A DNA stretch of 64,000 nt, from positions 1 through 64,000 of the IMG/VR virus record IMGVR_UViG_3300009164_005114. One strand, 5' to 3'. Below the pieces are notes generated by a model. The model saw only the letters and a program-made list of their open reading frames with translations, searched no databases and was not told where the DNA came from. Origin of the DNA: a virus. Positions 1 to 64,000 of the stretch are shown here, piece after piece (the first letter of the stretch is position 1; every line of letters starts with the position of its first letter). Both the position numbers and the translations under genes were made by a program.

Positions 1-1599
1 AAAGTAGATAGTTTCAAAAATAGTTTTATTTAATTTCTTAGCTTCTTCAGATGTGAAAATGTAATCCATCAAATAAAATACGTCAGCCAAACCTTGAGTA
101 CCAATCGCAATTGCTCTTTGGTCCAATCCACCTTTTCTACCTTTTTCAGTTGAGTAACTATTAATATCAATAACTTTGTTAAGAGCACTAACAACCTTTC
201 TTACTTCACTATAAAGTAGGTTAAAATCAAACTCACCTTTCTCAATAAAGTTTTTCAATACCATTGAAGATAATGTGCATATTGCGGTAGTTTCTTCATC
301 GGTATATTGGTAAATCTCATTACAAAGGTTTGATTGTTTAATCACACCAATGTTTTGGTGATTTGTTTTCTTGTTAGCATTGTCTTTAGAACATAAGTAA
401 GGAACACCTGTCTCAACTTGTGATTCAATAATCTTAGTCCAAATATCTTGAGCCTTAACTTTTTTACCAATACCTAACTCAACAGCTTTGTTATAATTTG
501 TTTCATATTCACTACCGTAACATTCTTGAAGTGGTTTAATGCCAGCTTTAATAATATCGTTAGGGCAGAATAAATACCAATCAGCACTTTCCTTTACTGC
601 TCTCATGAAGTTGTCGGGAATCCAAAGAGCTGTGAATAAATCTCTTGCTCTTAATTCTTCCGCACCTGTGTTCTTTTTGATATCTAACAAGTCCATAACA
701 TCTTTGTGCCATGGTTCAATATATATAGCAGCACTACCAGGTCGTCTTCCTTGTTGGTTAAAGAATCTCAATGACTCGTTAACAATTTTTAAATACTTTA
801 ACAATCCACCCGCAAATCCACCTGATGAATTAATACGACTTTCTTTACTTCTGATATTAGACATTGATAATCCAATTCCCGCAGCGTCTGAAGAATAAGT
901 TGAAATATCATTCAGGGTTTGTAATAAACCATTACGTGAATCTGAGTTATTATAATGTAATACACAAGATGCTAATTGAGGGACTTTTGTTCCTGAATTA
1001 ATAATGATTGGTGTTGCTGGTGAAATAAGTTGGTTTGACAATGAGTTGTAGTATTCAACAGCTTCTTCAAATGAATTTGTTACCCATAAAGCAACTCTCA
1101 TATACATGTGTTGTGGTCTTTCAACTACTTTACCTTGAGGTGTCTTTAACAAGTACATTTCTTGTAATGAACGCCACGCAAAGTAATCAAAGTTATAATC
1201 TTTCTCATGATTAATAACCTCATCAATTTTGTCATGACCATAAGAGCTCATAACTTCAATTAACTTTTCATTGATTACGCCAGTAGAATGTAATTCCATA
1301 ATAGTTTCACAAAAACTATCTTTAGTTTCCTTATGGTAAGAAGAAATTGCAACTGAAGATGCTAATCTTGAATAGTCATGATGACTACCAGTATAAGCGG
1401 CAGCAATTTCATATACAAGTTTATCTAACTCTTTTGTTGTAATTAACCCTTCAGTTGGTACTGAAGTTATAACTTTAATAAAAATCTCGTCCGAATTAAC
1501 ATTTAACCCTTTTGCAGCTCTTTTAATTCTATTGTAAATTTTTTGTGGATTAAAGGAAGCGTCCTCTCCATCTCTTTTTTTAATTTTTAATGACATCAT
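1..1599 (-). CDS. nrdA: Ribonucleotide reductase class Ia alpha subunit (3' end runs off the window start)
   Basis: Not in the ORF track; translated by hand from ATG 1599: MMSLKIKKRDG (ATP cone)...ERPQHMYMRVA...SPATP...QLASC...QQGRRPGSAAIYIEPWH...SNLCNEI...AICTLSS. Confidence 0.95.
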   Translation of the reverse strand, partial: MMSLKIKKRDGEDASFNPQKIYNRIKRAAKGLNVNSDEIFIKVITSVPTEGLITTKELDKLVYEIAAAYTGSHHDYSRLASSVAISSYHKETKDSFCETIMELHSTGVINEKLIEVMSSYGHDKIDEVINHEKDYNFDYFAWRSLQEMYLLKTPQGKVVERPQHMYMRVALWVTNSFEEAVEYYNSLSNQLISPATPIIINSGTKVPQLASCVLHYNNSDSRNGLLQTLNDISTYSSDAAGIGLSMSNIRSKESRINSSGGFAGGLLKYLKIVNESLRFFNQQGRRPGSAAIYIEPWHKDVMDLLDIKKNTGAEELRARDLFTALWIPDNFMRAVKESADWYLFCPNDIIKAGIKPLQECYGSEYETNYNKAVELGIGKKVKAQDIWTKIIESQVETGVPYLCSKDNANKKTNHQNIGVIKQSNLCNEIYQYTDEETTAICTLSSMVLKNFIEKGEFDFNLLYSEVRKVVSALNKVIDINSYSTEKGRKGGLDQRAIAIGTQGLADVFYLMDYIFTSEEAKKLNKTIFETIYF

Positions 1600-1610
1600 A
1601 TTGTTTTATA

Positions 1611-2558
1611 TTAGAAATCTTCCTCAAAAGAAATTGTCTCATTTAATTTAGCTTTTTGGTATTCTACGGTTCTTGACTCAAAGAAGTTTCCTTTAGTTTC
1701 AACCGCAATTTGTTCCATGAATTTAAAGGGTTGTTCAACATTAAATTCTTTTTTACAACCAAGCTTAATTAACAATCCATCAACAACAAACTCAAGATAT
1801 TGTTTCATTAAGTTTGAGTTCATACCAATAAGTGAAACTGGTAATGATTCGGTGATAAATTCTTTTTCAATTTCCAATGCAGATAATAAGATTTCTCTAA
1901 TTCTTTTTTCACTTGGTTTGTTTTCTATGTGATTATTCAACAAGTGAATTGCAAAATCACAGTGTAGATTTTCATCTTTAAAGATTAATGAATTAGCATT
2001 ACATAACCCTTGCATAATTCCTCTTGATTTCATCCAAAAAATTGAACAGAATGAACCTGAGAAGAAGATACCTTCAACAGCCGCAAAGGCAACCAATCTT
2101 TCTTGGAAAGATGCATTTTCAATCCAATCAAGAGCCCATTTTGCCTTCTTTTGTACCGCAGGTAATCTATCAATTGCATGGAAACATTCATCTTTTTCTT
2201 CTGCACTTGAGACATATGTATCAATAAGAAGAGAATACATTAATGAATGTATATTCTCCATCATAAGTTGGAACCCGTAAAAGAATTTTGCCTCAGGATA
2301 CTGAACTTCTTTTAAGAAGTTTTCCGCCAAATTCTCATTTACAATACCATCAGAAGCAGCAAAAAATGACAGTACATTTTTAACAAAGTGTTTTTCATTG
2401 TCTGATAAATTCTCCCAATCACGAATATCATTTGTTAAATCAATTTCTTCTGCAGTCCAAAATGCTGCTTGATGTTGTTTATAATACTCCCATATATCAT
2501 TGTGTTCAATAGGGAAGATAACGAACCTGTTAGGGTTTTCTTTTAAAATGTTTTCCAT
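1611..2558 (-). CDS. nrdB: Ribonucleotide reductase class Ia beta subunit
   Basis: [46 protein letters not shown] motifs; start moved to [12 protein letters not shown] (ATG 2558) to avoid overlap with the helicase. Confidence 0.95.
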
Positions 2559-2577
2559 AGTTATTTTTGTTATTTTT

Positions 2578-3951
2578 TTACGATTGTTGTTCTCTTTGTT
2601 TTCTTTTTTCCAAAAGTTCTTTAACTCTATCACGTTTTCTTTCTTCCTGTTGTTCTTCAAACCCTAAGAATGTTACTGAACTTTCAGTATCAATTTCAAG
2701 TAATTCATTGTTAAATTTACAGTTTTCAAAAACAACCCCATCTTTACCAATACGTGACTTAGTAATTGCAATGGTTGCCAAATTCATTTCTTTTTGTGTT
2801 AAAGTTTTAGCCAAGGAAATGATAACGTGACCTACTTGTGCTTTCTTGATTGACCCACCCATTTGGTCTGTAGTCACAACTTCAGATGAAATTGATGACC
2901 TATTACCTTGAGTTGCTGTCCAACCAACTAATGATAACTCGTGACACATTGCCTCAAATCCTCTCATTACCGAACCTTCTGCTTTCCATTCGTCTTTACT
3001 TGAACTTTCAGGTACAACACAGTCGATGTAATCCAAAAGAACCAAGTCAATCTTTGTACCATCAGCAATCATTTTTCTGATTTGGTTTTTGATTTGATTC
3101 ATAGTCATAGAATCTGAAGGTAATTTTTTTAAAATTAACTCGTTCTTCATAGTTTCTTTAATCTCGGTAATTTTACTCATAACCGTTTCTTTATGTATTA
3201 CAAGATTATCAGGTTCAATACCAGTCCAAAGTGTAAAATGTTTACGTTGTACAATCTTTGGGTTGTCTTCAAAAAATATTTGGAGGACATTATACCCAAG
3301 ATTGAATGCTGTGTTGGCAATCTTAGTTAAGATGGTAGTTTTACCAACCCCCGTAGGAGCCAATATAACCCCAATCTCACCCTTTGCTAAACCACCCTTA
3401 AGTAGTTTATCAATTCCTGGTATTCCCATCGGAATTGGGTGTCTAAAATCCTCGTCAAGTACTGTCTCAAGGTTGGAGAAGATATCTGTTGTTCCCAAAT
3501 CTCTTTCGCCTACTTGTAATGCCTCACGAACTAATCCCTCAACTTTATCATAAGATTCAAAATCACCTTCTGTTATAATTTTTTGGGCTCTGTCCATAGC
3601 CTTCTGAAGTTCCTGTTGTTTACAAAACTTTAACGCTTTTTCTTGAACAAATTGAGTTCCTTCAAAAGGAGCGTCTTTAACTTGTTTAAGTGTGTCAAGA
3701 ACTATTTTAGCAACAATTTCTTGCGAGATTTCAGATTTAACAATTTGGTCAAGAGTGTCAAAGTTAGGGGTCGATTGGTATTTTGCATGATACTCCTTAG
3801 TCATTTGTAAAATGATTTTGAAGTATTTGTTATCAAAGTAAGAACTTTCTATTACATCCATAATAGATGTAGAAAATTCTTTATCTACGATAATTTGGTT
3901 TAAAAGTTGTATTTGGAAGGTGTTCCCTAAGTAGTCGAAATTCTTGTTCAT
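2578..3951 (-). CDS. Replicative DnaB/T4 gp41-like helicase
   Basis: Walker A APTGVGKT, Walker B LLDYID, TATQGNR, KSRIG. Confidence 0.9.
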
Positions 3952-3985
3952 ATGTTATATTTGCATCCCTTGTTTAATTAAATAT

Positions 3986-4438
3986 TTAGCTGTTTAGGTC
4001 AAAGTTCAAATATTGGTAACTTAATTTTTGGGCTGAAAAAATGTCAGTCAATTCTCTTAAAACTTCTTTTAAGAATGGTCGTACATCAACGGTATAACGA
4101 ACTTTTGGTGGATATAATTTTCCATCAAAATTTCTATGACAAATTGTCTGTTCCCCAACTTTAACATAAATGTTAAAATCTTCTTTACCATCAGTGTATG
4201 ATGTCTCCATAATTGTTGGGTCCGCACAAATCGCGTCTTTGTTATCAATCATATAGATAACGGTTTTCATTTTTAAATGATAATGTAATTCTTGTTGGAA
4301 CTGTTCCAAGAAATAATGTAAATCTAAAGAGTTTTTTGCTTTAGGATTATACCCTCTAACATTGAAAAATCTTTGAACCACAATATTGTCGTTTAACGTC
4401 AATAAGAATTCCATTTTGGTACTGTCTTGCTCTTTCAT
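3986..4438 (-). CDS. Hypothetical protein in replication operon
   Basis: 150-aa ORF tightly packed between exonuclease and helicase. Confidence 0.7.
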   Translation of the reverse strand: MKEQDSTKMEFLLTLNDNIVVQRFFNVRGYNPKAKNSLDLHYFLEQFQQELHYHLKMKTVIYMIDNKDAICADPTIMETSYTDGKEDFNIYVKVGEQTICHRNFDGKLYPPKVRYTVDVRPFLKEVLRELTDIFSAQKLSYQYLNFDLNS

Positions 4439-4443
4439 AATTT

Positions 4444-5439
4444 TTATTTTTTGTGTCTTTTTTCTTTTCTTGTTAATTTCATAAATGGTGTAAGGAAGTT
4501 AACCCAAGCTTCGTCATTTTTGGGTAAATACTTAAAGAGACCATCTTCCATCATCATTCTCATTAAGTTCTTATATCCCCTATCTGTAGGGTCTATAGTG
4601 TCAGTTAGGATTTGTTCAACTAATTCTTTTCCATCATCAGTTATTAAAGGATTTGTCAGGTCAACTATCTTTTTGTTTGTGTTATAAAACTCTTCTCCAA
4701 GTATAGTTGATTTTGTTTTACCAATCAAAATATTACCCAATGTTTTAATTGGTTTTTTTTGCTCGATATTTCCTGCAATATACAGTAATTCCTCAACAGT
4801 GCATGGTTTTTCCTGCACTTGTGGAAAGTATTTAATTAAAGTTTTTTCCCCAAGACCTTCAATACCGTCAATGTTATCTGATTTGTCTCCAGTGAATATC
4901 TTAGTTAACAATACATTATAATGTGGAATGTCCACTTTATTAATGGTAATCATATCACCATTCTTGAAGTATTGTTTTGTAATTGGAGAATAGATTGTAA
5001 CTCTTTCCGAAATAAGTTGTGTTAGGTCTTTATCCGCAGAAAAAATAATAATATTCTCATCCTTGGATATCTTACAATAGTATGCAATAAGGTCATCCGC
5101 CTCATTACTAACCATCTCAACCTGACGAACAAACACTTCTTCTAAGTATTGTTTAACACGAGACTTTTGATACAAATACGATTCGTACTTGTACTCATTC
5201 ATATCTTGTCTTCTATTCGCTTTGTATTGTGGGTATAGACTTTTTCTAATAGATGAATTTGAATCTCCATCCCAAAACACAACAACTTTATCATGGTTGT
5301 GTTCATCAAGGAATTTGCGGAGTATGTTCACAAAGTGAAATACTCCACCCACATGAGCCCCGTCGTTATACACATCCTTGGCTCCATGGAATCCTATCTT
5401 AAATAAATTATCTCCGTCTACTAATAATGTTTTAATCAC
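4444..5439 (-). CDS. 5'-3' exonuclease / flap endonuclease (T4 RNase H-like)
   Basis: LLVDGD, YKANR, EADDLIA, SADKDLTQL, GDKSDNIDGIEGLGEKT. Confidence 0.93.
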   Translation of the reverse strand: MIKTLLVDGDNLFKIGFHGAKDVYNDGAHVGGVFHFVNILRKFLDEHNHDKVVVFWDGDSNSSIRKSLYPQYKANRRQDMNEYKYESYLYQKSRVKQYLEEVFVRQVEMVSNEADDLIAYYCKISKDENIIIFSADKDLTQLISERVTIYSPITKQYFKNGDMITINKVDIPHYNVLLTKIFTGDKSDNIDGIEGLGEKTLIKYFPQVQEKPCTVEELLYIAGNIEQKKPIKTLGNILIGKTKSTILGEEFYNTNKKIVDLTNPLITDDGKELVEQILTDTIDPTDRGYKNLMRMMMEDGLFKYLPKNDEAWVNFLTPFMKLTRKEKRHKK

Positions 5440-5468
5440 GATTGTGATTTAAAATGTGAAACAATATA

Positions 5469-6473
5469 CTAATCTTCTTTTTCTTCTTTTAAGTCAAAAT
5501 CCAATGAAGTAACACCAAGAATATCTTTCCAATAGTCAGCATATTCTTTTTTGTATGATTCAATAGACACCTTCTCTTCTGACGCTTCTTTTCCTGCTAA
5601 GAAACCGTGTGGTGTTACAATTATCTTTCCATCTTCGTAACCTAACCCATTGATGTGGTTTTTCATTACGGAAACTTTAGTTCTAATTGCAAACTTTACA
5701 CTTCTCTTATCTTTTGTTGCGGTAATCTTGTTTGTTCCCGCACCTTTTTGGTTACCAAATAAAAACACCAATGATGAGTTTAACCAAATGGCCTCTCCTC
5801 CTTTTGCTTTAATTTTTGGTTGACCGAATGGATTGTCAGGTAACTCAACCCAAGGTTGGTTAACAATAACCAATGTGTTTTCATATTTTGAATCCGCTTT
5901 ACGAGAACCTGAAATACGTTGGTTGATACCCATACCAATTTTGTCTGCTAACGTAGATGCATTGTGTTGTTTACCACCCTTACCTTCGTAAGTCATCTTA
6001 CAAGGAACTGAACCAACAGAATCCCATAAGAATAATAAACTATAATCTAACTCACCTTTTTCTTGCGCATCTAACAAACTATTGATGTAGTCCGTAATTT
6101 GCTCAATGTAGTCAAAGTCATTATTAAAGATGTAAAAACCATCCCAATCAACTTCACCTGTTGATTCATCAACAACTTCTTCACATTCAAAACCCATAAG
6201 TTTCGCATGTTCAAAAGACCATTTTTGTTCGGTAATAATGAACACAGGTAGAATACCTTTTTTCTGAGCATCAACGGCAGTTTTAACCAATGCTGTAGTT
6301 TTTCCTGTATCTGAGTGACCCAAGAACATATTCAAATGTCCTATAGCAGGACCAGGTAATCCAACCGCATCTAAGAAATCTTGTCCTAAGTCAAAAAATC
6401 TTTGGGGTTTGTATTTTGCGGAGGTTGAGAATTTCTTCTTAACTGCGCTGAAATCGTTTTTCTTTATTGCCAT
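5469..6473 (-). CDS. RecA/UvsX-like recombinase
   Basis: GHSDTGKT Walker A, WDSVGS, VNQ, KGG, KNH; ends in TAG. Confidence 0.88.
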   Translation of the reverse strand: MAIKKNDFSAVKKKFSTSAKYKPQRFFDLGQDFLDAVGLPGPAIGHLNMFLGHSDTGKTTALVKTAVDAQKKGILPVFIITEQKWSFEHAKLMGFECEEVVDESTGEVDWDGFYIFNNDFDYIEQITDYINSLLDAQEKGELDYSLLFLWDSVGSVPCKMTYEGKGGKQHNASTLADKIGMGINQRISGSRKADSKYENTLVIVNQPWVELPDNPFGQPKIKAKGGEAIWLNSSLVFLFGNQKGAGTNKITATKDKRSVKFAIRTKVSVMKNHINGLGYEDGKIIVTPHGFLAGKEASEEKVSIESYKKEYADYWKDILGVTSLDFDLKEEKED

Positions 6474-6488
6474 ATATGATATAAATTA

Positions 6489-6524
6489 ATCATGCATGGT
6501 ACCATACAAGATACCATACATGAT
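6489..6524 (-). promoter_or_regulatory. 13-bp RNA hairpin between SSB and recombinase genes
   Basis: Minus strand ATCATGTATGGTA-N10-TACCATGCATGAT with one U-G pair. Confidence 0.45.
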
Positions 6525-6537
6525 GTGTTTTGTTTTA

Positions 6538-7398
6538 TTAGAAAGGTAATTCAGTGTCAACCTCGTCATTTGCTTGGGGGTCAACGATAGGTGCCTTTGC
6601 TTCATCTTTTTTTGCTCCACCCATAGATGTTGTAGATTCAGTATCGTTTAAATAAACGTACCCACCTTTTTCACTATCCCATTTTGGAGTTTCTCCACGA
6701 GCGATTGCCTCAAGATAGTCAACAGGTTTTTTAGAATATACATCTAACCAAGTCAATTCATCATTAATCCAAGAATCACCTTGAACTTTTTCTTCGTGTA
6801 TTGCTGTTGGGTCGTCATACATAATTGTAGATACACTTGTGTATTCTTTACCTGCAGGTGTTTTAGATTTTGTCAATTCAATGATAAGGTCACGTCCTTT
6901 TTCAGGGTCAGTGATGTCACCTTTGTTTCTCCAAATTGGAATGATTTTGTCCAAGATACCATCGTTCTTGTAATTGTGTTTAAATCTCCAAAATTTTGGG
7001 CCGTCTTCTTCTCGGTCTCTGTCAATAACTTTTACGATATAGAATTTACGAGACTTGTATTGTTTCGCCAACTCTTTATCAGATTCTTTACCTGTTGACA
7101 TCAATTCTTCATAAACCTCATTTAAAGGGGAACGCTCATTGTCGTTCTTTCCTGGGTCATAGAATTTTTGCCATTGACCACCAACTTGAATTTCGTGGTA
7201 CCAAGCTTCTTTAAATGGTGAACTACCATCTTGTGTTGGAAGAATTCTTACTCTTCTCTGTCCTGATTTCTCTTTATCCCCAAGGATTAAAGCGAAATAC
7301 TTTTTCATTCTTTCGTCTTGCGACATTTTACTTTGGGCCCCGCCCCCTTGTTGTGCTTTTTCGTACTGTGCCAATACGGCGTCTAATGAACTCATCAT
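6538..7398 (-). CDS. Single-stranded DNA-binding protein, T4 gp32-like
   Basis: RVRILP...PF, DITDPEKGRDLII, acidic C-terminus DEVDTELPF; next to the recombinase. Confidence 0.8.
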   Translation of the reverse strand: MMSSLDAVLAQYEKAQQGGGAQSKMSQDERMKKYFALILGDKEKSGQRRVRILPTQDGSSPFKEAWYHEIQVGGQWQKFYDPGKNDNERSPLNEVYEELMSTGKESDKELAKQYKSRKFYIVKVIDRDREEDGPKFWRFKHNYKNDGILDKIIPIWRNKGDITDPEKGRDLIIELTKSKTPAGKEYTSVSTIMYDDPTAIHEEKVQGDSWINDELTWLDVYSKKPVDYLEAIARGETPKWDSEKGGYVYLNDTESTTSMGGAKKDEAKAPIVDPQANDEVDTELPF

Positions 7399-7432
7399 GT
7401 TTTTCTTTATTTTAAATTGTTAAGTTGTCTTA

Positions 7433-7464
7433 CAAATATAGTATAGTTTGTATCATTTGTCAAA
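7433..7464 (-). promoter_or_regulatory. Host-type (Bacteroidota -33/-7) promoter of the replication operon
   Basis: Minus strand TTTG-ACAAATGATACAAACTATAC(20 nt)-TATATTTG; also reads as TTGACA-N17-TATATT. Confidence 0.7.
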
Positions 7465-7465
7465 T

Positions 7466-7492
7466 AAAAAAGGTCACCTTTTGGGTGACCTT
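7466..7492 (-). terminator. Rho-independent terminator ending the tail/late operon
   Basis: Minus strand AAGGTCACC-CAAAA-GGTGACCTT followed by a T-run. Confidence 0.8.
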
Positions 7493-7512
7493 CATTAATA
7501 TGTTTTAGAATA

Positions 7513-8199
7513 TTATTTATAATCAAATTCGTCTTTGAATCCATTTCCTTGGAAAGAACTCTTAATATCACTAACATTAATGTCTGTTACATCATCAGGG
7601 GTTAAAACATAATCATTTTTTCCCGTTTTTTCCATCTCATCTTTTTTATCATCAAAAAATTGTGATAATTTTTGATTAAAAGGATATGAATCGTAACTTC
7701 TTAGTTCTAATTTTTCTTCAGGGGTTTTTTCTCTGTATTTTTCAATTTTGTTTTCAAGAGCGTTAAGCTTATTCATAATCGCATCCATCTCTCCCAATCT
7801 TGATTCTAATTTAGTTAATTGACCAAACAAGTTTTCAAAATAATCATCTTGTTTTTTCTCAATGTTTTTTTGGGAATCAACTAAGTCAGTTACTTCAAGT
7901 TCTTCACTATCATTTTCTTCACCGTCTTTCTTTTCTTCAGATTTACCTTCACCATCTATTTTTTCAATATCAGGGTCATTTTCAACATCAATTGGTGTTG
8001 GAGCTCCTCCTGGTTCCGCCGCTGGCGCTTCAGGTGGAGTTGCCGTAGCATCTGCAGGTGGTGGTGGAGGCGCTGCCCCCGCATCAGGTGCCAATGCCGT
8101 TAAATCATCAGGAGCTGGTTCTGCAGCTTGTTCTGAAATGTATTTGTTGATACTGTTGTATCTTTTAATTTCACTTAGTATTTTTTTATCTAAAGTCAT
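7513..8199 (-). CDS. Acidic Pro/Ala-rich coiled-coil protein, possibly internal head/scaffold-like
   Basis: N-terminal ILSEIKRY..ISEQ, PA-rich linker, coiled-coil segment. Confidence 0.6.
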   Translation of the reverse strand: MTLDKKILSEIKRYNSINKYISEQAAEPAPDDLTALAPDAGAAPPPPPADATATPPEAPAAEPGGAPTPIDVENDPDIEKIDGEGKSEEKKDGEENDSEELEVTDLVDSQKNIEKKQDDYFENLFGQLTKLESRLGEMDAIMNKLNALENKIEKYREKTPEEKLELRSYDSYPFNQKLSQFFDDKKDEMEKTGKNDYVLTPDDVTDINVSDIKSSFQGNGFKDEFDYK

Positions 8200-8203
8200 T
8201 TGG

Positions 8204-8428
8204 TTATCCGTTTAATAATTGTTTTATACCTTTAGAGGTTTCAACTCTAACTTTTCTGTTGGCAGTTGTTTGGTGTCCAGCTCTTTCAATAAGACCGTCT
8301 CTTTCTCTTACAGTATAACAATCTCCCGTATCTAGGTCACAAACTTGTTTAGTTCCGTCACCGTTATCTTCTTGCGAAAATCTAGTTGATTTACCAAGGT
8401 AGTTATCTAATGCTGATTTAATGTCCAT
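8204..8428 (-). CDS. Small hypothetical protein
   Basis: 74 aa with CDLDTGDC; preceded by TATTTAT. Confidence 0.65.
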   Translation of the reverse strand: MDIKSALDNYLGKSTRFSQEDNGDGTKQVCDLDTGDCYTVRERDGLIERAGHQTTANRKVRVETSKGIKQLLNG

Positions 8429-8467
8429 AATTATGTTTCTATATAAATATATTGTTTATGACTTAAG

Positions 8468-11400
8468 TTAACTTAACTTAATCGTGAATGGGAATGTTTG
8501 GTATGCATCAGGTATTACATCATTAGGATTATTAGTCGTATTGAATTTAACATACTTATTAGGTGATGTTGCCATTAATGATATTTTGTTATAAATTTTA
8601 TTTATTTTATTATATTCTTCATCATTATCAATATCTTGTTTTACAATATCTAATATACCTAATGCAGTTATATTAAAATATTGTTTATCATTACTAACAT
8701 AATCTTCAAGTTCTCTACTGTAATCACCACTTCCAACAACTTCTTCAACAAATGTGTTATTAGGTCCAGGTACTAATTTAACTGCCTTCCAAGTCCATTC
8801 AGTATATTGTTTAGTAATATTCCAAGTACCTGAAGCAGGATTTATTCCAACATACATATTCATTGCACTACCAACTAAGTTATATGTGGTATTTGCGGTT
8901 AAAACAATTGGCCCCGTTTGTTGTGGGTTTGAATTAACATTTGGTGGAGAGCCAGGTATTACTGTAGGTTGTGCGGGTGATGTTTGATTTGGATTGTATG
9001 TAAAGTTTGTTGTACTAACAGCATTACCATTTTCAGTCTTAACTGTTATTGTATTATTTTGTGATACATTTGTATTACTAAACGGAACTAAAACAACAAT
9101 ATTTGTTGGGTTGTTAATTGTAATTCCTGTAGTTGTTGTAACATTATTAATTGTTATACCTGTTATAGTGTCCAGATGTTTACCAGAAATAGTAAGTATT
9201 GTTCCCGTTACACCTGTTAATGGTGAAAAAGATGTTATAGTTGGTGGAGGACATGTAGTAACAACTGTTGTTGTTGTATTAATATTATTTGTAGCACCTG
9301 TAACTCCCGCATATATGTTTGCTATTTTTTGTTTTTGAGTTTGGTCTGCAGTTCTAATTGATTTTGCAGACTCTGTATTTAATTGAGCGTCTCCCGCAGA
9401 TTTATATGCATCTTTTAATGTTTTTTCTAATTTTTTATATTGGTCTAAATTTGAATCATAATAAGATTCCGCGACATCCGCCTTAGGCCAATAACAAACA
9501 TAATATTTTGAAATACCTAAAGGAGCATTTCCATTCTCTCCGTAATAAATTCTATTAAGGTTTGGAGTTAATCTTGCAATCATGAAATCAATAAACGAAC
9601 CAATGTCTTTAAAGTTTGCAATTGGTTGAGATGTTGGAGTTCCTGTTGAATTTGGAATATTAACACAAGATGATTGTTTTTGAATAAAATATTTTGTTGC
9701 AGCTCCGTAATAAACATTTAAGGCAACATTTGCAAAATTATTGTTATAACCGTAGAATTTATCTTTATTAAATGTTTTAACATAACATAAAATATAAATA
9801 AGAACTTGTAAGTTAGTATTGGTTGTCTTTTTTTGTATTTCAGTAACAAGTTCTGAAGGTGTTAAAGATATTGTTTCTGATTTAACAAAATCACCCCATG
9901 TACTATAATTTGAATCTAAATTATTTGTACAAGTATTTGTTGCGGCTGCCGTGTTATCACCTTGTTGTGTTAACAATGCAGATTTATTAACATTAGTTAT
10001 TGCTTTACCAGTGACATTATCTTTTTTATTAATAACACTTTCAATTTGTGATAATAAGTTTTGATTAATACTTTGTAAGTAATTGTCAATTGACGGTAAA
10101 TCATAAATTCCTTGTCTAATACCGTTAAATGATGTTTGGAATTGTCCCGCACTTATTGAGTGTTTAACCTCAGTAATCATATATGGTCCATTAAACATTG
10201 GTACATGTCTAAGGTTAAAATACATTGTTGGTTGTAATAATGCGTTACCTAAACAAACAACATTACATTGATAACTTCTTTGTTTATATAAATTATAAAG
10301 TCCAACATTTTGTGTTGCAACATTTCTACCTGAAGCTTGATTAACCATATTCAATTGCGTGTTAATAGATTCTGAAGTCGCTTTACCACTATCCATTGAT
10401 ACATTAAACGAATAAAAAATGTTTTGATTTCTAATACCAATATCCACATTAAAACCTACACATCTGTTAGATAATGCCCAATCTTTTTTACCAATTTGGT
10501 TTTCAATTAATGGGTTTTCGGATGCTCTTCTCATCTCAAATGCATCATCTCTAAATCTAGAATTTCCTTTAGGTAAATCTAAATAAGCGGATGGGAGTCC
10601 CGCATAGAAACAAATCATTTTAGGGCCAGATTTTCTGTAATCAACATCTAAAAATGTACCCCACATGTTGTCGGCAAATTGTAATGAACCTTCAGCGGTT
10701 TGAGATAAAACAGTACCATCCGCGTCTTGTACATTATAGAAGTTAACATACGCGGGTAATGGCATTACATTAAATTTATTTTTAATTAATAAACCACTCA
10801 TGAATGTAAAAACACTCATGTCCATATTAAGAGAACTTTCTTCAACTGTTTTATTCCCTAATAAAGTTTCTTTTAACGCAAATATGTCAATGATAATAGT
10901 ATCTCCAATATTTCTTGATGCTCTATCTAAAAATAAAATATCCTCAAATAATGTTTTGGTTGTAAAGTCACCACCAGCAATCCACTTGTCGTTTAAAGCT
11001 TTAAACATCTCATAATTTTCAACTTTACTTTGTTGACCATCAATGACACTCTGAATTGTTTTTTCAGGAAGTTCTTGTTGGTCAGGAAGTTCCAATCTAA
11101 TTTTTGTTAATATTTGGTTTAAGAATATATTTTGAAGTTCTGTTGTACCATTAAAATATGTTTGAAGTCTGGTTTTAAACTCAGTACTATCAATCGTTGG
11201 TGTATATAATTTTTGAGTGGCGTATTGTTTAATTAATTGTGAACACAACACAATATTATCAACCGTAAATTGAATATTATTATCAATAAAGAAATCTGTA
11301 ATATAAGAACCTTGGTCTGTATATTTTAGATTTGTAATTGTTGAAAACCCTACTTCTGTTTCTAAAGCCAACCATTCATTTGGGAATGCCGCTTTTGATT

Positions 11401-14400
11401 GAGATAAAGTCACAATACCGTTTAATGATGGTAATGTATTTTTAACATAAGGATTAAATTGTATTGGGTCTGTAATTGTATTAGTACCTCCATTATAAGC
11501 TAAGAATGAATCAACAACTCTTCTTTTATAATTTGCGGGGTTACCATATTTTAACACAACATCATATTCTAAGAATGATTTTATTGTATTAGAAAATGAG
11601 GTTAATTGAGTATTACCAAGTGTTTTAAAATAATCACCAGTTGATAATCCATTATTTCCATTAACCGACATCAAACTTCTAAATAAGTATTGGAAGTTTT
11701 TAAAGATTGCATTATTGTCAACAGGAGAAGCCCCGATTGGAACAACAACTTGCGGACCTAAATCAATATCTGCAACAGGTTTACTAAAGTTTAAGAATTC
11801 CTGTTCAAATTTATCTAAAATACTTTTATCAAAAACTGAAAATATTTCTTCAATATTAGAATATTCGTCATCAATCAATAATTTAAAAGACGATTGTTTT
11901 GTATTACCTGTTAAAATTTTATTAACATATGAATCAGGTTTTGGCTTAGTTATTTGGTCATTATTAAAATAACCATAATTTGGTGCACTCCACAATAATC
12001 TAACAGAACCATTATAAATTGATGGATTATCTAAGAATGGACATATAGGTATATTATTAATTAAACATTCAGTATTTACTTGGTTAATTTGTGAACCAAA
12101 TGAAGGTACTATATAATATTTTTCACTTGTGGTATTTTGGTTTGGTGAACATGCGTTAGGATTTGCCAATATATCTTGAATTCCGTTAGGTAAAATTACA
12201 GACCAAGTTTGCATTGTTGAGAAGTTTTGAGACCCAGCAAGTCCTATTGGTAATGACGAGTTAATATTTGAATCAGTAAAATTATATACTTTAACACCCC
12301 CATCAATACTCGTTTGTATTTCAGTGTCGGTATATCCACTATATAAATCATAACCATTATAAAAAACATTAAAGTCGTTAATTACTTTAGGATAAAAACC
12401 TGTTTGTATTTTTGATATGTTGTTACCATATTCTTGTAATGTAATTTTCTTTTCACCATCAAATTTAAACGAATATGTTTTTGTATCCGCACTTGTTATA
12501 GGGTCAAAGTTTGTTTTATAATCAAAATTTTTCCAAGCACTTTCTAAAATATCAATACCTGTAGATTTGTAGGTTTTATATCTAAACCAAATAGAACCTA
12601 ACTTTAACATCCAAGCATATGGAATTTTATGAATAGCCCCAAACTTTTTAAAACAAGATGCAATATAATCTAAATCACCTGACGCACCATTTGTTTTATA
12701 CCTTTCTTTTAAGGTTGCTAATGGTAATGCATTTATGAAAAGGTATGCTGCCTGTACATAAGGATATTTGTCTTTTTTTCTCCAATTATAAACACCATTT
12801 TGTATCGCATTTATCAGATACGGAGTGTTTAACATTGTTGTAGTTGTTTCTGTTGTTATGTTAGTTATTGGTCTAATATGACTAACATAACCTTCTGTTG
12901 GTATAAAAATTTCAGGATTTTTTCTGGTGTCATAAAATACTGTTAGATTTGTTGCAACAATTTCAGTGGTTGGATTTGAAACTTTCAAATATGAAAAATT
13001 TGTAACAGGCCTATTAGTTGTATAATCGTACACACTTTCAAAGTTTGAAATTACCGTTCTTGGTTTAAAAACTTTTAAAACATTTGTTGTATTATAAACC
13101 GAATCTCTTGAACTACTATCACTTAAACTCATATTACCCGAAACCCATGTTGGGTTAGTAAACGGATATGTATCAATAATTAAAGGTGTGTTACTTGCAG
13201 ATTTAACTAATTGTTCTAAAGCCTCAGATTTAGTACTTAGTTGTGGTTCTTTACCTAAATCACCAATACTTAAAATATTAAAAGAATTTTCTGTAATATT
13301 TTTTATATAAGGTGTAACATAAAAATCTCTAATAAATTCTTGGTACGCCCTACCTGTACCTTGGTTTGAAAAATTTTCCAAACTGGCTTTGTAATTCTCT
13401 GCAGTTAAATTATAGTTTTTTAACTTCAAAGTTAAATAAGGTGAGCTTACCCCTAAACTTGTAACAATATTACTTGTTTCTGAACTAAGTACTAAATTTG
13501 TTAATTGATTTAGTTGATTAGAATTTGCCCTAATAAAACCATTATAGTTAGCGGTTAAAAATTGTCTTTCCCAAATCTCATAGAAAAATTTAATTTCTTC
13601 TTTATTAAGATATGCAATACCTGTTGAAGGGTATTCAATAGCATTTAAATTAATAATGTTTGTAGTTGATTGGCTATCTGTTGGAACCGCAGCAATTGGT
13701 GGATTAAACTTTTGAGTTAATCCTCTCATATATTCTTCAACAAATTCTACTTCAGGCCATTTGTCATATAAATAACCTTTAGTTAAATTAACAACTGATG
13801 GGTCTGCAATATATTTTAATTGGAATCTACCCTTTTTATCATTAGGTGTTTCAACAAAAAACTGAGGCCAAGGGTATACAGGTATTTGAGCAGTTGATAA
13901 CCCTTGATTTTCATTTAAAGATTTTTGACTTATATTAAGGTTATCTCTTGTATCTGTACCAGGCGCTGAAGATGTGTTATCTAATATCGCACTTTTTCTA
14001 ACAGGGTCATATTTTACATTCCAAGCGGTTGTATGTGTATCATCTAACAATCTAATAAACGCCTCGGCTGACGCCATAATAACTGCACAAATATTTCTAA
14101 CTGTAGGTTTAAATCCAAATCCAATTGTCGTGTCTTCAATTTTTTTAGCAAAATCTGCGGTTAATGCAGTTTCATATTGAGTTAATTGTCTATTTGCTTC
14201 TGCCTCCATTTGGCGAATTAATTCTTCAAATCTTGGAGTTCCGTTAAAAGCTCCTGTCGTGGTTGCAAAAGTAAACAAAGGGCTAAAAACAAGATTACCT
14301 GATTTATTTGTGTCGTCTGTTGCCAATTTTTCCATTGTTGGTTTTAAAACTCCCTCCAAATAAATTTTAACTGAATTTGTATCTGCAGTTGTTGGAGATA

Positions 14401-15829
14401 ATATTCCAAGTTGTTCAACTGTAGTTTTTTCCAAATCAATATCATCCAAAACAACATTAATTAACATTGTATCGTTTGTAATACTATTTTTAACTGGTGA
14501 TGGTCCCGTTAATCCTAAAGTAGGATTTTCCGCCAGCAATTTATTATACTCAGTAGTATACCCACTTAACAATGTTTTTGCAGATTGTTTTGCCGTTGGG
14601 TCTTTTAATATGTTATCTTTAAAAGTAAAAACGTAAGATTTATCTTTTAATACTATTGGCTTTGGGTTTAAGTATGTATTGAACCAAGACTTTTCACCAC
14701 CATAAACATCGTTATAATAATTTTGTAATGTTTCTTTATATGTTCTAATGTTTGTTAAAGGTTCAACATCTACTTTAGTGTAAGAATTAATTACTGTTTG
14801 CTCAAAAGTTTCAAGTTTATTCATTAATTGAGCAAATGTTATTTCAGGAAAATCAGGAGCGATTAATCCTTTGGCTTTGTATTCACTATAAACTTCAACA
14901 ACTTTTTGGTAACCTTTCTCACTAACAATTTGAGTGACTACGTTGTTTGAACTATTTGTAGATTCTTTTGATATTGCACCTGTTTGTTTTGTTCCAGATT
15001 CAACATTTTTATTTGGAGCTTCAGATGAAGTAGTTGATTTAGAAATATCAAATCTTGTACTGTACATGTGTGGGGCAGCAAGTAAATGACCCATTGAAAT
15101 CTCGTTAAGTATGTTAAATTTGTATCCAATAAATTCTAACGTAACTTGGTAGTTACCACTAAACGAATTAAACCTAGCATTAAATGTTTTTAGATTTAGT
15201 TGATACTTTACCGCTTGACCATAATAACCTTTTAGTGTTAAATAAAATGGACAATATGGTAAATTAAAAAAGGCTGCGTATGGTGAATTATCTCCTAATT
15301 GGAATAGAGCTCTACCTTGAATATCTTCTAATTCCATTGTAACTGTTGGAATAAATGAAGTGTTTGTTGTTACATTAATATTTGTAATACCTAACAATCC
15401 GTTATCTGTTGAGGTATTACCAGGATTATTAACCGTTACTTTTTGATACGGTTTGGTACCGTCATTTGGGTCAATGTTTTGAATATTTAATTGATTATCA
15501 CCTAATCCATTTACAGAGTTCTTTCCCGTTAATTCATCGTAATAACCTGTGGTTAAGTTTGTACCTTCGGTTGGTCTTAAGAAATTCATTTTAGCAACCG
15601 ATACAATCCTAATTCTATCTTCAGGACTTCCACCTACAGATAGTTTAGTTCTTGGTACAACTTCAGCTTCAAGGTTGGCATACATAACCAATTTTTCATG
15701 GTCAACCAATCTTTCACGAATATTTCCGAAAGCATCAATAGTCTTGTTTGGGTCAACAACAATAATATTATTGTAGTCAAACTCAACTAATATGTTTCCA
15801 CTGTTGTCTCCTGGTGTGTTACCTGCCAT
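8468..15829 (-). CDS. Giant baseplate hub-like protein with C-terminal IPT/TIG (Ig-like) domain
   Basis: Hub/gpD-like motif CNVVCLGNALLQPTMYFNL...GPYMITEVKHSI...FQTSFNGIR; IPT motif PTITSFSPLTGVTGTILTISG; position in the tail module. Confidence 0.7.
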   Translation of the reverse strand: MAGNTPGDNSGNILVEFDYNNIIVVDPNKTIDAFGNIRERLVDHEKLVMYANLEAEVVPRTKLSVGGSPEDRIRIVSVAKMNFLRPTEGTNLTTGYYDELTGKNSVNGLGDNQLNIQNIDPNDGTKPYQKVTVNNPGNTSTDNGLLGITNINVTTNTSFIPTVTMELEDIQGRALFQLGDNSPYAAFFNLPYCPFYLTLKGYYGQAVKYQLNLKTFNARFNSFSGNYQVTLEFIGYKFNILNEISMGHLLAAPHMYSTRFDISKSTTSSEAPNKNVESGTKQTGAISKESTNSSNNVVTQIVSEKGYQKVVEVYSEYKAKGLIAPDFPEITFAQLMNKLETFEQTVINSYTKVDVEPLTNIRTYKETLQNYYNDVYGGEKSWFNTYLNPKPIVLKDKSYVFTFKDNILKDPTAKQSAKTLLSGYTTEYNKLLAENPTLGLTGPSPVKNSITNDTMLINVVLDDIDLEKTTVEQLGILSPTTADTNSVKIYLEGVLKPTMEKLATDDTNKSGNLVFSPLFTFATTTGAFNGTPRFEELIRQMEAEANRQLTQYETALTADFAKKIEDTTIGFGFKPTVRNICAVIMASAEAFIRLLDDTHTTAWNVKYDPVRKSAILDNTSSAPGTDTRDNLNISQKSLNENQGLSTAQIPVYPWPQFFVETPNDKKGRFQLKYIADPSVVNLTKGYLYDKWPEVEFVEEYMRGLTQKFNPPIAAVPTDSQSTTNIINLNAIEYPSTGIAYLNKEEIKFFYEIWERQFLTANYNGFIRANSNQLNQLTNLVLSSETSNIVTSLGVSSPYLTLKLKNYNLTAENYKASLENFSNQGTGRAYQEFIRDFYVTPYIKNITENSFNILSIGDLGKEPQLSTKSEALEQLVKSASNTPLIIDTYPFTNPTWVSGNMSLSDSSSRDSVYNTTNVLKVFKPRTVISNFESVYDYTTNRPVTNFSYLKVSNPTTEIVATNLTVFYDTRKNPEIFIPTEGYVSHIRPITNITTETTTTMLNTPYLINAIQNGVYNWRKKDKYPYVQAAYLFINALPLATLKERYKTNGASGDLDYIASCFKKFGAIHKIPYAWMLKLGSIWFRYKTYKSTGIDILESAWKNFDYKTNFDPITSADTKTYSFKFDGEKKITLQEYGNNISKIQTGFYPKVINDFNVFYNGYDLYSGYTDTEIQTSIDGGVKVYNFTDSNINSSLPIGLAGSQNFSTMQTWSVILPNGIQDILANPNACSPNQNTTSEKYYIVPSFGSQINQVNTECLINNIPICPFLDNPSIYNGSVRLLWSAPNYGYFNNDQITKPKPDSYVNKILTGNTKQSSFKLLIDDEYSNIEEIFSVFDKSILDKFEQEFLNFSKPVADIDLGPQVVVPIGASPVDNNAIFKNFQYLFRSLMSVNGNNGLSTGDYFKTLGNTQLTSFSNTIKSFLEYDVVLKYGNPANYKRRVVDSFLAYNGGTNTITDPIQFNPYVKNTLPSLNGIVTLSQSKAAFPNEWLALETEVGFSTITNLKYTDQGSYITDFFIDNNIQFTVDNIVLCSQLIKQYATQKLYTPTIDSTEFKTRLQTYFNGTTELQNIFLNQILTKIRLELPDQQELPEKTIQSVIDGQQSKVENYEMFKALNDKWIAGGDFTTKTLFEDILFLDRASRNIGDTIIIDIFALKETLLGNKTVEESSLNMDMSVFTFMSGLLIKNKFNVMPLPAYVNFYNVQDADGTVLSQTAEGSLQFADNMWGTFLDVDYRKSGPKMICFYAGLPSAYLDLPKGNSRFRDDAFEMRRASENPLIENQIGKKDWALSNRCVGFNVDIGIRNQNIFYSFNVSMDSGKATSESINTQLNMVNQASGRNVATQNVGLYNLYKQRSYQCNVVCLGNALLQPTMYFNLRHVPMFNGPYMITEVKHSISAGQFQTSFNGIRQGIYDLPSIDNYLQSINQNLLSQIESVINKKDNVTGKAITNVNKSALLTQQGDNTAAATNTCTNNLDSNYSTWGDFVKSETISLTPSELVTEIQKKTTNTNLQVLIYILCYVKTFNKDKFYGYNNNFANVALNVYYGAATKYFIQKQSSCVNIPNSTGTPTSQPIANFKDIGSFIDFMIARLTPNLNRIYYGENGNAPLGISKYYVCYWPKADVAESYYDSNLDQYKKLEKTLKDAYKSAGDAQLNTESAKSIRTADQTQKQKIANIYAGVTGATNNINTTTTVVTTCPPPTITSFSPLTGVTGTILTISGKHLDTITGITINNVTTTTGITINNPTNIVVLVPFSNTNVSQNNTITVKTENGNAVSTTNFTYNPNQTSPAQPTVIPGSPPNVNSNPQQTGPIVLTANTTYNLVGSAMNMYVGINPASGTWNITKQYTEWTWKAVKLVPGPNNTFVEEVVGSGDYSRELEDYVSNDKQYFNITALGILDIVKQDIDNDEEYNKINKIYNKISLMATSPNKYVKFNTTNNPNDVIPDAYQTFPFTIKLS

Positions 15830-16142
15830 AATAATAAAAATAATCAGCTAAAGCCGCTTTATAGTCTTGTAATGAAGGTAGTAGAGGATAAGGAATAATC
15901 AATACCGCACCATCATATATGTAGTTCTCTAACCCACCAAATTGTGGATTTGCCTGTAATATTAACCAACCAAAATATGGTGAATTATAATACTCTTGAG
16001 ATACAACATCTAATCTACTTCTAGCAACTTTATATATGTAGGATTTATCTGTTGGCTTTTGAGGTATTGGTACAAAAGGCACAACAGTTTGTTCCCCATT
16101 AATGAGAAAGTCACTATATCTATTCCAATATTGATACGCCAT
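15819..16142 (-). CDS. Baseplate LysM / gp53 / tail-X-like protein
   Basis: RLDVVSQEYYNSPYFGWLILQANP...GAVLIIP. Confidence 0.75.
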   Translation of the reverse strand: MAYQYWNRYSDFLINGEQTVVPFVPIPQKPTDKSYIYKVARSRLDVVSQEYYNSPYFGWLILQANPQFGGLENYIYDGAVLIIPYPLLPSLQDYKAALADYFYYYGR

Positions 16143-19100
16143 TAGTTAAGTTTTGCTTTTGATATATATACATCGTTTGATATTTCATCATTCCATGTTT
16201 TATTATTTGTGTTTTGATTTTGAGTCGCACCTAAACCTTTAATTAACGCAACTTGTCCGTCAGAATTAGCTCCTTCAGTTGTATAACTAAACATTCTTTT
16301 CTTAGTTGAGTATGGTGTGTACTTTAAGAAATCTTTTAGTTTTTCTTTTTCCATATAAGTTATAAACTCTTTAGTAATACTATTTTCTTCAACAAAGGCT
16401 GGTTTAGCAATTTTATCCCAATACGCATCAAACACTTCACTTATATTATCGGAACCTTTACCAATAATACCTGTATTGTTAATTATATTACCAATCATCG
16501 CATTTTTAAAGGTTTGATATTTTTTATCATCAACCACATCATCAGAAACAATCATATAAACTCTTCTAAATGTAAAACTACTGTTACCATCAAATAAGGG
16601 TAATCTACTAAACGGAACAAACACTTCTTGACCTGCAGGTAACTTATAAGGTGATTCAAAAACTAAAATACCACTATATGTTTGTTTGTTTCCTGTATAT
16701 GTAAAACTATTAGTACTCATAGTAACCGCATTAAATGCCGTTATACCACTTTTAATTTTTTTAATATCATTAACTAATTCAATTAAAGTGTCCGAAGCAC
16801 CTTGTGAATTTGTATCAACCTCTGTTGTCGGTAATAAAACAAAACTTCTAACCGTACCATTTTTTTGTTGGTATCCGTCAGTACCTGTACCAGTTTTTCC
16901 TGGTGCGAAATATGGAACAGTATTAGCTCTTGCAATATACCCAATATAACTTTGTTGTACATTTACCATACTTTGAGTTATGTTAGTTACCGCATTTTGA
17001 TAAGTTCCTTTTTTATTCTTAACAATTGATGAGTAATTTTCTTTAACTTGATTAATTAGTCTTGATGAAAAGTTTTTAGATGGGTTTGAAATAAATTGTA
17101 TAAACCCTTCGTTACCCGCCTTAATATCGGTAATCAATTGTTCAAATATTGTATCAATTCTTTTTTCAGTGTTATATGGTTTACCAAATAAAACTGTTTG
17201 TGGGGTATCATTTTCCACAATCATAAATTTACCATCAGTATAAGTTCTTTCTAACATCCATTGTTGACGTAAGGCGTTATTATATTGATTGACCGTCTCT
17301 CTATTTTTATTTACAACATTTGTAAAATACGTTTGAGTTTCATCACGTAATTTGTCCATGAAAGTACTATAACTTATAGTTCCAGTCTGTCCTGTTTCAA
17401 CAATATTATTAGTAATAATAGTACCAATAGTAGTTTCATTTGTTTGTCCGTTGTTTGGTTGCGCTTGGTTAACAGTTGGTGGTGCAATATTGTTAGCCGC
17501 TGCAAATTGTAAGAAATCTTTATCAATTACTTTATAACTTGTATCCGTAGGGTCTGCTCTATCGTCATAAATTTCAGTATTTGCATAATAATTAAACGTT
17601 AACGCATTTTGTAGTTTATCAACAGATTCTTTTAATCCACTACCACCAACAAAATTAAATGAAAGGGTAACATTTGCAATCATAGGTTGAACACCAATAC
17701 CTTCAGGATTCAAATCCAATGACTCATATTGGAAACTTAAGTTAGTTGGAATAATTTTAGTATTATAAAAATCCCCAACTCTTAATACTAATACTGGCGG
17801 TGCACCAAAAGCTGTGTTGGTTGCGTTGTTATATTGTAAAATTGGTTTACCACCAACACTACCTTTAACTGTAGGTATTGTGTCTCCAGGTCTCATACAT
17901 TGTTGTAAGAATGTTAACCTTGAGTTAAGACCTTCGGGCGTAATTGAGTGAAATGCTGGTTGGAAAAATTTTAATTTATCTCTAAGATTATCATAAACCA
18001 TAGGAGTCTCCTCTTTTATGGTTTCAAAATAATCACATTCAGATAATAAAGCCCTTAAAACTCTTTTACTAATATTATCCTTAGGTACTACTACATTCTC
18101 AATAACAGGTTGTACTTCAGTTGTTGTAACAACATTACCTGTAACTACAGTTGTTTTTTTAGGGACAGGTTGTGGTTGAGGAGCACTCAATGTTGATTGT
18201 ATATCAGAAATATACGCTCTTCTACATGCCATTGCATTTGTTGTATATATTTCGTGAGAAACTGCTTGAGTATCCCCACCAACAGCTTTCCCATCATTAT
18301 CAGTACAGTTTACAGTTGTACCTGGCGACATTCCGTCAATTGAATATGGTTTTGACGCGGTTTTAGATTTTAAAGGTTGTGAGGATGTGTTTTCTCCAAA
18401 GTTTTTACCACTATTAACAATTAATCTTTTTTCTTTAATATATTGACTTGTACTTGAGTTTTCAGCAAAAAATCTAATAACAGAGTTAATTCTTCGTGTT
18501 GCCAATTCTTTATTATACGATTGTGTTGCAGGTGCAGAACAACTCGAATCTATAGTAATTGTTACAGTACCATCAGGATTATTTTTAAATTGTGATGCCA
18601 AGTCAATTGCCAACTGTTGTGCAATATCATAGTTAGGATTAACTACTGTATTATAAAATTCATCTAATTGAACCCCATTTGATTTTTTTGAATATGTTGG
18701 TTGTTCACCAATATATTCCGTATACATTTCAGTATAGTTTGGAGATGTTTTAGGTTTTGGATAATCATTTGAAAAATAAAATCCAATGTTTTTATATTTT
18801 GTAAAATAATCTTTGTTAGTACCTCCATCACCATTGTTACCAGCAACTTGTGGTATTGTAGTTACAGTACTAACAGCGTATTGCATTTGTTCTTTAGTAA
18901 CTTCTTTTGAAGAAATTGCTTGTTGAATTTGAAATAAATCGTTTGGACTAATAGTATAATATTTTTTAGCCAATTCGTATAAATCATATTTTCTACATCC
19001 CGCAAAGAATGAATCTAAAATACTATCAACTCTAACTTTATTAGTTTCATTTGCCAACACTTTATTAACAATAACATTTAATACTGACGGATGGTCAACA

Positions 19101-21160
19101 ACAATTTTCCAAGTTAAACTACCACTTCTACTTGTATTTTTATAGGTGTAGATTGGTTCAGGTCTTCCTAAGAAATCATTCGCATTCCAATTGGCAGTAA
19201 CTGTTTCACTAAATGTTAACCCATATGGAGGGAACCACATAACTCTACCACCGTTAGGTCCTCTTTCACAAACAGGTAAATCTGAAACAGAAAATCCTGG
19301 TGTATTTGAAGTTGCCCATGCTAAATTTTCTAATGAGAACATATATTTTTTAGCATAAGCATTATTATAACTTCCAATTAAATTTGTTGAGTCTTGACCC
19401 CCTTCTTGTTTGTTTGGAGCGATATTAAGATTATATGTTTTATCTAACACAGAATATGAAAATCTTCTACCTTCAGTTGTAATACCATCAGTTTTTTGAA
19501 GGTCATTATATTGAAGATACGGAATGTCTTTGGCAAATACTCTACAGTATTCAGTACCAACTTCTTGTCCAATTGCCCCAACATAAGTTAAAACTCTTGA
19601 ACCTTTTGTCATTTCAGTATATCCGTCATTGAATACTTTACTAACTTGGTCAATCGCATTACCAACATGTTGTAATCGTTTACCACCTTGTGGTTGGCTG
19701 TCAACAATTCTTTGTGTTTTATCAAGAATAGAACCTTGTTTAAATGTTCTTTCTGTTGATTCAGTTGAATTATATGATGATGGTTTAAAGTCAGAATCTT
19801 CTCTGATTATTTCACCACCAATACCAACTTTCTTACCAGCATTACCTTTGTATTTTGGTGACACCCATGTGAATCCACCTTCAATACCACCACCATTACT
19901 ATATGTCGGACCATTAGCACCTAAACGAATTTCTTTACTTGGACCTTCATATAGTTGAGCTAATTCTGATGGACCATAAACAGGAGATTGTTGTTCATTA
20001 CCAAATGAGTCAACAGGTAACGCTCTACTTGGTGAGAATACTCTTGAAGGGTCAGAACTTGTTGACCCAACATAAAAATTAGAATTATTTGTTTCTGTAC
20101 CAACAATAGCACCACCTAATCTATCAAGTAATGTTCTGTCGTAATTTGGCTTATATCTGTTGTAGTTAATATTTTTCCACAACAAAGATTTTTGCCCCGC
20201 ACCTGTATTGTTATAAAATATTTGTGTACCAGTCTTACCAGCACCTAATAAGTTACTTACAAAATTACCTGCTGCTGCAATTGGATTTGCAAGTAACGAT
20301 TGTCCAATTGTTGTTGGTTGTGCAGGGTTAACATTTGGGTCAAAATAAGAACCTGGAATTAATGAGAATGGAGCAACACTACCACCCAATCTAAGTAAGA
20401 AATCTGCAGATGCCGAAACAGGATTAGATGGAACTGTAATTTGATAATTTGGCTCAATTAAAGGAACATTACCTGTTAATATATTAACAAGATTAGTACT
20501 ACTGTTAACATTTAAAAAATTAGCACGACCTATTGTTTCTCTAATAATCGCTCTACCTATTCTTTCTTGAAACTCTTTCTTAAGTGTTTTTGCACCTAAT
20601 CGAGCAATATATGAATCCGCACTTAATAAACCATTACTACCTTGTGGGTCTGGATTTAATAAAATTGAAAGTGGTGTATAAGATGAAGGATTGATAATTG
20701 TTGGGTATGGTTGACCATTTGGTATTCTACCGCCATCAGGATATACAATTTCTAATGTTGTAACCGCTTCACCCGCATCAAAGGTATTACTTGTTGAGTA
20801 AGCATTAAGTGGTTTCCATATTTGTGTTGCAGCATATCCCGTATCAACAATATGAGCATCTTGTTGTCCAGGGCCATACTCCCCTTGATTTGAAGTTGTA
20901 TTTAAGTTACCACTAATATCTGGTGCCAATTCATATCCACCATCATTACCCCATCTATTTAGTGGGTATTGTTTGTCCGCAAAAAATGTAGTATCAATTA
21001 ATCCATCAGGACTATCAACTACCGCATAATCCGATTGAATCACCTCGTAAGTTGTAGGTGGCGTGGCGGGGTTAGGAGATTTAGCATAAGGTACTAAATT
21101 CCTGGTGATTAGTTTTTTTCTAAACCCCTCTGTGCTAATATAATCTAATGGACTCCCCAT
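16142..21160 (-). CDS. Large baseplate / tube-initiator-like protein with inserted OmpA-like domain
   Basis: FLGRPEPIYTYKNTSRS and PPVLVLRVGDFYNTKII...ANVTLSF flank ITIDSSCSAPATQSYNKELATRRINSV...CRRAYI. Confidence 0.65.
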   Translation of the reverse strand: MGSPLDYISTEGFRKKLITRNLVPYAKSPNPATPPTTYEVIQSDYAVVDSPDGLIDTTFFADKQYPLNRWGNDGGYELAPDISGNLNTTSNQGEYGPGQQDAHIVDTGYAATQIWKPLNAYSTSNTFDAGEAVTTLEIVYPDGGRIPNGQPYPTIINPSSYTPLSILLNPDPQGSNGLLSADSYIARLGAKTLKKEFQERIGRAIIRETIGRANFLNVNSSTNLVNILTGNVPLIEPNYQITVPSNPVSASADFLLRLGGSVAPFSLIPGSYFDPNVNPAQPTTIGQSLLANPIAAAGNFVSNLLGAGKTGTQIFYNNTGAGQKSLLWKNINYNRYKPNYDRTLLDRLGGAIVGTETNNSNFYVGSTSSDPSRVFSPSRALPVDSFGNEQQSPVYGPSELAQLYEGPSKEIRLGANGPTYSNGGGIEGGFTWVSPKYKGNAGKKVGIGGEIIREDSDFKPSSYNSTESTERTFKQGSILDKTQRIVDSQPQGGKRLQHVGNAIDQVSKVFNDGYTEMTKGSRVLTYVGAIGQEVGTEYCRVFAKDIPYLQYNDLQKTDGITTEGRRFSYSVLDKTYNLNIAPNKQEGGQDSTNLIGSYNNAYAKKYMFSLENLAWATSNTPGFSVSDLPVCERGPNGGRVMWFPPYGLTFSETVTANWNANDFLGRPEPIYTYKNTSRSGSLTWKIVVDHPSVLNVIVNKVLANETNKVRVDSILDSFFAGCRKYDLYELAKKYYTISPNDLFQIQQAISSKEVTKEQMQYAVSTVTTIPQVAGNNGDGGTNKDYFTKYKNIGFYFSNDYPKPKTSPNYTEMYTEYIGEQPTYSKKSNGVQLDEFYNTVVNPNYDIAQQLAIDLASQFKNNPDGTVTITIDSSCSAPATQSYNKELATRRINSVIRFFAENSSTSQYIKEKRLIVNSGKNFGENTSSQPLKSKTASKPYSIDGMSPGTTVNCTDNDGKAVGGDTQAVSHEIYTTNAMACRRAYISDIQSTLSAPQPQPVPKKTTVVTGNVVTTTEVQPVIENVVVPKDNISKRVLRALLSECDYFETIKEETPMVYDNLRDKLKFFQPAFHSITPEGLNSRLTFLQQCMRPGDTIPTVKGSVGGKPILQYNNATNTAFGAPPVLVLRVGDFYNTKIIPTNLSFQYESLDLNPEGIGVQPMIANVTLSFNFVGGSGLKESVDKLQNALTFNYYANTEIYDDRADPTDTSYKVIDKDFLQFAAANNIAPPTVNQAQPNNGQTNETTIGTIITNNIVETGQTGTISYSTFMDKLRDETQTYFTNVVNKNRETVNQYNNALRQQWMLERTYTDGKFMIVENDTPQTVLFGKPYNTEKRIDTIFEQLITDIKAGNEGFIQFISNPSKNFSSRLINQVKENYSSIVKNKKGTYQNAVTNITQSMVNVQQSYIGYIARANTVPYFAPGKTGTGTDGYQQKNGTVRSFVLLPTTEVDTNSQGASDTLIELVNDIKKIKSGITAFNAVTMSTNSFTYTGNKQTYSGILVFESPYKLPAGQEVFVPFSRLPLFDGNSSFTFRRVYMIVSDDVVDDKKYQTFKNAMIGNIINNTGIIGKGSDNISEVFDAYWDKIAKPAFVEENSITKEFITYMEKEKLKDFLKYTPYSTKKRMFSYTTEGANSDGQVALIKGLGATQNQNTNNKTWNDEISNDVYISKAKLN

Positions 21161-21203
21161 TTATACTTTTCTTAATAAATAGGTTAAAGGTAATTTTTTA
21201 TCA

Positions 21204-23060
21204 TTAATATGAGACAACACCTTGACCTTTATTTGATTTTGTGTCAGATAAACTTAAAACATATTGTTTAAATTGGTCACTGTTAAAAATCGCATTTAAT
21301 TGTTGTTGTGTTAGTGTAGTTCCTGGCGGGGTATCTATAGTAATTTTAAACTCACCAAACTCAATTTTACTTGTTGTAGTTTTACTTTCAGTATTTGTTA
21401 AACTAGCATTTCGACTTACAGTTCTTTCCCCTAAAACATCTGTAAGAGATATTGGTTTTTGTGTTGTGGCGGCTGATTTTGATTTAACCGCACTAGCTGC
21501 GGAAGTTGTTGGTCTTCCTACCGCAGTTAAAAGTTCTTCAGAATATTTTTTGAATTCTTTTTCAATAGTACTTGAACCAGTAACACCTTGGTTAGTTTTT
21601 TGAAGAATATCTTTAAGTGCTTCCATACCTTTATTACCCATACCACTCGCAGTATTTGTAATACCTTCCTCAATTGCTTTAACTTTTTTAGATAAATCCT
21701 CATTACTTAACTTACCTGAAGTATTCGCAACATATAAATCTCTCATTTCTTTAATAGCGTCATTAACTTTTTCTGTTATTACCGCGCTACCAGGAACAGT
21801 TGTATCAACCGCTTTACTAAGTGACCTTGTAATTCTATCTGCTCCTAATAAATTACCTCTAATCGCAGAAGACCCCGCAACACCATAAGTTGCTTTGGCG
21901 ACATTACCCTCAATTGCTCGTTGGATGTTTTTTAATACATCTAATTGACTTGTTTGAATTTCTTCTAAAGTTTTGGGAGCATTAGCCTGTTGTTCCCTTA
22001 ACTTTTCCATTTCGTCCTGAGTAATATCACCTAATTTTTTGGTTTCAACTTTACCAGTTTCATCGTCTTTAAGTTGTACAACATACTCACCATCTTTCAT
22101 TGTTGCCATATTGGCGAAGAATTGTTTATCTTCTTCGTCTTTAAATTTCAATGAAGGATTAATGGCCGAAACTCTTTTATCTAAATCTGCAGCAGCTAAA
22201 GCTGATTTTGTAAGTTGTTCATAAGAGATACCCGTCTCTTTAGACATTTCTCTTAATGTTAATACACCTTGTGGATTTATTTTAAACGATTTGCTTTTTT
22301 CGTCAAATTCAGTAAATTGTTTTGTGGCTTTGATTAAACTGTCTTGTAATGCACCTGGGTCGTTAATTGCATCATTCATTAAGGCAAACGGGTCACCTAA
22401 TTGTCCAACAGCTAATCCTAATCTTTGGAATGATGCCGCCATGTTAATAGCACCTTCAGGGTCTATAACTTTATTAGCAAATTCAGCGGTAGTTTTCATG
22501 TCAAATCTTAACATTGAAGCTTGAGCCGCCATTTTAGTTAACCCCTGAACACCATCGTTAAAGTTAAATCTATTCATTAACTCCATGTTATTAGCAACAT
22601 CGGTCATTACAGTTCTAGCATTCAAACCAATACTTTGAACATATTCAATAGATTTTTCTAAATTTGGTCCAATTTGAGATGTTTCATACCCAACTTTTGA
22701 AAAAGAATCAACCAATTCTTTAGCCCCAACACCTAATACTGTAGACGCGGCATATAATTTACTAACTTGGTCTTCAGTTGCAATAACATTTCGTCTCGAA
22801 CCTTCGGCAATTTTTGCCATAGTGTTTGAAACATCATTAATATCTCCACCTAATCTAATAACTCCTGCGGCCGCTCTAGAAACCGCATCGTTCATTTCAT
22901 CTAATCTGGTTCTACCCTGAACAAAAGAATTATTTAGTTTATCGGCCTGTTGGTACATGTTACCGATAGAGTCTAATATTTTTTCAATAGGTGACCCTAA
23001 ACTATCAACGGTTTCTTTAAGTTCTTTAGCACTACCTTCGTCTTTTGGATTTCCTGCCAT
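21204..23060 (-). CDS. Tail tape measure protein
   Basis: Helical Ala/Gln/Lys-rich 618 aa, directly after tube and chaperone genes. Confidence 0.7.
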   Translation of the reverse strand: MAGNPKDEGSAKELKETVDSLGSPIEKILDSIGNMYQQADKLNNSFVQGRTRLDEMNDAVSRAAAGVIRLGGDINDVSNTMAKIAEGSRRNVIATEDQVSKLYAASTVLGVGAKELVDSFSKVGYETSQIGPNLEKSIEYVQSIGLNARTVMTDVANNMELMNRFNFNDGVQGLTKMAAQASMLRFDMKTTAEFANKVIDPEGAINMAASFQRLGLAVGQLGDPFALMNDAINDPGALQDSLIKATKQFTEFDEKSKSFKINPQGVLTLREMSKETGISYEQLTKSALAAADLDKRVSAINPSLKFKDEEDKQFFANMATMKDGEYVVQLKDDETGKVETKKLGDITQDEMEKLREQQANAPKTLEEIQTSQLDVLKNIQRAIEGNVAKATYGVAGSSAIRGNLLGADRITRSLSKAVDTTVPGSAVITEKVNDAIKEMRDLYVANTSGKLSNEDLSKKVKAIEEGITNTASGMGNKGMEALKDILQKTNQGVTGSSTIEKEFKKYSEELLTAVGRPTTSAASAVKSKSAATTQKPISLTDVLGERTVSRNASLTNTESKTTTSKIEFGEFKITIDTPPGTTLTQQQLNAIFNSDQFKQYVLSLSDTKSNKGQGVVSY

Positions 23061-23105
23061 GATATTAATTGGTTATGTATATAAATAGAAGAAGGACCAA
23101 AAATT

Positions 23106-23264
23106 TTAGTCCTTCTTATTATCTTCGAGCCATTTGTCCAATAAATATTTTCTAACAAATATTGGCATTCGCTCAAAATCTTGATATGTAATTTTCATTA
23201 AAGTATTCAGATAGTAAAACTCATCTATCTGATTTTTTCTATAATCAGAAGAAAGGGCGAAAAA
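23106..23264 (-). CDS. Probable frameshift extension of the tail assembly chaperone (GT-like / gp51-like)
   Basis: Open +1 frame from the TTTTTTC site: FFALSSDYRKNQIDEFYYLNTLMKITYQDFERMPIFVRKYLLDKWLEDNKKD*. Confidence 0.6.
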   Translation of the reverse strand, partial: FFALSSDYRKNQIDEFYYLNTLMKITYQDFERMPIFVRKYLLDKWLEDNKKD

Positions 23265-23988
23265 AGTCGACCCCAAAACCAACATTCACTGTTAGTCTTT
23301 CTCCTGACGGGGCCATTATAATTTTAGTCATATCCAATCTTGGTTCGTTCTCATTCATAAAATTTTTAATGAACTTTGAATCGGCAATTGGCATTGACTC
23401 GATGAATTTTGCAATAACTGCTTTATCGGTTGAACCGTCAATCTCAATGATTTCTTTTTGTAATCTCCAAGTAACTCTTGGAACAACTCTGCCTTGGGGG
23501 TATGTTTCTGCTAATCTACCAATCTCCATAATTTCACCATAATTTAAAGGTTTAATTTTAATTGTTGATTGTGATTTTGGTAAAAGAATTGTAAAACTAC
23601 CGTCTTCATTTGGTTGTTGTCCGTTAATGATAGATAGTTCATCCAACCTAACATTTGTTTGAAATACTTTTTTAGTTGATGGGTCTGTAAGATTTAATGT
23701 CATCTCAGGACCAAATGCCGTGTTTCTTAAAAATATTAAGATTGCCTCAACATCACCTTCAATTAGGTCTTCAACCCTAACATCTGGTTCGTAAATTTTT
23801 GCTCTTAATAAAGTCATTGTTAAATCATTAGTTCCACCCATCAAAATGTTTTCATCTGATGCGGTAAGATAACCAACTTTTAATGATTTCTTTTTGTTTT
23901 TGTAGAAAATACCTTGAGAAGGTAATGGTACCACATCGTGTGGTAGTGTAAAATTTTGTTGACCGTAGTCGATTGTTTGATTATCCAT
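23245..23988 (-). CDS. Tail assembly chaperone / T4 gp26-like baseplate hub assembly protein
   Basis: VPLPSQG.FY, LTASDENIL, GDVEAILIFLR, ends GVDFFRPFF; lies between tube and tape measure. Confidence 0.75.
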   Translation of the reverse strand: MDNQTIDYGQQNFTLPHDVVPLPSQGIFYKNKKKSLKVGYLTASDENILMGGTNDLTMTLLRAKIYEPDVRVEDLIEGDVEAILIFLRNTAFGPEMTLNLTDPSTKKVFQTNVRLDELSIINGQQPNEDGSFTILLPKSQSTIKIKPLNYGEIMEIGRLAETYPQGRVVPRVTWRLQKEIIEIDGSTDKAVIAKFIESMPIADSKFIKNFMNENEPRLDMTKIIMAPSGERLTVNVGFGVDFFRPFF

Positions 23989-23998
23989 ATAAAAAAAT

Positions 23999-24027
23999 TA
24001 ACCGTAAAGTTTAGTGCTTTACGGTTA
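23999..24027 (-). terminator. Hairpin after tail tube gene (terminator/attenuator)
   Basis: TAACCGTAAAG-N7-CTTTACGGTTA followed by a T-run on the minus strand. Confidence 0.65.
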
Positions 24028-24060
24028 AATATAATTGATTGTAAAATTTTGTAAATAAGA

Positions 24061-24549
24061 TTAGTAAACTAGTACACATCTATCCATTCTCAATGTCGCA
24101 GTAATAGACGCTAAAGCATCTGTTTTGTAGTCTAACGCATTGAAGTTAACGTCTGTTAAGAATGTTCCGTAAAGAATCCATTTCTCAACAACAACACCTG
24201 TTGGGTCCAACATTTCAAGGTCGATGTCTTTTTTGTAACCCGCAGCATAACCCATACGACCTGTCACTGATTCAGCATGTAGACGAACCCACTCCATAAG
24301 AGCTTGAGCCGCTGAAGGTCCAATTGGGTCTCTAAACGTTACGTTAATTGTTTGCCAGTTAAATCTACCAGCAACGAAAGTTGAAGTGTTTAAGAACGGT
24401 ATCTCAACTGGTGCAATTTGAATATGAGGTCTTGATGTAGATTCTACAAACCACTCGTTAATACCCAAACTTGACGGAAACCTTAAGATGAAACGGTTTT
24501 GGCGTTTCGGTTCGTAAGGTATCGGCATTTTCATTAATAAATCAGCCAT
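24061..24549 (-). CDS. Tail tube protein (T4 gp19-like)
   Basis: EPKRQNRFIL, AGRFNWQTINVTFRD, YKKDIDLEMLDPTG...W.L.G.F. Confidence 0.88.
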   Translation of the reverse strand: MADLLMKMPIPYEPKRQNRFILRFPSSLGINEWFVESTSRPHIQIAPVEIPFLNTSTFVAGRFNWQTINVTFRDPIGPSAAQALMEWVRLHAESVTGRMGYAAGYKKDIDLEMLDPTGVVVEKWILYGTFLTDVNFNALDYKTDALASITATLRMDRCVLVY

Positions 24550-24644
24550 GTTATTTTAATTTTTTTGTTTCTTTAGTTTATATCTATAAATATAGTCTTG
24601 TTAAAAAATTTTTCTCTTTACTTTTAATTTGGACGGATTATAAT

Positions 24645-25475
24645 CTAATTATATTCCTTTTTAACGCCTCCAGCAGTAGAATAAGTCTTAACTATATTAT
24701 CTGGTTTATCTTTAAAATGTTTACTCATTACTTCAACATTTCTAATATCATCATCTGAAAATCCAATACTAGGTTGCTCTGGTACAAAATTATTTGACAC
24801 ATCGTTTTTAATATATGCCTTCTTATTAAGAACTGAAGCCATCGCCTTTATATAAGATACAAATTCTTCCATTGCACGAACTTTTGCTTCTTCGGGATTG
24901 GCAGCACCTGTTTCATCTCCAAAAGACACAGGGTGAAACTTACAAAGTTCCAAGTACGACTTAATTAATTCATCGTCACTCATGTCCCCTTCATCCGTAA
25001 ATGTTCTATATTTTTTAAGGTTCTTAATTAATTTGTCTTTATCTATACCATGAAATCCATCAATAATGTAATTGTAAACAGCTTGTTTTAATGTGTTTGG
25101 GTTGTGACCTCTTGCGGTAATAATTGAAAAAATTGAACCGTTATTGATTGCCTCTCTAAAATCACTAAACGCTGGACCAAGTTTTGCTCTCATGGTATCT
25201 ACTAAAAAATCTTTGTCACCTGCGGTTCTAAAATTTCTAAATGGGTCTTCAGCGAATCCTAAAATGGTATTACCCTTATAATCAAAAGGTTCTTTACCTA
25301 TTTGACTTCTATATTCCGCAAAGTCATCAGTACTCATACCAACTTCATCACCACTTTCAGTTTTTAATACTATCTTTGTTGGCATATGAACAATGTTGTC
25401 ATCCCAATCAAATGCATAATATTTCATATCGGGTGTACCCTCACCTTTAAAACCTTCTTTAAGTTGTCTTTTCAT
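24645..25475 (-). CDS. HAD-superfamily phosphatase/nucleotidase-like protein
   Basis: AFDWDDN (DxD), IITARGH, K, GFSDDD motifs I-IV. Confidence 0.65.
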   Translation of the reverse strand: MKRQLKEGFKGEGTPDMKYYAFDWDDNIVHMPTKIVLKTESGDEVGMSTDDFAEYRSQIGKEPFDYKGNTILGFAEDPFRNFRTAGDKDFLVDTMRAKLGPAFSDFREAINNGSIFSIITARGHNPNTLKQAVYNYIIDGFHGIDKDKLIKNLKKYRTFTDEGDMSDDELIKSYLELCKFHPVSFGDETGAANPEEAKVRAMEEFVSYIKAMASVLNKKAYIKNDVSNNFVPEQPSIGFSDDDIRNVEVMSKHFKDKPDNIVKTYSTAGGVKKEYN

Positions 25476-25488
25476 ACTTTGGCATTTA

Positions 25489-25509
25489 GGGGGTACTTAA
25501 TGTACCCCC
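25489..25509 (-). terminator. GC-rich hairpin after the sheath gene
   Basis: GGGGGTAC-N5-GTACCCCC; weak U tract. Confidence 0.5.
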
Positions 25510-25518
25510 ATGAATTTA

Positions 25519-28500
25519 TTATATATTTTCAAACGAAGCTCCTGTTGGAGTAATGAAGAATTCAATATCAATAAACTCCAAAGCTTTCGTAGGTTTTAGG
25601 TAGATTTTACCTGTTAAAGTGTTTCTATCTAAATCTTCAGGTGAAGAAGATACTGTTACACGGAAATCGTATAAACCTCTGTCTCTTCTAATTGAATCTA
25701 AGATAGGGTTAACACTATCCAAGAATTGTTGTCTAACAACTTGGTCGTTTTGTTCAAACAATAATCTTACCGCCACTGCTGAAATCAATTTACGAGCTTG
25801 TAGTAATAATCTTCTTACGTTTAATCTGTTAAGTGCTGTGTCAGCAACTTGTAGAGTTTTATTACCCCAAATTACAGTTCCAACATCAGAGAAAGTTGCG
25901 ATAGGGTTAATTCTACCTTGATACAATGTATCTCTATCAGTTTGTGTAAGTTTTTGTCTAGCTTTGATTGAGTTTACAAGACCTCTTGTGTAACCCGCTG
26001 ATGCAAACCAAGGGAATGAAATGTTATCTGTCAACGCTAAGTTTCTACAAACCTCACCTGTTGGTGGTAAATAAATTTGAGTATTGTTAACTGTATCTCT
26101 TGTTAAAATCCAAGGATAATAAGTTGCGGTATAGTTAGAGTCAATTCCTGTGTTATCTAAGTTATCAACCGCTTCTTGTGAGTAGATGATATCTTGTGGG
26201 TTGGTTGAATCTGGTGTATACATATTATAGTCAGGAGTTGTTGCGATATAAACCGAGTCAGCTCTTGAATATTGTACCATATCTATTGCTTCTTCTACTA
26301 AGTTTGAGTTATTAACATAATCAATACTTGAAGTTGCAAACACGTTAATGTTAGTTGCTTCAGGATTTGCAAATGTTAAGATACCAAGTAAGTAAGCGTA
26401 ATAGTCAGTGTTTGCGAAATCTTGAGTATTATTTTGAACCACAATTCTTTTGAATATACCGTCACCTGTTGCGGTTGGATATCTTGAAGAAGGGTATGCT
26501 CCTGATAAATAACCTGAAGAACCTAATTGGAATCTATCTTGGTTAGTTCTAAACTCTCTGTAAATATCCCATCCATCAAATCCACCTGCAAAACACACTG
26601 TGTATTTTCTTGAATAAATAAAGTAATAAGGATTTTCTTGAGTTTGCGGGTCAAATCTAAAGTCAGCAGTTCCACATTCAAATGCCGTTTGTCCACTTGT
26701 CATTGAAGTTCTTGCGATTGTTACAACTGTAGCACCTGAGTCCATATGGAAACCTCTACTCAAATAATTCCATTTAACTGATTCTGTAGCTAATTCCCAC
26801 CCAACAATTGGGTTTTGTTTACCTTTGTATGTTAGTAATGACTCATCAACACCATATTGTGTTGAGAATCCTAAATATGTTTTTCTAACAATATCTCCCC
26901 CTGATTCAACTGTTCCTCCTCCAACGGCAGAACCGAATGGTGGATTTGCAATAACCTCTCCAGGGTAATCATATTTAGTTTTAAATTTAGGGAATGGTGA
27001 TGGATATACATTAGCGTCTTCATATTCTCTTTGTGTGTAACCGTAGAAACCACAAGGTAATGAGTCTATTGGATATTCATTTGCCATTTCAACCATTATA
27101 TATTTTGAAATTAATGCGAACTCACCGTTAGACGAACCAATCTTTTTAGCAATAAAGTTATTTGTACCTGGGTCCATATTACAATTTGTAAATTTCTCAA
27201 TTACAATTGGATTAGAATCAGTGTCAAAGAAATTTCTAACTAATACATCAAAAGACATATTATTAAACGATAAATTAGCAATTGAAACTTTAACTTCGGT
27301 ATTTGCTGCATCACCATCAGAAATTGATATGAATTTAAACAAATCATATACTTTATTACCTCTTAATTCTGAAACTAAGAAAGGTGTTTCAGGTGATTGA
27401 TATTTTTCTAAATTCCATGCAATTGATGAACTTGATTGACTTCTTGCGTCTGGTAGTGCAATTAAATCACAATTTAATCCACGAACATAACCTTGACTAT
27501 AACCATAATTCAAACTTCCTTGATAAATTTCTTCAACATAAATTGGAACTTGGAATCTTGATTTACCAAAATTATCAACACCCAATACTTTAGTTATATA
27601 TTTTGCAGATGATGCTAATAATGAAGTCTCAAATGAGAATGTGTTATTATCTTTAGTTACACCTGAAAGTAAGAAAGATGCATATGGAGATTGAGTTATA
27701 CCCGAATATTGACCTGTACAAACAAGTTGTAAGTTATTAGGTACCCATGTATTGTTATTATTGTAATCAATACCTACTTCATAAACAGGACCATGGTCAA
27801 CACTATCAGCACTGTTTGCGTAAAGTGAGATACCTCTTGAACGAATAGTACCTACAACCATATTATTATATTCAGAGTAAGCAGTACCTGTAAATTGGTA
27901 AGTCATACCTGTAATAGTACCTGTAAATTCTGTAGATGTTGCACCAGTTGCTAAAGTACCTACAGTGTAGTAGAATGAATATCCTGTATAAGCATTTCCT
28001 GAAGAAATGTCAAAGTTTGCATAATACCATGGGTCGTTTGATGACGAAGTTAAATCATTCTGAGCTAAATTGTTTTCACACTTATATGGGTCTTTAATAA
28101 CATTATAAGTGTTTGTTAAACCGTAGTAATCGCTTTCAGGAATTGCACCGTACATAACAACAGTTGTTGCTGAAAGGTTAGGGCTATCCATAATACCGTC
28201 TAAAATAGAATTAAAGTCACTTTGTAATGTTGATGTAGAACCATCAGACAATCTATATTGTACATTTAAATTTGCTTGAACCTCAACAGGAAGTTGAGAA
28301 AGGTTTGTAAATGTAACAGTATTCCCTGTAGAATTACCTGTAAACGTTGCAGTAAAAGGTGCACTACTTGTGTTTATTGCAATTGTTGTAGGGTCAACAT
28401 TGGCAATTAACGAAAGACTCCAAGATGGACCCGCGTCATAACCTGATAGACCTAAAACTCTTGTAACAAACAATTGGTTAGATTGTTGTAGATATGACTT

Positions 28501-28752
28501 AGCGATGTAAGCAGCCTCATACTTTGGTATCTGAGTGTTATAAAACTTAACGGGTTCTGTTCCCCCGAAATAAGCTTGAAACTCATCATAGTTTGTTATG
28601 AATACTGGTTCGAATGCTGGTCCTTTTATAGTTTCTCCAACAAGACCTAAAGTTGTTACACCCACACTTTGGGCTACGAATGATAAGTCGGTTTCGGATG
28701 TGTATACGCCTGGTGATACGAATACTTTTTGATTTGCTTGTGCTGTTGCCAT
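25519..28752 (-). CDS. Contractile tail sheath protein (large, 1077 aa)
   Basis: FVSPGVYTSETD, PWFASAGYTRG, LYQGRINPI, WGNKTL, RLNVRRLL, KPTKALEFI. Confidence 0.95.
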   Translation of the reverse strand: MATAQANQKVFVSPGVYTSETDLSFVAQSVGVTTLGLVGETIKGPAFEPVFITNYDEFQAYFGGTEPVKFYNTQIPKYEAAYIAKSYLQQSNQLFVTRVLGLSGYDAGPSWSLSLIANVDPTTIAINTSSAPFTATFTGNSTGNTVTFTNLSQLPVEVQANLNVQYRLSDGSTSTLQSDFNSILDGIMDSPNLSATTVVMYGAIPESDYYGLTNTYNVIKDPYKCENNLAQNDLTSSSNDPWYYANFDISSGNAYTGYSFYYTVGTLATGATSTEFTGTITGMTYQFTGTAYSEYNNMVVGTIRSRGISLYANSADSVDHGPVYEVGIDYNNNNTWVPNNLQLVCTGQYSGITQSPYASFLLSGVTKDNNTFSFETSLLASSAKYITKVLGVDNFGKSRFQVPIYVEEIYQGSLNYGYSQGYVRGLNCDLIALPDARSQSSSSIAWNLEKYQSPETPFLVSELRGNKVYDLFKFISISDGDAANTEVKVSIANLSFNNMSFDVLVRNFFDTDSNPIVIEKFTNCNMDPGTNNFIAKKIGSSNGEFALISKYIMVEMANEYPIDSLPCGFYGYTQREYEDANVYPSPFPKFKTKYDYPGEVIANPPFGSAVGGGTVESGGDIVRKTYLGFSTQYGVDESLLTYKGKQNPIVGWELATESVKWNYLSRGFHMDSGATVVTIARTSMTSGQTAFECGTADFRFDPQTQENPYYFIYSRKYTVCFAGGFDGWDIYREFRTNQDRFQLGSSGYLSGAYPSSRYPTATGDGIFKRIVVQNNTQDFANTDYYAYLLGILTFANPEATNINVFATSSIDYVNNSNLVEEAIDMVQYSRADSVYIATTPDYNMYTPDSTNPQDIIYSQEAVDNLDNTGIDSNYTATYYPWILTRDTVNNTQIYLPPTGEVCRNLALTDNISFPWFASAGYTRGLVNSIKARQKLTQTDRDTLYQGRINPIATFSDVGTVIWGNKTLQVADTALNRLNVRRLLLQARKLISAVAVRLLFEQNDQVVRQQFLDSVNPILDSIRRDRGLYDFRVTVSSSPEDLDRNTLTGKIYLKPTKALEFIDIEFFITPTGASFENI

Positions 28753-28872
28753 TATTAAATTATTCTGTTACAGATTTATTTTATAGATAAATATTCAACA
28801 TAAGTTGAAAAAACTTTACTTTTCAATAACTATTTATAAACGGTATGAATTAATTCTGCCTTTTTTCTGCCT

Positions 28873-29034
28873 ATGAAAACTAATAAGGAAATCAAGAATA
28901 TTAAAATATCACCTGAATCACACGAGATATTGAAAAAATACTGTGATAAGAGGGGAATAAAGATTTATAAATTTTTAGAAAATTTAATTATTGAGAAGTG
29001 CAAAGAGAAGAAAGATATATACGGTGAAGATTAA
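28873..29034 (+). CDS. 53-aa ribbon-helix-helix (CopG/Arc-like) DNA-binding protein
   Basis: Not in the ORF track; MKTNKEIKNIKISPESHEILKKYCDKRGIKIYKFLENLIIEKCKEKKDIYGED* has a beta-helix-G-helix pattern. Confidence 0.7.
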   Translation: MKTNKEIKNIKISPESHEILKKYCDKRGIKIYKFLENLIIEKCKEKKDIYGED

Positions 29035-30074
29035 ACGAGCTTGTTATTGTACAATATTGTTGAATCCTGTGTATCGTCTATTTTTGTAACTTCAACTCTA
29101 AGTCTATCGTTTGTTGTTATTTCAATATTTTGAAGGTCACTACCATAGTAATCACCGTTAATGTATATGTCAAAAGTATCTACATTACCAGTTGAAACTA
29201 AATTCATATTGGCAGTGAAATCAATAAAATCATTTAACATAGTATTACCCGAAACAAATAAAAAATTCATCTCAAATTCATCAGGGTTTTCAGGATATTT
29301 TTTTCTTTTTTGTTTTTTTGTTGAGGTGTCGATTTCCATAAGTTGTGTTACTCTTGCAATTGCAGGTTTAACTTCAAACTCTTCTTCGTCAATAAGATAT
29401 CCCAACATTGTGAAATCATAATTTTGAATATAATATTTTCTTGACTCAATTGTCATTTGAGATTCATCTGAAACATTATCCAAAATAATTGGAACATATT
29501 GTCCTTTAATAAATGTGTAGGCTTGTCTTGACGCGAATGTTTGCATAACCACTTTATTAAGTTGGTTAAGTTCTCTCATTCTATTACAAATAATTTTAAC
29601 ACTATATTTGATATCAACAGGGACAGGTTGTGGAATTGTATAAATGTCCATACCTTGTTCATTACCATTCCATGTTGGTACCGAAGCGTAATAAAATTGC
29701 TTTCTGTTTGGAATGTTATAAATTAAAGCAGGGTTTGAACCGTATTTTACTTCAGGATTTCTAACCACTGTAATAAATGGTGGGGATGGATTATTATCCA
29801 TATCCGTGAATAATGCGGTTTCAGTATATTGAGTCCAATTTTGAGTTGTAATGATAATATCCAACATAGGAACAATTTTTCCCGATGTTGTTACTTGTAA
29901 TTCATCTTTAACAAAATTCAACATACCTTTATCTAAATCGGCATGTAATACTGACTTAGGTAAATAAGTTCCATCTTCTTTAATATACTCTAAAAGTTGT
30001 TCTCTTCTTTCAGATAAAACTTTTTTTGGTACTAAAGGTAATGTTGGTTTAACTATGTTTCTTGGTAACGGCAT
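29031..30074 (-). CDS. Tail completion / terminator-like structural protein
   Basis: IPQPVPVDIKYSVKI motif and position upstream of the sheath gene. Confidence 0.55.
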   Translation of the reverse strand: MPLPRNIVKPTLPLVPKKVLSERREQLLEYIKEDGTYLPKSVLHADLDKGMLNFVKDELQVTTSGKIVPMLDIIITTQNWTQYTETALFTDMDNNPSPPFITVVRNPEVKYGSNPALIYNIPNRKQFYYASVPTWNGNEQGMDIYTIPQPVPVDIKYSVKIICNRMRELNQLNKVVMQTFASRQAYTFIKGQYVPIILDNVSDESQMTIESRKYYIQNYDFTMLGYLIDEEEFEVKPAIARVTQLMEIDTSTKKQKRKKYPENPDEFEMNFLFVSGNTMLNDFIDFTANMNLVSTGNVDTFDIYINGDYYGSDLQNIEITTNDRLRVEVTKIDDTQDSTILYNNKLV

Positions 30075-30078
30075 TTTA

Positions 30079-30489
30079 TTATTTTACAACAAATATTTTA
30101 TTTTGCGAATTTATCATATCAACTTCATTTGCATGATAAACAGGTTCTTCACTGTCTTTATAAACAAACGAATCAAATTTATATGGATTATATGTAACAA
30201 CTTTATCAGAAGTTGAGGTTGGTAAATCGTCACATGGATATTCACAATAATCTAATAATTTTCCAATTACAAATGCGTGAACATTCTTTGATTTTTCAGA
30301 ACGAACTTTTTCTTTACCACCTTTTCTAACTCTAAACTCAACATCTCCTAATTTAACATAGTCAGCATGCATAATTACTTTACTATCATAGGTGACCGAA
30401 AAAGTATGTTTGTGTAAATTATAATACACCATAACTTTCTTACCCAAAAATAAATTATCAAACTGAGATTCAGTTATTACTACTTTCAT
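30079..30489 (-). CDS. Conserved phage hypothetical protein
   Basis: VYYNLHK, KNVHAFVIG, YNPYK pattern typical of a phage family; N-terminus MKVVITESQ. Confidence 0.7.
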   Translation of the reverse strand: MKVVITESQFDNLFLGKKVMVYYNLHKHTFSVTYDSKVIMHADYVKLGDVEFRVRKGGKEKVRSEKSKNVHAFVIGKLLDYCEYPCDDLPTSTSDKVVTYNPYKFDSFVYKDSEEPVYHANEVDMINSQNKIFVVK

Positions 30490-31001
30490 TATAATCCTCT
30501 AAATTCGTTTTCGCTTACATATGTTGCGGTTATTGTTCTATAGAACGGTTTGTATCCACCATAAGTATGTTTATTGTCTGACTTAACAAGTCCATCATCA
30601 ATAACCGTATAATATCTAATTCGGTCTTCAGTTTCATAATATCCAAAGTAATCACCCATAAGGATATTAACTTGCATATCATCAAGAGTTTTTTGGTAAA
30701 TTGAAAATTTCATATTACCTGGCTCATCTTGTTTAACTTTAGAATTACCAAGTAATTTGTTAGTTGGAGCCATGATTTGAACATAACCGTTCAATTCTAT
30801 AGGTGCCATGAATTGTATTCCATCTTCTAAAACTTCACCATACACATCATCAGTTTTTGTGCGATATCTATCAACACGGTATAACACAACCGTGAAATTC
30901 ATATCACCCACTAACCACTCTTCACCCATACCAATATCTAATACAAAATCCTCCTCACCGAAGAATTTGCCTAACCTTGTAATTGGAACTAATTTTTGCA
31001 T
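30489..31001 (-). CDS. Head closure / neck protein (gp14-like)
   Basis: DDVYGE, GDYFGY; neck-module position. Confidence 0.55.
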   Translation of the reverse strand: MQKLVPITRLGKFFGEEDFVLDIGMGEEWLVGDMNFTVVLYRVDRYRTKTDDVYGEVLEDGIQFMAPIELNGYVQIMAPTNKLLGNSKVKQDEPGNMKFSIYQKTLDDMQVNILMGDYFGYYETEDRIRYYTVIDDGLVKSDNKHTYGGYKPFYRTITATYVSENEFRGL

Positions 31002-31004
31002 ATA

Positions 31005-31035
31005 TTGATAAATACTTTATTTTTACTTATATTTA
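31005..31035 (+). promoter_or_regulatory. Host-type promoter for SNF2 helicase, overlapping a divergent TATTTAT motif
   Basis: TTGATA-N17-TATATTTA. Confidence 0.5.
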
Positions 31036-31056
31036 AGACAAACTTTTATTAAAAGA

Positions 31057-32808
31057 ATGGAAATAAGTTTGGAGTCAAAGGCATTGACGATTCTTGAAAC
31101 ATATGAAGGTGGTAATAATTACATGTTAGAGTTAAAACGTAAGTCACAACTTAACAAAAAATTTTACCCAACAAGAAGTCAATCAGAGTATATTATTAAC
31201 TTCCACGACAAGCAACCAAAGGTTGCCAAGAAGTGGGTGATTCTTGACGCCTACTTTGCACAAAAATTAGCTGACGATAAATTATATACCGAAATACCTC
31301 AAAAAGTTTGGGTTGAAAAATTATTAGCAGATAAAGAAAAGGCTTACCACATTTGGGGTAAAGTTTTTGAAAAAGAAGAATTACATGATTTTTGGTTACC
31401 AAAGGCAGCAATCATTAAAGATAATTCAGTTAAAGATGTTGTGATTGATTATTCCAAATATTCTCACCGTCCTCCATTAGAACATCAAAAAGAAGCAATT
31501 CAAAAATTAGTTGAAAATAAAAAGTTTATCTTGGCTGATGACATGGGTCTTGGTAAAACAACCTCAACAATCATTGCAGCATTAGAATCAGGTTCTAAAA
31601 AAGTTTTAATCATTTGTCCCGCTACTTTAAAAATTAACTGGAAACGTGAGATTGAAAATTATTCAGACAAATCAATCTACATTGCGGAAAGTAAAAACTT
31701 TAGTACTGAGGCGGATTTTGTAATTATAAACTACGACATAATAAAAAATTTCCATGACCCTAAAAAGAAAGATGAATCTCAAGTTCTTGCTGCCAATTTT
31801 GATTTGGTTATTATTGACGAAGCACACTATATCAAAAATGCTACGGCGCAAAGGACGAAACTAATTAACGATATCGTTAAAAAAACTGACAGATTGTGGT
31901 TATTGACAGGTACCCCAATGACATCACGACCAATTGATTATTTCAACTTATTAAGTTTGATTGATTCCCCTGTTGCAAAGAATTGGATGGCATATGCTAT
32001 CAGATATTGTCAAGGATATCAATTTAATGTTGGCGGAAGAAAAGTTTGGAATGTGACGGGTGCATCAAATTTAGAGGAATTAAGAGACCGAACTGTAGGA
32101 TTAACATTAAGAAGATTAAAAGAAAATGTTCTTGACCTACCCGATAAAATTATTACCCCTGTATATCTTAGATTAAAATCTAAAGAATATGAAAATGTTA
32201 TGGGGGAATATTATGATTGGTATGATAAAAATCCTGAAGAGTCAAAATCACTAACAGTTCAATTTTCAAAACTAACAAAGGTTAGACAAATTATTGCTGA
32301 CGAGAAAATTGCTCAGACAATTGAACTTGCCGAAAACATTTTAGAACAAGACAAGAAAGTTATCATATTCTGTAATTTCACAGATTCTTTAAATAAAATT
32401 ACAGAACATTTTGGAAAACTTGCAGTTAAACTTGATGGTTCAATGTCAAAACCTGAAAGACAATACTCTGTTGACCAATTCCAAGACAACCCAAAGGTTA
32501 AAGTTTTTGTTGGTAACATTAAAGCCGCAGGTGTTGGTATTACTTTAACATCAGCAGAAGCGGTAATCATGAATGACCTTTCATTCTTACCATCAGACCA
32601 CGCACAAGCTGAAGACCGAGCATATCGCTACGGTCAAAATAACAATGTATTAGTATACTATCCAATTTTTGAAAATACGATTGAAGGTATCATTTATGAT
32701 ATATTGAACAACAAGAAACAAGTCATCGCAACAGTTATGGGTGACAACCAAAATCCTGCTGATGCAGCAGAAGAAATTCTACAAAGAATTAATCAGTTGA
32801 GATATTAA
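31057..32808 (+). CDS. SNF2-family helicase/translocase (HARP/SMARCAL1-like)
   Basis: LADDMGLGKT, IIDEAH, LTGTP, AAGVGITLT, QAEDRAYRYGQ. Confidence 0.92.
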   Translation: MEISLESKALTILETYEGGNNYMLELKRKSQLNKKFYPTRSQSEYIINFHDKQPKVAKKWVILDAYFAQKLADDKLYTEIPQKVWVEKLLADKEKAYHIWGKVFEKEELHDFWLPKAAIIKDNSVKDVVIDYSKYSHRPPLEHQKEAIQKLVENKKFILADDMGLGKTTSTIIAALESGSKKVLIICPATLKINWKREIENYSDKSIYIAESKNFSTEADFVIINYDIIKNFHDPKKKDESQVLAANFDLVIIDEAHYIKNATAQRTKLINDIVKKTDRLWLLTGTPMTSRPIDYFNLLSLIDSPVAKNWMAYAIRYCQGYQFNVGGRKVWNVTGASNLEELRDRTVGLTLRRLKENVLDLPDKIITPVYLRLKSKEYENVMGEYYDWYDKNPEESKSLTVQFSKLTKVRQIIADEKIAQTIELAENILEQDKKVIIFCNFTDSLNKITEHFGKLAVKLDGSMSKPERQYSVDQFQDNPKVKVFVGNIKAAGVGITLTSAEAVIMNDLSFLPSDHAQAEDRAYRYGQNNNVLVYYPIFENTIEGIIYDILNNKKQVIATVMGDNQNPADAAEEILQRINQLRY

Positions 32809-32849
32809 GCAACTACGGATTATTTATATACAACGGATAATCCAAAACT

Positions 32850-34379
32850 ATGAAAAAAACAGAAGAGAAAATCCAACAACTAGAACTACAGATACTTGAA
32901 ACCCACGTTAACAAAGAAAAAGAGTTGTTGATTACAGAAATGAAAAAAATAGGAATAGAGAAATTACCTTATTCTTATACAGCCCTCAAACAGTTTATTG
33001 ACCCAGAAACAATGAACTTTCATTATAATAAACATTATAAAGGGTACGTGGATAAACTAAACGACGCATTATCAAAGAAAAAATACGGAGATTTAGATTT
33101 AGAAAAAATAATCAAAACAATTAGTCGTTTTGATAAAAACATAAGAAATAATGCAGGTGGTGCTTTTAACCACGCATTATTTTGGAACATGTTAACTCCT
33201 GAACCCAAAAAACTTGATGGTGAACTTTACAAAAAAATCACCAAACAATGGGGGACATTCACCGCATTCAAAAAAGAATTTGAAAAACAAGCCAAAGAAA
33301 GATTTGGTTCTGGATGGGTATGGTTAGTTCTAACCTCAAAAAATACTTTAAAAATTATGTCAACTCCAAACCAAGACAATCCATTAATGAATGTGATTGA
33401 AGGGGGTGGATTTCCACTATTAGGACTAGATTTATGGGAACATGCTTATTATCTAAAATATAGAAACAAAAGAGATGAATATATCACAAACTTTTGGAAA
33501 GTAGTTAATTGGGATTTTGTAACAAAAATGTACGAAATGAAAATTGAAACAAAATTAACTGAATCAACAAAATTAAAACAATTGTTAAGTGAGGGTAAAT
33601 CTGAAATGTGTTCTCAATCAGAGAATGAATTCTATAGAATGTTATTCAATGCAAATTCCGATATAAAATGGACTTTCATGAATGGTATTAATAAAATCAT
33701 GAAAGAAGTATTCAATGAAAACTATATTGAAAAACCAGACAACGACCAATTACCTGGTGTTTATAATCTTGAGGGTCCTGGCAGGTCTGTTATTAATAAA
33801 TTAAACACAAACTACACATCTTTTTGTATCTTATTAAAAGATTTAAATAATGTTATTGCAACAATTCCTAATAAAGAACCCATTCAATTTATGGATAAAA
33901 CTCCATCACAACAAAAGAAAGAGGTTGAAAGATTTGTTAATGCATTAAACCATTTTAAGTTTAGAATCTTTGATAAAGAAAGTTCAACTTTTCAAAATTT
34001 ATTAAGAATTTTAACTGAAAAAGATAAAGCAGGAAGTAAAAGAGAAGAAATCACGGCATCAATACTTAAGAGGTTTTTTGGTAAAACCGCTAAGGTTGAG
34101 GTGGTTGGAGAACTTGGTAATAAAAAAGACGCAATACAAGGTGTGGATTTAGAAGTTTTTAAAGATGGACAATTATATACCGCTCAGATTAAACCGTTTA
34201 GAAATATGATTGAAACTGAGGATGGTATTGTTTTAGAAGGTACCGCAAGTGTTAAGTTATACAAAACAGATTGGATGGTTTTCCAAAAAGGAAAAAATGT
34301 TTTAGTGTTCAATCAAAAACCAAAAATTGTAGGTGGTAATTTTGTTTTTCCAAAAGATTCACTGCTCTACAGTATTTAA
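32850..34379 (+). CDS. Mn/Fe superoxide dismutase fused to a C-terminal domain (PD-(D/E)xK-like)
   Basis: HYNKH, NNAGGAFNHALFW, FGSGW, NQDNP, DLWEHAYY, plus about 280 extra residues. Confidence 0.88.
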   Translation: MKKTEEKIQQLELQILETHVNKEKELLITEMKKIGIEKLPYSYTALKQFIDPETMNFHYNKHYKGYVDKLNDALSKKKYGDLDLEKIIKTISRFDKNIRNNAGGAFNHALFWNMLTPEPKKLDGELYKKITKQWGTFTAFKKEFEKQAKERFGSGWVWLVLTSKNTLKIMSTPNQDNPLMNVIEGGGFPLLGLDLWEHAYYLKYRNKRDEYITNFWKVVNWDFVTKMYEMKIETKLTESTKLKQLLSEGKSEMCSQSENEFYRMLFNANSDIKWTFMNGINKIMKEVFNENYIEKPDNDQLPGVYNLEGPGRSVINKLNTNYTSFCILLKDLNNVIATIPNKEPIQFMDKTPSQQKKEVERFVNALNHFKFRIFDKESSTFQNLLRILTEKDKAGSKREEITASILKRFFGKTAKVEVVGELGNKKDAIQGVDLEVFKDGQLYTAQIKPFRNMIETEDGIVLEGTASVKLYKTDWMVFQKGKNVLVFNQKPKIVGGNFVFPKDSLLYSI

Positions 34380-34406
34380 TAATAAACTAATTGATATTTA
34401 TTAGAT

Positions 34407-35519
34407 ATGGCAGTTATTCCAGAACCAGAAAGGTCAAAAATTTATACAAGAATTAAACACTTATTGGGTGCACCATTAAGAAGTGTTGAGATTGAAGATG
34501 AAATGATGGATTCTTTGATGGAACTATCTATTCAAGATTATGAACAATATGTTCTTGATTGGTTAATTGAAAGTCAGTGGGTTAACTTGGTTAACTTGAA
34601 CATGACTGAAAAGTCTGTTGCTCAAGCTTTAATTACAAGAACCATGGATTTTGAACAACAATTTGCATATTCGTATTCAAAAATTGTTGGACTTCAAACT
34701 ATGGGTCCATGGGTACTTAAAAAAGATTATTTTCTTCTTGAGCCAAACAAACAAGATTATGAAATACCTGCAGGTAGAGAGATTAATGAGTTATTATGGT
34801 TTAGTAACCAACCTTGGACTGCATTTGGTATGGGTGGAATTGGTGGTTTTGGTGGTGTTGGATTAGGTGCGAATGAAGTAGGATTTGCTCAAATGGGTTA
34901 TCAAGGTTCTTACTTTATGATGTCAGGTTTTGACTACTTGTTAAGAATGCAAGAGGCAAACATTATGAATAGAATTTTAGGTGGTTCGTTAACATATAGA
35001 ATTACTGCGTTACCTGATGGTAAAAGAAACGTACAGTTATATAACGCTCCTGGTAATCATTTTAATTGGAATAATTATAGCGGATATGTCGGTAAAGCTG
35101 TTTGGTATTGGTATTACGATGTAACTCCTGATAGTAGGGCGGATTGTTTAAAAAATAATCCTGATGTAATTAAAATGCCTAATGAAGTTCCTTTAGAAGA
35201 GTTTACTTGGACAGATTTAAATGTACCTGCACAACAATGGGTAAGAAGATGGTTTACCGCTTACGTTAAAGAAACGTTAGGTAGAGTTAGAGGGAAATAT
35301 AGTGGAAACTTAAAAACCCCTGACTCTGAAATCCAAATGGACTATACAAGTCTTTTAACTGAAGGTAAAGATGAAAAAACTAAGTTAGAAGAAGAATTAA
35401 AACTAAGACTTGAAAGACTTAGACCTGAAAAACAAATGGAAAAAGAAGCCCTTATTGCTGAAAATTTAAATAAGCAAATGAAATTCAGAGCTATGCCTCG
35501 TCAAATATATGTAATTTAA
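34407..35519 (+). CDS. Neck / head-tail adaptor protein (gp13-like)
   Basis: LGAPLRSVEI, WVRRWFTAYVKETLGRVRGKY. Confidence 0.7.
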   Translation: MAVIPEPERSKIYTRIKHLLGAPLRSVEIEDEMMDSLMELSIQDYEQYVLDWLIESQWVNLVNLNMTEKSVAQALITRTMDFEQQFAYSYSKIVGLQTMGPWVLKKDYFLLEPNKQDYEIPAGREINELLWFSNQPWTAFGMGGIGGFGGVGLGANEVGFAQMGYQGSYFMMSGFDYLLRMQEANIMNRILGGSLTYRITALPDGKRNVQLYNAPGNHFNWNNYSGYVGKAVWYWYYDVTPDSRADCLKNNPDVIKMPNEVPLEEFTWTDLNVPAQQWVRRWFTAYVKETLGRVRGKYSGNLKTPDSEIQMDYTSLLTEGKDEKTKLEEELKLRLERLRPEKQMEKEALIAENLNKQMKFRAMPRQIYVI

Positions 35520-35523
35520 CCTT

Positions 35524-35859
35524 ATGGCAATATTAAGAACAATCCCATCTACAAGATTAATTAATGGGGAAATATTAGAAACTTCAGAAATTTCAATTGT
35601 GTCTGAAAGAGAATACTCAACTAACGGTGAGGAATGTGTTATCATTAGAAATGTATTGGAGTCTACAGTTACTTTAAACTCAAAAACTACTGACCATATT
35701 GTCGTAAAGGCAATGACAAGGATAACAATCAAACCTGACACAGGCAAAATTGACGAAGACTATGATGAAATAGTTGCCGACAAATATGCCTGTATTGAGT
35801 TTAGATTTTGTGCTGGTAATTGGTATATCTTATCTTCAGACGGTCTCAAGAATTCCTAA
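35524..35859 (+). CDS. Hypothetical beta-rich protein
   Basis: 111 aa coupled to the neck gene; overlaps the polymerase 3' end by 24 bp. Confidence 0.6.
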   Translation: MAILRTIPSTRLINGEILETSEISIVSEREYSTNGEECVIIRNVLESTVTLNSKTTDHIVVKAMTRITIKPDTGKIDEDYDEIVADKYACIEFRFCAGNWYILSSDGLKNS

Positions 35860-38565
35860 CTTTTCTTTCCACCCTTCTTCAGCTAATTCGTACATATAGT
35901 CAGGGTCTAAACCTCGTTTTTTCCAATATGACATTTCAGCATCTGTAATCGCTAACACGTCCTCCAATTTATCTTGACCTGACTCGTCAAATGGTTGACC
36001 ATTTATCAATTCACATTGTGCGGTTGTAAAGATACCTCTTTTTTCAGGGTCAGTAACAATTAAACCATTTCTCACTTCATCCTTAAAACAAACTAATAAC
36101 GGCTCAATTCTTTTATTAAAAGTGGTAATTGCTCTTGGGACATTATAATCACCTGTTAAATTAGGGTCATTGTCTAAAATGTCTTTATCTAACATATAAC
36201 AATTAATTTGAACTCCATCCCCTTTCTTTTGAACATCTCCATGAGACGATTTAAGTCCATTATTAACATACATAATAACATCACCTAAACTTACGTTTAA
36301 ATTTGATTGAAGAGCTAATTCCATGTGGGCCATTCTGCTCATACTATTACCCGATTTAGTTTTTTCTGTTAAACGTTTTTTGTAATCATCCATACTTAGT
36401 TTAACTTTCGCCCTTTGAGCGATTTTACTTAACGGTATCTTTTTATCAAAAATTGTCTGTAAGTACTCATAGTAATATTCAACAAACGCCTTACCATTGC
36501 CTTCAAGTAACATTTTAACACCTTTATCCAAAAAGGCCTCAATATACAATGGAAGTTTCTTTGATTTAATACTATTACCCGTTAATTTGATTTTACCTTT
36601 GGCATCCATAACCGCATAGTTCTTACGAGCTAAGTTGATGGTAGAAGGCCATATACCATCAGTATCAAGCGCCATCTCACCTCTCATGAATATATCATTA
36701 TACTCGGCAACATCGGCTTCAGGCCCAAAATATTCTTTACCCTCTTTAACTTTCCAATTCAATCCACGACCAACATAAACTCTATCGTTTGCCTCATCAG
36801 GAGTTGAGAAGTTAACACCATCCGTATCCATTACCAACGGAACGTATCCTTTAGTCATGAAGAACTTAATCATCTGACGAAGGTATTGTCTACCTGTACA
36901 GGTAATCTGTTCACCCATATACATGTCACCCCAAGCATAAACCTGAGGAGCGGATAATGCACCAAACATCGAGTTAATGAAAATCTTAATCGGTAACTGT
37001 TTATTACCATATGATTCAGACTTCTTACGGTCAACATTATAAAACTCTTCAGCAAGTTGTTTGTATTTGATACGGGTATTACGGAAGTAACTTAACATAC
37101 CTTTCATTGCACCTGTTACATCACAGTCAGGAAATACATCATGTACTAACTGAATAGAAGGGTATAGAGATGAGAAATCGAGTTTAAGTACGTTCTTACT
37201 ATAACCAACCTTAAGTAGTCGTGAAAGACCTCCTACAAAGTCTGTCTTACCTTGTTTTTCTGGAATAGCGAGCCCATGCTTATAAGACCAAGCTAACATT
37301 AACATTTTCCATAATGTTGCAGTACCCATGGTTGAAACCCTTTCGTATGTTGTTGGAATCATCGCAGCCAACAAGAAGGAACCTTGGTTGAACTCTTGGT
37401 CCACCTTAAGGGTTTCATCTAGGTCATCGTCAAGATACATCTCTACTAACTTATCACCTTTAATCTTATTGTATACGTCAGTACGTTTATCACAAATTTC
37501 ATCAATTTTAGAATCCACACCAACTTTTTTGTAATTACCGTTTTTAGTGTTTAACCAAAAGTCTTCTTTCTTTGAGTAGAATGGACCAATATCTAAATGG
37601 TCAATATAAACACGGTCAGGGGCTTCAGCATTAATATACTGAGTAATGTATTTCAATCCCGCAGATTTAATACTTGAATTGATTGCTTGTGCTCTACGAA
37701 CAGCATGAATAATATCAATTACATTATAACCCCAAATAGAAGTTTGAGTAAATGTCTCAACCTCATTCGCAAGTTTTAACATACTATCTTTTCTTGTGAA
37801 TGAATGTTGAGGATGTAATGATTTACAAATCTTCTTAGGGTCTATCCCCAATATTTGACATCTTTCAAAAATCCAATGCCAGTCGAAATTTGCTGAGTTG
37901 TAACCACCAATAATACTTGGTTTTAATTCATTAATAACATTAAAGAATTCAATGATGGCATTCTTTTCTTCTGCCTCATCCATACACTCAATAACTCGGT
38001 GATATCCTTTATTTGTTTTAATTCCAATCATGAAGATACGACCGTCCTTTGGTTCAAGAGCAGTCGTCTCTAAGTCATATACCATTCGGGTAACTTCTTC
38101 ATAATTCTCAAATCCTTTAAATAATCTTTTTTCTTTAGAGATTAAGTATTGTTCTACAGGAGGTAAAATCATTACTTTGTCTTTTGTTTTTTCACCCCAT
38201 GGGTCACAACCACCTTCTCTAAAGAACTGAATAAGCTCTCTATATCCTTTAAGTGATTTCACCATGAAAGTCATACCTTTTTGTAACCTTTCGTTACCGT
38301 GAGTTTCCAACTTCTCAATCATAATACCATGTTTGGACATGGCTTCTTTCTGAGCTGCTTTTGAATTACCGTAAAAGTTAATACCGCGTAAATCACCTAC
38401 CCATGCAAATGGGGTAAACGTATCCTTACGGATTTCTTTTCCTTTACCAGGAATCTCTTTAATTTTGTAAATGGAGTTGGATGCGTAGTCAAATTCTATT
38501 GCTACAATAAATTCTTCGGGGTCATTCCCGTGCAAGAACGATTCAATTTCTTCGTTAGATATCAT
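35836..38565 (-). CDS. Family B DNA polymerase
   Basis: ExoI YDLET, ExoII GYNSANFD, DFSSLYPSI, KIFINSMFG, MDTDG. Confidence 0.95.
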   Translation of the reverse strand: MISNEEIESFLHGNDPEEFIVAIEFDYASNSIYKIKEIPGKGKEIRKDTFTPFAWVGDLRGINFYGNSKAAQKEAMSKHGIMIEKLETHGNERLQKGMTFMVKSLKGYRELIQFFREGGCDPWGEKTKDKVMILPPVEQYLISKEKRLFKGFENYEEVTRMVYDLETTALEPKDGRIFMIGIKTNKGYHRVIECMDEAEEKNAIIEFFNVINELKPSIIGGYNSANFDWHWIFERCQILGIDPKKICKSLHPQHSFTRKDSMLKLANEVETFTQTSIWGYNVIDIIHAVRRAQAINSSIKSAGLKYITQYINAEAPDRVYIDHLDIGPFYSKKEDFWLNTKNGNYKKVGVDSKIDEICDKRTDVYNKIKGDKLVEMYLDDDLDETLKVDQEFNQGSFLLAAMIPTTYERVSTMGTATLWKMLMLAWSYKHGLAIPEKQGKTDFVGGLSRLLKVGYSKNVLKLDFSSLYPSIQLVHDVFPDCDVTGAMKGMLSYFRNTRIKYKQLAEEFYNVDRKKSESYGNKQLPIKIFINSMFGALSAPQVYAWGDMYMGEQITCTGRQYLRQMIKFFMTKGYVPLVMDTDGVNFSTPDEANDRVYVGRGLNWKVKEGKEYFGPEADVAEYNDIFMRGEMALDTDGIWPSTINLARKNYAVMDAKGKIKLTGNSIKSKKLPLYIEAFLDKGVKMLLEGNGKAFVEYYYEYLQTIFDKKIPLSKIAQRAKVKLSMDDYKKRLTEKTKSGNSMSRMAHMELALQSNLNVSLGDVIMYVNNGLKSSHGDVQKKGDGVQINCYMLDKDILDNDPNLTGDYNVPRAITTFNKRIEPLLVCFKDEVRNGLIVTDPEKRGIFTTAQCELINGQPFDESGQDKLEDVLAITDAEMSYWKKRGLDPDYMYELAEEGWKEKLGILETV

Positions 38566-38621
38566 AAGTTATATAGTTGGTTTATTAGCTTTCACACCAT
38601 CGTGAAATTTACCTTCTATGA

Positions 38622-38652
38622 TAAATATAAAATAAAAAACTTAGTAATCAAA
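38622..38652 (-). promoter_or_regulatory. Bacteroidota-like promoter for DNA polymerase
   Basis: Minus strand TTTG-N19-TATATTTA. Confidence 0.5.
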
Positions 38653-39030
38653 TTAACAACAAGCAGTTTCTGAAATAAAACTTGGTTGAATATTAATATA
38701 TAACTCTTCTCTAATAGGTAGAATCAAATTACCTTCGTCATTCTTAATTAAAAACTGACCTACATATCGACCTGGGGTATTTGTATCCCTTGAACTAAAT
38801 TTGAAATAAATATAATATTCGGGTTCAGCACCTAAAGGTAAAATTAAATTTACTATTTCTGCAGGTGCCGACACAATTTTAGGAATTCCTGTTTCTACTT
38901 CTACCATAGTAAAAAAGATTGTTGAAACCGCCAAGTCCTCCATTAGTTGAAGATATCCTGACCTTCCGTCTTTAACTACCTGCATTTTTAATACAGGGAG
39001 TGTTGCGTTTTGTTTGATAAAGAATTCCAT
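38653..39030 (-). CDS. BppU-N-like (baseplate/fibre attachment) Ig-fold protein
   Basis: FFIKQNATLPVL...DTNTPGRYVGQF...LILP; preceded by TATTTAT. Confidence 0.55.
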   Translation of the reverse strand: MEFFIKQNATLPVLKMQVVKDGRSGYLQLMEDLAVSTIFFTMVEVETGIPKIVSAPAEIVNLILPLGAEPEYYIYFKFSSRDTNTPGRYVGQFLIKNDEGNLILPIREELYINIQPSFISETACC

Positions 39031-39046
39031 AACAATAAATATATTG

Positions 39047-40723
39047 TTATGACTCTTTTCTTAAACTTCTTTCGTAATGTTCAAACCTATCGTGTTCTGT
39101 TGGTGTCATAAGTAGTAAGCCAGGATATAAATTTCCTTCTTTAACTAACTGATACATATGACTCATCCATGTTTGTTCAAATGGGTGTGCCCAAGTTGTA
39201 TCTAAAAACATTTTCTTATTACCTGTTCTGGTCACAATTTGTGGCCAGTTACAATAATACACTTCACCCGTAACATAAGGTATACCTTGGAATGTTCTAA
39301 TAGAATCATAAACAGCTTTAGGTGCATTTGGGTCAATACCTTGTTCAGGTAATCTATTTTTACCTGGCCAATATTTTTCTCTAACCACTTGTGGTACATT
39401 ATACCAAGACCACTGAGTACCATTATCACCAAAGAACTCACTAAAGTTTAACTTTAAAAAATCAAAGTTTTCTTTTTTTGCAATTTGTAATGTTTTTGAA
39501 TATAAATTAGGAACATACCTATTAAACCCATTTCTACAAACATGACCTTCATTTGGATAGAAAAACATATCATCTTCAAAAAATAAATAAAAATCTAAAT
39601 CGGTCTTTTCTTCAAAATGTTCGGCAATCCATTGTCTTCCACCACAAATACCTAAATTATCTTTTTTAATGTGTTCAAATCCATATTCTTGACAAATTCT
39701 GGCGTAATCATCAAATGTGGATGTGTCGGTAGAATTATCCAATAAAAACTTTTTAGTTTTTATAATATAATCCTTATCATAAGCATTCATTGAATCAATT
39801 AATGTTTGAAATTGTTTTGGACTATTAAATGTGATGACATACAAACCAACTTTATTAACATCTAAACTATTTGTAGATTTGTTAACATTTTCTGATTTAG
39901 GTGTAAGGTTATTATTCTTCAAGTCCTCAAAAAATTTACCAACTAAACCGTTAGATTCAATTTCAAAATAATTTACCAAATCTGAATGTTTATAACACAT
40001 AATACTGAAAATTGATTCTTCAGTACCCATATACCCTTCATCTAAAGTTGATTTTAATAATCCATAATAAATTCCGTTAATATCACCAATAGTGTGTTTT
40101 GGACCACCAAAGAACCCACCTCTTGCGACTTTATTAACTTTGGCACCCGCAATTGAATTTAACTTATTATATTCAAATCCGTGAATTTCATTTTCCGCAT
40201 CGTAAGGAAAACAAACGAATGAAAATTTTGAAATGTATTTTGATAAATTATCCAAAACTTTATCATGAGTAAAATAACCTGGATGAACAGTATTAGTTAA
40301 ACCACCATCAATCCAAAACATATATTCTGAATCAAACTGGTCCATTATTTTTGCATCGTGTAGCAAAAATACTTTAGACATAACTAATGGATTATAATTT
40401 TCTAATCTACCTTGGGTTGATTCTTTTAACCATCCTGATAAATTAGCCCACTCATCATTGGTTCTAATTTTTTGTATTTTATCAAAGAATTCAGAATCTC
40501 TAAACCATGATAATGGTCTAACAATAAATTGAGTATTTGATTGGTCTCTTCTTTTAAAAACAAACTCTTTTAATTCTTCATCACCAAAAATTATTAAGTT
40601 TTCCTCAACTTGTAATAATTTTTCAAATTGGTCTAAATAATGTTGGTAAGGTCTTGACCAACCTTCTGATAGTTCTCCTCTACCAATGTCCCATATACCT
40701 GTTACTAATGTTATATTACTCAT
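39047..40723 (-). CDS. Two-domain glycosyltransferase: HtrL/YibB-like + GT-A
   Basis: TLVTGIWDIGR, FWIDGG, GGFFGG, GTEESI; then YVITFNS, LLDNS, FFEDD. Confidence 0.7.
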   Translation of the reverse strand: MSNITLVTGIWDIGRGELSEGWSRPYQHYLDQFEKLLQVEENLIIFGDEELKEFVFKRRDQSNTQFIVRPLSWFRDSEFFDKIQKIRTNDEWANLSGWLKESTQGRLENYNPLVMSKVFLLHDAKIMDQFDSEYMFWIDGGLTNTVHPGYFTHDKVLDNLSKYISKFSFVCFPYDAENEIHGFEYNKLNSIAGAKVNKVARGGFFGGPKHTIGDINGIYYGLLKSTLDEGYMGTEESIFSIMCYKHSDLVNYFEIESNGLVGKFFEDLKNNNLTPKSENVNKSTNSLDVNKVGLYVITFNSPKQFQTLIDSMNAYDKDYIIKTKKFLLDNSTDTSTFDDYARICQEYGFEHIKKDNLGICGGRQWIAEHFEEKTDLDFYLFFEDDMFFYPNEGHVCRNGFNRYVPNLYSKTLQIAKKENFDFLKLNFSEFFGDNGTQWSWYNVPQVVREKYWPGKNRLPEQGIDPNAPKAVYDSIRTFQGIPYVTGEVYYCNWPQIVTRTGNKKMFLDTTWAHPFEQTWMSHMYQLVKEGNLYPGLLLMTPTEHDRFEHYERSLRKES

Positions 40724-41603
40724 ATATTCTATTGAATTCTTCTAAAATTTTATAAAAACTTTTATTTAATGTGAACATTTCATCTGTCACTCCTGCGGGT
40801 GCATTATCTCTACACCACCAAATATCAAAATGTTTTCTTTCAAATAATTCTTTATGATTGAAATACATTAAAGTCATAATTGGTTCTTCATGGTGTAAGT
40901 TCTTCGCATCTATTATAGTTTTTTCAGCATAATCTTCAAATAAATTTACAATTTCATCCCACTTGTCTCTGTGACCTCCAAACAATCCACCAATAATATG
41001 AAGACTTCTATCATATTCTTTGTACCACTTAGGGTCTAAAGTTTGTGACCAAAAGTTTCTATCATTTTCTTTACCGAGTATTAAAAACTTATCACCAGTA
41101 TCCTCAATCATGTTATGTAAAAAATCATTATTAAACAAACTACATTCATAGTATCTTTGCTCTGGATGAGTACCACTTAAATATTTTACAGGAACTAATC
41201 CACAATGAGATAAACCCGCATCAATCCAATAATAATAGTCGTAAGATTTATCTTCATTCCACCACCAATGAAATTTAGAATATTGAATTTCAACACATCT
41301 ATCAGATTTTTTAGTTTGCTCAACATTTTTATATTCTTTAATTAAATGTTGGAATTTAGTTGTTGAAATATCAAAAATTTCAAACTTTAATTTCTCAGAT
41401 GATATTGAATGTGTTTCGTAAAAGAATTTTTTTAATGGTTCTATTTCTCTTTCAGACGTATAACATAAGAAATCTGCGTCGGTCATTTTTAAAAGAGATA
41501 ATAAACTATAACTATAGTGACCCCCTCTATTCATTCTACCACCGTATTCGGTGCCATACAAATCACTATAGATTGATGTGATAAATTTAACTTTAGTTGA
41601 CAT
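40716..41603 (-). CDS. HtrL/YibB-like glycosyltransferase
   Basis: SKF, YYWIDAGL, IGGLFGG, EEPIM; paralog of the neighbour's N-terminal domain. Confidence 0.6.
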   Translation of the reverse strand: MSTKVKFITSIYSDLYGTEYGGRMNRGGHYSYSLLSLLKMTDADFLCYTSEREIEPLKKFFYETHSISSEKLKFEIFDISTTKFQHLIKEYKNVEQTKKSDRCVEIQYSKFHWWWNEDKSYDYYYWIDAGLSHCGLVPVKYLSGTHPEQRYYECSLFNNDFLHNMIEDTGDKFLILGKENDRNFWSQTLDPKWYKEYDRSLHIIGGLFGGHRDKWDEIVNLFEDYAEKTIIDAKNLHHEEPIMTLMYFNHKELFERKHFDIWWCRDNAPAGVTDEMFTLNKSFYKILEEFNRIYE

Positions 41604-42327
41604 ATGTGAATTGATTGTGTTCTTTATTGTTTTTTAATTCTTGGGTTAATATTCCACTTAAATATTGTGGTGGAATTTTACACGGACTATATAAATTCCA
41701 ATTATAAGTTTGAGTGTAAAAATTATTGTATTGTCCTTGTGACACATCAGACCAACTACTCATCTGAGGAGCCAATGGTAAAATTGGACAATAACTTTGT
41801 TTGATTGGTAATACAAATTGATAGATGTAATCATCAATTGCGTAGTACCCTAATTTTTCAGGTATTTCCATCTCTAATACATTATCATAGATTGAACTAT
41901 GATAAATCATCATATTAGTTGCAAATATACCTCTTTCGTGTTCTTGTTTTGGGGGTAAATTTGTTATATCTAAAAACAAAGGTTGTTCTTTACTACGAAG
42001 AACAGGTCTGTTTAAAGTAGGAGAAAGATTGATAATACCATATTCAAATTCACCACTTTCAGTTTCAATTTTATTAATTAAGTCTTTTGAGTATGGTAAA
42101 AAAGTACAATCATCTTCAATAACCATCACAGAGTCGTATCCCCTCTCTTTAGCAAGTTTAATAATTCCTGTATGAGATAAAGTACATCCTCCGTGATTGT
42201 TTAAATCAACAGCTTTAAATAATTCGTAATCCCATCCCATATAGTCCATCTCTTTTTGAATATGGTCTAATCGGTCAGGTCGTCTTTCTAAATTAACGAC
42301 AAATTTGGGAATGTTGGTAATATTCAT
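41593..42327 (-). CDS. GT25-family glycosyltransferase
   Basis: VVNLERRPDRL, GCTLSH, VIEDD. Confidence 0.85.
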   Translation of the reverse strand: MNITNIPKFVVNLERRPDRLDHIQKEMDYMGWDYELFKAVDLNNHGGCTLSHTGIIKLAKERGYDSVMVIEDDCTFLPYSKDLINKIETESGEFEYGIINLSPTLNRPVLRSKEQPLFLDITNLPPKQEHERGIFATNMMIYHSSIYDNVLEMEIPEKLGYYAIDDYIYQFVLPIKQSYCPILPLAPQMSSWSDVSQGQYNNFYTQTYNWNLYSPCKIPPQYLSGILTQELKNNKEHNQFTYVN

Positions 42328-43592
42328 TAACTAACGTGGTTGTGGGTTAATCTGCCTGTAATTCTATCACACCATCCTTTTGATTCTGAGTAAGGCCATA
42401 CTACCCAGTAAGAAGGTAATTCATCTGTTTGGAATTCTCTCCACACTTTACAATACTTATCAGGGTCTCTCATAAATCCTGCAATTTCATTCTTGTCTGC
42501 ATCTTTTCTGTATAAAGTTTCGTCTTTATCGTTATGGAATGCAACAACCCAAAAATCATAATCCGTTTCAGGTACTTGAGAATATCCGATATCAATACAA
42601 TGTTTAAACATCATACAGAAACTATCTTTCCATTCTTGTTCTGTCTCAAAATTATATGGGTTTGGTGGATAGTTTTTATCTAAAGTATATTTGTCAATTG
42701 CTCTTTTTTGGAATAAGATACCTGCATATTTTTCATACTCGGTTAAAGTTCTAACGGTACCAAAACCATAAGGACCATCATGACCTTCTTGAGTTTCACC
42801 ATCCATACCAAATAATTTTCTATTTGTTAAATGAGATACTCTGTTTCTTTCACCCCAACCTTTGTCATCATCCCATTGTTTTGTTCTACCTTTACGAGTG
42901 TATTCGTGGTAAACAACAGGAATATGTGGGTGGAATAAATCATAACCCCAAGTGTAAGCTCTTGCAGCAATTGAAATTTCTTCTCCGTGGAAATAATATT
43001 CAGGGTTGTGCTGAACTTCAGTTGAGAATTGTCCTAATGTAAAACAGAAGTGAGCTGAGTAGAATCTTGATGTTACAGGTTTTTTTAAATCTTTCCAACC
43101 TGGAATTGTTTCAGGTAAGAAGAATACTGCACCTTCAGGAATGAATCGGTCAAAAACCATTCTCCATGCATCAGGGGCTCTTCCTGCTGGGTCATTTTCG
43201 GGGTCAAAAGAAGGAACGTAGCCCGTAAGTAGAGGCTTCTTATACCCGTCCTTCTGTAACCCCTTTATCATTTTGATAAGGATATCGTCCCAATCCTTAA
43301 CAAATCTCATGTGAGAATCTATTTGTAGTGTATAAGTTTCACCTTTGTAAAGTTGTTGAACTTGGTGTCTCGCCCAACAAACACCTTTAGAATCTTGATA
43401 AGGAATATCTAAAATTCTAAATCTTTTGTCGTTTTTATACTCATCTAAATTATCAAAACCGTCTTCTTCACTGTATTGTCTTGCAATACCGAAAACTAAG
43501 TTATTTGGTTTTTTGGCGTTTTCCAACATGTCTTTAATTGTTGGGATTAACTGCGGGTCTCTGTATGAGGCAATTTGGATAAAAATCTTCAT
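42327..43592 (-). CDS. GT60-like polypeptide N-acetylglucosaminyltransferase (Gnt1/TcOGNT family)
   Basis: IFIQIASYRDP, GVCWAR, LQIDSHMRF..WD, FHGEEI...RAYTWGYDLFHP, YHEY. Confidence 0.85.
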   Translation of the reverse strand: MKIFIQIASYRDPQLIPTIKDMLENAKKPNNLVFGIARQYSEEDGFDNLDEYKNDKRFRILDIPYQDSKGVCWARHQVQQLYKGETYTLQIDSHMRFVKDWDDILIKMIKGLQKDGYKKPLLTGYVPSFDPENDPAGRAPDAWRMVFDRFIPEGAVFFLPETIPGWKDLKKPVTSRFYSAHFCFTLGQFSTEVQHNPEYYFHGEEISIAARAYTWGYDLFHPHIPVVYHEYTRKGRTKQWDDDKGWGERNRVSHLTNRKLFGMDGETQEGHDGPYGFGTVRTLTEYEKYAGILFQKRAIDKYTLDKNYPPNPYNFETEQEWKDSFCMMFKHCIDIGYSQVPETDYDFWVVAFHNDKDETLYRKDADKNEIAGFMRDPDKYCKVWREFQTDELPSYWVVWPYSESKGWCDRITGRLTHNHVS

Positions 43593-43617
43593 GTATGTTA
43601 TATTTTACCCTAAAAAT

Positions 43618-43649
43618 AAAAAACCCTCCACGAAGGTGAAGGGTTTTTT
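43618..43649 (-). terminator. Terminator between mucin-like genes and the GT operon
   Basis: Minus strand AAAAAACCCTTCAC-CTTC-GTGGAGGGTTTTTT. Confidence 0.75.
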
Positions 43650-43673
43650 ACATATATTAATTTTCTTTTTTTA

Positions 43674-44774
43674 TTAACATCCGTTAGGGTCAGAAGCGGT
43701 AATTAAACCAGCTCCACCACTAACTAAATACCATGCAGTACCGTTAGAATAATAACCATCTGCCGCCACAATTGATAATCCTGTGTTAACATATAATGTC
43801 TCACCAATGTTAGGTCCAGGTCCTTGAGATGCTGGTACATAAAGTGTGTTAGGTGCTGAACTAAAGTCGGTACATGCTAAATTTGATGTTGAACCTGTTC
43901 CCAGAATATAAGTATAATATCCGAATGTTGCGGTAGGTGTTGTAGTTACTGTAGGTGTGTTAGTTGGAGTTGAAGTATGAGTTGGTGTTGGAGTTTGTGT
44001 TGGTAATAATGAACATAATGAGAATCCTCCTGTTTCATTACCATTTGAATTTAATTGAACTACTTGTCCTGAGTTTGAATAGCAACCTGTCATATTAACA
44101 GTTACTGGTCCGTATACTAAATTAAAGAATTGTGTATTTTCATCAAAGTTTGCAAGTTCACCATAAATTGTTATTGATGGTGATGCGTTACATGCATCAT
44201 TACTTGTTAAACCTGTTGAAACTGAGAACGAAAATCTTGCTCTTGTTGGTGTAGGTGTGTTAGTTGGTGTTTCAGTTTGAGTCGGAGTTGGTGTAACTGC
44301 CGCAGTTCCTGTTTGTGTTGGAGTCGCAGTTAATGTTGTTGTGGTTGTTGGTGTTTGAGTTGGTGTTTCCGTATTAGTTGGAGTTGGTGTATTAGTTGGA
44401 GTTGCAGTTAATGTAGTTGTCGTTGTTGGTGTTTGAGTTGGTGTCTCCGTATTAGTTGTAGTTGGAGTTGGTGTAGGTGTTGTTCCAGGCGTTTGAGTAT
44501 TTGTTGGTGTTAAAGTTGGTGTTGGAGTTGCGGTCTTTGTCGGAGTTGGGGTACTAGTTGGATAATACATTGGATATGCTCCATTATTAACCAATACCAC
44601 ACTATTAACAAATGACGGTGCAATTGAATAAGTGTTGTTTATTAACCAAATATTTTTTGTTTGGTTTGGTAATAACTCAACTTGGTATTCCCACATTGAA
44701 TCGTCACATCTTCTATAATTGAAGTTTACAACGGTTGAACCCGTGTTTGTTAAGGTATATTTGCTACATGCCAT
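43674..44774 (-). CDS. Mucin-like Thr/Pro-repeat protein B (probable virion protein)
   Basis: TPT tracts separate three Cys-containing globular modules; no signal peptide; TATTTAT upstream. Confidence 0.8.
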
Positions 44775-44858
44775 CTTGATTTCTTTTTATAATATAAATA
44801 CTAAGTATTTGTTTATTAGATTCAATATTTCTAATTTTTTATTTTTTTAATTTTGTTC

Positions 44859-46610
44859 TTAGCACCCATTAGGGTCAGAACTTCCAATTTGACCTAAACC
44901 ACCACTAACTAAGTACCATGCAGTACCATTAGAATAGTAACCATCCGCGGCTGGTGTTGTTAATGAAGTATTAACATATAAGTACTCGCCAACATTAGGA
45001 CCAGTCCCTTGAGATACTGGTGCATAAAGAGTATTAGGGGCGGAACTAAAGTCAGCACACGCGGTGTTTGTTGTTAATCCCGTACCTAAAATATATGTGT
45101 AATACCCAAATGTTGCTGTAGGTGTTGTTGTTGGTGTAGGTGTTGGAGTTTGAGTTAAAAGTGAACATAATGAGAATACTCCTACATAGTTACCGTTAGA
45201 GTCTAACTCAACTACTTGTCCTGAATTTTTATAATAACCTGTCATATTCACCGTCACTGGTCCATAAAGAGAATTAAAGAATTGCGTATTTTCGTCAAAG
45301 TTTACAAATTCACCATAAATTGTTATTGAAGGTGACGCATCACACGCATCGTATTGAGTGGTCCCTGTTGAAACTGAGAACGAGAATCTTGTTCTTGTTG
45401 GTGTTGGAGTTTGAGTTGGTGTTTCGGTATTAGTTGGTGTTTGAGTTTGAGTTGGTGTTTTGGTATTAGTTGGTGTTTGAGTTGGTGTTTGAGTTGGTGT
45501 TTCCGTGTTAGTTTGTGTAGGTGTTTGAGTTTGAGTCTCAGTATTTGTAGGTGTTTGTGTAGGTGTTTGAGTTTGAGTCTCAGTATTTGTAGGTGTTTGT
45601 GTAGGTGTTTGAGTTTGAGTCTCAGTATTTGTAGGTGTTTGCGTTTGTGTTGCAGTATTACTTGGGGTTTGGGTAGGTGTAGGTGTTTTTGTTGAAGTAT
45701 TAGTTGGTGTTGCAGTTGGAGTTGGTAAAGGACATCCTCCTAATAATACAATATTACCATCACCATATGCAATTTGAATTGTTTCCGCACAATAAATTTG
45801 AGTTGTAAATACATCTAAGAAGAAATCAAATTCAAACCCATCACAATCAATACCAACAAAAGTTGTTTGATTTTGAGTTCCACCAAACAATAAATAAGTT
45901 TTACATATTGAATTAGTAGGTGTTTGAGTTTGAGTTGGTGTTAATGTCGGAGTATTAGTTGAAGTTTCTGTGTTAGTTGGTGTTAAAGTTTGTGTAGGTG
46001 TTTGAGTTGGAGTTTCCGCAGCAGTCCCTGTATTTGTAGGTGTATTTGTTGGCGTTTCCGTGTTAGTTGGTGTAGTTGTTGGGGTTGAGGTGTTAGTCGT
46101 GGTATTACTAGGTGTGTTTGTTGGAGTTTCCGTGTTAGTTGGAGTTGCTGTAGGAGTTAATCCAATAGTAACAGATGGGGTTGGTGTCATTGTTTCGGTT
46201 GGAGTTTGAGTTGGGGTTTCAGTTGTTGTTGAGGTTGGAGTAACTGTTGAGGTTACTGTTGCGGTTGGTGTTACTGTTGCAGTTGACGTAGGAGTTAATG
46301 TAGGAGTTTCCGTAGGTGTTGGCGTTAATCCTTCTGTTTGAGTTGGAGTTTGAGTTGGAGTTGAAGTGTTGGTTGGTGTATTTGTTTGAGTTGGCGTAGG
46401 ACTAGGTGTTGGACCTGGAACATTTAATGTGTAGGTATAACCATAAGTTGGTACATATAAATCATAGATACCGTAATAATAACTAGATATATAGTTAAAC
46501 GGAATTATTTGCGTTCCCAAATCAATAGTACCTCCCGTGTCTGGAAAATACGTAACTTGTGAGGTTTGCCCACTTAAATTATCACTTTCAATTCTTATTC
46601 CTAATGCCAT
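44859..46610 (-). CDS. Mucin-like Thr/Pro-repeat protein A (probable virion protein)
   Basis: Three TPT tracts; the last two modules are paralogous to protein B (both end SDPNGC). Confidence 0.8.
   Translation of the reverse strand: MALGIRIESDNLSGQTSQVTYFPDTGGTIDLGTQIIPFNYISSYYYGIYDLYVPTYGYTYTLNVPGPTPSPTPTQTNTPTNTSTPTQTPTQTEGLTPTPTETPTLTPTSTATVTPTATVTSTVTPTSTTTETPTQTPTETMTPTPSVTIGLTPTATPTNTETPTNTPSNTTTNTSTPTTTPTNTETPTNTPTNTGTAAETPTQTPTQTLTPTNTETSTNTPTLTPTQTQTPTNSICKTYLLFGGTQNQTTFVGIDCDGFEFDFFLDVFTTQIYCAETIQIAYGDGNIVLLGGCPLPTPTATPTNTSTKTPTPTQTPSNTATQTQTPTNTETQTQTPTQTPTNTETQTQTPTQTPTNTETQTQTPTQTNTETPTQTPTQTPTNTKTPTQTQTPTNTETPTQTPTPTRTRFSFSVSTGTTQYDACDASPSITIYGEFVNFDENTQFFNSLYGPVTVNMTGYYKNSGQVVELDSNGNYVGVFSLCSLLTQTPTPTPTTTPTATFGYYTYILGTGLTTNTACADFSSAPNTLYAPVSQGTGPNVGEYLYVNTSLTTPAADGYYSNGTAWYLVSGGLGQIGSSDPNGC
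45511..45636. repeat. Three perfect 42-bp tandem repeats (coding 14-aa TPTNTETQTQTPTQ unit)
   Basis: gtttgtgtaggtgtttgagtttgagtctcagtatttgtaggt x3. Confidence 0.9.
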
Positions 46611-46643
46611 GTCAATAAATACTTAATTTTTTTGTTTTATTCT

Positions 46644-48650
46644 TTAAACTATACGACCAATTCCATTTATTACTACATATCTCAAATCGTTTTGAGGTAT
46701 TAAAATATATTCCAAATCATCATCAGGTATTAATAAATAAACCAAATCTTCATCTGGAATTACTACATATGTCAAATCATTTTGAGGAACAATAATCGCA
46801 CAATCAGGGCAAATAGGATTTAATAATCCATATTTATTTTTTAATAATTTAAAGTTGTGTTTAATTTGTGATGCATTGAGAGGTTCTGTATACATTCTAA
46901 ACGCACTAATGTCACCAATCATACTACCCCCAAAAATTTCTTCTAATCTAACATGAGTTGTAAGACCCGAATATTCTGTGTGGTCTAAATCGTATGTCGT
47001 TAAACACTCAGGGTCTTGTTGGTAAACAATCTCGTTTATATTTGGAGGACATCCTCCTGAGAATGTTAAATTATCGTGAAGTCCTTGAGTACCTCCACCT
47101 ATTGAAATGTTATATCCAACGCCAATTTGTTTTTCTTTTGGAGTGTTAAGTAACCTTGGGATAATTTCTTCAAAATTTTCTGTGACCATGAACAATTTAC
47201 CATTAACATAGAATTTTAATGTTCCCATTCTATATTTTTGCTCTTCAGTCCACATGTCAGTAAATGTTACAACCTCAGTTGTTGCTGGGTCATAACTTGG
47301 GTCATGAGTTATTGGAGGTTCAATTAAACTAACACTTCTACCTTCAATAGTTGCAAAATAAACATCTTTAACTAAAAGACCTAATCCACCTTTATCATAT
47401 AAATCACAAGTATCTAACCATTCATATCTTTGGAAAACCGCATCAATTTGAACCCAATGTTCCAAATTAATATATGGTGTTAATTTACATTCATCAAAAA
47501 TCCCTCTTGTTGAACACCATTCAGTTACTGAAGTCCCTGTTACATATGTTAAACCTGTAAGACAAGTTCCAGTGTGTTCACACCCACCAGTAATTCTATA
47601 TGTCTTAACACATAATCTTGGGTTTCCACTATCACCACTAAGTCTTAATGATAAACCATTTGAAACTCCATCATACAATGGGTCTGTTTCAGGGTATTGC
47701 GCCTTTGAATCACAATCACAAGGACAACCACAAGTACAATGCGTTATTGTGCCACCCGATGGTTGGTAAACTTGTAAACATTCTGATGATGTGTTTGCCG
47801 AACTTGCACAACCACAAGTATGCATACAAGTTAATCCTGACGTAACTCTTGTATATCCAGTATCTTGTATTGGACTTCCGTCGGCGTAATGGTAATATTT
47901 GTTTTCAGCTCTTGCCCCCATATAAAAGAAGGTACCTTTATTATCAGGATATCTTTCATTCAATCCCACAGAAGTATCACCAGTCCACCTATATCTTAAC
48001 ATGAACTCGGTTGTCCAACCTAAAGGAACTCTTTGAGGAAATACTTGATAATCATAACCTGGTACTTTGTAGAATCCTTGGAAGAACCCTCCATTTAATT
48101 TCGCAACATACCCAATATTTCCACCAACATTTTGGTAAGATAAGTCGTAATTATAGGAATTATCATTCCATAATCTATTTTCAGTTGTTGTAAAACCTGT
48201 GATTGGGTGGAGTTTCATTCTCCTATCGTATTTGTATCTACTAAATCTATCAGATACATTTTCATATAAACCAGTAGTAATTTCAATAGTTTCTCCTGAC
48301 ATATGTTGAACCAAACCATTATCCATACCTGTTAATCCAATGTCACATAACTCTGTAGTTTTTACACAAAAATTTGGATTGATGTCTTCAGGGTTCCAAT
48401 AGTTTTCAGAAACAATTGTTTGATAATCAAAAGAACACGCAGATATTTGGCATAATGTTGTTCCAGTGCTATTAAATTCAAATTTAAATGGCATTCTATT
48501 TCCATCTTCCTCACCTATTAATAGTGGAGAAAATATAACTTCTTGGTCATAGTCTTTTTCATCCGACGCTAAACAAATATCGGTTACTTCGTTGACTGGT
48601 TTAAGACCCCAACGTCTAAAATTATATTGATTAATATTCTGATATGCCAT
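46644..48650 (-). CDS. Cys-rich structural protein with LamG/concanavalin-A-like domain
   Basis: LKFYVNGKL, IGGGTQG, GDISAFRMYTEPLNASQIKHNF; C-terminal 10-aa repeats. Confidence 0.7.
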   Translation of the reverse strand: MAYQNINQYNFRRWGLKPVNEVTDICLASDEKDYDQEVIFSPLLIGEEDGNRMPFKFEFNSTGTTLCQISACSFDYQTIVSENYWNPEDINPNFCVKTTELCDIGLTGMDNGLVQHMSGETIEITTGLYENVSDRFSRYKYDRRMKLHPITGFTTTENRLWNDNSYNYDLSYQNVGGNIGYVAKLNGGFFQGFYKVPGYDYQVFPQRVPLGWTTEFMLRYRWTGDTSVGLNERYPDNKGTFFYMGARAENKYYHYADGSPIQDTGYTRVTSGLTCMHTCGCASSANTSSECLQVYQPSGGTITHCTCGCPCDCDSKAQYPETDPLYDGVSNGLSLRLSGDSGNPRLCVKTYRITGGCEHTGTCLTGLTYVTGTSVTEWCSTRGIFDECKLTPYINLEHWVQIDAVFQRYEWLDTCDLYDKGGLGLLVKDVYFATIEGRSVSLIEPPITHDPSYDPATTEVVTFTDMWTEEQKYRMGTLKFYVNGKLFMVTENFEEIIPRLLNTPKEKQIGVGYNISIGGGTQGLHDNLTFSGGCPPNINEIVYQQDPECLTTYDLDHTEYSGLTTHVRLEEIFGGSMIGDISAFRMYTEPLNASQIKHNFKLLKNKYGLLNPICPDCAIIVPQNDLTYVVIPDEDLVYLLIPDDDLEYILIPQNDLRYVVINGIGRIV

Positions 48651-48702
48651 ATGATATTGATAAATACCTTGTGTCCTAGTATTTATAGATAAAAAAGAAG
48701 AG

Positions 48703-49533
48703 ATGATTACAACAGATAACGAATTTTATTCATCACCATACTATTTTCTTTTAAGAGATAAAGGAGATAAATACTCATTATATTTCTCCGTAGAGGGAAA
48801 TTTGACCGAAGCTCGTGAAAAAGATGAGGTGATTCACTTTGAAAAAAGTAAAGGTACAAAAGTTAAAAACCATCTTAAGAAAGTTGCCAAAGAGAAAAAA
48901 ATTAAAACAACTAAAGGTCTTAAGAAGGATTTGGAAGAATTAGTAAATTTAGATGGAGCATTGTCCAATTCTAAAATTCCAATTCTTGACCCAAAACTTC
49001 ACCCTAAAAAAACAATGGACCAAACCGTTGCAGCTGCTCGTATTACAAATGACCCTATTTCTCGTGGTTATAGAAGTTATTATGGTGAGTCAGTTGAGGA
49101 AGTTAGTGAAATTGATATGTCGGGGGCTTTTGGATACGAAGAGACTGAAGATATGGACGGAGCAGAAACTTACAAATATTTAGTTAAAAAGATGGGTATG
49201 GAACCTGATGAGGCAAAAGAAAGAACAAAACAACAAGGTAAAGACCCTTCAGGTAAAAAAGATAAAAATTCAAAGTATTATAAAGATAAAAATTTTGTAA
49301 CAAGGGCAACTTTATCTGAAATACAAAAACAAAAAATGATTAAAGTGGTTGAAGACATTTTAATGGGTAAAAAAAATTCAGACAATTCTGAGGTTGGAAA
49401 AAAAGAACTTCCTAAGAATATTGATGAATTACCACTATTAATTAGAAAAAATTTAAAAACTCTTTTGGGTCATGTTGAAAAAAACGGATTCTCAAAAGAA
49501 GATTTAATCAAACTTATAAAAAAAGGTGAATAA
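48703..49533 (+). CDS. Hypothetical protein
   Basis: 276 aa, charged; TATTTAT upstream. Confidence 0.7.
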   Translation: MITTDNEFYSSPYYFLLRDKGDKYSLYFSVEGNLTEAREKDEVIHFEKSKGTKVKNHLKKVAKEKKIKTTKGLKKDLEELVNLDGALSNSKIPILDPKLHPKKTMDQTVAAARITNDPISRGYRSYYGESVEEVSEIDMSGAFGYEETEDMDGAETYKYLVKKMGMEPDEAKERTKQQGKDPSGKKDKNSKYYKDKNFVTRATLSEIQKQKMIKVVEDILMGKKNSDNSEVGKKELPKNIDELPLLIRKNLKTLLGHVEKNGFSKEDLIKLIKKGE

Positions 49534-49993
49534 AAGTTTATACGATAAAGAGATTGAATTTCCATCTGACAAAAGGGAGTATATGAAAAAATGTTTTCAT
49601 ATGGTTAAAAATGCAAATGAGAAAACTGAGGGATTTAACAGAAATAAAGAACTTCAGGGACAAAAATTTATCACATATAAACAATTAAAAAGAATTAAAA
49701 ACTTTTTTGATAACTTTAAAGGTAACCAAAAAGAACCTTCATTTATTTTAAATGGTGGTGTTGAAATTAAAAATTGGGTTAACGATGAGTTAAGAAAAAT
49801 GAGGGAGTATATTAAAAATACCAAAACGAATAAAATGAACGCTGGTATGATGAACCAATTCATTGACCCTCACGAGAAAAAAGATTTTACAAATGTAAGA
49901 CCATCTCAAGAACATTCAAAAACTGTAGACAAATATAACCCTTCAGTTAATGAAAGTGTTAAGAGAATAAACGAACTAATTTCAAAAATATAA
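49526..49993 (+). CDS. Hypothetical protein
   Basis: 155 aa, translationally coupled. Confidence 0.65.
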   Translation: MNKSLYDKEIEFPSDKREYMKKCFHMVKNANEKTEGFNRNKELQGQKFITYKQLKRIKNFFDNFKGNQKEPSFILNGGVEIKNWVNDELRKMREYIKNTKTNKMNAGMMNQFIDPHEKKDFTNVRPSQEHSKTVDKYNPSVNESVKRINELISKI

Positions 49994-49997
49994 TATC

Positions 49998-50291
49998 ATG
50001 GCACAACAAACAACAGTTGATTTAAACCAAAATGAACCAAACGCAATGACAGCAATTGCAGAACAAGAAAGAGCTAAATTGATTCCTAAAAACGATTATA
50101 ATCAAGCGGGTAATCCTTATTCTTCTGTAAACAAAGATGCGGTTGCCGATGGTGACTCTATGGGTAGAGGTACAGGCTCTTTTTTAGATGTTTATAACGT
50201 AAACGCGGGAACGATAGATGATATCGTGGAAAGAAAAAGTGAGGTAAAAATCAATCAATACAATTCATCAAAAACATACCCTAATTTCTAA
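49998..50291 (+). CDS. Hypothetical protein
   Basis: 97 aa, in operon. Confidence 0.65.
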   Translation: MAQQTTVDLNQNEPNAMTAIAEQERAKLIPKNDYNQAGNPYSSVNKDAVADGDSMGRGTGSFLDVYNVNAGTIDDIVERKSEVKINQYNSSKTYPNF

Positions 50292-50770
50292 TGAAACTAC
50301 AAGGAGCATTAAAAGGTTTAATTTGTGAAATCGCGTCTTTAGATGGTATTGTCGATGCTATTAAAGGACGAAAAGTTGTTATTATTTATTACGATGGTGA
50401 TGAACCAGGTGGTAGAGGACTAAGACAAATTGAGCCAGTATGCTTAGGAGTTAGTAAAGCGGGTAATAAAGTTTTAAGAGCTTGGGATTCAGAGGGGTCG
50501 TCTCACACTGCTTATGAAGGAGACCAACCATTACCAGGGTGGAGATTATTTAGGTTAGATAAAATTCTATCTAACAAACCTACGGGTGAGGTTTACAATG
50601 AACCCAAACCTGGTTATAATTTTAACGGAGACAAAAGTATGGTTAGTGTTATTATTAATGCTAAGTTTGATAATACACCACCACAACCTCAAACGCCACC
50701 AACACCACAACCTGAAACACCACCAACACCTGAAACTCCACCAACACCAGAAGAAGAAAATTTAACATAA
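50291..50770 (+). CDS. Stand-alone WYL-domain protein with Pro/Thr tail
   Basis: IYYDG...R.IEPVCLG...LRAW...WRLFRLDKI. Confidence 0.8.
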   Translation: MKLQGALKGLICEIASLDGIVDAIKGRKVVIIYYDGDEPGGRGLRQIEPVCLGVSKAGNKVLRAWDSEGSSHTAYEGDQPLPGWRLFRLDKILSNKPTGEVYNEPKPGYNFNGDKSMVSVIINAKFDNTPPQPQTPPTPQPETPPTPETPPTPEEENLT

Positions 50771-50771
50771 C

Positions 50772-51413
50772 ATGGACAGATTAATGGAAAAATTGGCTTT
50801 ATCAAAAGCCATTATGGATAAGGCAGATGGAATTAAAAGTTCAAATTCCATGAATGGAGGTTTACCACCAACATCATTACAACAATTAAATGCTCCTGAA
50901 ACATTTAATGTTCCTGCTGCAAAATACAATATACCTTCAGAATTCTTACAAGAAGAATCATCTGTAAATCAACCTTACTTATCTGCAGCACCAAGAGAAA
51001 ATACAAAACCAGTTGGTGTACCAACAGTAGATGCAATCAAAAATTCTAAATTACCTGAAGAAATTAAAAGGTTAATGATGGAACATCCAATTGCTCAAGC
51101 CCAACAACCACAAATGACAATATCTAATGAGCTTATTGAAAAGGCATCGAGATTAATGAAAGAAAATGGTGGTTATATTCCTGAATCAGCAAAAGAAAAA
51201 TCAACTCAACAACAACCGCAACAACAACAACATTCAGTTGGCGGTATTGATTATAAATTAATCAAAAAAATGATTAATGAAGCAGTTAATGATGCGTTAA
51301 AAGAAAACGGATTACTCACAGAATCTTCAGAAAAATCTAATGAAATTTTTAGTTTTAAAGTTGGTAAACATATATTTGAAGGTAAGGTAACCAAAATTAA
51401 AAAGTTGTCTTAA
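50772..51413 (+). CDS. Hypothetical protein
   Basis: 213 aa, Gln-rich linker, C-terminal FKVGKHIFEGKV. Confidence 0.7.
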   Translation: MDRLMEKLALSKAIMDKADGIKSSNSMNGGLPPTSLQQLNAPETFNVPAAKYNIPSEFLQEESSVNQPYLSAAPRENTKPVGVPTVDAIKNSKLPEEIKRLMMEHPIAQAQQPQMTISNELIEKASRLMKENGGYIPESAKEKSTQQQPQQQQHSVGGIDYKLIKKMINEAVNDALKENGLLTESSEKSNEIFSFKVGKHIFEGKVTKIKKLS

Positions 51414-51467
51414 CCCCTTTCTTTATTTGACTCGAATTACTATATTTTAAGAAATATATTAATTATA

Positions 51468-52682
51468 ATGTCAAAAATTAAAATCTTAGTAGTACCATCC
51501 GACAGAACTGGTGTCGGAAAATTTAGGTCAGTCGACCCTCACGTATTCTTACAAAACTTGTATGGAGACGAATTCCATGTAGATATAGTTTATGAAGTTC
51601 CTTATGAGGATATGAAATTTTGGTCTCAGTATCAAATTGTTTCATATCATAGAAGTATTGGTCCTGATTTTGATAAATCACATGAACTTATTCAAAAATT
51701 AAATTCATTAGGAATTATCACTGTTTGTGATATTGATGATTATTGGATGCCAGGAAGAGAGCACCCAATTCATGATATTATTAGAGTAAATAAGATTAAT
51801 GAAAAAATTGTTGCAAGTCTTAGAGTTTCACAATATGTGACAACTACAACAAATATTTTTGCAGATGAAATCAGAAAAATAAATAAAAATGTTTCTGTTT
51901 TTCCAAATGCAATTAACCCTAATGAACCACAATTTAAAGAACCTACTTTAGAATCAGATAGATTGAGGATTGGTTGGCTAGGGGGTTCTTCTCACTTACA
52001 CGACATTCAGTTATTAGACCAATCTTTTGGTAGAATGACATCCGCTAAAGATAAGGTACAATTTGTATTGTGTGGATTTGATACAAGAGGTAGTGTTACC
52101 GAAATTAATCAACAAACAGGTGAACACAAAAGAAGAGATATTTTACCTCATGAAACTGTTTGGGCTCAATACGAAAAAATATTTACACAAAATTATTCTA
52201 TAGTTTCTGAAGATTATAAAAAACATCTATTAAATTATAATCAATTACCTTATGAAAATGAGGCGAATGAGGCTTATATTAGAGTATGGACAAAACCTGT
52301 TACATCTTACGCTAAGAATTATTCAAAATTTGACGTATCTTTGTCTCCAATCAAAAACAATATGTTTAATAGAATGAAGTCTCAATTAAAAGTTATTGAA
52401 GCTGGATTCTATAAGAAAGCCCTTATTGCTTCAGATTTGGGGCCATATACCATAGATTTAAAACACTGTTTAAATCATGGTAATTTTGTTGATGGTAACG
52501 CACTTTTAGTTGATGAAAAAAGAAATCATTCTGATTGGGCGAAATTTATTGACAAACTTATTAAAAACCCAAATATGGCAAAAGACATGGGTGAAAGATT
52601 ATATGAAACCGTTAAAGACACATATGACTTAAATATTGTAACAAAAAGTAGAGCAGAATTTTACAAATCTTTAATTAAATAA
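51468..52682 (+). CDS. GT-B (GT4-like) glycosyltransferase
   Basis: DIDDYW, IGWLGGSSH, FNRMKSQLKVIEAG, IASDLGPY. Confidence 0.8.
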   Translation: MSKIKILVVPSDRTGVGKFRSVDPHVFLQNLYGDEFHVDIVYEVPYEDMKFWSQYQIVSYHRSIGPDFDKSHELIQKLNSLGIITVCDIDDYWMPGREHPIHDIIRVNKINEKIVASLRVSQYVTTTTNIFADEIRKINKNVSVFPNAINPNEPQFKEPTLESDRLRIGWLGGSSHLHDIQLLDQSFGRMTSAKDKVQFVLCGFDTRGSVTEINQQTGEHKRRDILPHETVWAQYEKIFTQNYSIVSEDYKKHLLNYNQLPYENEANEAYIRVWTKPVTSYAKNYSKFDVSLSPIKNNMFNRMKSQLKVIEAGFYKKALIASDLGPYTIDLKHCLNHGNFVDGNALLVDEKRNHSDWAKFIDKLIKNPNMAKDMGERLYETVKDTYDLNIVTKSRAEFYKSLIK

Positions 52683-52685
52683 CAA

Positions 52686-53387
52686 ATGATAAACATACCA
52701 TTAACCAAAATTTTATTCTTGGATATTGAAACTGTGGGTATTCAACCTGATTGGGAGTCTCTTGAGTCTAATAGACCTGAGTTGGCATTCCAATTTAAAA
52801 ATTACCACGATTGGTTTCAAAAAAGATTTCCTGAGGATGCAGATAAACCTGTAGGAGATATGTTTGTAAACCGAGCAGCATTAGTTCCTGAATTTGCAAG
52901 AATAGCATGTGTTAGCGTTGCCTTTGTTACAGATAAAGGTGAAACTAAAATGCAATCTTTTAGTGACCCTGATGAGAAAAAATTATTACAAGATGTTCAA
53001 AAATTATTGTACCGAGTTGGGGAGTTGGGATTCTTTTTATGTGGTCATAATGTTAAAGGGTTTGATATCCCTATGATGGCAAAAAGAATGATTATGAATG
53101 GAATTCTTCCACCAAAAATATTACCAGGTCATGATACTAAACCATGGGAAATTAAAGCTCTTGATACTAAAGAACTTTGGCAATATGGTGGTTACGGGTC
53201 AATCGCATCATTAGAATTAATGTGCGTTTGTTTAGGTGTTGAATCTTCTAAAAACATGGAAGTAACAGGTAATAAAGTTCACGAAGCATTTTGGGTTAAA
53301 AAAGATATTAAAGGTATTGTTGAATATTGTGAAAAAGATGTATCTGTTTTAATTGATGTAATAAATAAACTATTAAAATTAAAATAA
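52686..53387 (+). CDS. Stand-alone DnaQ/PolB-like 3'-5' exonuclease
   Basis: FLDIET, GHNVKGFDIP, YCEKDV. Confidence 0.85.
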   Translation: MINIPLTKILFLDIETVGIQPDWESLESNRPELAFQFKNYHDWFQKRFPEDADKPVGDMFVNRAALVPEFARIACVSVAFVTDKGETKMQSFSDPDEKKLLQDVQKLLYRVGELGFFLCGHNVKGFDIPMMAKRMIMNGILPPKILPGHDTKPWEIKALDTKELWQYGGYGSIASLELMCVCLGVESSKNMEVTGNKVHEAFWVKKDIKGIVEYCEKDVSVLIDVINKLLKLK

Positions 53388-53980
53388 TGGATAAGATTTA
53401 CAAAGAAATTGAAAGACAATTTGATAAGATTAAAGCTCAAGCAGGTATTGAACCTGATGAGGAATATCAAAAAGAATTAGAAGAAGCGCTTGGTTTAGAT
53501 TTAGATGAAATTGAAAAATTTATGTACGACTCGGCCAGAACAAGAACTGTTAAAATAGAGACTGTTCATAAAGACGCAGTATTCCCAAAATACGCATACC
53601 CAACCGATTCAGGATTTGATTTACATTCAACTAATGATTTAGAAGTAGGTCCGTTTGGGAGAGTTTTAGTTCCAACAGGAATTAAAGTTTCTTTTGAAGA
53701 AGGATATGAAATTCAAGTTAGACCTAAAAGTGGTTTGGCAATTAAACAAGGTTTAACTGTTTTAAACACACCAGGAACTGTAGACCAAGGATACACAGGT
53801 GAAATACAAGTTATTGTCTTCAACACAAACAATTACGCAGTTACAATTCCAAAAGGAATGAAAGTTGGGCAAGCTGTTTTATGTCCTGTGGTTAATGGTA
53901 AGTTTGTTAATTTTGAACAGGTAAATAGTATTGAAAATAAAGACCGAGGAAATAATGGATTTGGTAGTACAGGAATTTAA
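53387..53980 (+). CDS. dut: Trimeric dUTPase with N-terminal extension
   Basis: SGFDL, RPKSGLA, GTVDQGYTGEI, RGNNGFGSTG. Confidence 0.95.
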   Translation: MDKIYKEIERQFDKIKAQAGIEPDEEYQKELEEALGLDLDEIEKFMYDSARTRTVKIETVHKDAVFPKYAYPTDSGFDLHSTNDLEVGPFGRVLVPTGIKVSFEEGYEIQVRPKSGLAIKQGLTVLNTPGTVDQGYTGEIQVIVFNTNNYAVTIPKGMKVGQAVLCPVVNGKFVNFEQVNSIENKDRGNNGFGSTGI

Positions 53981-53990
53981 AAAATAAATA

Positions 53991-55631
53991 ATGATTACAG
54001 TAGGATATTCAACAAGAGAACATAACCCAAAATTTATAGAATACTTAAAAAAAAGTTCAGGGTTTAAAAAAATAGAAGTTATTGAAAAAATTAATAACGG
54101 AGAAAAATCTTTAGCAGAAGTTTATAATGAAATACTTTCAGAGTCAAAAACTGACATAGTTGTATTATGTCATGACGACATTTACTTTGATACATCAAGT
54201 TGGTATCACAAAATAAAGTCTCATTTTGATAAAAGTGATTACGGTATTTTAGGAGTTGCGGGTACAACCCATATGTCAGAAACTGGTAGATGGTGGGAAA
54301 CTAATCGTAGAAAAAACATGATTGGTATTGTTAATCACGAAAGTGGTGGAAAAAAATGGACATCAAAATACTCCGAAGATTTAAATAAATCTATTAAGGA
54401 AACCGTTATTGTTGATGGTTTGTTTATCGCATTAAGTAAATCAAGAATCAAAACTAATTTTTTGGAAGAGTTTAAAGGGTTTCACTTTTATGATATCGCA
54501 TTTTGTTTTGAAAATTACTTACAAGGGGTTAAAGTTGGTGTTATAACAAATATTAGAATTACTCATAAATCTATAGGACAAACAAATGACCAATGGGAAG
54601 AAAATAGAGAATTGTTTGTTAAAAAATATGGTGAAAATTTACCATCAAAAATTCCATTTGACCCAAATAAAAGAATTAAAGTTTTACTATCTTGTCTTTT
54701 CTTTAGAGGATTTACAGGTTCTGAATTATATGTTTTTGAACTTGCTAAAAGTTTAATTAAATTAAATTGTAGTGTAACCATTTTATCTCAAATTGGAGGA
54801 CCATTAACTGACATGGCAAAAAAATTGGGTATTAAATGTGTGTCATTTGAAAACGCGCCAGGTTTTAAACTTGGCGATGGTCAATGGGGTATGAACACCC
54901 CTGAAGGGTTTAAGCCATCAACACCAAATGCTTTGTATAAAGTTTCTGAAGTTGATTATGATATTGTCCACATCCAACACAAACCAGTTACTGAAAGAAT
55001 TTTAAACATGTATCCTGAATTGGATAAAATTTGTACTATTCATTCTGAGGTAATGTCAAAAGAACTTGAAAATCCAATTCTTAACGATACAATAAAAAAA
55101 TATATCGCAATTCGTCCTGAGATTAAATCTCATATGATTGAAAATTTTCAAATTCCTGAAGAAATGATTGAGGTCATTTACAATCCAGTTGATAATGAAA
55201 AATTTAAATCTAAAACTATACCAACTGAAAACTATGTGTTATTTGTTGGTACTATAGATTATTTAAGAAAAGAAGCAATTTTAGATTTAATTGAATACAC
55301 AAGAGAAATTGGAAAAGAGTTATGGTTAGTAGGTGAAAATAATGGAAATTATTTAGAAAATATTTTACTTGAGGACCATGTTAAACATTTCCCATCAACT
55401 TGGAACATTGAGGATTTTATAACTAAATCTTACGAAACTGCGGGTATTCAATTAGGTAGAACAACTATTGAAAGTTGGTTGTGTAATAAACCAAGTTGGA
55501 TTTATAAGGTAAATTCAAATGGATTTATTTTATCAAAAGAAAAACATGAACCCCCAACCGATATTGAGAAATATTATACCATGAATGTTGCTCAACAAAT
55601 AAGAAATGAATATGTTAAAATATTATCATAA
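53991..55631 (+). CDS. Bifunctional glycosyltransferase (GT-A + GT4-like)
   Basis: LCHDD, VDGLF, FHFYD; then GFTGSELYVFELAK, YNPVD. Confidence 0.8.
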   Translation: MITVGYSTREHNPKFIEYLKKSSGFKKIEVIEKINNGEKSLAEVYNEILSESKTDIVVLCHDDIYFDTSSWYHKIKSHFDKSDYGILGVAGTTHMSETGRWWETNRRKNMIGIVNHESGGKKWTSKYSEDLNKSIKETVIVDGLFIALSKSRIKTNFLEEFKGFHFYDIAFCFENYLQGVKVGVITNIRITHKSIGQTNDQWEENRELFVKKYGENLPSKIPFDPNKRIKVLLSCLFFRGFTGSELYVFELAKSLIKLNCSVTILSQIGGPLTDMAKKLGIKCVSFENAPGFKLGDGQWGMNTPEGFKPSTPNALYKVSEVDYDIVHIQHKPVTERILNMYPELDKICTIHSEVMSKELENPILNDTIKKYIAIRPEIKSHMIENFQIPEEMIEVIYNPVDNEKFKSKTIPTENYVLFVGTIDYLRKEAILDLIEYTREIGKELWLVGENNGNYLENILLEDHVKHFPSTWNIEDFITKSYETAGIQLGRTTIESWLCNKPSWIYKVNSNGFILSKEKHEPPTDIEKYYTMNVAQQIRNEYVKILS

Positions 55632-56788
55632 TGAAAATAGGAATAATTGGTGCGAATGATTTAAGTGTGTCTTTTGGATTATTATGTGAAAAAAAAGGTC
55701 ACACCGTTATTGTTGCGGATTCAGATGAAAACTATATTTTTAATTTAAATCAAAAAATTTGTTTAACTAATGAACCATTAGTTCAATCTATGTTATTTGA
55801 TACCACAAAATTTAGTGGTACCACAAATCATTTAGATTTAATTAAAAATTCTGATTTAATTTTTGTTTTTGTGACAACACCATCAAATGTTAATGGTAGT
55901 TATGACACAACTAAAGTTTTTGAATTTGTTGCTGAATTTTATACAGCATCATCATTAGACATACCTCTTTATGATAAAAAATTAATAATAAGTTCTGTTG
56001 TTAATCCTGGTGATGTTGACCAAATACAACAAAGGTTAAGTATGTTTAACGTACAAGTTGCATATAATCCTTTATTCACAGTTGAAGGTGAGATGGTTAA
56101 AAATATTGAGGAGTCTGACATAGTTTTAATTGGTAGTGAACATCAAGAACTTTCAAATACTTTAACTTACTTACATACTAAAATTAAAACAGTTCCCGTT
56201 AACACTTACGTAATGTCCCCAAAAGCGTCTGAAATAACTAAATTATCTATTAATTGTTTTTTGGCATCAAAAATTAGTTACGCAAATATGATAGGTGAAA
56301 TTATGAGTAAATCAGGAATTGAAGAAGAAACTAATATTGTGTTAACAGCCATTGGTGGGGATTCCAGAATTGGTAAAAAATTAATGAAATATGGTTTTGG
56401 TTTTGGAGGACCTTTAATTCCTAAAGATAATAGAGCATTACAATTTTATTCAAAATCAATTGACGCAAATTCTGAGTTACTTTTAAATGTAGAAACATTT
56501 AATAAATCTCATTCAGAATTTATTAAAAATTATTATATACAAGGAAACCCAAATAAAGAAGTACCATTTGTGTTAAACCACATTACCCATAAAAAAGGAA
56601 GTGTAACATTAGATGAATCACAACAATTTCAATTATGTGTAGATTTACTAATAGAAGGATATTATGTGAATGTTATTGAAATTTCAGAGATTGCAAATAA
56701 ATTAAATTCTTTGTCCGAATCATACGATGGTAGATTAAGATTTTACAAACAAGGGACTAAACCCGAAGGTATTTTAATTAATTTATAA
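55631..56788 (+). CDS. UDP-glucose/GDP-mannose dehydrogenase homolog with degenerate active site
   Basis: ASEITKLSINCFLASKISYAN, DSRIG, GFGFGGPLIPKD. Confidence 0.8.
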   Translation: MKIGIIGANDLSVSFGLLCEKKGHTVIVADSDENYIFNLNQKICLTNEPLVQSMLFDTTKFSGTTNHLDLIKNSDLIFVFVTTPSNVNGSYDTTKVFEFVAEFYTASSLDIPLYDKKLIISSVVNPGDVDQIQQRLSMFNVQVAYNPLFTVEGEMVKNIEESDIVLIGSEHQELSNTLTYLHTKIKTVPVNTYVMSPKASEITKLSINCFLASKISYANMIGEIMSKSGIEEETNIVLTAIGGDSRIGKKLMKYGFGFGGPLIPKDNRALQFYSKSIDANSELLLNVETFNKSHSEFIKNYYIQGNPNKEVPFVLNHITHKKGSVTLDESQQFQLCVDLLIEGYYVNVIEISEIANKLNSLSESYDGRLRFYKQGTKPEGILINL

Positions 56789-57498
56789 TGATAGTATTAA
56801 CTACAACATATAATTGTGAAAAATTTGTAGAAAAATCTTTATTGACGATTATGTCTCAAAGGTTTAAAGATTTTAAGTGTTATATTACTGATGACATGTC
56901 AACTGATAAAACCGTTGATGTTATAAAAAAAACTATAAGTGGTGATGATAGATTTGTTTTAATTGAAAACAAACAAAAGATGTATCAGCCAGGTAACTAT
57001 GACCAAATAATTCGTGGGATGAATATTCATGATAATGAAATTTGTGTTGAAATTGATGGAGATGATTGGTTACCAAATTCAAATGTTTTATCATTTATTG
57101 ATGAAATATATAAAAATGAAAATGTTTGGATGACTAGTGGTTCGTTCAAATATCACGATGGGAGGCCAGGTTTTGCAAATCCCCCAAAAAATTTTACAAC
57201 TGTTAGAAACCAAACTTTTACTTTATCTCATTTAAGAACTTGGAAATCTTGGTTATGGAAAAAAATTAAAGAAGATGATTTAAAAGATGTTTCAGGAAAT
57301 TACTGGAGTGTCGCAGGTGATTTATCATTTATGTTTCCAATGTTAGAAATGTCAGGAGAAGAACACTTCAAATTTATTCCCGAAGTGTTATATGTCTATA
57401 ACGAATCAAATCCATTAAACGACCATAAAGTTAACATGAATAAAGTGGTATCAACTGTTAATATTATTAGAAATAAACCTGAATATAACAGAATATAA
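56788..57498 (+). CDS. GT2 glycosyltransferase
   Basis: TTYN, DDMSTD, IDGDD. Confidence 0.85.
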   Translation: MIVLTTTYNCEKFVEKSLLTIMSQRFKDFKCYITDDMSTDKTVDVIKKTISGDDRFVLIENKQKMYQPGNYDQIIRGMNIHDNEICVEIDGDDWLPNSNVLSFIDEIYKNENVWMTSGSFKYHDGRPGFANPPKNFTTVRNQTFTLSHLRTWKSWLWKKIKEDDLKDVSGNYWSVAGDLSFMFPMLEMSGEEHFKFIPEVLYVYNESNPLNDHKVNMNKVVSTVNIIRNKPEYNRI

Positions 57499-58188
57499 GT
57501 GAAAATATCAATTTGTATCCCAACATGGGAACAATACGACAGAGGAGTTGAATTTCTAAGAAATAATTTAGAACGTATTTTAACCCAAACATATAAAAAT
57601 TTTAACGTAATAATTTCAGACCATAGTAAAGATGATAAAATTAAATTACTATGCGATTCGTATTCAGATAAATTTGAAATTAAATATGTTAAGAATCAAA
57701 CCCTTTTAGGTAATGGACCTGCCAACACTAACAACGCAATAATTAATGCGGACGGGGACATTATTAAAATAATATTCCAAGATGATTTTTTATATCAAGA
57801 TAAGTCATTAGAAATAATTGCAAAAGAATTTGAAAACACCGAATGTAATTGGTTAGTTAGTGGTTGTAACCATACACATGATGATGGAAAAAATTTTTCA
57901 AACTTTATGGTTCCATATTGGAACGACAACATTGCAACAGGAACAAATACAATTAGTTCTCCCTCAGTTTTATCTTTTAGAAATAATAATCCTTGTCTTT
58001 TTGATGAAGAATTAACTATGTTAATGGACTGTGAAATGTATTATCAACTTTACATCAGATACGGATTACCTAAAATTATTACGGACTGTTTAATCACAAA
58101 TAGAATGCACCAACATCAAATTAGTAGTTTATATAATAAAGATATGTGGTCAGAAATAAATCATGTAAAAATTAAACACAGCATATAA
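57499..58188 (+). CDS. GT2 glycosyltransferase (GTG start)
   Basis: ISICIPT, ISDHS, FQDDF. Confidence 0.85.
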   Translation: MKISICIPTWEQYDRGVEFLRNNLERILTQTYKNFNVIISDHSKDDKIKLLCDSYSDKFEIKYVKNQTLLGNGPANTNNAIINADGDIIKIIFQDDFLYQDKSLEIIAKEFENTECNWLVSGCNHTHDDGKNFSNFMVPYWNDNIATGTNTISSPSVLSFRNNNPCLFDEELTMLMDCEMYYQLYIRYGLPKIITDCLITNRMHQHQISSLYNKDMWSEINHVKIKHSI

Positions 58189-58189
58189 A

Positions 58190-59074
58190 ATGAAAAATCC
58201 AAAAGTATATATCAACATTCCAGCACAAGCAATCGCAGGTGGAGTTGAGTCTTTATTTCAATTAGCCGACGCAATTAACAATGTTGGAGGTGAATCAATC
58301 ATATTATGGGATATTCAATACGGAGACCCAATTCCTGGAAAATATAAACATTATAATGTACAACATTCAAAAGAAGTTGAAGATACTTCTGATAATTGGA
58401 TTATTTATCCTGAAGTTTGGACTGAAAAATTACACACTTATAAAAACTTAAAGAAAGCGATATGGTGGTTAAGTGTTGATAATAATCACGGTAAATTTAA
58501 AGAATTTTCTGATTCAAATATTACACATTTTTATCAGTCTTTTTATGCGTTAGATTTTTTACAAAAAAATGGTGTTGAGAAATATCTTCCGTTATTTGAT
58601 TATATCCCCGCAAAATATACTGAATCAACTTATGATATTTCTGAAAAGAAAAATATTGTTTGTTACAATCCTGTTAAGGGTCTTGAAATTACCAATCAAA
58701 TTAAATCTTTAAATCCTGATATTCAATTTGTACCTATTGTTGGTATGGAAGAAAATCAAATTATTGACCTGTTAAAAACAAGTAAAATTTATATTGATTT
58801 TGGTCACCATCCTGGGAGAGATAGGATACCAAGAGAATCTGCAATACTCGGAAATTGTGTTATAACAAATTCAAAAGGAGCTGCGGGATTTTATAATGAC
58901 ATACCTGCCAGCAAACAATATAAAACATCAAACGTCGAGGAAATTGGAACTGCAATTCGTAACTGTTTTGAAAACTTTGAATCCGTAATCAATGAATACG
59001 CAATATACAGGTCTTCAATTAAAAACCAAAAAGAACAATTACATAACCTTGTAAAACAATATTTTATATTATGA
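58190..59074 (+). CDS. Putative GT-B glycosyltransferase
   Basis: GGVESLFQL, IYPE, WWLSVDN, IDFGHHPGRDRIPRES. Confidence 0.65.
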   Translation: MKNPKVYINIPAQAIAGGVESLFQLADAINNVGGESIILWDIQYGDPIPGKYKHYNVQHSKEVEDTSDNWIIYPEVWTEKLHTYKNLKKAIWWLSVDNNHGKFKEFSDSNITHFYQSFYALDFLQKNGVEKYLPLFDYIPAKYTESTYDISEKKNIVCYNPVKGLEITNQIKSLNPDIQFVPIVGMEENQIIDLLKTSKIYIDFGHHPGRDRIPRESAILGNCVITNSKGAAGFYNDIPASKQYKTSNVEEIGTAIRNCFENFESVINEYAIYRSSIKNQKEQLHNLVKQYFIL

Positions 59075-59742
59075 TTTTAAATGATGACTTAGGGGTAAAT
59101 AAAGATGTTTTATATAAGATTACATCAAAATATACTGAATCAATATTTGTTGATTTAGGAGTTAGAGAAGGTCTCTCTTCTAAAATAATGTTATCGGATT
59201 CTGTTAAGAATAATAATAAAGTATTTGGTGTTGATGTTGATTGGGGTATGTTAAACTCTGAAGTGAAATCTCACCCTAACTATACAACAATTTTAGGTGA
59301 TTCATCTACTGTTGGGAAATATTGGAATGAAAAAATAAACGGGTTATTTGTAGATACTTTTCATATTAAAGACCAAGTTTTATCTGAATTATATTTTTGG
59401 TATCCCCATATTAAAGAAGGCGGTTTTATTGCTTTCCATGACACAAATTGGCCACAAGGTCAACATGATGAATATGGAGGGATTACTTGGGGTAGAGTTG
59501 AAGAGGGGGTTAAATCATTCTTTAATGTTGATTCTCTAAACTATGAAGATGAACACATTAAGATGATTAATTATCCTGAATCGTGGGGACTAACAATTGT
59601 TGAAATCAAAAAGAAAAAAGACTATGTTTCCGAGTTTCCTAACTGGAAAGAAATTATTGATAGAAGAAATCATTTAATTAGTCTTTTTTGGAATGAAGAA
59701 AATAAATCTGATGTTAAAATTGACTTAGTATTAAATGTATGA
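59071..59742 (+). CDS. Class I SAM-dependent methyltransferase (Methyltransf_24-like)
   Basis: VDLGVREGLS, GDS, FVDTFH, GGFIAFHD. Confidence 0.8.
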   Translation: MILNDDLGVNKDVLYKITSKYTESIFVDLGVREGLSSKIMLSDSVKNNNKVFGVDVDWGMLNSEVKSHPNYTTILGDSSTVGKYWNEKINGLFVDTFHIKDQVLSELYFWYPHIKEGGFIAFHDTNWPQGQHDEYGGITWGRVEEGVKSFFNVDSLNYEDEHIKMINYPESWGLTIVEIKKKKDYVSEFPNWKEIIDRRNHLISLFWNEENKSDVKIDLVLNV

Positions 59743-60832
59743 TTATGTAATAGTAGGTAGCGGATTCTTTGGTTCTATATGTGCTAGAGAGCTAACTGAT
59801 AACGGATACAAATGTTTGGTGATTGAAAATCGCAATCATATTGGTGGTAATTGTCATACCGAAAAAAGAGACAATATTAATATCCATACATATGGACCAC
59901 ATATTTTTCACACCTCAGATGAAGAAATTTGGAATTGGATTAACAAATATGTTAAGTTCAATAACTTTACTTTAACTCCTGTCGCAAATTATAATGGTGA
60001 AATATATTCATTACCTTTTAGTATGTGGACATTCAATAAATTATGGAATGTAACAACACCTGAAGAAGCCAAAGAGATTATTAAATCTCAATCAATGGAC
60101 ATTGATGAACCTAAAAATTTAGAAGAACAAGCAATAAAATTAGTTGGTAGAGATGTGTACGAAAAATTAATTAAAGGTTACACCGCAAAACAATGGAGAA
60201 AAGACCCTAAAGATTTACCAAAAGAAATTATTAAAAGATTACCCGTTAGATTTACATACGATAACAATTATTTTAATGACACATATCAAGGAATACCTAT
60301 TGGTGGGTATACTCAAATTTTTGAAAAGTTATTAGATGGTATTGAGGTTAAATTAAATGTCGACTACTTTGAAAATAAAGAATATTGGGATAGTATCTCC
60401 GATAAAGTAATTTATACAGGTCCAATTGATAGATTCTATGATTATCAGTTTGGTGAGTTGGAATACAAGACGACTAAATTTGAACATGACAGATACCCTG
60501 AAGAAAATTTCCAAGGGACTGCGGTAATGAATTATACAGATTTGAAAATATCTTATACAAGAATTATTGAACATAAACATTTTGAAAAATCTGAATCCCC
60601 TGTAAGTTGGATAACTTACGAAACTCCTGTTGAATATCGTGCAAATGAAACTGAACCGTATTACCCAGTTAACGATTCAGAAAACAATTTAAAATATTCA
60701 AAATATAAAGAATTGTCAGATTCACAATCAAAATACATTTTTGGTGGTAGATTGGCACAATACAAATATTACGACATGCACCAAGTAATACAAAGTGCGT
60801 TAGACACCGTAAAAACATTAATAAAAAAATAA
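59735..60832 (+). CDS. glf: UDP-galactopyranose mutase
   Basis: VGSGFFG, HIGGNC, YGPHIFH, EPYYP, GRLAQYKYYDMHQ. Confidence 0.95.
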   Translation: MYDYVIVGSGFFGSICARELTDNGYKCLVIENRNHIGGNCHTEKRDNINIHTYGPHIFHTSDEEIWNWINKYVKFNNFTLTPVANYNGEIYSLPFSMWTFNKLWNVTTPEEAKEIIKSQSMDIDEPKNLEEQAIKLVGRDVYEKLIKGYTAKQWRKDPKDLPKEIIKRLPVRFTYDNNYFNDTYQGIPIGGYTQIFEKLLDGIEVKLNVDYFENKEYWDSISDKVIYTGPIDRFYDYQFGELEYKTTKFEHDRYPEENFQGTAVMNYTDLKISYTRIIEHKHFEKSESPVSWITYETPVEYRANETEPYYPVNDSENNLKYSKYKELSDSQSKYIFGGRLAQYKYYDMHQVIQSALDTVKTLIKK

Positions 60833-60833
60833 C

Positions 60834-61634
60834 ATGTATAATTTGTCAGTAATATCAAGTTTTGGTTTAGACGTTAGTTTTCAAACCGAAAAATTTTGTG
60901 AATTGTACGCGGATATGATTCCAAACACACCTAAAGAGTCAATTAGGATTTTATGGGTTATGGAACCCAATGGAGTTTCAGGGTTTAGACAGAACGCAAT
61001 AGATAACCATGGAAAATTTGATTTAATTTTAACTGGTGATAAAGAAATTTTGGCATCATGCCCAAATGCAAAACTGTTCCCTTATGGTACAACTTGGATT
61101 AAAGATTTTGAATTTCCTGAACAAAAAGAATATTGTATTACAACATTAATTGGAGGTAAGACACAATGTTCGGGTCATGTATTAAGACATTCAGTACCTG
61201 AAAAAAGTAAATTAATAACATCAATTCCTGTTCATTTATATAACAGCATTAATACTTCGTTTACCCCATTACCTGAAATGAGAAAAATGAAAAGTAATTT
61301 GTGGAAGAATGAATTATTTTATTCCCAATTTCATATTGTAATTGAAAATGTGACTGAGGATAATTGGTTTACAGAAAAATTAATTGATTGTTTCCAAACA
61401 AAAACAATTCCAATTTATATTGGATGTGATAATATTGGAGATTATTTTGATTTAAGGGGTATGTTCCATGTAAAAACATTAGATGAAATGGTTGAGGTAT
61501 GTAATACAATTACACCTGAAACATATCAAAATATTTTAGAATATGTTAATATAAATTATGAAAAGTCCATGAATTACCATGACTTTAGAAAAAGGATTGA
61601 AAACGAAGTTAAATTATTTATTTCAAATAACTAA
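60834..61634 (+). CDS. GT10-like (alpha-1,3-fucosyltransferase motif) glycosyltransferase
   Basis: FHIVIEN...FTEKLIDCF..KTIPIYIG. Confidence 0.75.
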   Translation: MYNLSVISSFGLDVSFQTEKFCELYADMIPNTPKESIRILWVMEPNGVSGFRQNAIDNHGKFDLILTGDKEILASCPNAKLFPYGTTWIKDFEFPEQKEYCITTLIGGKTQCSGHVLRHSVPEKSKLITSIPVHLYNSINTSFTPLPEMRKMKSNLWKNELFYSQFHIVIENVTEDNWFTEKLIDCFQTKTIPIYIGCDNIGDYFDLRGMFHVKTLDEMVEVCNTITPETYQNILEYVNINYEKSMNYHDFRKRIENEVKLFISNN

Positions 61635-61637
61635 AAT

Positions 61638-62420
61638 ATGGATGTAGTATCAACAAGATTAATGGGCGGATTAGGAAACATAATGTTTCAAATTGCCGCA
61701 GCATATAGTGTATCTCTTAGAGATAATAAAGAAATGATTTGTGATACAAGGGATATGATGATACCTCACAAACCATATACTTTTTATCTTGATAATATTT
61801 TTAGAAAAGTAAAATTTTCGGACAGCTTATCTATTTTAAATCCTATTGGAGAATGTGGATTCCATTACTGCGATATACCAAAAATTCAAGGTAATGTTAA
61901 GTTAATTGGTCATTTTCAAAGTGAAAAATATTTTATTAATCACAAAAATGAATTATTAGATTTATTTGAAATTGATGAAAAAACTAAAACAACTTTATTA
62001 GAAAAATACGGTGAGGTTCTTAATCAAGATACGTGTTCAATCCATGTTAGAAGAGGGGATTATTTAGGACTACCCAATCATCACCCAACTCAACCAATTA
62101 GTTATTATGAAAATGCAATTAAAATTATTGGAGAAGAAAAACATTTTTTAATATTTTCTGATGACATAAAATGGTGTGAAGAAAATTTTAATTTCTTAAA
62201 AAATAAAACATTTGTTTCAGGTAATCTGGACTATGAAGACCTATACCTAATGTCAATGTGTAAACATAATATAATTGCCAACTCAACCTTTAGCTGGTGG
62301 GGAGCATGGTTAAATAAAAATGAAAGTAAACAAGTTGTTATACCATCAAAATGGTTTGGAATTTCTAATTCACATTTAAACACTAATGACTTATATTGTG
62401 ATAAATGGATTAAACTATGA
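61638..62420 (+). CDS. GT11 alpha-1,2-fucosyl/colitosyltransferase
   Basis: GGLGN.MFQ, HVRRGDY, FSDD, IIANSTFSWWGAWL. Confidence 0.92.
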   Translation: MDVVSTRLMGGLGNIMFQIAAAYSVSLRDNKEMICDTRDMMIPHKPYTFYLDNIFRKVKFSDSLSILNPIGECGFHYCDIPKIQGNVKLIGHFQSEKYFINHKNELLDLFEIDEKTKTTLLEKYGEVLNQDTCSIHVRRGDYLGLPNHHPTQPISYYENAIKIIGEEKHFLIFSDDIKWCEENFNFLKNKTFVSGNLDYEDLYLMSMCKHNIIANSTFSWWGAWLNKNESKQVVIPSKWFGISNSHLNTNDLYCDKWIKL

Positions 62421-63340
62421 AAGTATTAGTAACAGGTTCTAATGGATTACTAGGTAATGCATTAAAAGAATTATTAGGTGAAGGTCATATCTACCATACA
62501 AGAAAAGATGCTGATTTAACCGATGAAAAATTAACCAAAGAATACATCACACATCATGTGAAAAATTCTGGAGTAGACACAATCATACATTGTGCAGCAA
62601 AGGTTGGAGGGGTTCAAGCAAACTCAACAAACAATGAAACATTTTTTATTGAGAACTACAACATAAATAATAATGTTATAAGTGCGGCATTTGAGAATGG
62701 AGTTAAAAACTTTGTAAATTTATCCTCCACTTGTATTTTCCCCGACTCTAACATTACATACCCACTAACAGCCGACCAAATAGATATCGCACCTCCTCAC
62801 CCATCTAACCATGGGTATTCTTATGCAAAAAGATTATCAGGATATCAAACAAAAATCATTAGACAATTAACGGGTAATAATTGGATTACAATTGTACCAA
62901 CAAATGTTTATGGTCCACACGATAATTTCCATCCTGACCATAGTCACATGATTCCTGGTATTATTCACAGAGCGTATAACTGTAAACAAAATAATGAGGA
63001 CTTTGTAGTTTGGGGAGATGGTAGTCCTTTAAGACAATTCATCCACTCAAAAGATTTAGCGAAAGTTATTTTATGGGCAATTGATAATTGGAATAGTGAT
63101 GTTCCATTTATGGCGGTTAACGATAACGAGCATTCAGTTATGGATATTGTTAAGATAGTTGCCAAAAAATTTGAAATTGCAGATAACAATTTAATTTTTG
63201 ACGAAACAAAACCAAGAGGTCAATTTAGAAAACCAGCAAAATCAGACATACCTAAAGATTACGAATACATTAACCTTGAAACAGGGATAACCGAAACCAT
63301 TGATTGGTTTATTAACAACTATAATACATTAAGAAAATGA
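62417..63340 (+). CDS. GDP-L-fucose synthase / GDP-colitose synthase (Fcl/ColC family)
   Basis: TGSNGLLG, AAKVGG, SSTCIFP, YSYAKR, PTNVYGP.DNF, WGDGSPLRQF. Confidence 0.9.
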   Translation: MKVLVTGSNGLLGNALKELLGEGHIYHTRKDADLTDEKLTKEYITHHVKNSGVDTIIHCAAKVGGVQANSTNNETFFIENYNINNNVISAAFENGVKNFVNLSSTCIFPDSNITYPLTADQIDIAPPHPSNHGYSYAKRLSGYQTKIIRQLTGNNWITIVPTNVYGPHDNFHPDHSHMIPGIIHRAYNCKQNNEDFVVWGDGSPLRQFIHSKDLAKVILWAIDNWNSDVPFMAVNDNEHSVMDIVKIVAKKFEIADNNLIFDETKPRGQFRKPAKSDIPKDYEYINLETGITETIDWFINNYNTLRK

Positions 63341-64000
63341 AAAGAATTGATTTAATTCAAGACACTATTGATAACCAAGATATTGATAATTTAATTACAT
63401 GGTTACAAAATTACCCAAGATTAACTAAAGGTTCAAAAACAATTGAATTTGAAAATAAGTGGTCTCAATGGTTGGGGTCAAAATATTCTGTTTTTGTTAA
63501 CTCAGGTTCATCCGCAAATTTACTTATGCTATACGCATTGAAAATTCTTAACAAAATGAAGAACAATAAAGTTTGTGTCCCAACATTATGTTGGGCAACA
63601 GATTTGGCGCCTGTACTTCAATTTGATATGGAACCATTATTGATTGACTGTAATTTAGATAATTTGTCAGTTGATTTAGAACATTTGGAGGAAGTGTTTA
63701 AAACCGAAAATCCATCTGTATTAATTTTAGTTTCAGTATTGGGATTATCACCTGATATGGATTCTATTGTTGAGTTGTGTAAAAAATATGATGTTATATT
63801 ACTTGAAGACAACTGTGAGTCACAGGGGACTAAATTCAAAGGTACTAAACTTGGTAACTTTGGTTTAATGTCATCATTCTCAACTTATTTTGGTCACACT
63901 ATGTCGACAATTGAAGGTGGAATTATTTCAACAAACGATGAAGAAATTTACAACACATTACTACAACTTAGAAGTCACGGTTGGGATAGAGATTTATCTA
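63337..64000 (+). CDS. colD: ColD-like GDP-4-keto-6-deoxymannose 3-dehydratase (DegT family), truncated by window end
   Basis: Hand translation: VNSGSSANLL, EDNCES, FSTYFGHTMSTIEGG (His at the usual Lys site), LRSHGWDRDL. Confidence 0.75.
   Translation, partial: MKRIDLIQDTIDNQDIDNLITWLQNYPRLTKGSKTIEFENKWSQWLGSKYSVFVNSGSSANLLMLYALKILNKMKNNKVCVPTLCWATDLAPVLQFDMEPLLIDCNLDNLSVDLEHLEEVFKTENPSVLILVSVLGLSPDMDSIVELCKKYDVILLEDNCESQGTKFKGTKLGNFGLMSSFSTYFGHTMSTIEGGIISTNDEEIYNTLLQLRSHGWDRDLS

Follow-up and report, generated by a model that had tools for sequence, protein, structure and literature searches.

A GT60-like glycosyltransferase encoded beside Thr-Pro-rich modular proteins in a freshwater jumbo phage: a candidate protein O-glycosylation module

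A GT60-like enzyme was found to be encoded next to two modular proteins with long Thr-Pro (PT) tracts on the minus strand of the window, the 64,000-nucleotide stretch of DNA analysed here, which comes from an uncultured freshwater jumbo phage. Because distant phages and members of several bacterial phyla show the same pairing of such an enzyme with PT tracts, the phage probably sugar-coats its Thr-Pro tracts. A cytoplasmic, phage-encoded protein O-glycosylation module, with the GT60-like enzyme priming the tracts, is the best explanation and in our judgement probably the correct one. The GT60-PT link itself is well supported by comparative genomics.

The initial annotation had described a LamG-like protein, two mucin-like proteins and four glycosyltransferase (GT) genes in this order on one strand. 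Order, strand and coordinates were all recovered, running from p668 through PT583, PT366, the GT60-like gene, GT25 and H295 to H558. The features of the locus are as follows.

48660-48667, minus strand: GTATTTAT motif, 9 nt 5' of the p668 start codon
46644-48650, minus strand: p668, 668-aa soluble protein with a ConA-like/LamG-type jelly-roll core (AF2)
46615-46622, minus strand: GTATTTAT motif, 4 nt 5' of the PT583 start codon
44859-46610, minus strand: PT583, Thr/Pro modular protein, candidate acceptor
44794-44801, minus strand: GTATTTAT motif, 19 nt 5' of the PT366 start codon
43674-44774, minus strand: PT366, Thr/Pro modular protein, candidate acceptor
43623-43637, minus strand: terminator-like hairpin and T-run between PT366 and the GT60 gene
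42327-43592, minus strand: GT60-like, PF11397, proposed initiating polypeptide transferase
41593-42327, minus strand: GT25, PF01755, member of the variable cassette
40716-41603, minus strand: H295, HtrL-like, single domain, member of the variable cassette
39047-40723, minus strand: H558, HtrL_YibB-like N-terminal half and probable GT-A C-terminal half
38653-39030, minus strand: p125, conserved small 125-aa ORF between H558 and PolB
35836-38565, minus strand: family B DNA polymerase (PolB), PF00136 and PF03104, phrog_262 with E 4e-49
51468-64000, plus strand: island of soluble GT and nucleotide-sugar genes, continuing to ~70.9 kb of the contig

That the four GT genes overlap had been noted; the overlaps measure 1, 11 and 8 nt. 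The PT genes had also been said to lead directly into them; the order holds, but an intrinsic terminator (6-bp stem, 3 GC pairs, TTTTTATTTT tail) lies between PT366 and the GT60 gene, so that substrates and enzymes form separate transcription units. The contig contains eight copies of GTATTTAT, six of them no more than 20 nt upstream of a start codon, and no motif of this type was found ahead of the GT genes. The shorter TATTTAT is also found ahead of structural genes, that of the tail sheath among them. GTATTTAT is possibly a late-promoter element, although it is short and AT-rich in a genome of 31% GC. The nine operon proteins examined, enzyme and candidate substrates included, showed no transmembrane segment or signal peptide (maximum KD19 1.29), in agreement with the initial reading. 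At the other end, the BppU-like label proved weak: p125 (64–93% identity in relatives) has no Pfam or PHROG match, its one link to BppU being an ESM Atlas language-model feature match of 0.96 to a cluster in which 16% of the members carry BppU_N. The next large gene is PolB, which is the downstream boundary and lies outside the glycosylation system. The whole PT/GT block is located outside the tail gene cluster (8–31 kb), between the replication genes and the sugar island. The latter encodes GT4-like, GT2_5+GT4, UDP-Glc dehydrogenase, GT2, methyltransferase, UDP-galactopyranose mutase, GT10, GT11, epimerase, DegT and GDP-mannose dehydratase proteins, and possibly serves as a donor-supply and extension set.

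The product of 42327-43592 matched PF11397 with an E-value of 1.3e-65 (222.6 bits, cut-off 21) and phrog_24687 with 1e-167. Judged by its sequence, it is a genuine soluble member of the PF11397/GT60 family, as first proposed. A D92-S93-H94 (DSH) motif was invariant in phage and metagenomic homologues with identities as low as 46%, and an additional conserved region occupies residues ~295–421 at the C-terminal end. Metagenomic homologues of the enzyme number more than 7,300. Every GT60 enzyme characterised so far is a polypeptide alpha-GlcNAc transferase, acting either in mucin-type initiation in protists or as the cytoplasmic Skp1 Gnt1 (PMC8724618, PMC6939170). The donor, linkage and acceptor suggested for the phage enzyme are extrapolated from these protist proteins. 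Five of the phage records were searched for a prolyl 4-hydroxylase domain and gave no match, which makes a Hyp acceptor less likely and favours Thr.

The calls for the partner enzymes were largely borne out. The GT25 product matched PF01755 (E 5.7e-12), and its gene is missing or replaced in about one third of 80 related loci. H295 had no Pfam match; its HtrL-like character was recovered by hhalign of its profile against the HtrL half of H558 (probability 98%, E 1e-13, 222 columns). For H558, described as an HtrL plus GT-A fusion, the first half stands (residues 3–252, HtrL_YibB, PF09612, E 5.1e-21), while the C-terminal half is a probable GT-A domain, on the basis of invariant N61/S62 and E114-D115-D116 residues (NS..D and EDD motifs) and a weak PF00535 match in a fused homologue. 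Full-length H558 homologues of 39–64% identity were located a few genes from GT60, usually downstream, in XacN1-type phages and 12 bacterial loci. H558 is thus a conserved GT60 partner in most phage and bacterial loci, being absent from the two T6SS loci.

The mucin-like character of the two candidate acceptors was evident from their composition: PT583 contains 177 Thr and 67 Pro in 583 residues (30% Thr, 11.5% Pro), and PT366 93 Thr and 39 Pro in 366 residues (25% Thr). The PT-gene DNA shows tandem arrays with periods of 12–84, one with 3.1 copies at 100% identity; the PT proteins are real and non-random. Among 75 contig ORFs, only PT583, PT366 and one small protein carried such tracts. PT583 is composed of an N-terminal domain followed by long Thr/Pro tracts between a Cys module, M1 and M2 (globular segments 1–62, 234–291, 410–482 and 504–583), and its C-terminal 189 residues are 64–69% identical to PT366. 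The latter has a conserved N-terminal domain (1–67), a PT tract (68–180), M1 (181–255), a further PT tract and M2 (286–366), with a conserved Cys pair in each domain. In the AF2 model, M1 and M2 reached a pLDDT of ~85–88 and the PT tracts ~35, i.e. disordered. No recognisable fold was obtained for M1 or M2 (best Z 5.3), and the PT proteins and modules matched no structural PHROG or Pfam family.

For p668, the LamG-like label was right at the level of fold only; a Pfam search of the protein itself gave no match. The AF2 model (pLDDT 80, pTM 0.81) matched the ConA-like CBM of AbnA domain 4 with a Z of 15.8 (VIA) and the tailspike of cyanopodophage Pan3 with 15.6 over 234 aligned residues. PT tracts were present in 123 of 152 p668 homologues, starting at about residue 620–650 in most of those inspected. 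These relatives show a core, a PT linker and swappable tip modules, some of the tips being PF13385 or PF03382.

Co-occurrence of GT60 and PT repeats in related phages, which the initial annotation had put forward as a check, was observed. All 35 IMG/VR loci covering the p668-GT60 interval from end to end contained at least one PT-tract ORF in it, the number, length and module order of these ORFs varying among loci. XacN1, Xoo-sp13 and 13 further XacN1-type IMG/VR loci retain GT60 (44–50% identity) and H558, and most of them also have a homologue of H295. The PT genes of XacN1-type phages are located away from the GT genes; XacN1 encodes at least 10 proteins with long PT tracts, several of them beside its tail sheath gene. 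At the genome level, DNA coding for T-P-T-x-T-P-T was counted. Seven GT60-positive jumbo phages had 51, 51, 22, 59, 76, 90 and 14 sites, and five GT60-negative ones (1.85 Mb), among them RaK2, a distant relative of XacN1, had none. Fisher's exact test by hand gave ~0.0013 for 7 versus 5 phages, but as the GT60-positive phages represent only two or three lineages, this 7-versus-0 contrast overstates their independence.

The same association was found in bacteria. In Jiulongibacter (4.5 Mb), all five TPTxTPT sites fall in a single gene between two PF11397 genes. In Verrucomicrobia, 25 of 31 sites lie 2.6 kb from GT60; Paraherbaspirillum has 14 of 17 in a VgrG gene, 3 kb away from two GT60 genes in tandem, and Acidobacteriota 16 of 26 in VgrG paralogues 8–18 kb away. 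S/T/P-tract neighbours were also seen in Saprospiraceae, Lewinellaceae and Gemmatimonadaceae loci. Outside Jiulongibacter, the bacterial PT proteins near GT60 are T6SS VgrG spikes or bear Tat-like signals (in Saprospiraceae, a T9SS tail). The link therefore extends over two jumbo-phage lineages and at least four bacterial phyla, far beyond the conserved synteny of close relatives. PF11397 is rare, occurring in one of 401 Bacteroidota genomes sampled, namely the Jiulongibacter genome on which that sample was centred.

It was considered whether the PT proteins, even if glycosylated by GT60, might never reach the virion and instead be soluble or released (adhesins, decoys or matrix-binding proteins) or intracellular, leaving no virion glycocalyx. 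The lack of structural family matches, the position of the block outside the tail cluster and the cell-surface or secreted nature of the bacterial counterparts are in line with this, but we regard it as rather unlikely. A well-conserved N-terminal domain with shuffled distal modules is typical phage-fibre architecture, the p668 fold resembles a phage tailspike and relatives bear lectin-like swappable tips, XacN1, whose virions are PAS-positive, has PT genes adjoining that of the tail sheath, and the VgrG spikes near bacterial GT60 are homologues of phage tail parts.

The GTs and the island might otherwise make or remodel a non-protein glycan, such as host LPS or capsule (superinfection exclusion) or glycosylated phage DNA, with the PT genes as mere hot-spot neighbours. 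HtrL/YibB and GT25 are LPS-associated families, the GT genes adjoin replication genes (PolB), and Iyer et al. interpreted the GT clusters of jumbo cyanophages as altering polysaccharides on the host surface (PMC7824862). Phage GTs are known to hypermodify DNA (as cited in PMC12619734), and complete relatives have a ThyA-like gene. This nevertheless seems unlikely. None of the nine operon proteins examined has a transmembrane segment, the scanned portion of the island ORFs contained no flippase, polymerase or initiating transferase family, polypeptides are the substrates of all characterised GT60 enzymes, and coincidence at a hot spot does not explain why PF11397 is paired with PT tracts in two phage lineages as well as four bacterial phyla. 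It appears decidedly improbable that the PT tracts are plain, unglycosylated flexible linkers and that the enzyme modifies a single site elsewhere (Skp1-type or EF-P-type). Gnt1, the best-studied cytoplasmic GT60, indeed has one substrate, Skp1, and PT linkers are widespread without known glycosylation; however, a prolyl hydroxylase was not found in the five phage records, and such a role hardly accounts for the concentration of PT-coding sequence by PF11397 genes genome-wide in bacteria or for the five GT60-negative jumbo phages devoid of these tracts.

The proposed module resembles the serine-rich-repeat adhesin systems of Gram-positive bacteria, which comprise GtfA/GtfB, extending GTs and an accessory Sec. 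There too, a long low-complexity repeat is primed with O-GlcNAc at multiple sites in the cytoplasm and extended by variable neighbouring GTs, which are encoded next to the substrate gene; their GT4/GT-B initiator, Ser-rich repeats and SecA2/Y2 export have no counterpart in this phage. Chloroviruses and mimiviruses likewise use virus-encoded, soluble, ER/Golgi-independent GTs and nucleotide-sugar enzymes on structural proteins, but they are giant viruses of eukaryotes, whose glycans are attached, by N-linked or other linkages, to the major capsid protein or the fibrils. To our knowledge, PT mucin domains initiated by a GT60 enzyme have not been reported for them. The phage enzyme shares its Pfam family and a DxH-type motif (DSH) with the protist GT60 proteins (T. 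cruzi OGNT, Dictyostelium pp-alphaGlcNAcT and Skp1 Gnt1). It is like Gnt1 in being soluble and would act in the cytoplasm, and like the Golgi enzymes in that its suspected acceptors are dense, Thr-rich mucin-like tracts. In contrast to the mucin-type enzymes it lacks a membrane anchor, and in contrast to the Skp1 pathway no partner prolyl hydroxylase was found; the extra conserved C-terminal region of ~125 residues and the phage and scattered bacterial encoding are further differences.

The closest precedent is the Xanthomonas jumbo phage XacN1, whose ORF334 is 46% identical to the GT60-like protein. Its ORF332 (31% identity to H295) and ORF330 correspond by homology to H295 and H558, keep their order and lie near the DNA polymerase gene. 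XacN1 differs in a carbamoyltransferase between the GTs and in PT-tract genes located elsewhere in the genome. Its virions contain at least two PAS-positive proteins, in bands that carry no protein assignment, and its authors proposed phage GTs as makers of virion glycoproteins and drew the parallel to chloroviruses and mimiviruses, not remarking on the PT tracts or the GT60 family (PMC5852040). In mycobacteriophages, phage-encoded GTs act on the phage's own structural proteins while these are still in the cytoplasm, ahead of release (Freeman et al. 2023, as cited in PMC12619734). The GTs of that system belong to other families and act on the C-terminal ends of capsid and tail-tube subunits of small actinophages, unlike the long PT stalks of modular proteins here. 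The PAS-positive XacN1 proteins, mycobacteriophage virion glycosylation and protist GT60 mucins are thus prior art. A eukaryote-like pathway in a phage, as the initial annotation put it, is too strong, because the same cassette occurs, if rarely, in bacteria, and virion glycosylation is documented in mycobacteriophages and was proposed for XacN1, which carries the ORF334 homologue. What that annotation had observed was confirmed; its interpretation was partly supported.

For the glycosylation module, the first step would most likely be transfer of a sugar by the soluble GT60 enzyme to Thr of the Thr-Pro tracts, by family precedent alpha-GlcNAc from UDP-GlcNAc. PT583 and PT366 are the likely acceptors, as would be the p668 family in relatives. 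H558, the conserved two-domain partner, may extend the glycan, and the swappable GT25 and H295 may vary it, perhaps with the nucleotide-sugar/GT island. The acceptors combine an N-terminal domain that is well conserved with stalks of disordered PT sequence and distal modules that are shuffled, and in this they resemble appendage or decoration proteins, which we infer to be carried on the virion; they would be made late and probably be freed in a folded state at lysis. Once glycosylated, the PT stalks would adopt an extended form and resist proteases, and they may constitute the virion glycocalyx of stiff fibres that was initially envisaged.

The window covers the first 64 kb of a single viral contig of 82,855 bp (~31% GC, 28% completeness by CheckV). 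The contig carried genes for tail sheath, baseplate hub, helicases, a family B polymerase and PhoH, which identified it as part of the genome of a large myovirus. DNA near-identical to it was found in freshwater metagenomes of many studies, and IMG/VR relatives reached up to 309 kb and were rated complete; megablast of a 9.6-kb stretch against 50,697 phage records gave no match. A recently named aquatic jumbo-phage lineage ('moraphage') was reported to have Bacteroidota hosts and four core glycosyltransferase (GT) groups (PMC12619734), and the phage of the window may belong to the same group. The genes named in the initial annotation were all found in place on the minus strand:

46644-48650, minus: p668, protein of Concanavalin A (ConA)/LamG-type fold
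44859-46610, minus: PT583, Thr-Pro (PT) tract protein
43674-44774, minus: PT366, PT-tract protein
42327-43592, minus: GT60-like gene
41593-42327, minus: GT25 gene
40716-41603, minus: H295, HtrL-like
39047-40723, minus: H558, HtrL-like plus second half
38653-39030, minus: p125, ORF of 125 aa

In two lake metatranscriptome runs, parts of H558, GT25, PT366 and PT583 were matched identically by short contigs; these carry no expression levels and may be DNA carry-over, and the lack of cover of p668 in the same runs is uninformative. Elsewhere in the window (32850-34379, plus), a 509-aa protein was observed whose residues 36-226 form a complete Fe/Mn superoxide dismutase (Sod_Fe_N + Sod_Fe_C), followed by ~280 residues without family match; a TATTTAT motif lies upstream of its gene.

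The DxH-type metal/nucleotide-sugar motif is defining for the GT-A core of GT60 and GT27 enzymes. The 421-aa product of 42327-43592 was found to be an unambiguous member of PF11397 (GlcNAc), scoring 222.6 bits (cut-off 21; E = 1.3e-65), as the GT60-like assignment had anticipated. PF11397 was precomputed on 120 of the 120 homologues listed, more than 7,300 metagenomic homologues were counted, and D92-S93-H94 was invariant in the GT60 alignment (A1), the Xanthomonas jumbo phages XacN1 and Xoo-sp13 included. Every GT60 enzyme characterised so far is a polypeptide alpha-GlcNAc transferase; those of protists start mucin-type chains on Ser/Thr-rich domains, and the cytoplasmic Gnt1 acts on a hydroxyproline of Skp1 (PMC8724618, PMC6939170). 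Unlike the Golgi mucin-type pp-alphaGlcNAcT, which has a type II membrane anchor and acts in the lumen, the phage enzyme had no anchor and no hydrophobic segment (maximum KD19 of 0.88). In this it resembles the soluble Skp1 Gnt1; however, the latter depends on a partner prolyl 4-hydroxylase that makes the Hyp acceptor, and such a partner was not found for the phage enzyme. Prolyl hydroxylase PF13640 was absent from the window's contig (28% complete), two complete relatives (G001 and G002), XacN1 and Xoo-sp13, which makes Thr the likelier acceptor. Considering the genomic association with PT-tract proteins, transfer from UDP-GlcNAc with a retaining alpha-linkage to a polypeptide hydroxyl is a candidate activity. 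Nothing meaningful came from PDB sequence searches, whether queried with the GT60-like protein, H558 and p668 or with the A1 and A6 profiles.

The GT25 and HtrL calls also held. The 244-aa GT25 protein matched PF01755 (46.4 bits versus a cut-off of 24, E = 5.7e-12), the best stretch covering residues 6-45 only. Residues 3-252 of H558 (558 aa) matched HtrL_YibB (PF09612, 75.9 bits versus 24.1) but scored 84 against the NCBIfam equivalog TIGR02192, below its cut-off of 264.9, which indicated a member of the HtrL_YibB family and no YibB orthologue. H295 (295 aa) had no Pfam hit, and its profile aligned with the HtrL half of H558 at an hhalign probability of 98%. The C-terminal half of H558 is a candidate GT-A/GT2-like domain, in which N61/S62 and E114-D115-D116 were invariant; this half in the window's own protein had no Pfam or PDB sequence match, and a fused homologue showed a weak PF00535 match (E = 9e-4) at the equivalent place. 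GT25 and H295 were missing or replaced in about one third of 80 related loci. The supposed BppU-like gene was present as p125, with the family B DNA polymerase gene (35836-38565) as the next large gene; the BppU_N relation is a language-model lead only (ESM Atlas feature score of 0.96 to a cluster with BppU_N, PF10651, in 16% of members), and p125 had no Pfam or PHROG match even at E up to 10. At the same Pfam limit, the PT-protein modules, H295, the C-terminal half of H558, p668 and p125 gave only a chance-level gp37_C match.

For p668 (668 aa), the AF2 model (pLDDT 80) showed a ConA/LamG-type jelly roll, similar to the carbohydrate-binding domain 4 of AbnA (VIA Z 15.8, rmsd 3.0, 201 residues aligned) and the Pan3 tailspike of a cyanopodophage (VIA Z 15.6, 234 aligned). 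By its predicted fold, p668 falls within the Concanavalin A-like lectin/LamG superfamily. The earlier 'LamG-like' label was thus borne out by the modelled fold but not by Pfam, because no domain, Laminin_G_3 included, was detected in p668 itself, and PF13385 occurred in this family only in C-terminal extensions of homologues. PT tracts were present in 123 of 152 p668 homologues, mostly directly after the conserved core in those inspected, and some homologues carried lectin-like or DUF285 tips after the tract; the p668 family belongs to the same class as the PT proteins. At the C-terminus of p668 itself (window 46644-46800, residues ~617-660), four tandem 10-residue repeats of (Q/E/D)(N/D)DLxY(V/L/I)(V/L)IP type, of low confidence in the model, stand where most relatives go on into a PT linker and tip modules.

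Phage fibres and decorations usually combine a conserved base with variable tips borne on linkers. PT583 and PT366 contained 30% and 25% Thr, respectively, in tracts encoded by imperfect tandem DNA repeats, and shared two C-terminal modules. In relatives, the interval between p668 and the GT60 gene was hypervariable in length; each of the 35 loci that fully span it encoded one or more PT-tract ORFs, in most cases two to four. These proteins were built from two well-conserved N-terminal domains (mostly 72-91% identity); behind these come PT stalks and the modules M1, M2 and a Cys module, which are shuffled and duplicated (35-73% identity) and each keep a Cys pair. AF2 modelled M1 and M2 confidently and the PT tracts as disordered. 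Fold searches with the PT366 model against 48,161 chains gave at most Z 4.1 for M1 and M2, to which no fold was assigned, and a best Z of 5.3 for PT366, on its low-confidence N-terminal domain. The conserved base and variable tips suggest that the PT proteins are phage fibres or decorations. As had been noted for enzyme and substrates, none of the operon proteins contained a hydrophobic segment.

Within the PT tracts, perfect or near-perfect DNA repeats were observed at window 45511-45641 (42-nt unit, 3.1 copies, 100% identity) and 44317-44465 (78-nt unit, 1.9 copies, 92%), which point to recent expansion. In metagenome contigs these tracts were joined in many alternative ways, which may reflect length variation in the population or artefacts of assembling the repeats. 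The only other Pro/Thr tract in the contig (PPTPxxETPPTP) was in a small protein with a weak WYL-domain match at window 50291-50770 (plus). In a region of the complete 309-kb relative G001 that lies outside the window's contig (72.8-88.5 kb, L139:2784-18538), the genes of four PT-tract proteins (772, 822, 505 and 262 aa) form a second cluster, which adjoins that of a 1,459-aa protein with an M2-like module; a PHROG scan of this cluster returned unknown-function families only.

The PT genes had been described as followed directly by the GT genes. The gene order was as described, but a good intrinsic terminator lies between PT366 and the GT60 gene. The genes of p668, PT583 and PT366 each have the motif GTATTTAT 4-19 nt ahead of the start codon, and the shorter TATTTAT precedes tail sheath and other structural genes. 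Contig-wide, TATTTAT (often GTATTTAT) stood 4-36 nt upstream of many start codons, and 18 of 46 copies were at most 60 nt upstream of a gene. Examples are:

TATTTAT motif, window positions 28787, 21175, 23081, 31008, 44794, 46615 and 48660

Judged from its placement, TATTTAT may be a late-promoter element, and the motif before the p668, PT583 and PT366 genes is a weak hint of late expression.

The co-occurrence of GT60 and PT proteins extended to other phages. The T-P-T-x-T-P-T DNA pattern had 14-90 matches in each of seven GT60-positive jumbo phages and none in 1.85 Mb of five GT60-negative ones (reversed-pattern controls, 0-1 matches). As the positives represent only two or three lineages, this contrast is suggestive and not a clean statistic. 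The GT60, H295 and H558 genes were kept together in XacN1 and Xoo-sp13, and 13 further XacN1-type IMG/VR loci had GT60 and H558, several also with an H295 homologue; in many of these loci a carbamoyltransferase stands between the GT genes. The XacN1-type loci have no PT gene next to the GT genes, yet their genomes are rich in PT tracts, which were present in at least 10 proteins of XacN1, several of them encoded beside the tail sheath gene. At least two proteins of XacN1 virions were reported to be PAS-positive, and the authors suggested ORF328/ORF334 as the genes that make them (PMC5852040). In a further phage clade (L130:73-2509 and L132:8761-11197), the gene directly upstream of a shorter PF11397 gene (403-aa product, ~40% identical) encoded a 402-aa protein bearing an S/T/P-rich stretch, and there was no homologue of H558 nearby.

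In a scan of one bacterial genome per species, PF11397 homologues of 43-73% identity were found in 21 records, 12 of which had a full-length H558 homologue close to the GT60 gene and one more a C-terminal fragment. In most loci with enough flank, an S/T/P-tract protein was encoded one to three genes from GT60. Bacterial regions of note were:

L108:2943-13145: Jiulongibacter sediminis JN14-9 cassette (similar: L114, L097, L099)
L112:11900-14389: Paraherbaspirillum soli VgrG region
L142:521-10463: VgrG region of an Acidobacteriota MAG

In Jiulongibacter sediminis (4.5 Mb), all five pattern matches fell in one 262-aa gene between two PF11397 genes, with UDP-glucose dehydrogenase, epimerase, carbamoyltransferase and an FkbM methyltransferase-HtrL-GT fusion as neighbours. 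The JN14-9 cassette reads UDP-Glc dehydrogenase, epimerase, short PF11397 GT, PT-tract protein (with a twin-arginine-like N-terminus), long PF11397 GT, carbamoyltransferase and fusion. The carbamoyltransferase is common to this cassette and XacN1, which hints at a carbamoylated sugar. In a verrucomicrobial genome, 25 of 31 matches lay 2.6 kb from GT60. In Paraherbaspirillum soli, 14 of 17 were in the (TP)n tail at the C-terminus of a VgrG spike (E = 1e-127), 3 kb from a tandem GT60 pair, and in the Acidobacteriota genome 16 of 26 were in four tandem VgrG paralogues 8-18 kb from GT60, each with the PT linker right after the spike core. Read from their N-termini, Bacteroidota and verrucomicrobial PT proteins had twin-arginine-like motifs, which no HMM confirmed; those of Saprospiraceae ended in a T9SS sorting domain. 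PF11397 occurred in one of 401 Bacteroidota genomes sampled, namely the sample's centre genome (Jiulongibacter). Because the family is so rare in bacteria, chance adjacency to PT-tract genes is very unlikely, and the bacterial loci are stronger evidence for the GT60-PT link than the phage contrast. The two T6SS loci had no H558 homologue, leaving GT60 as the common denominator, which would fit a tract-recognising, initiating enzyme.

A further set of sugar genes adjoins the operon:

51468-64000 of the window, on to ~70.9 kb of the contig (L001:1-7901), plus: GT and nucleotide-sugar island

It encodes GT4-like, GT2_5+GT4, GT2, GT10, GT11 and GT1-like transferases, UDP-Glc dehydrogenase, UDP-galactopyranose mutase, GDP-mannose 4,6-dehydratase, an epimerase/reductase, a DegT-family enzyme and a methyltransferase. 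This island may contribute to glycan variation. No flippase, polymerase or initiating transferase families were detected among the island ORFs scanned.

Gram-positives are known to prime repeat adhesins in the cytoplasm. Since characterised GT60 enzymes act on polypeptides, the phage enzyme is soluble and no prolyl hydroxylase was found, we propose priming in the cytoplasm: the GT60-like enzyme would prime the PT tracts, H558, the conserved partner, would extend the glycan, and the swappable genes between them (GT25, H295) would vary it. VgrG spikes leave the cytoplasm folded, as phage appendages presumably do, and the same would hold for the bacterial PT proteins only if their twin-arginine-like motifs prove to be genuine Tat signals. 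Exit in the folded state would be the unifying point, consistent with glycosylation before release. Alternatively, the GTs might modify host glycan or DNA and not the PT proteins. This explanation is weakened, since nothing among the operon proteins and the island ORFs scanned indicates a membrane-bound pathway, the GT60 family acts on polypeptides and the link to PT tracts is widespread. A PF00303 search found a single ThyA-like gene in each complete genome, which was uninformative either way on DNA hypermodification. The enzyme may instead modify a single site of another protein, but this leaves the genomic PT pattern unexplained. The PT proteins, which match no known structural family, may not be on the virion.

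Phage GT-dependent glycans on capsid or tail-tube C-termini are described for mycobacteriophages, as cited in PMC12619734. For the present system, the one related experimental datum is the PAS staining of XacN1 virions. Mycobacteriophage virion glycosylation and GT60 mucin initiation in protists are thus already known, and XacN1 virion glycosylation has been suspected. The new element is the combination in which a GT60-type initiator with an HtrL-type partner goes together with Thr-Pro linkers, be these in phage appendage-like proteins, in T6SS spikes or in surface proteins that are exported; no description of it was found in the literature searched. We tentatively put forward, with more doubt than confidence, that PF11397 marks a prokaryote-wide cytoplasmic mucin-type O-glycosylation of Thr-Pro linkers on proteins that are folded before they exit the cell (jumbo-phage fibres or decorations, T6SS VgrG spikes and perhaps surface proteins exported by Tat, which in Saprospiraceae would be sorted by T9SS). 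The cassette would pass between phages and their hosts, and its swappable extension GTs would give phage particles and injection spikes a strain-specific, arms-race surface glycan. The model can be tested directly: two of the bacterial carriers exist as cultured isolates, and for XacN1 there are both a culture and public virion proteomics.

If true, very abundant freshwater jumbo phages would decorate their own appendages via a eukaryote-type mucin initiator, and the appendage glycans would affect host recognition, protease resistance and particle behaviour in water. It would explain why long Thr-Pro tracts occur in some phage lineages only, suggest that T6SS spikes can be glycosylated, and provide the first function for prokaryotic PF11397 and HtrL-like proteins.
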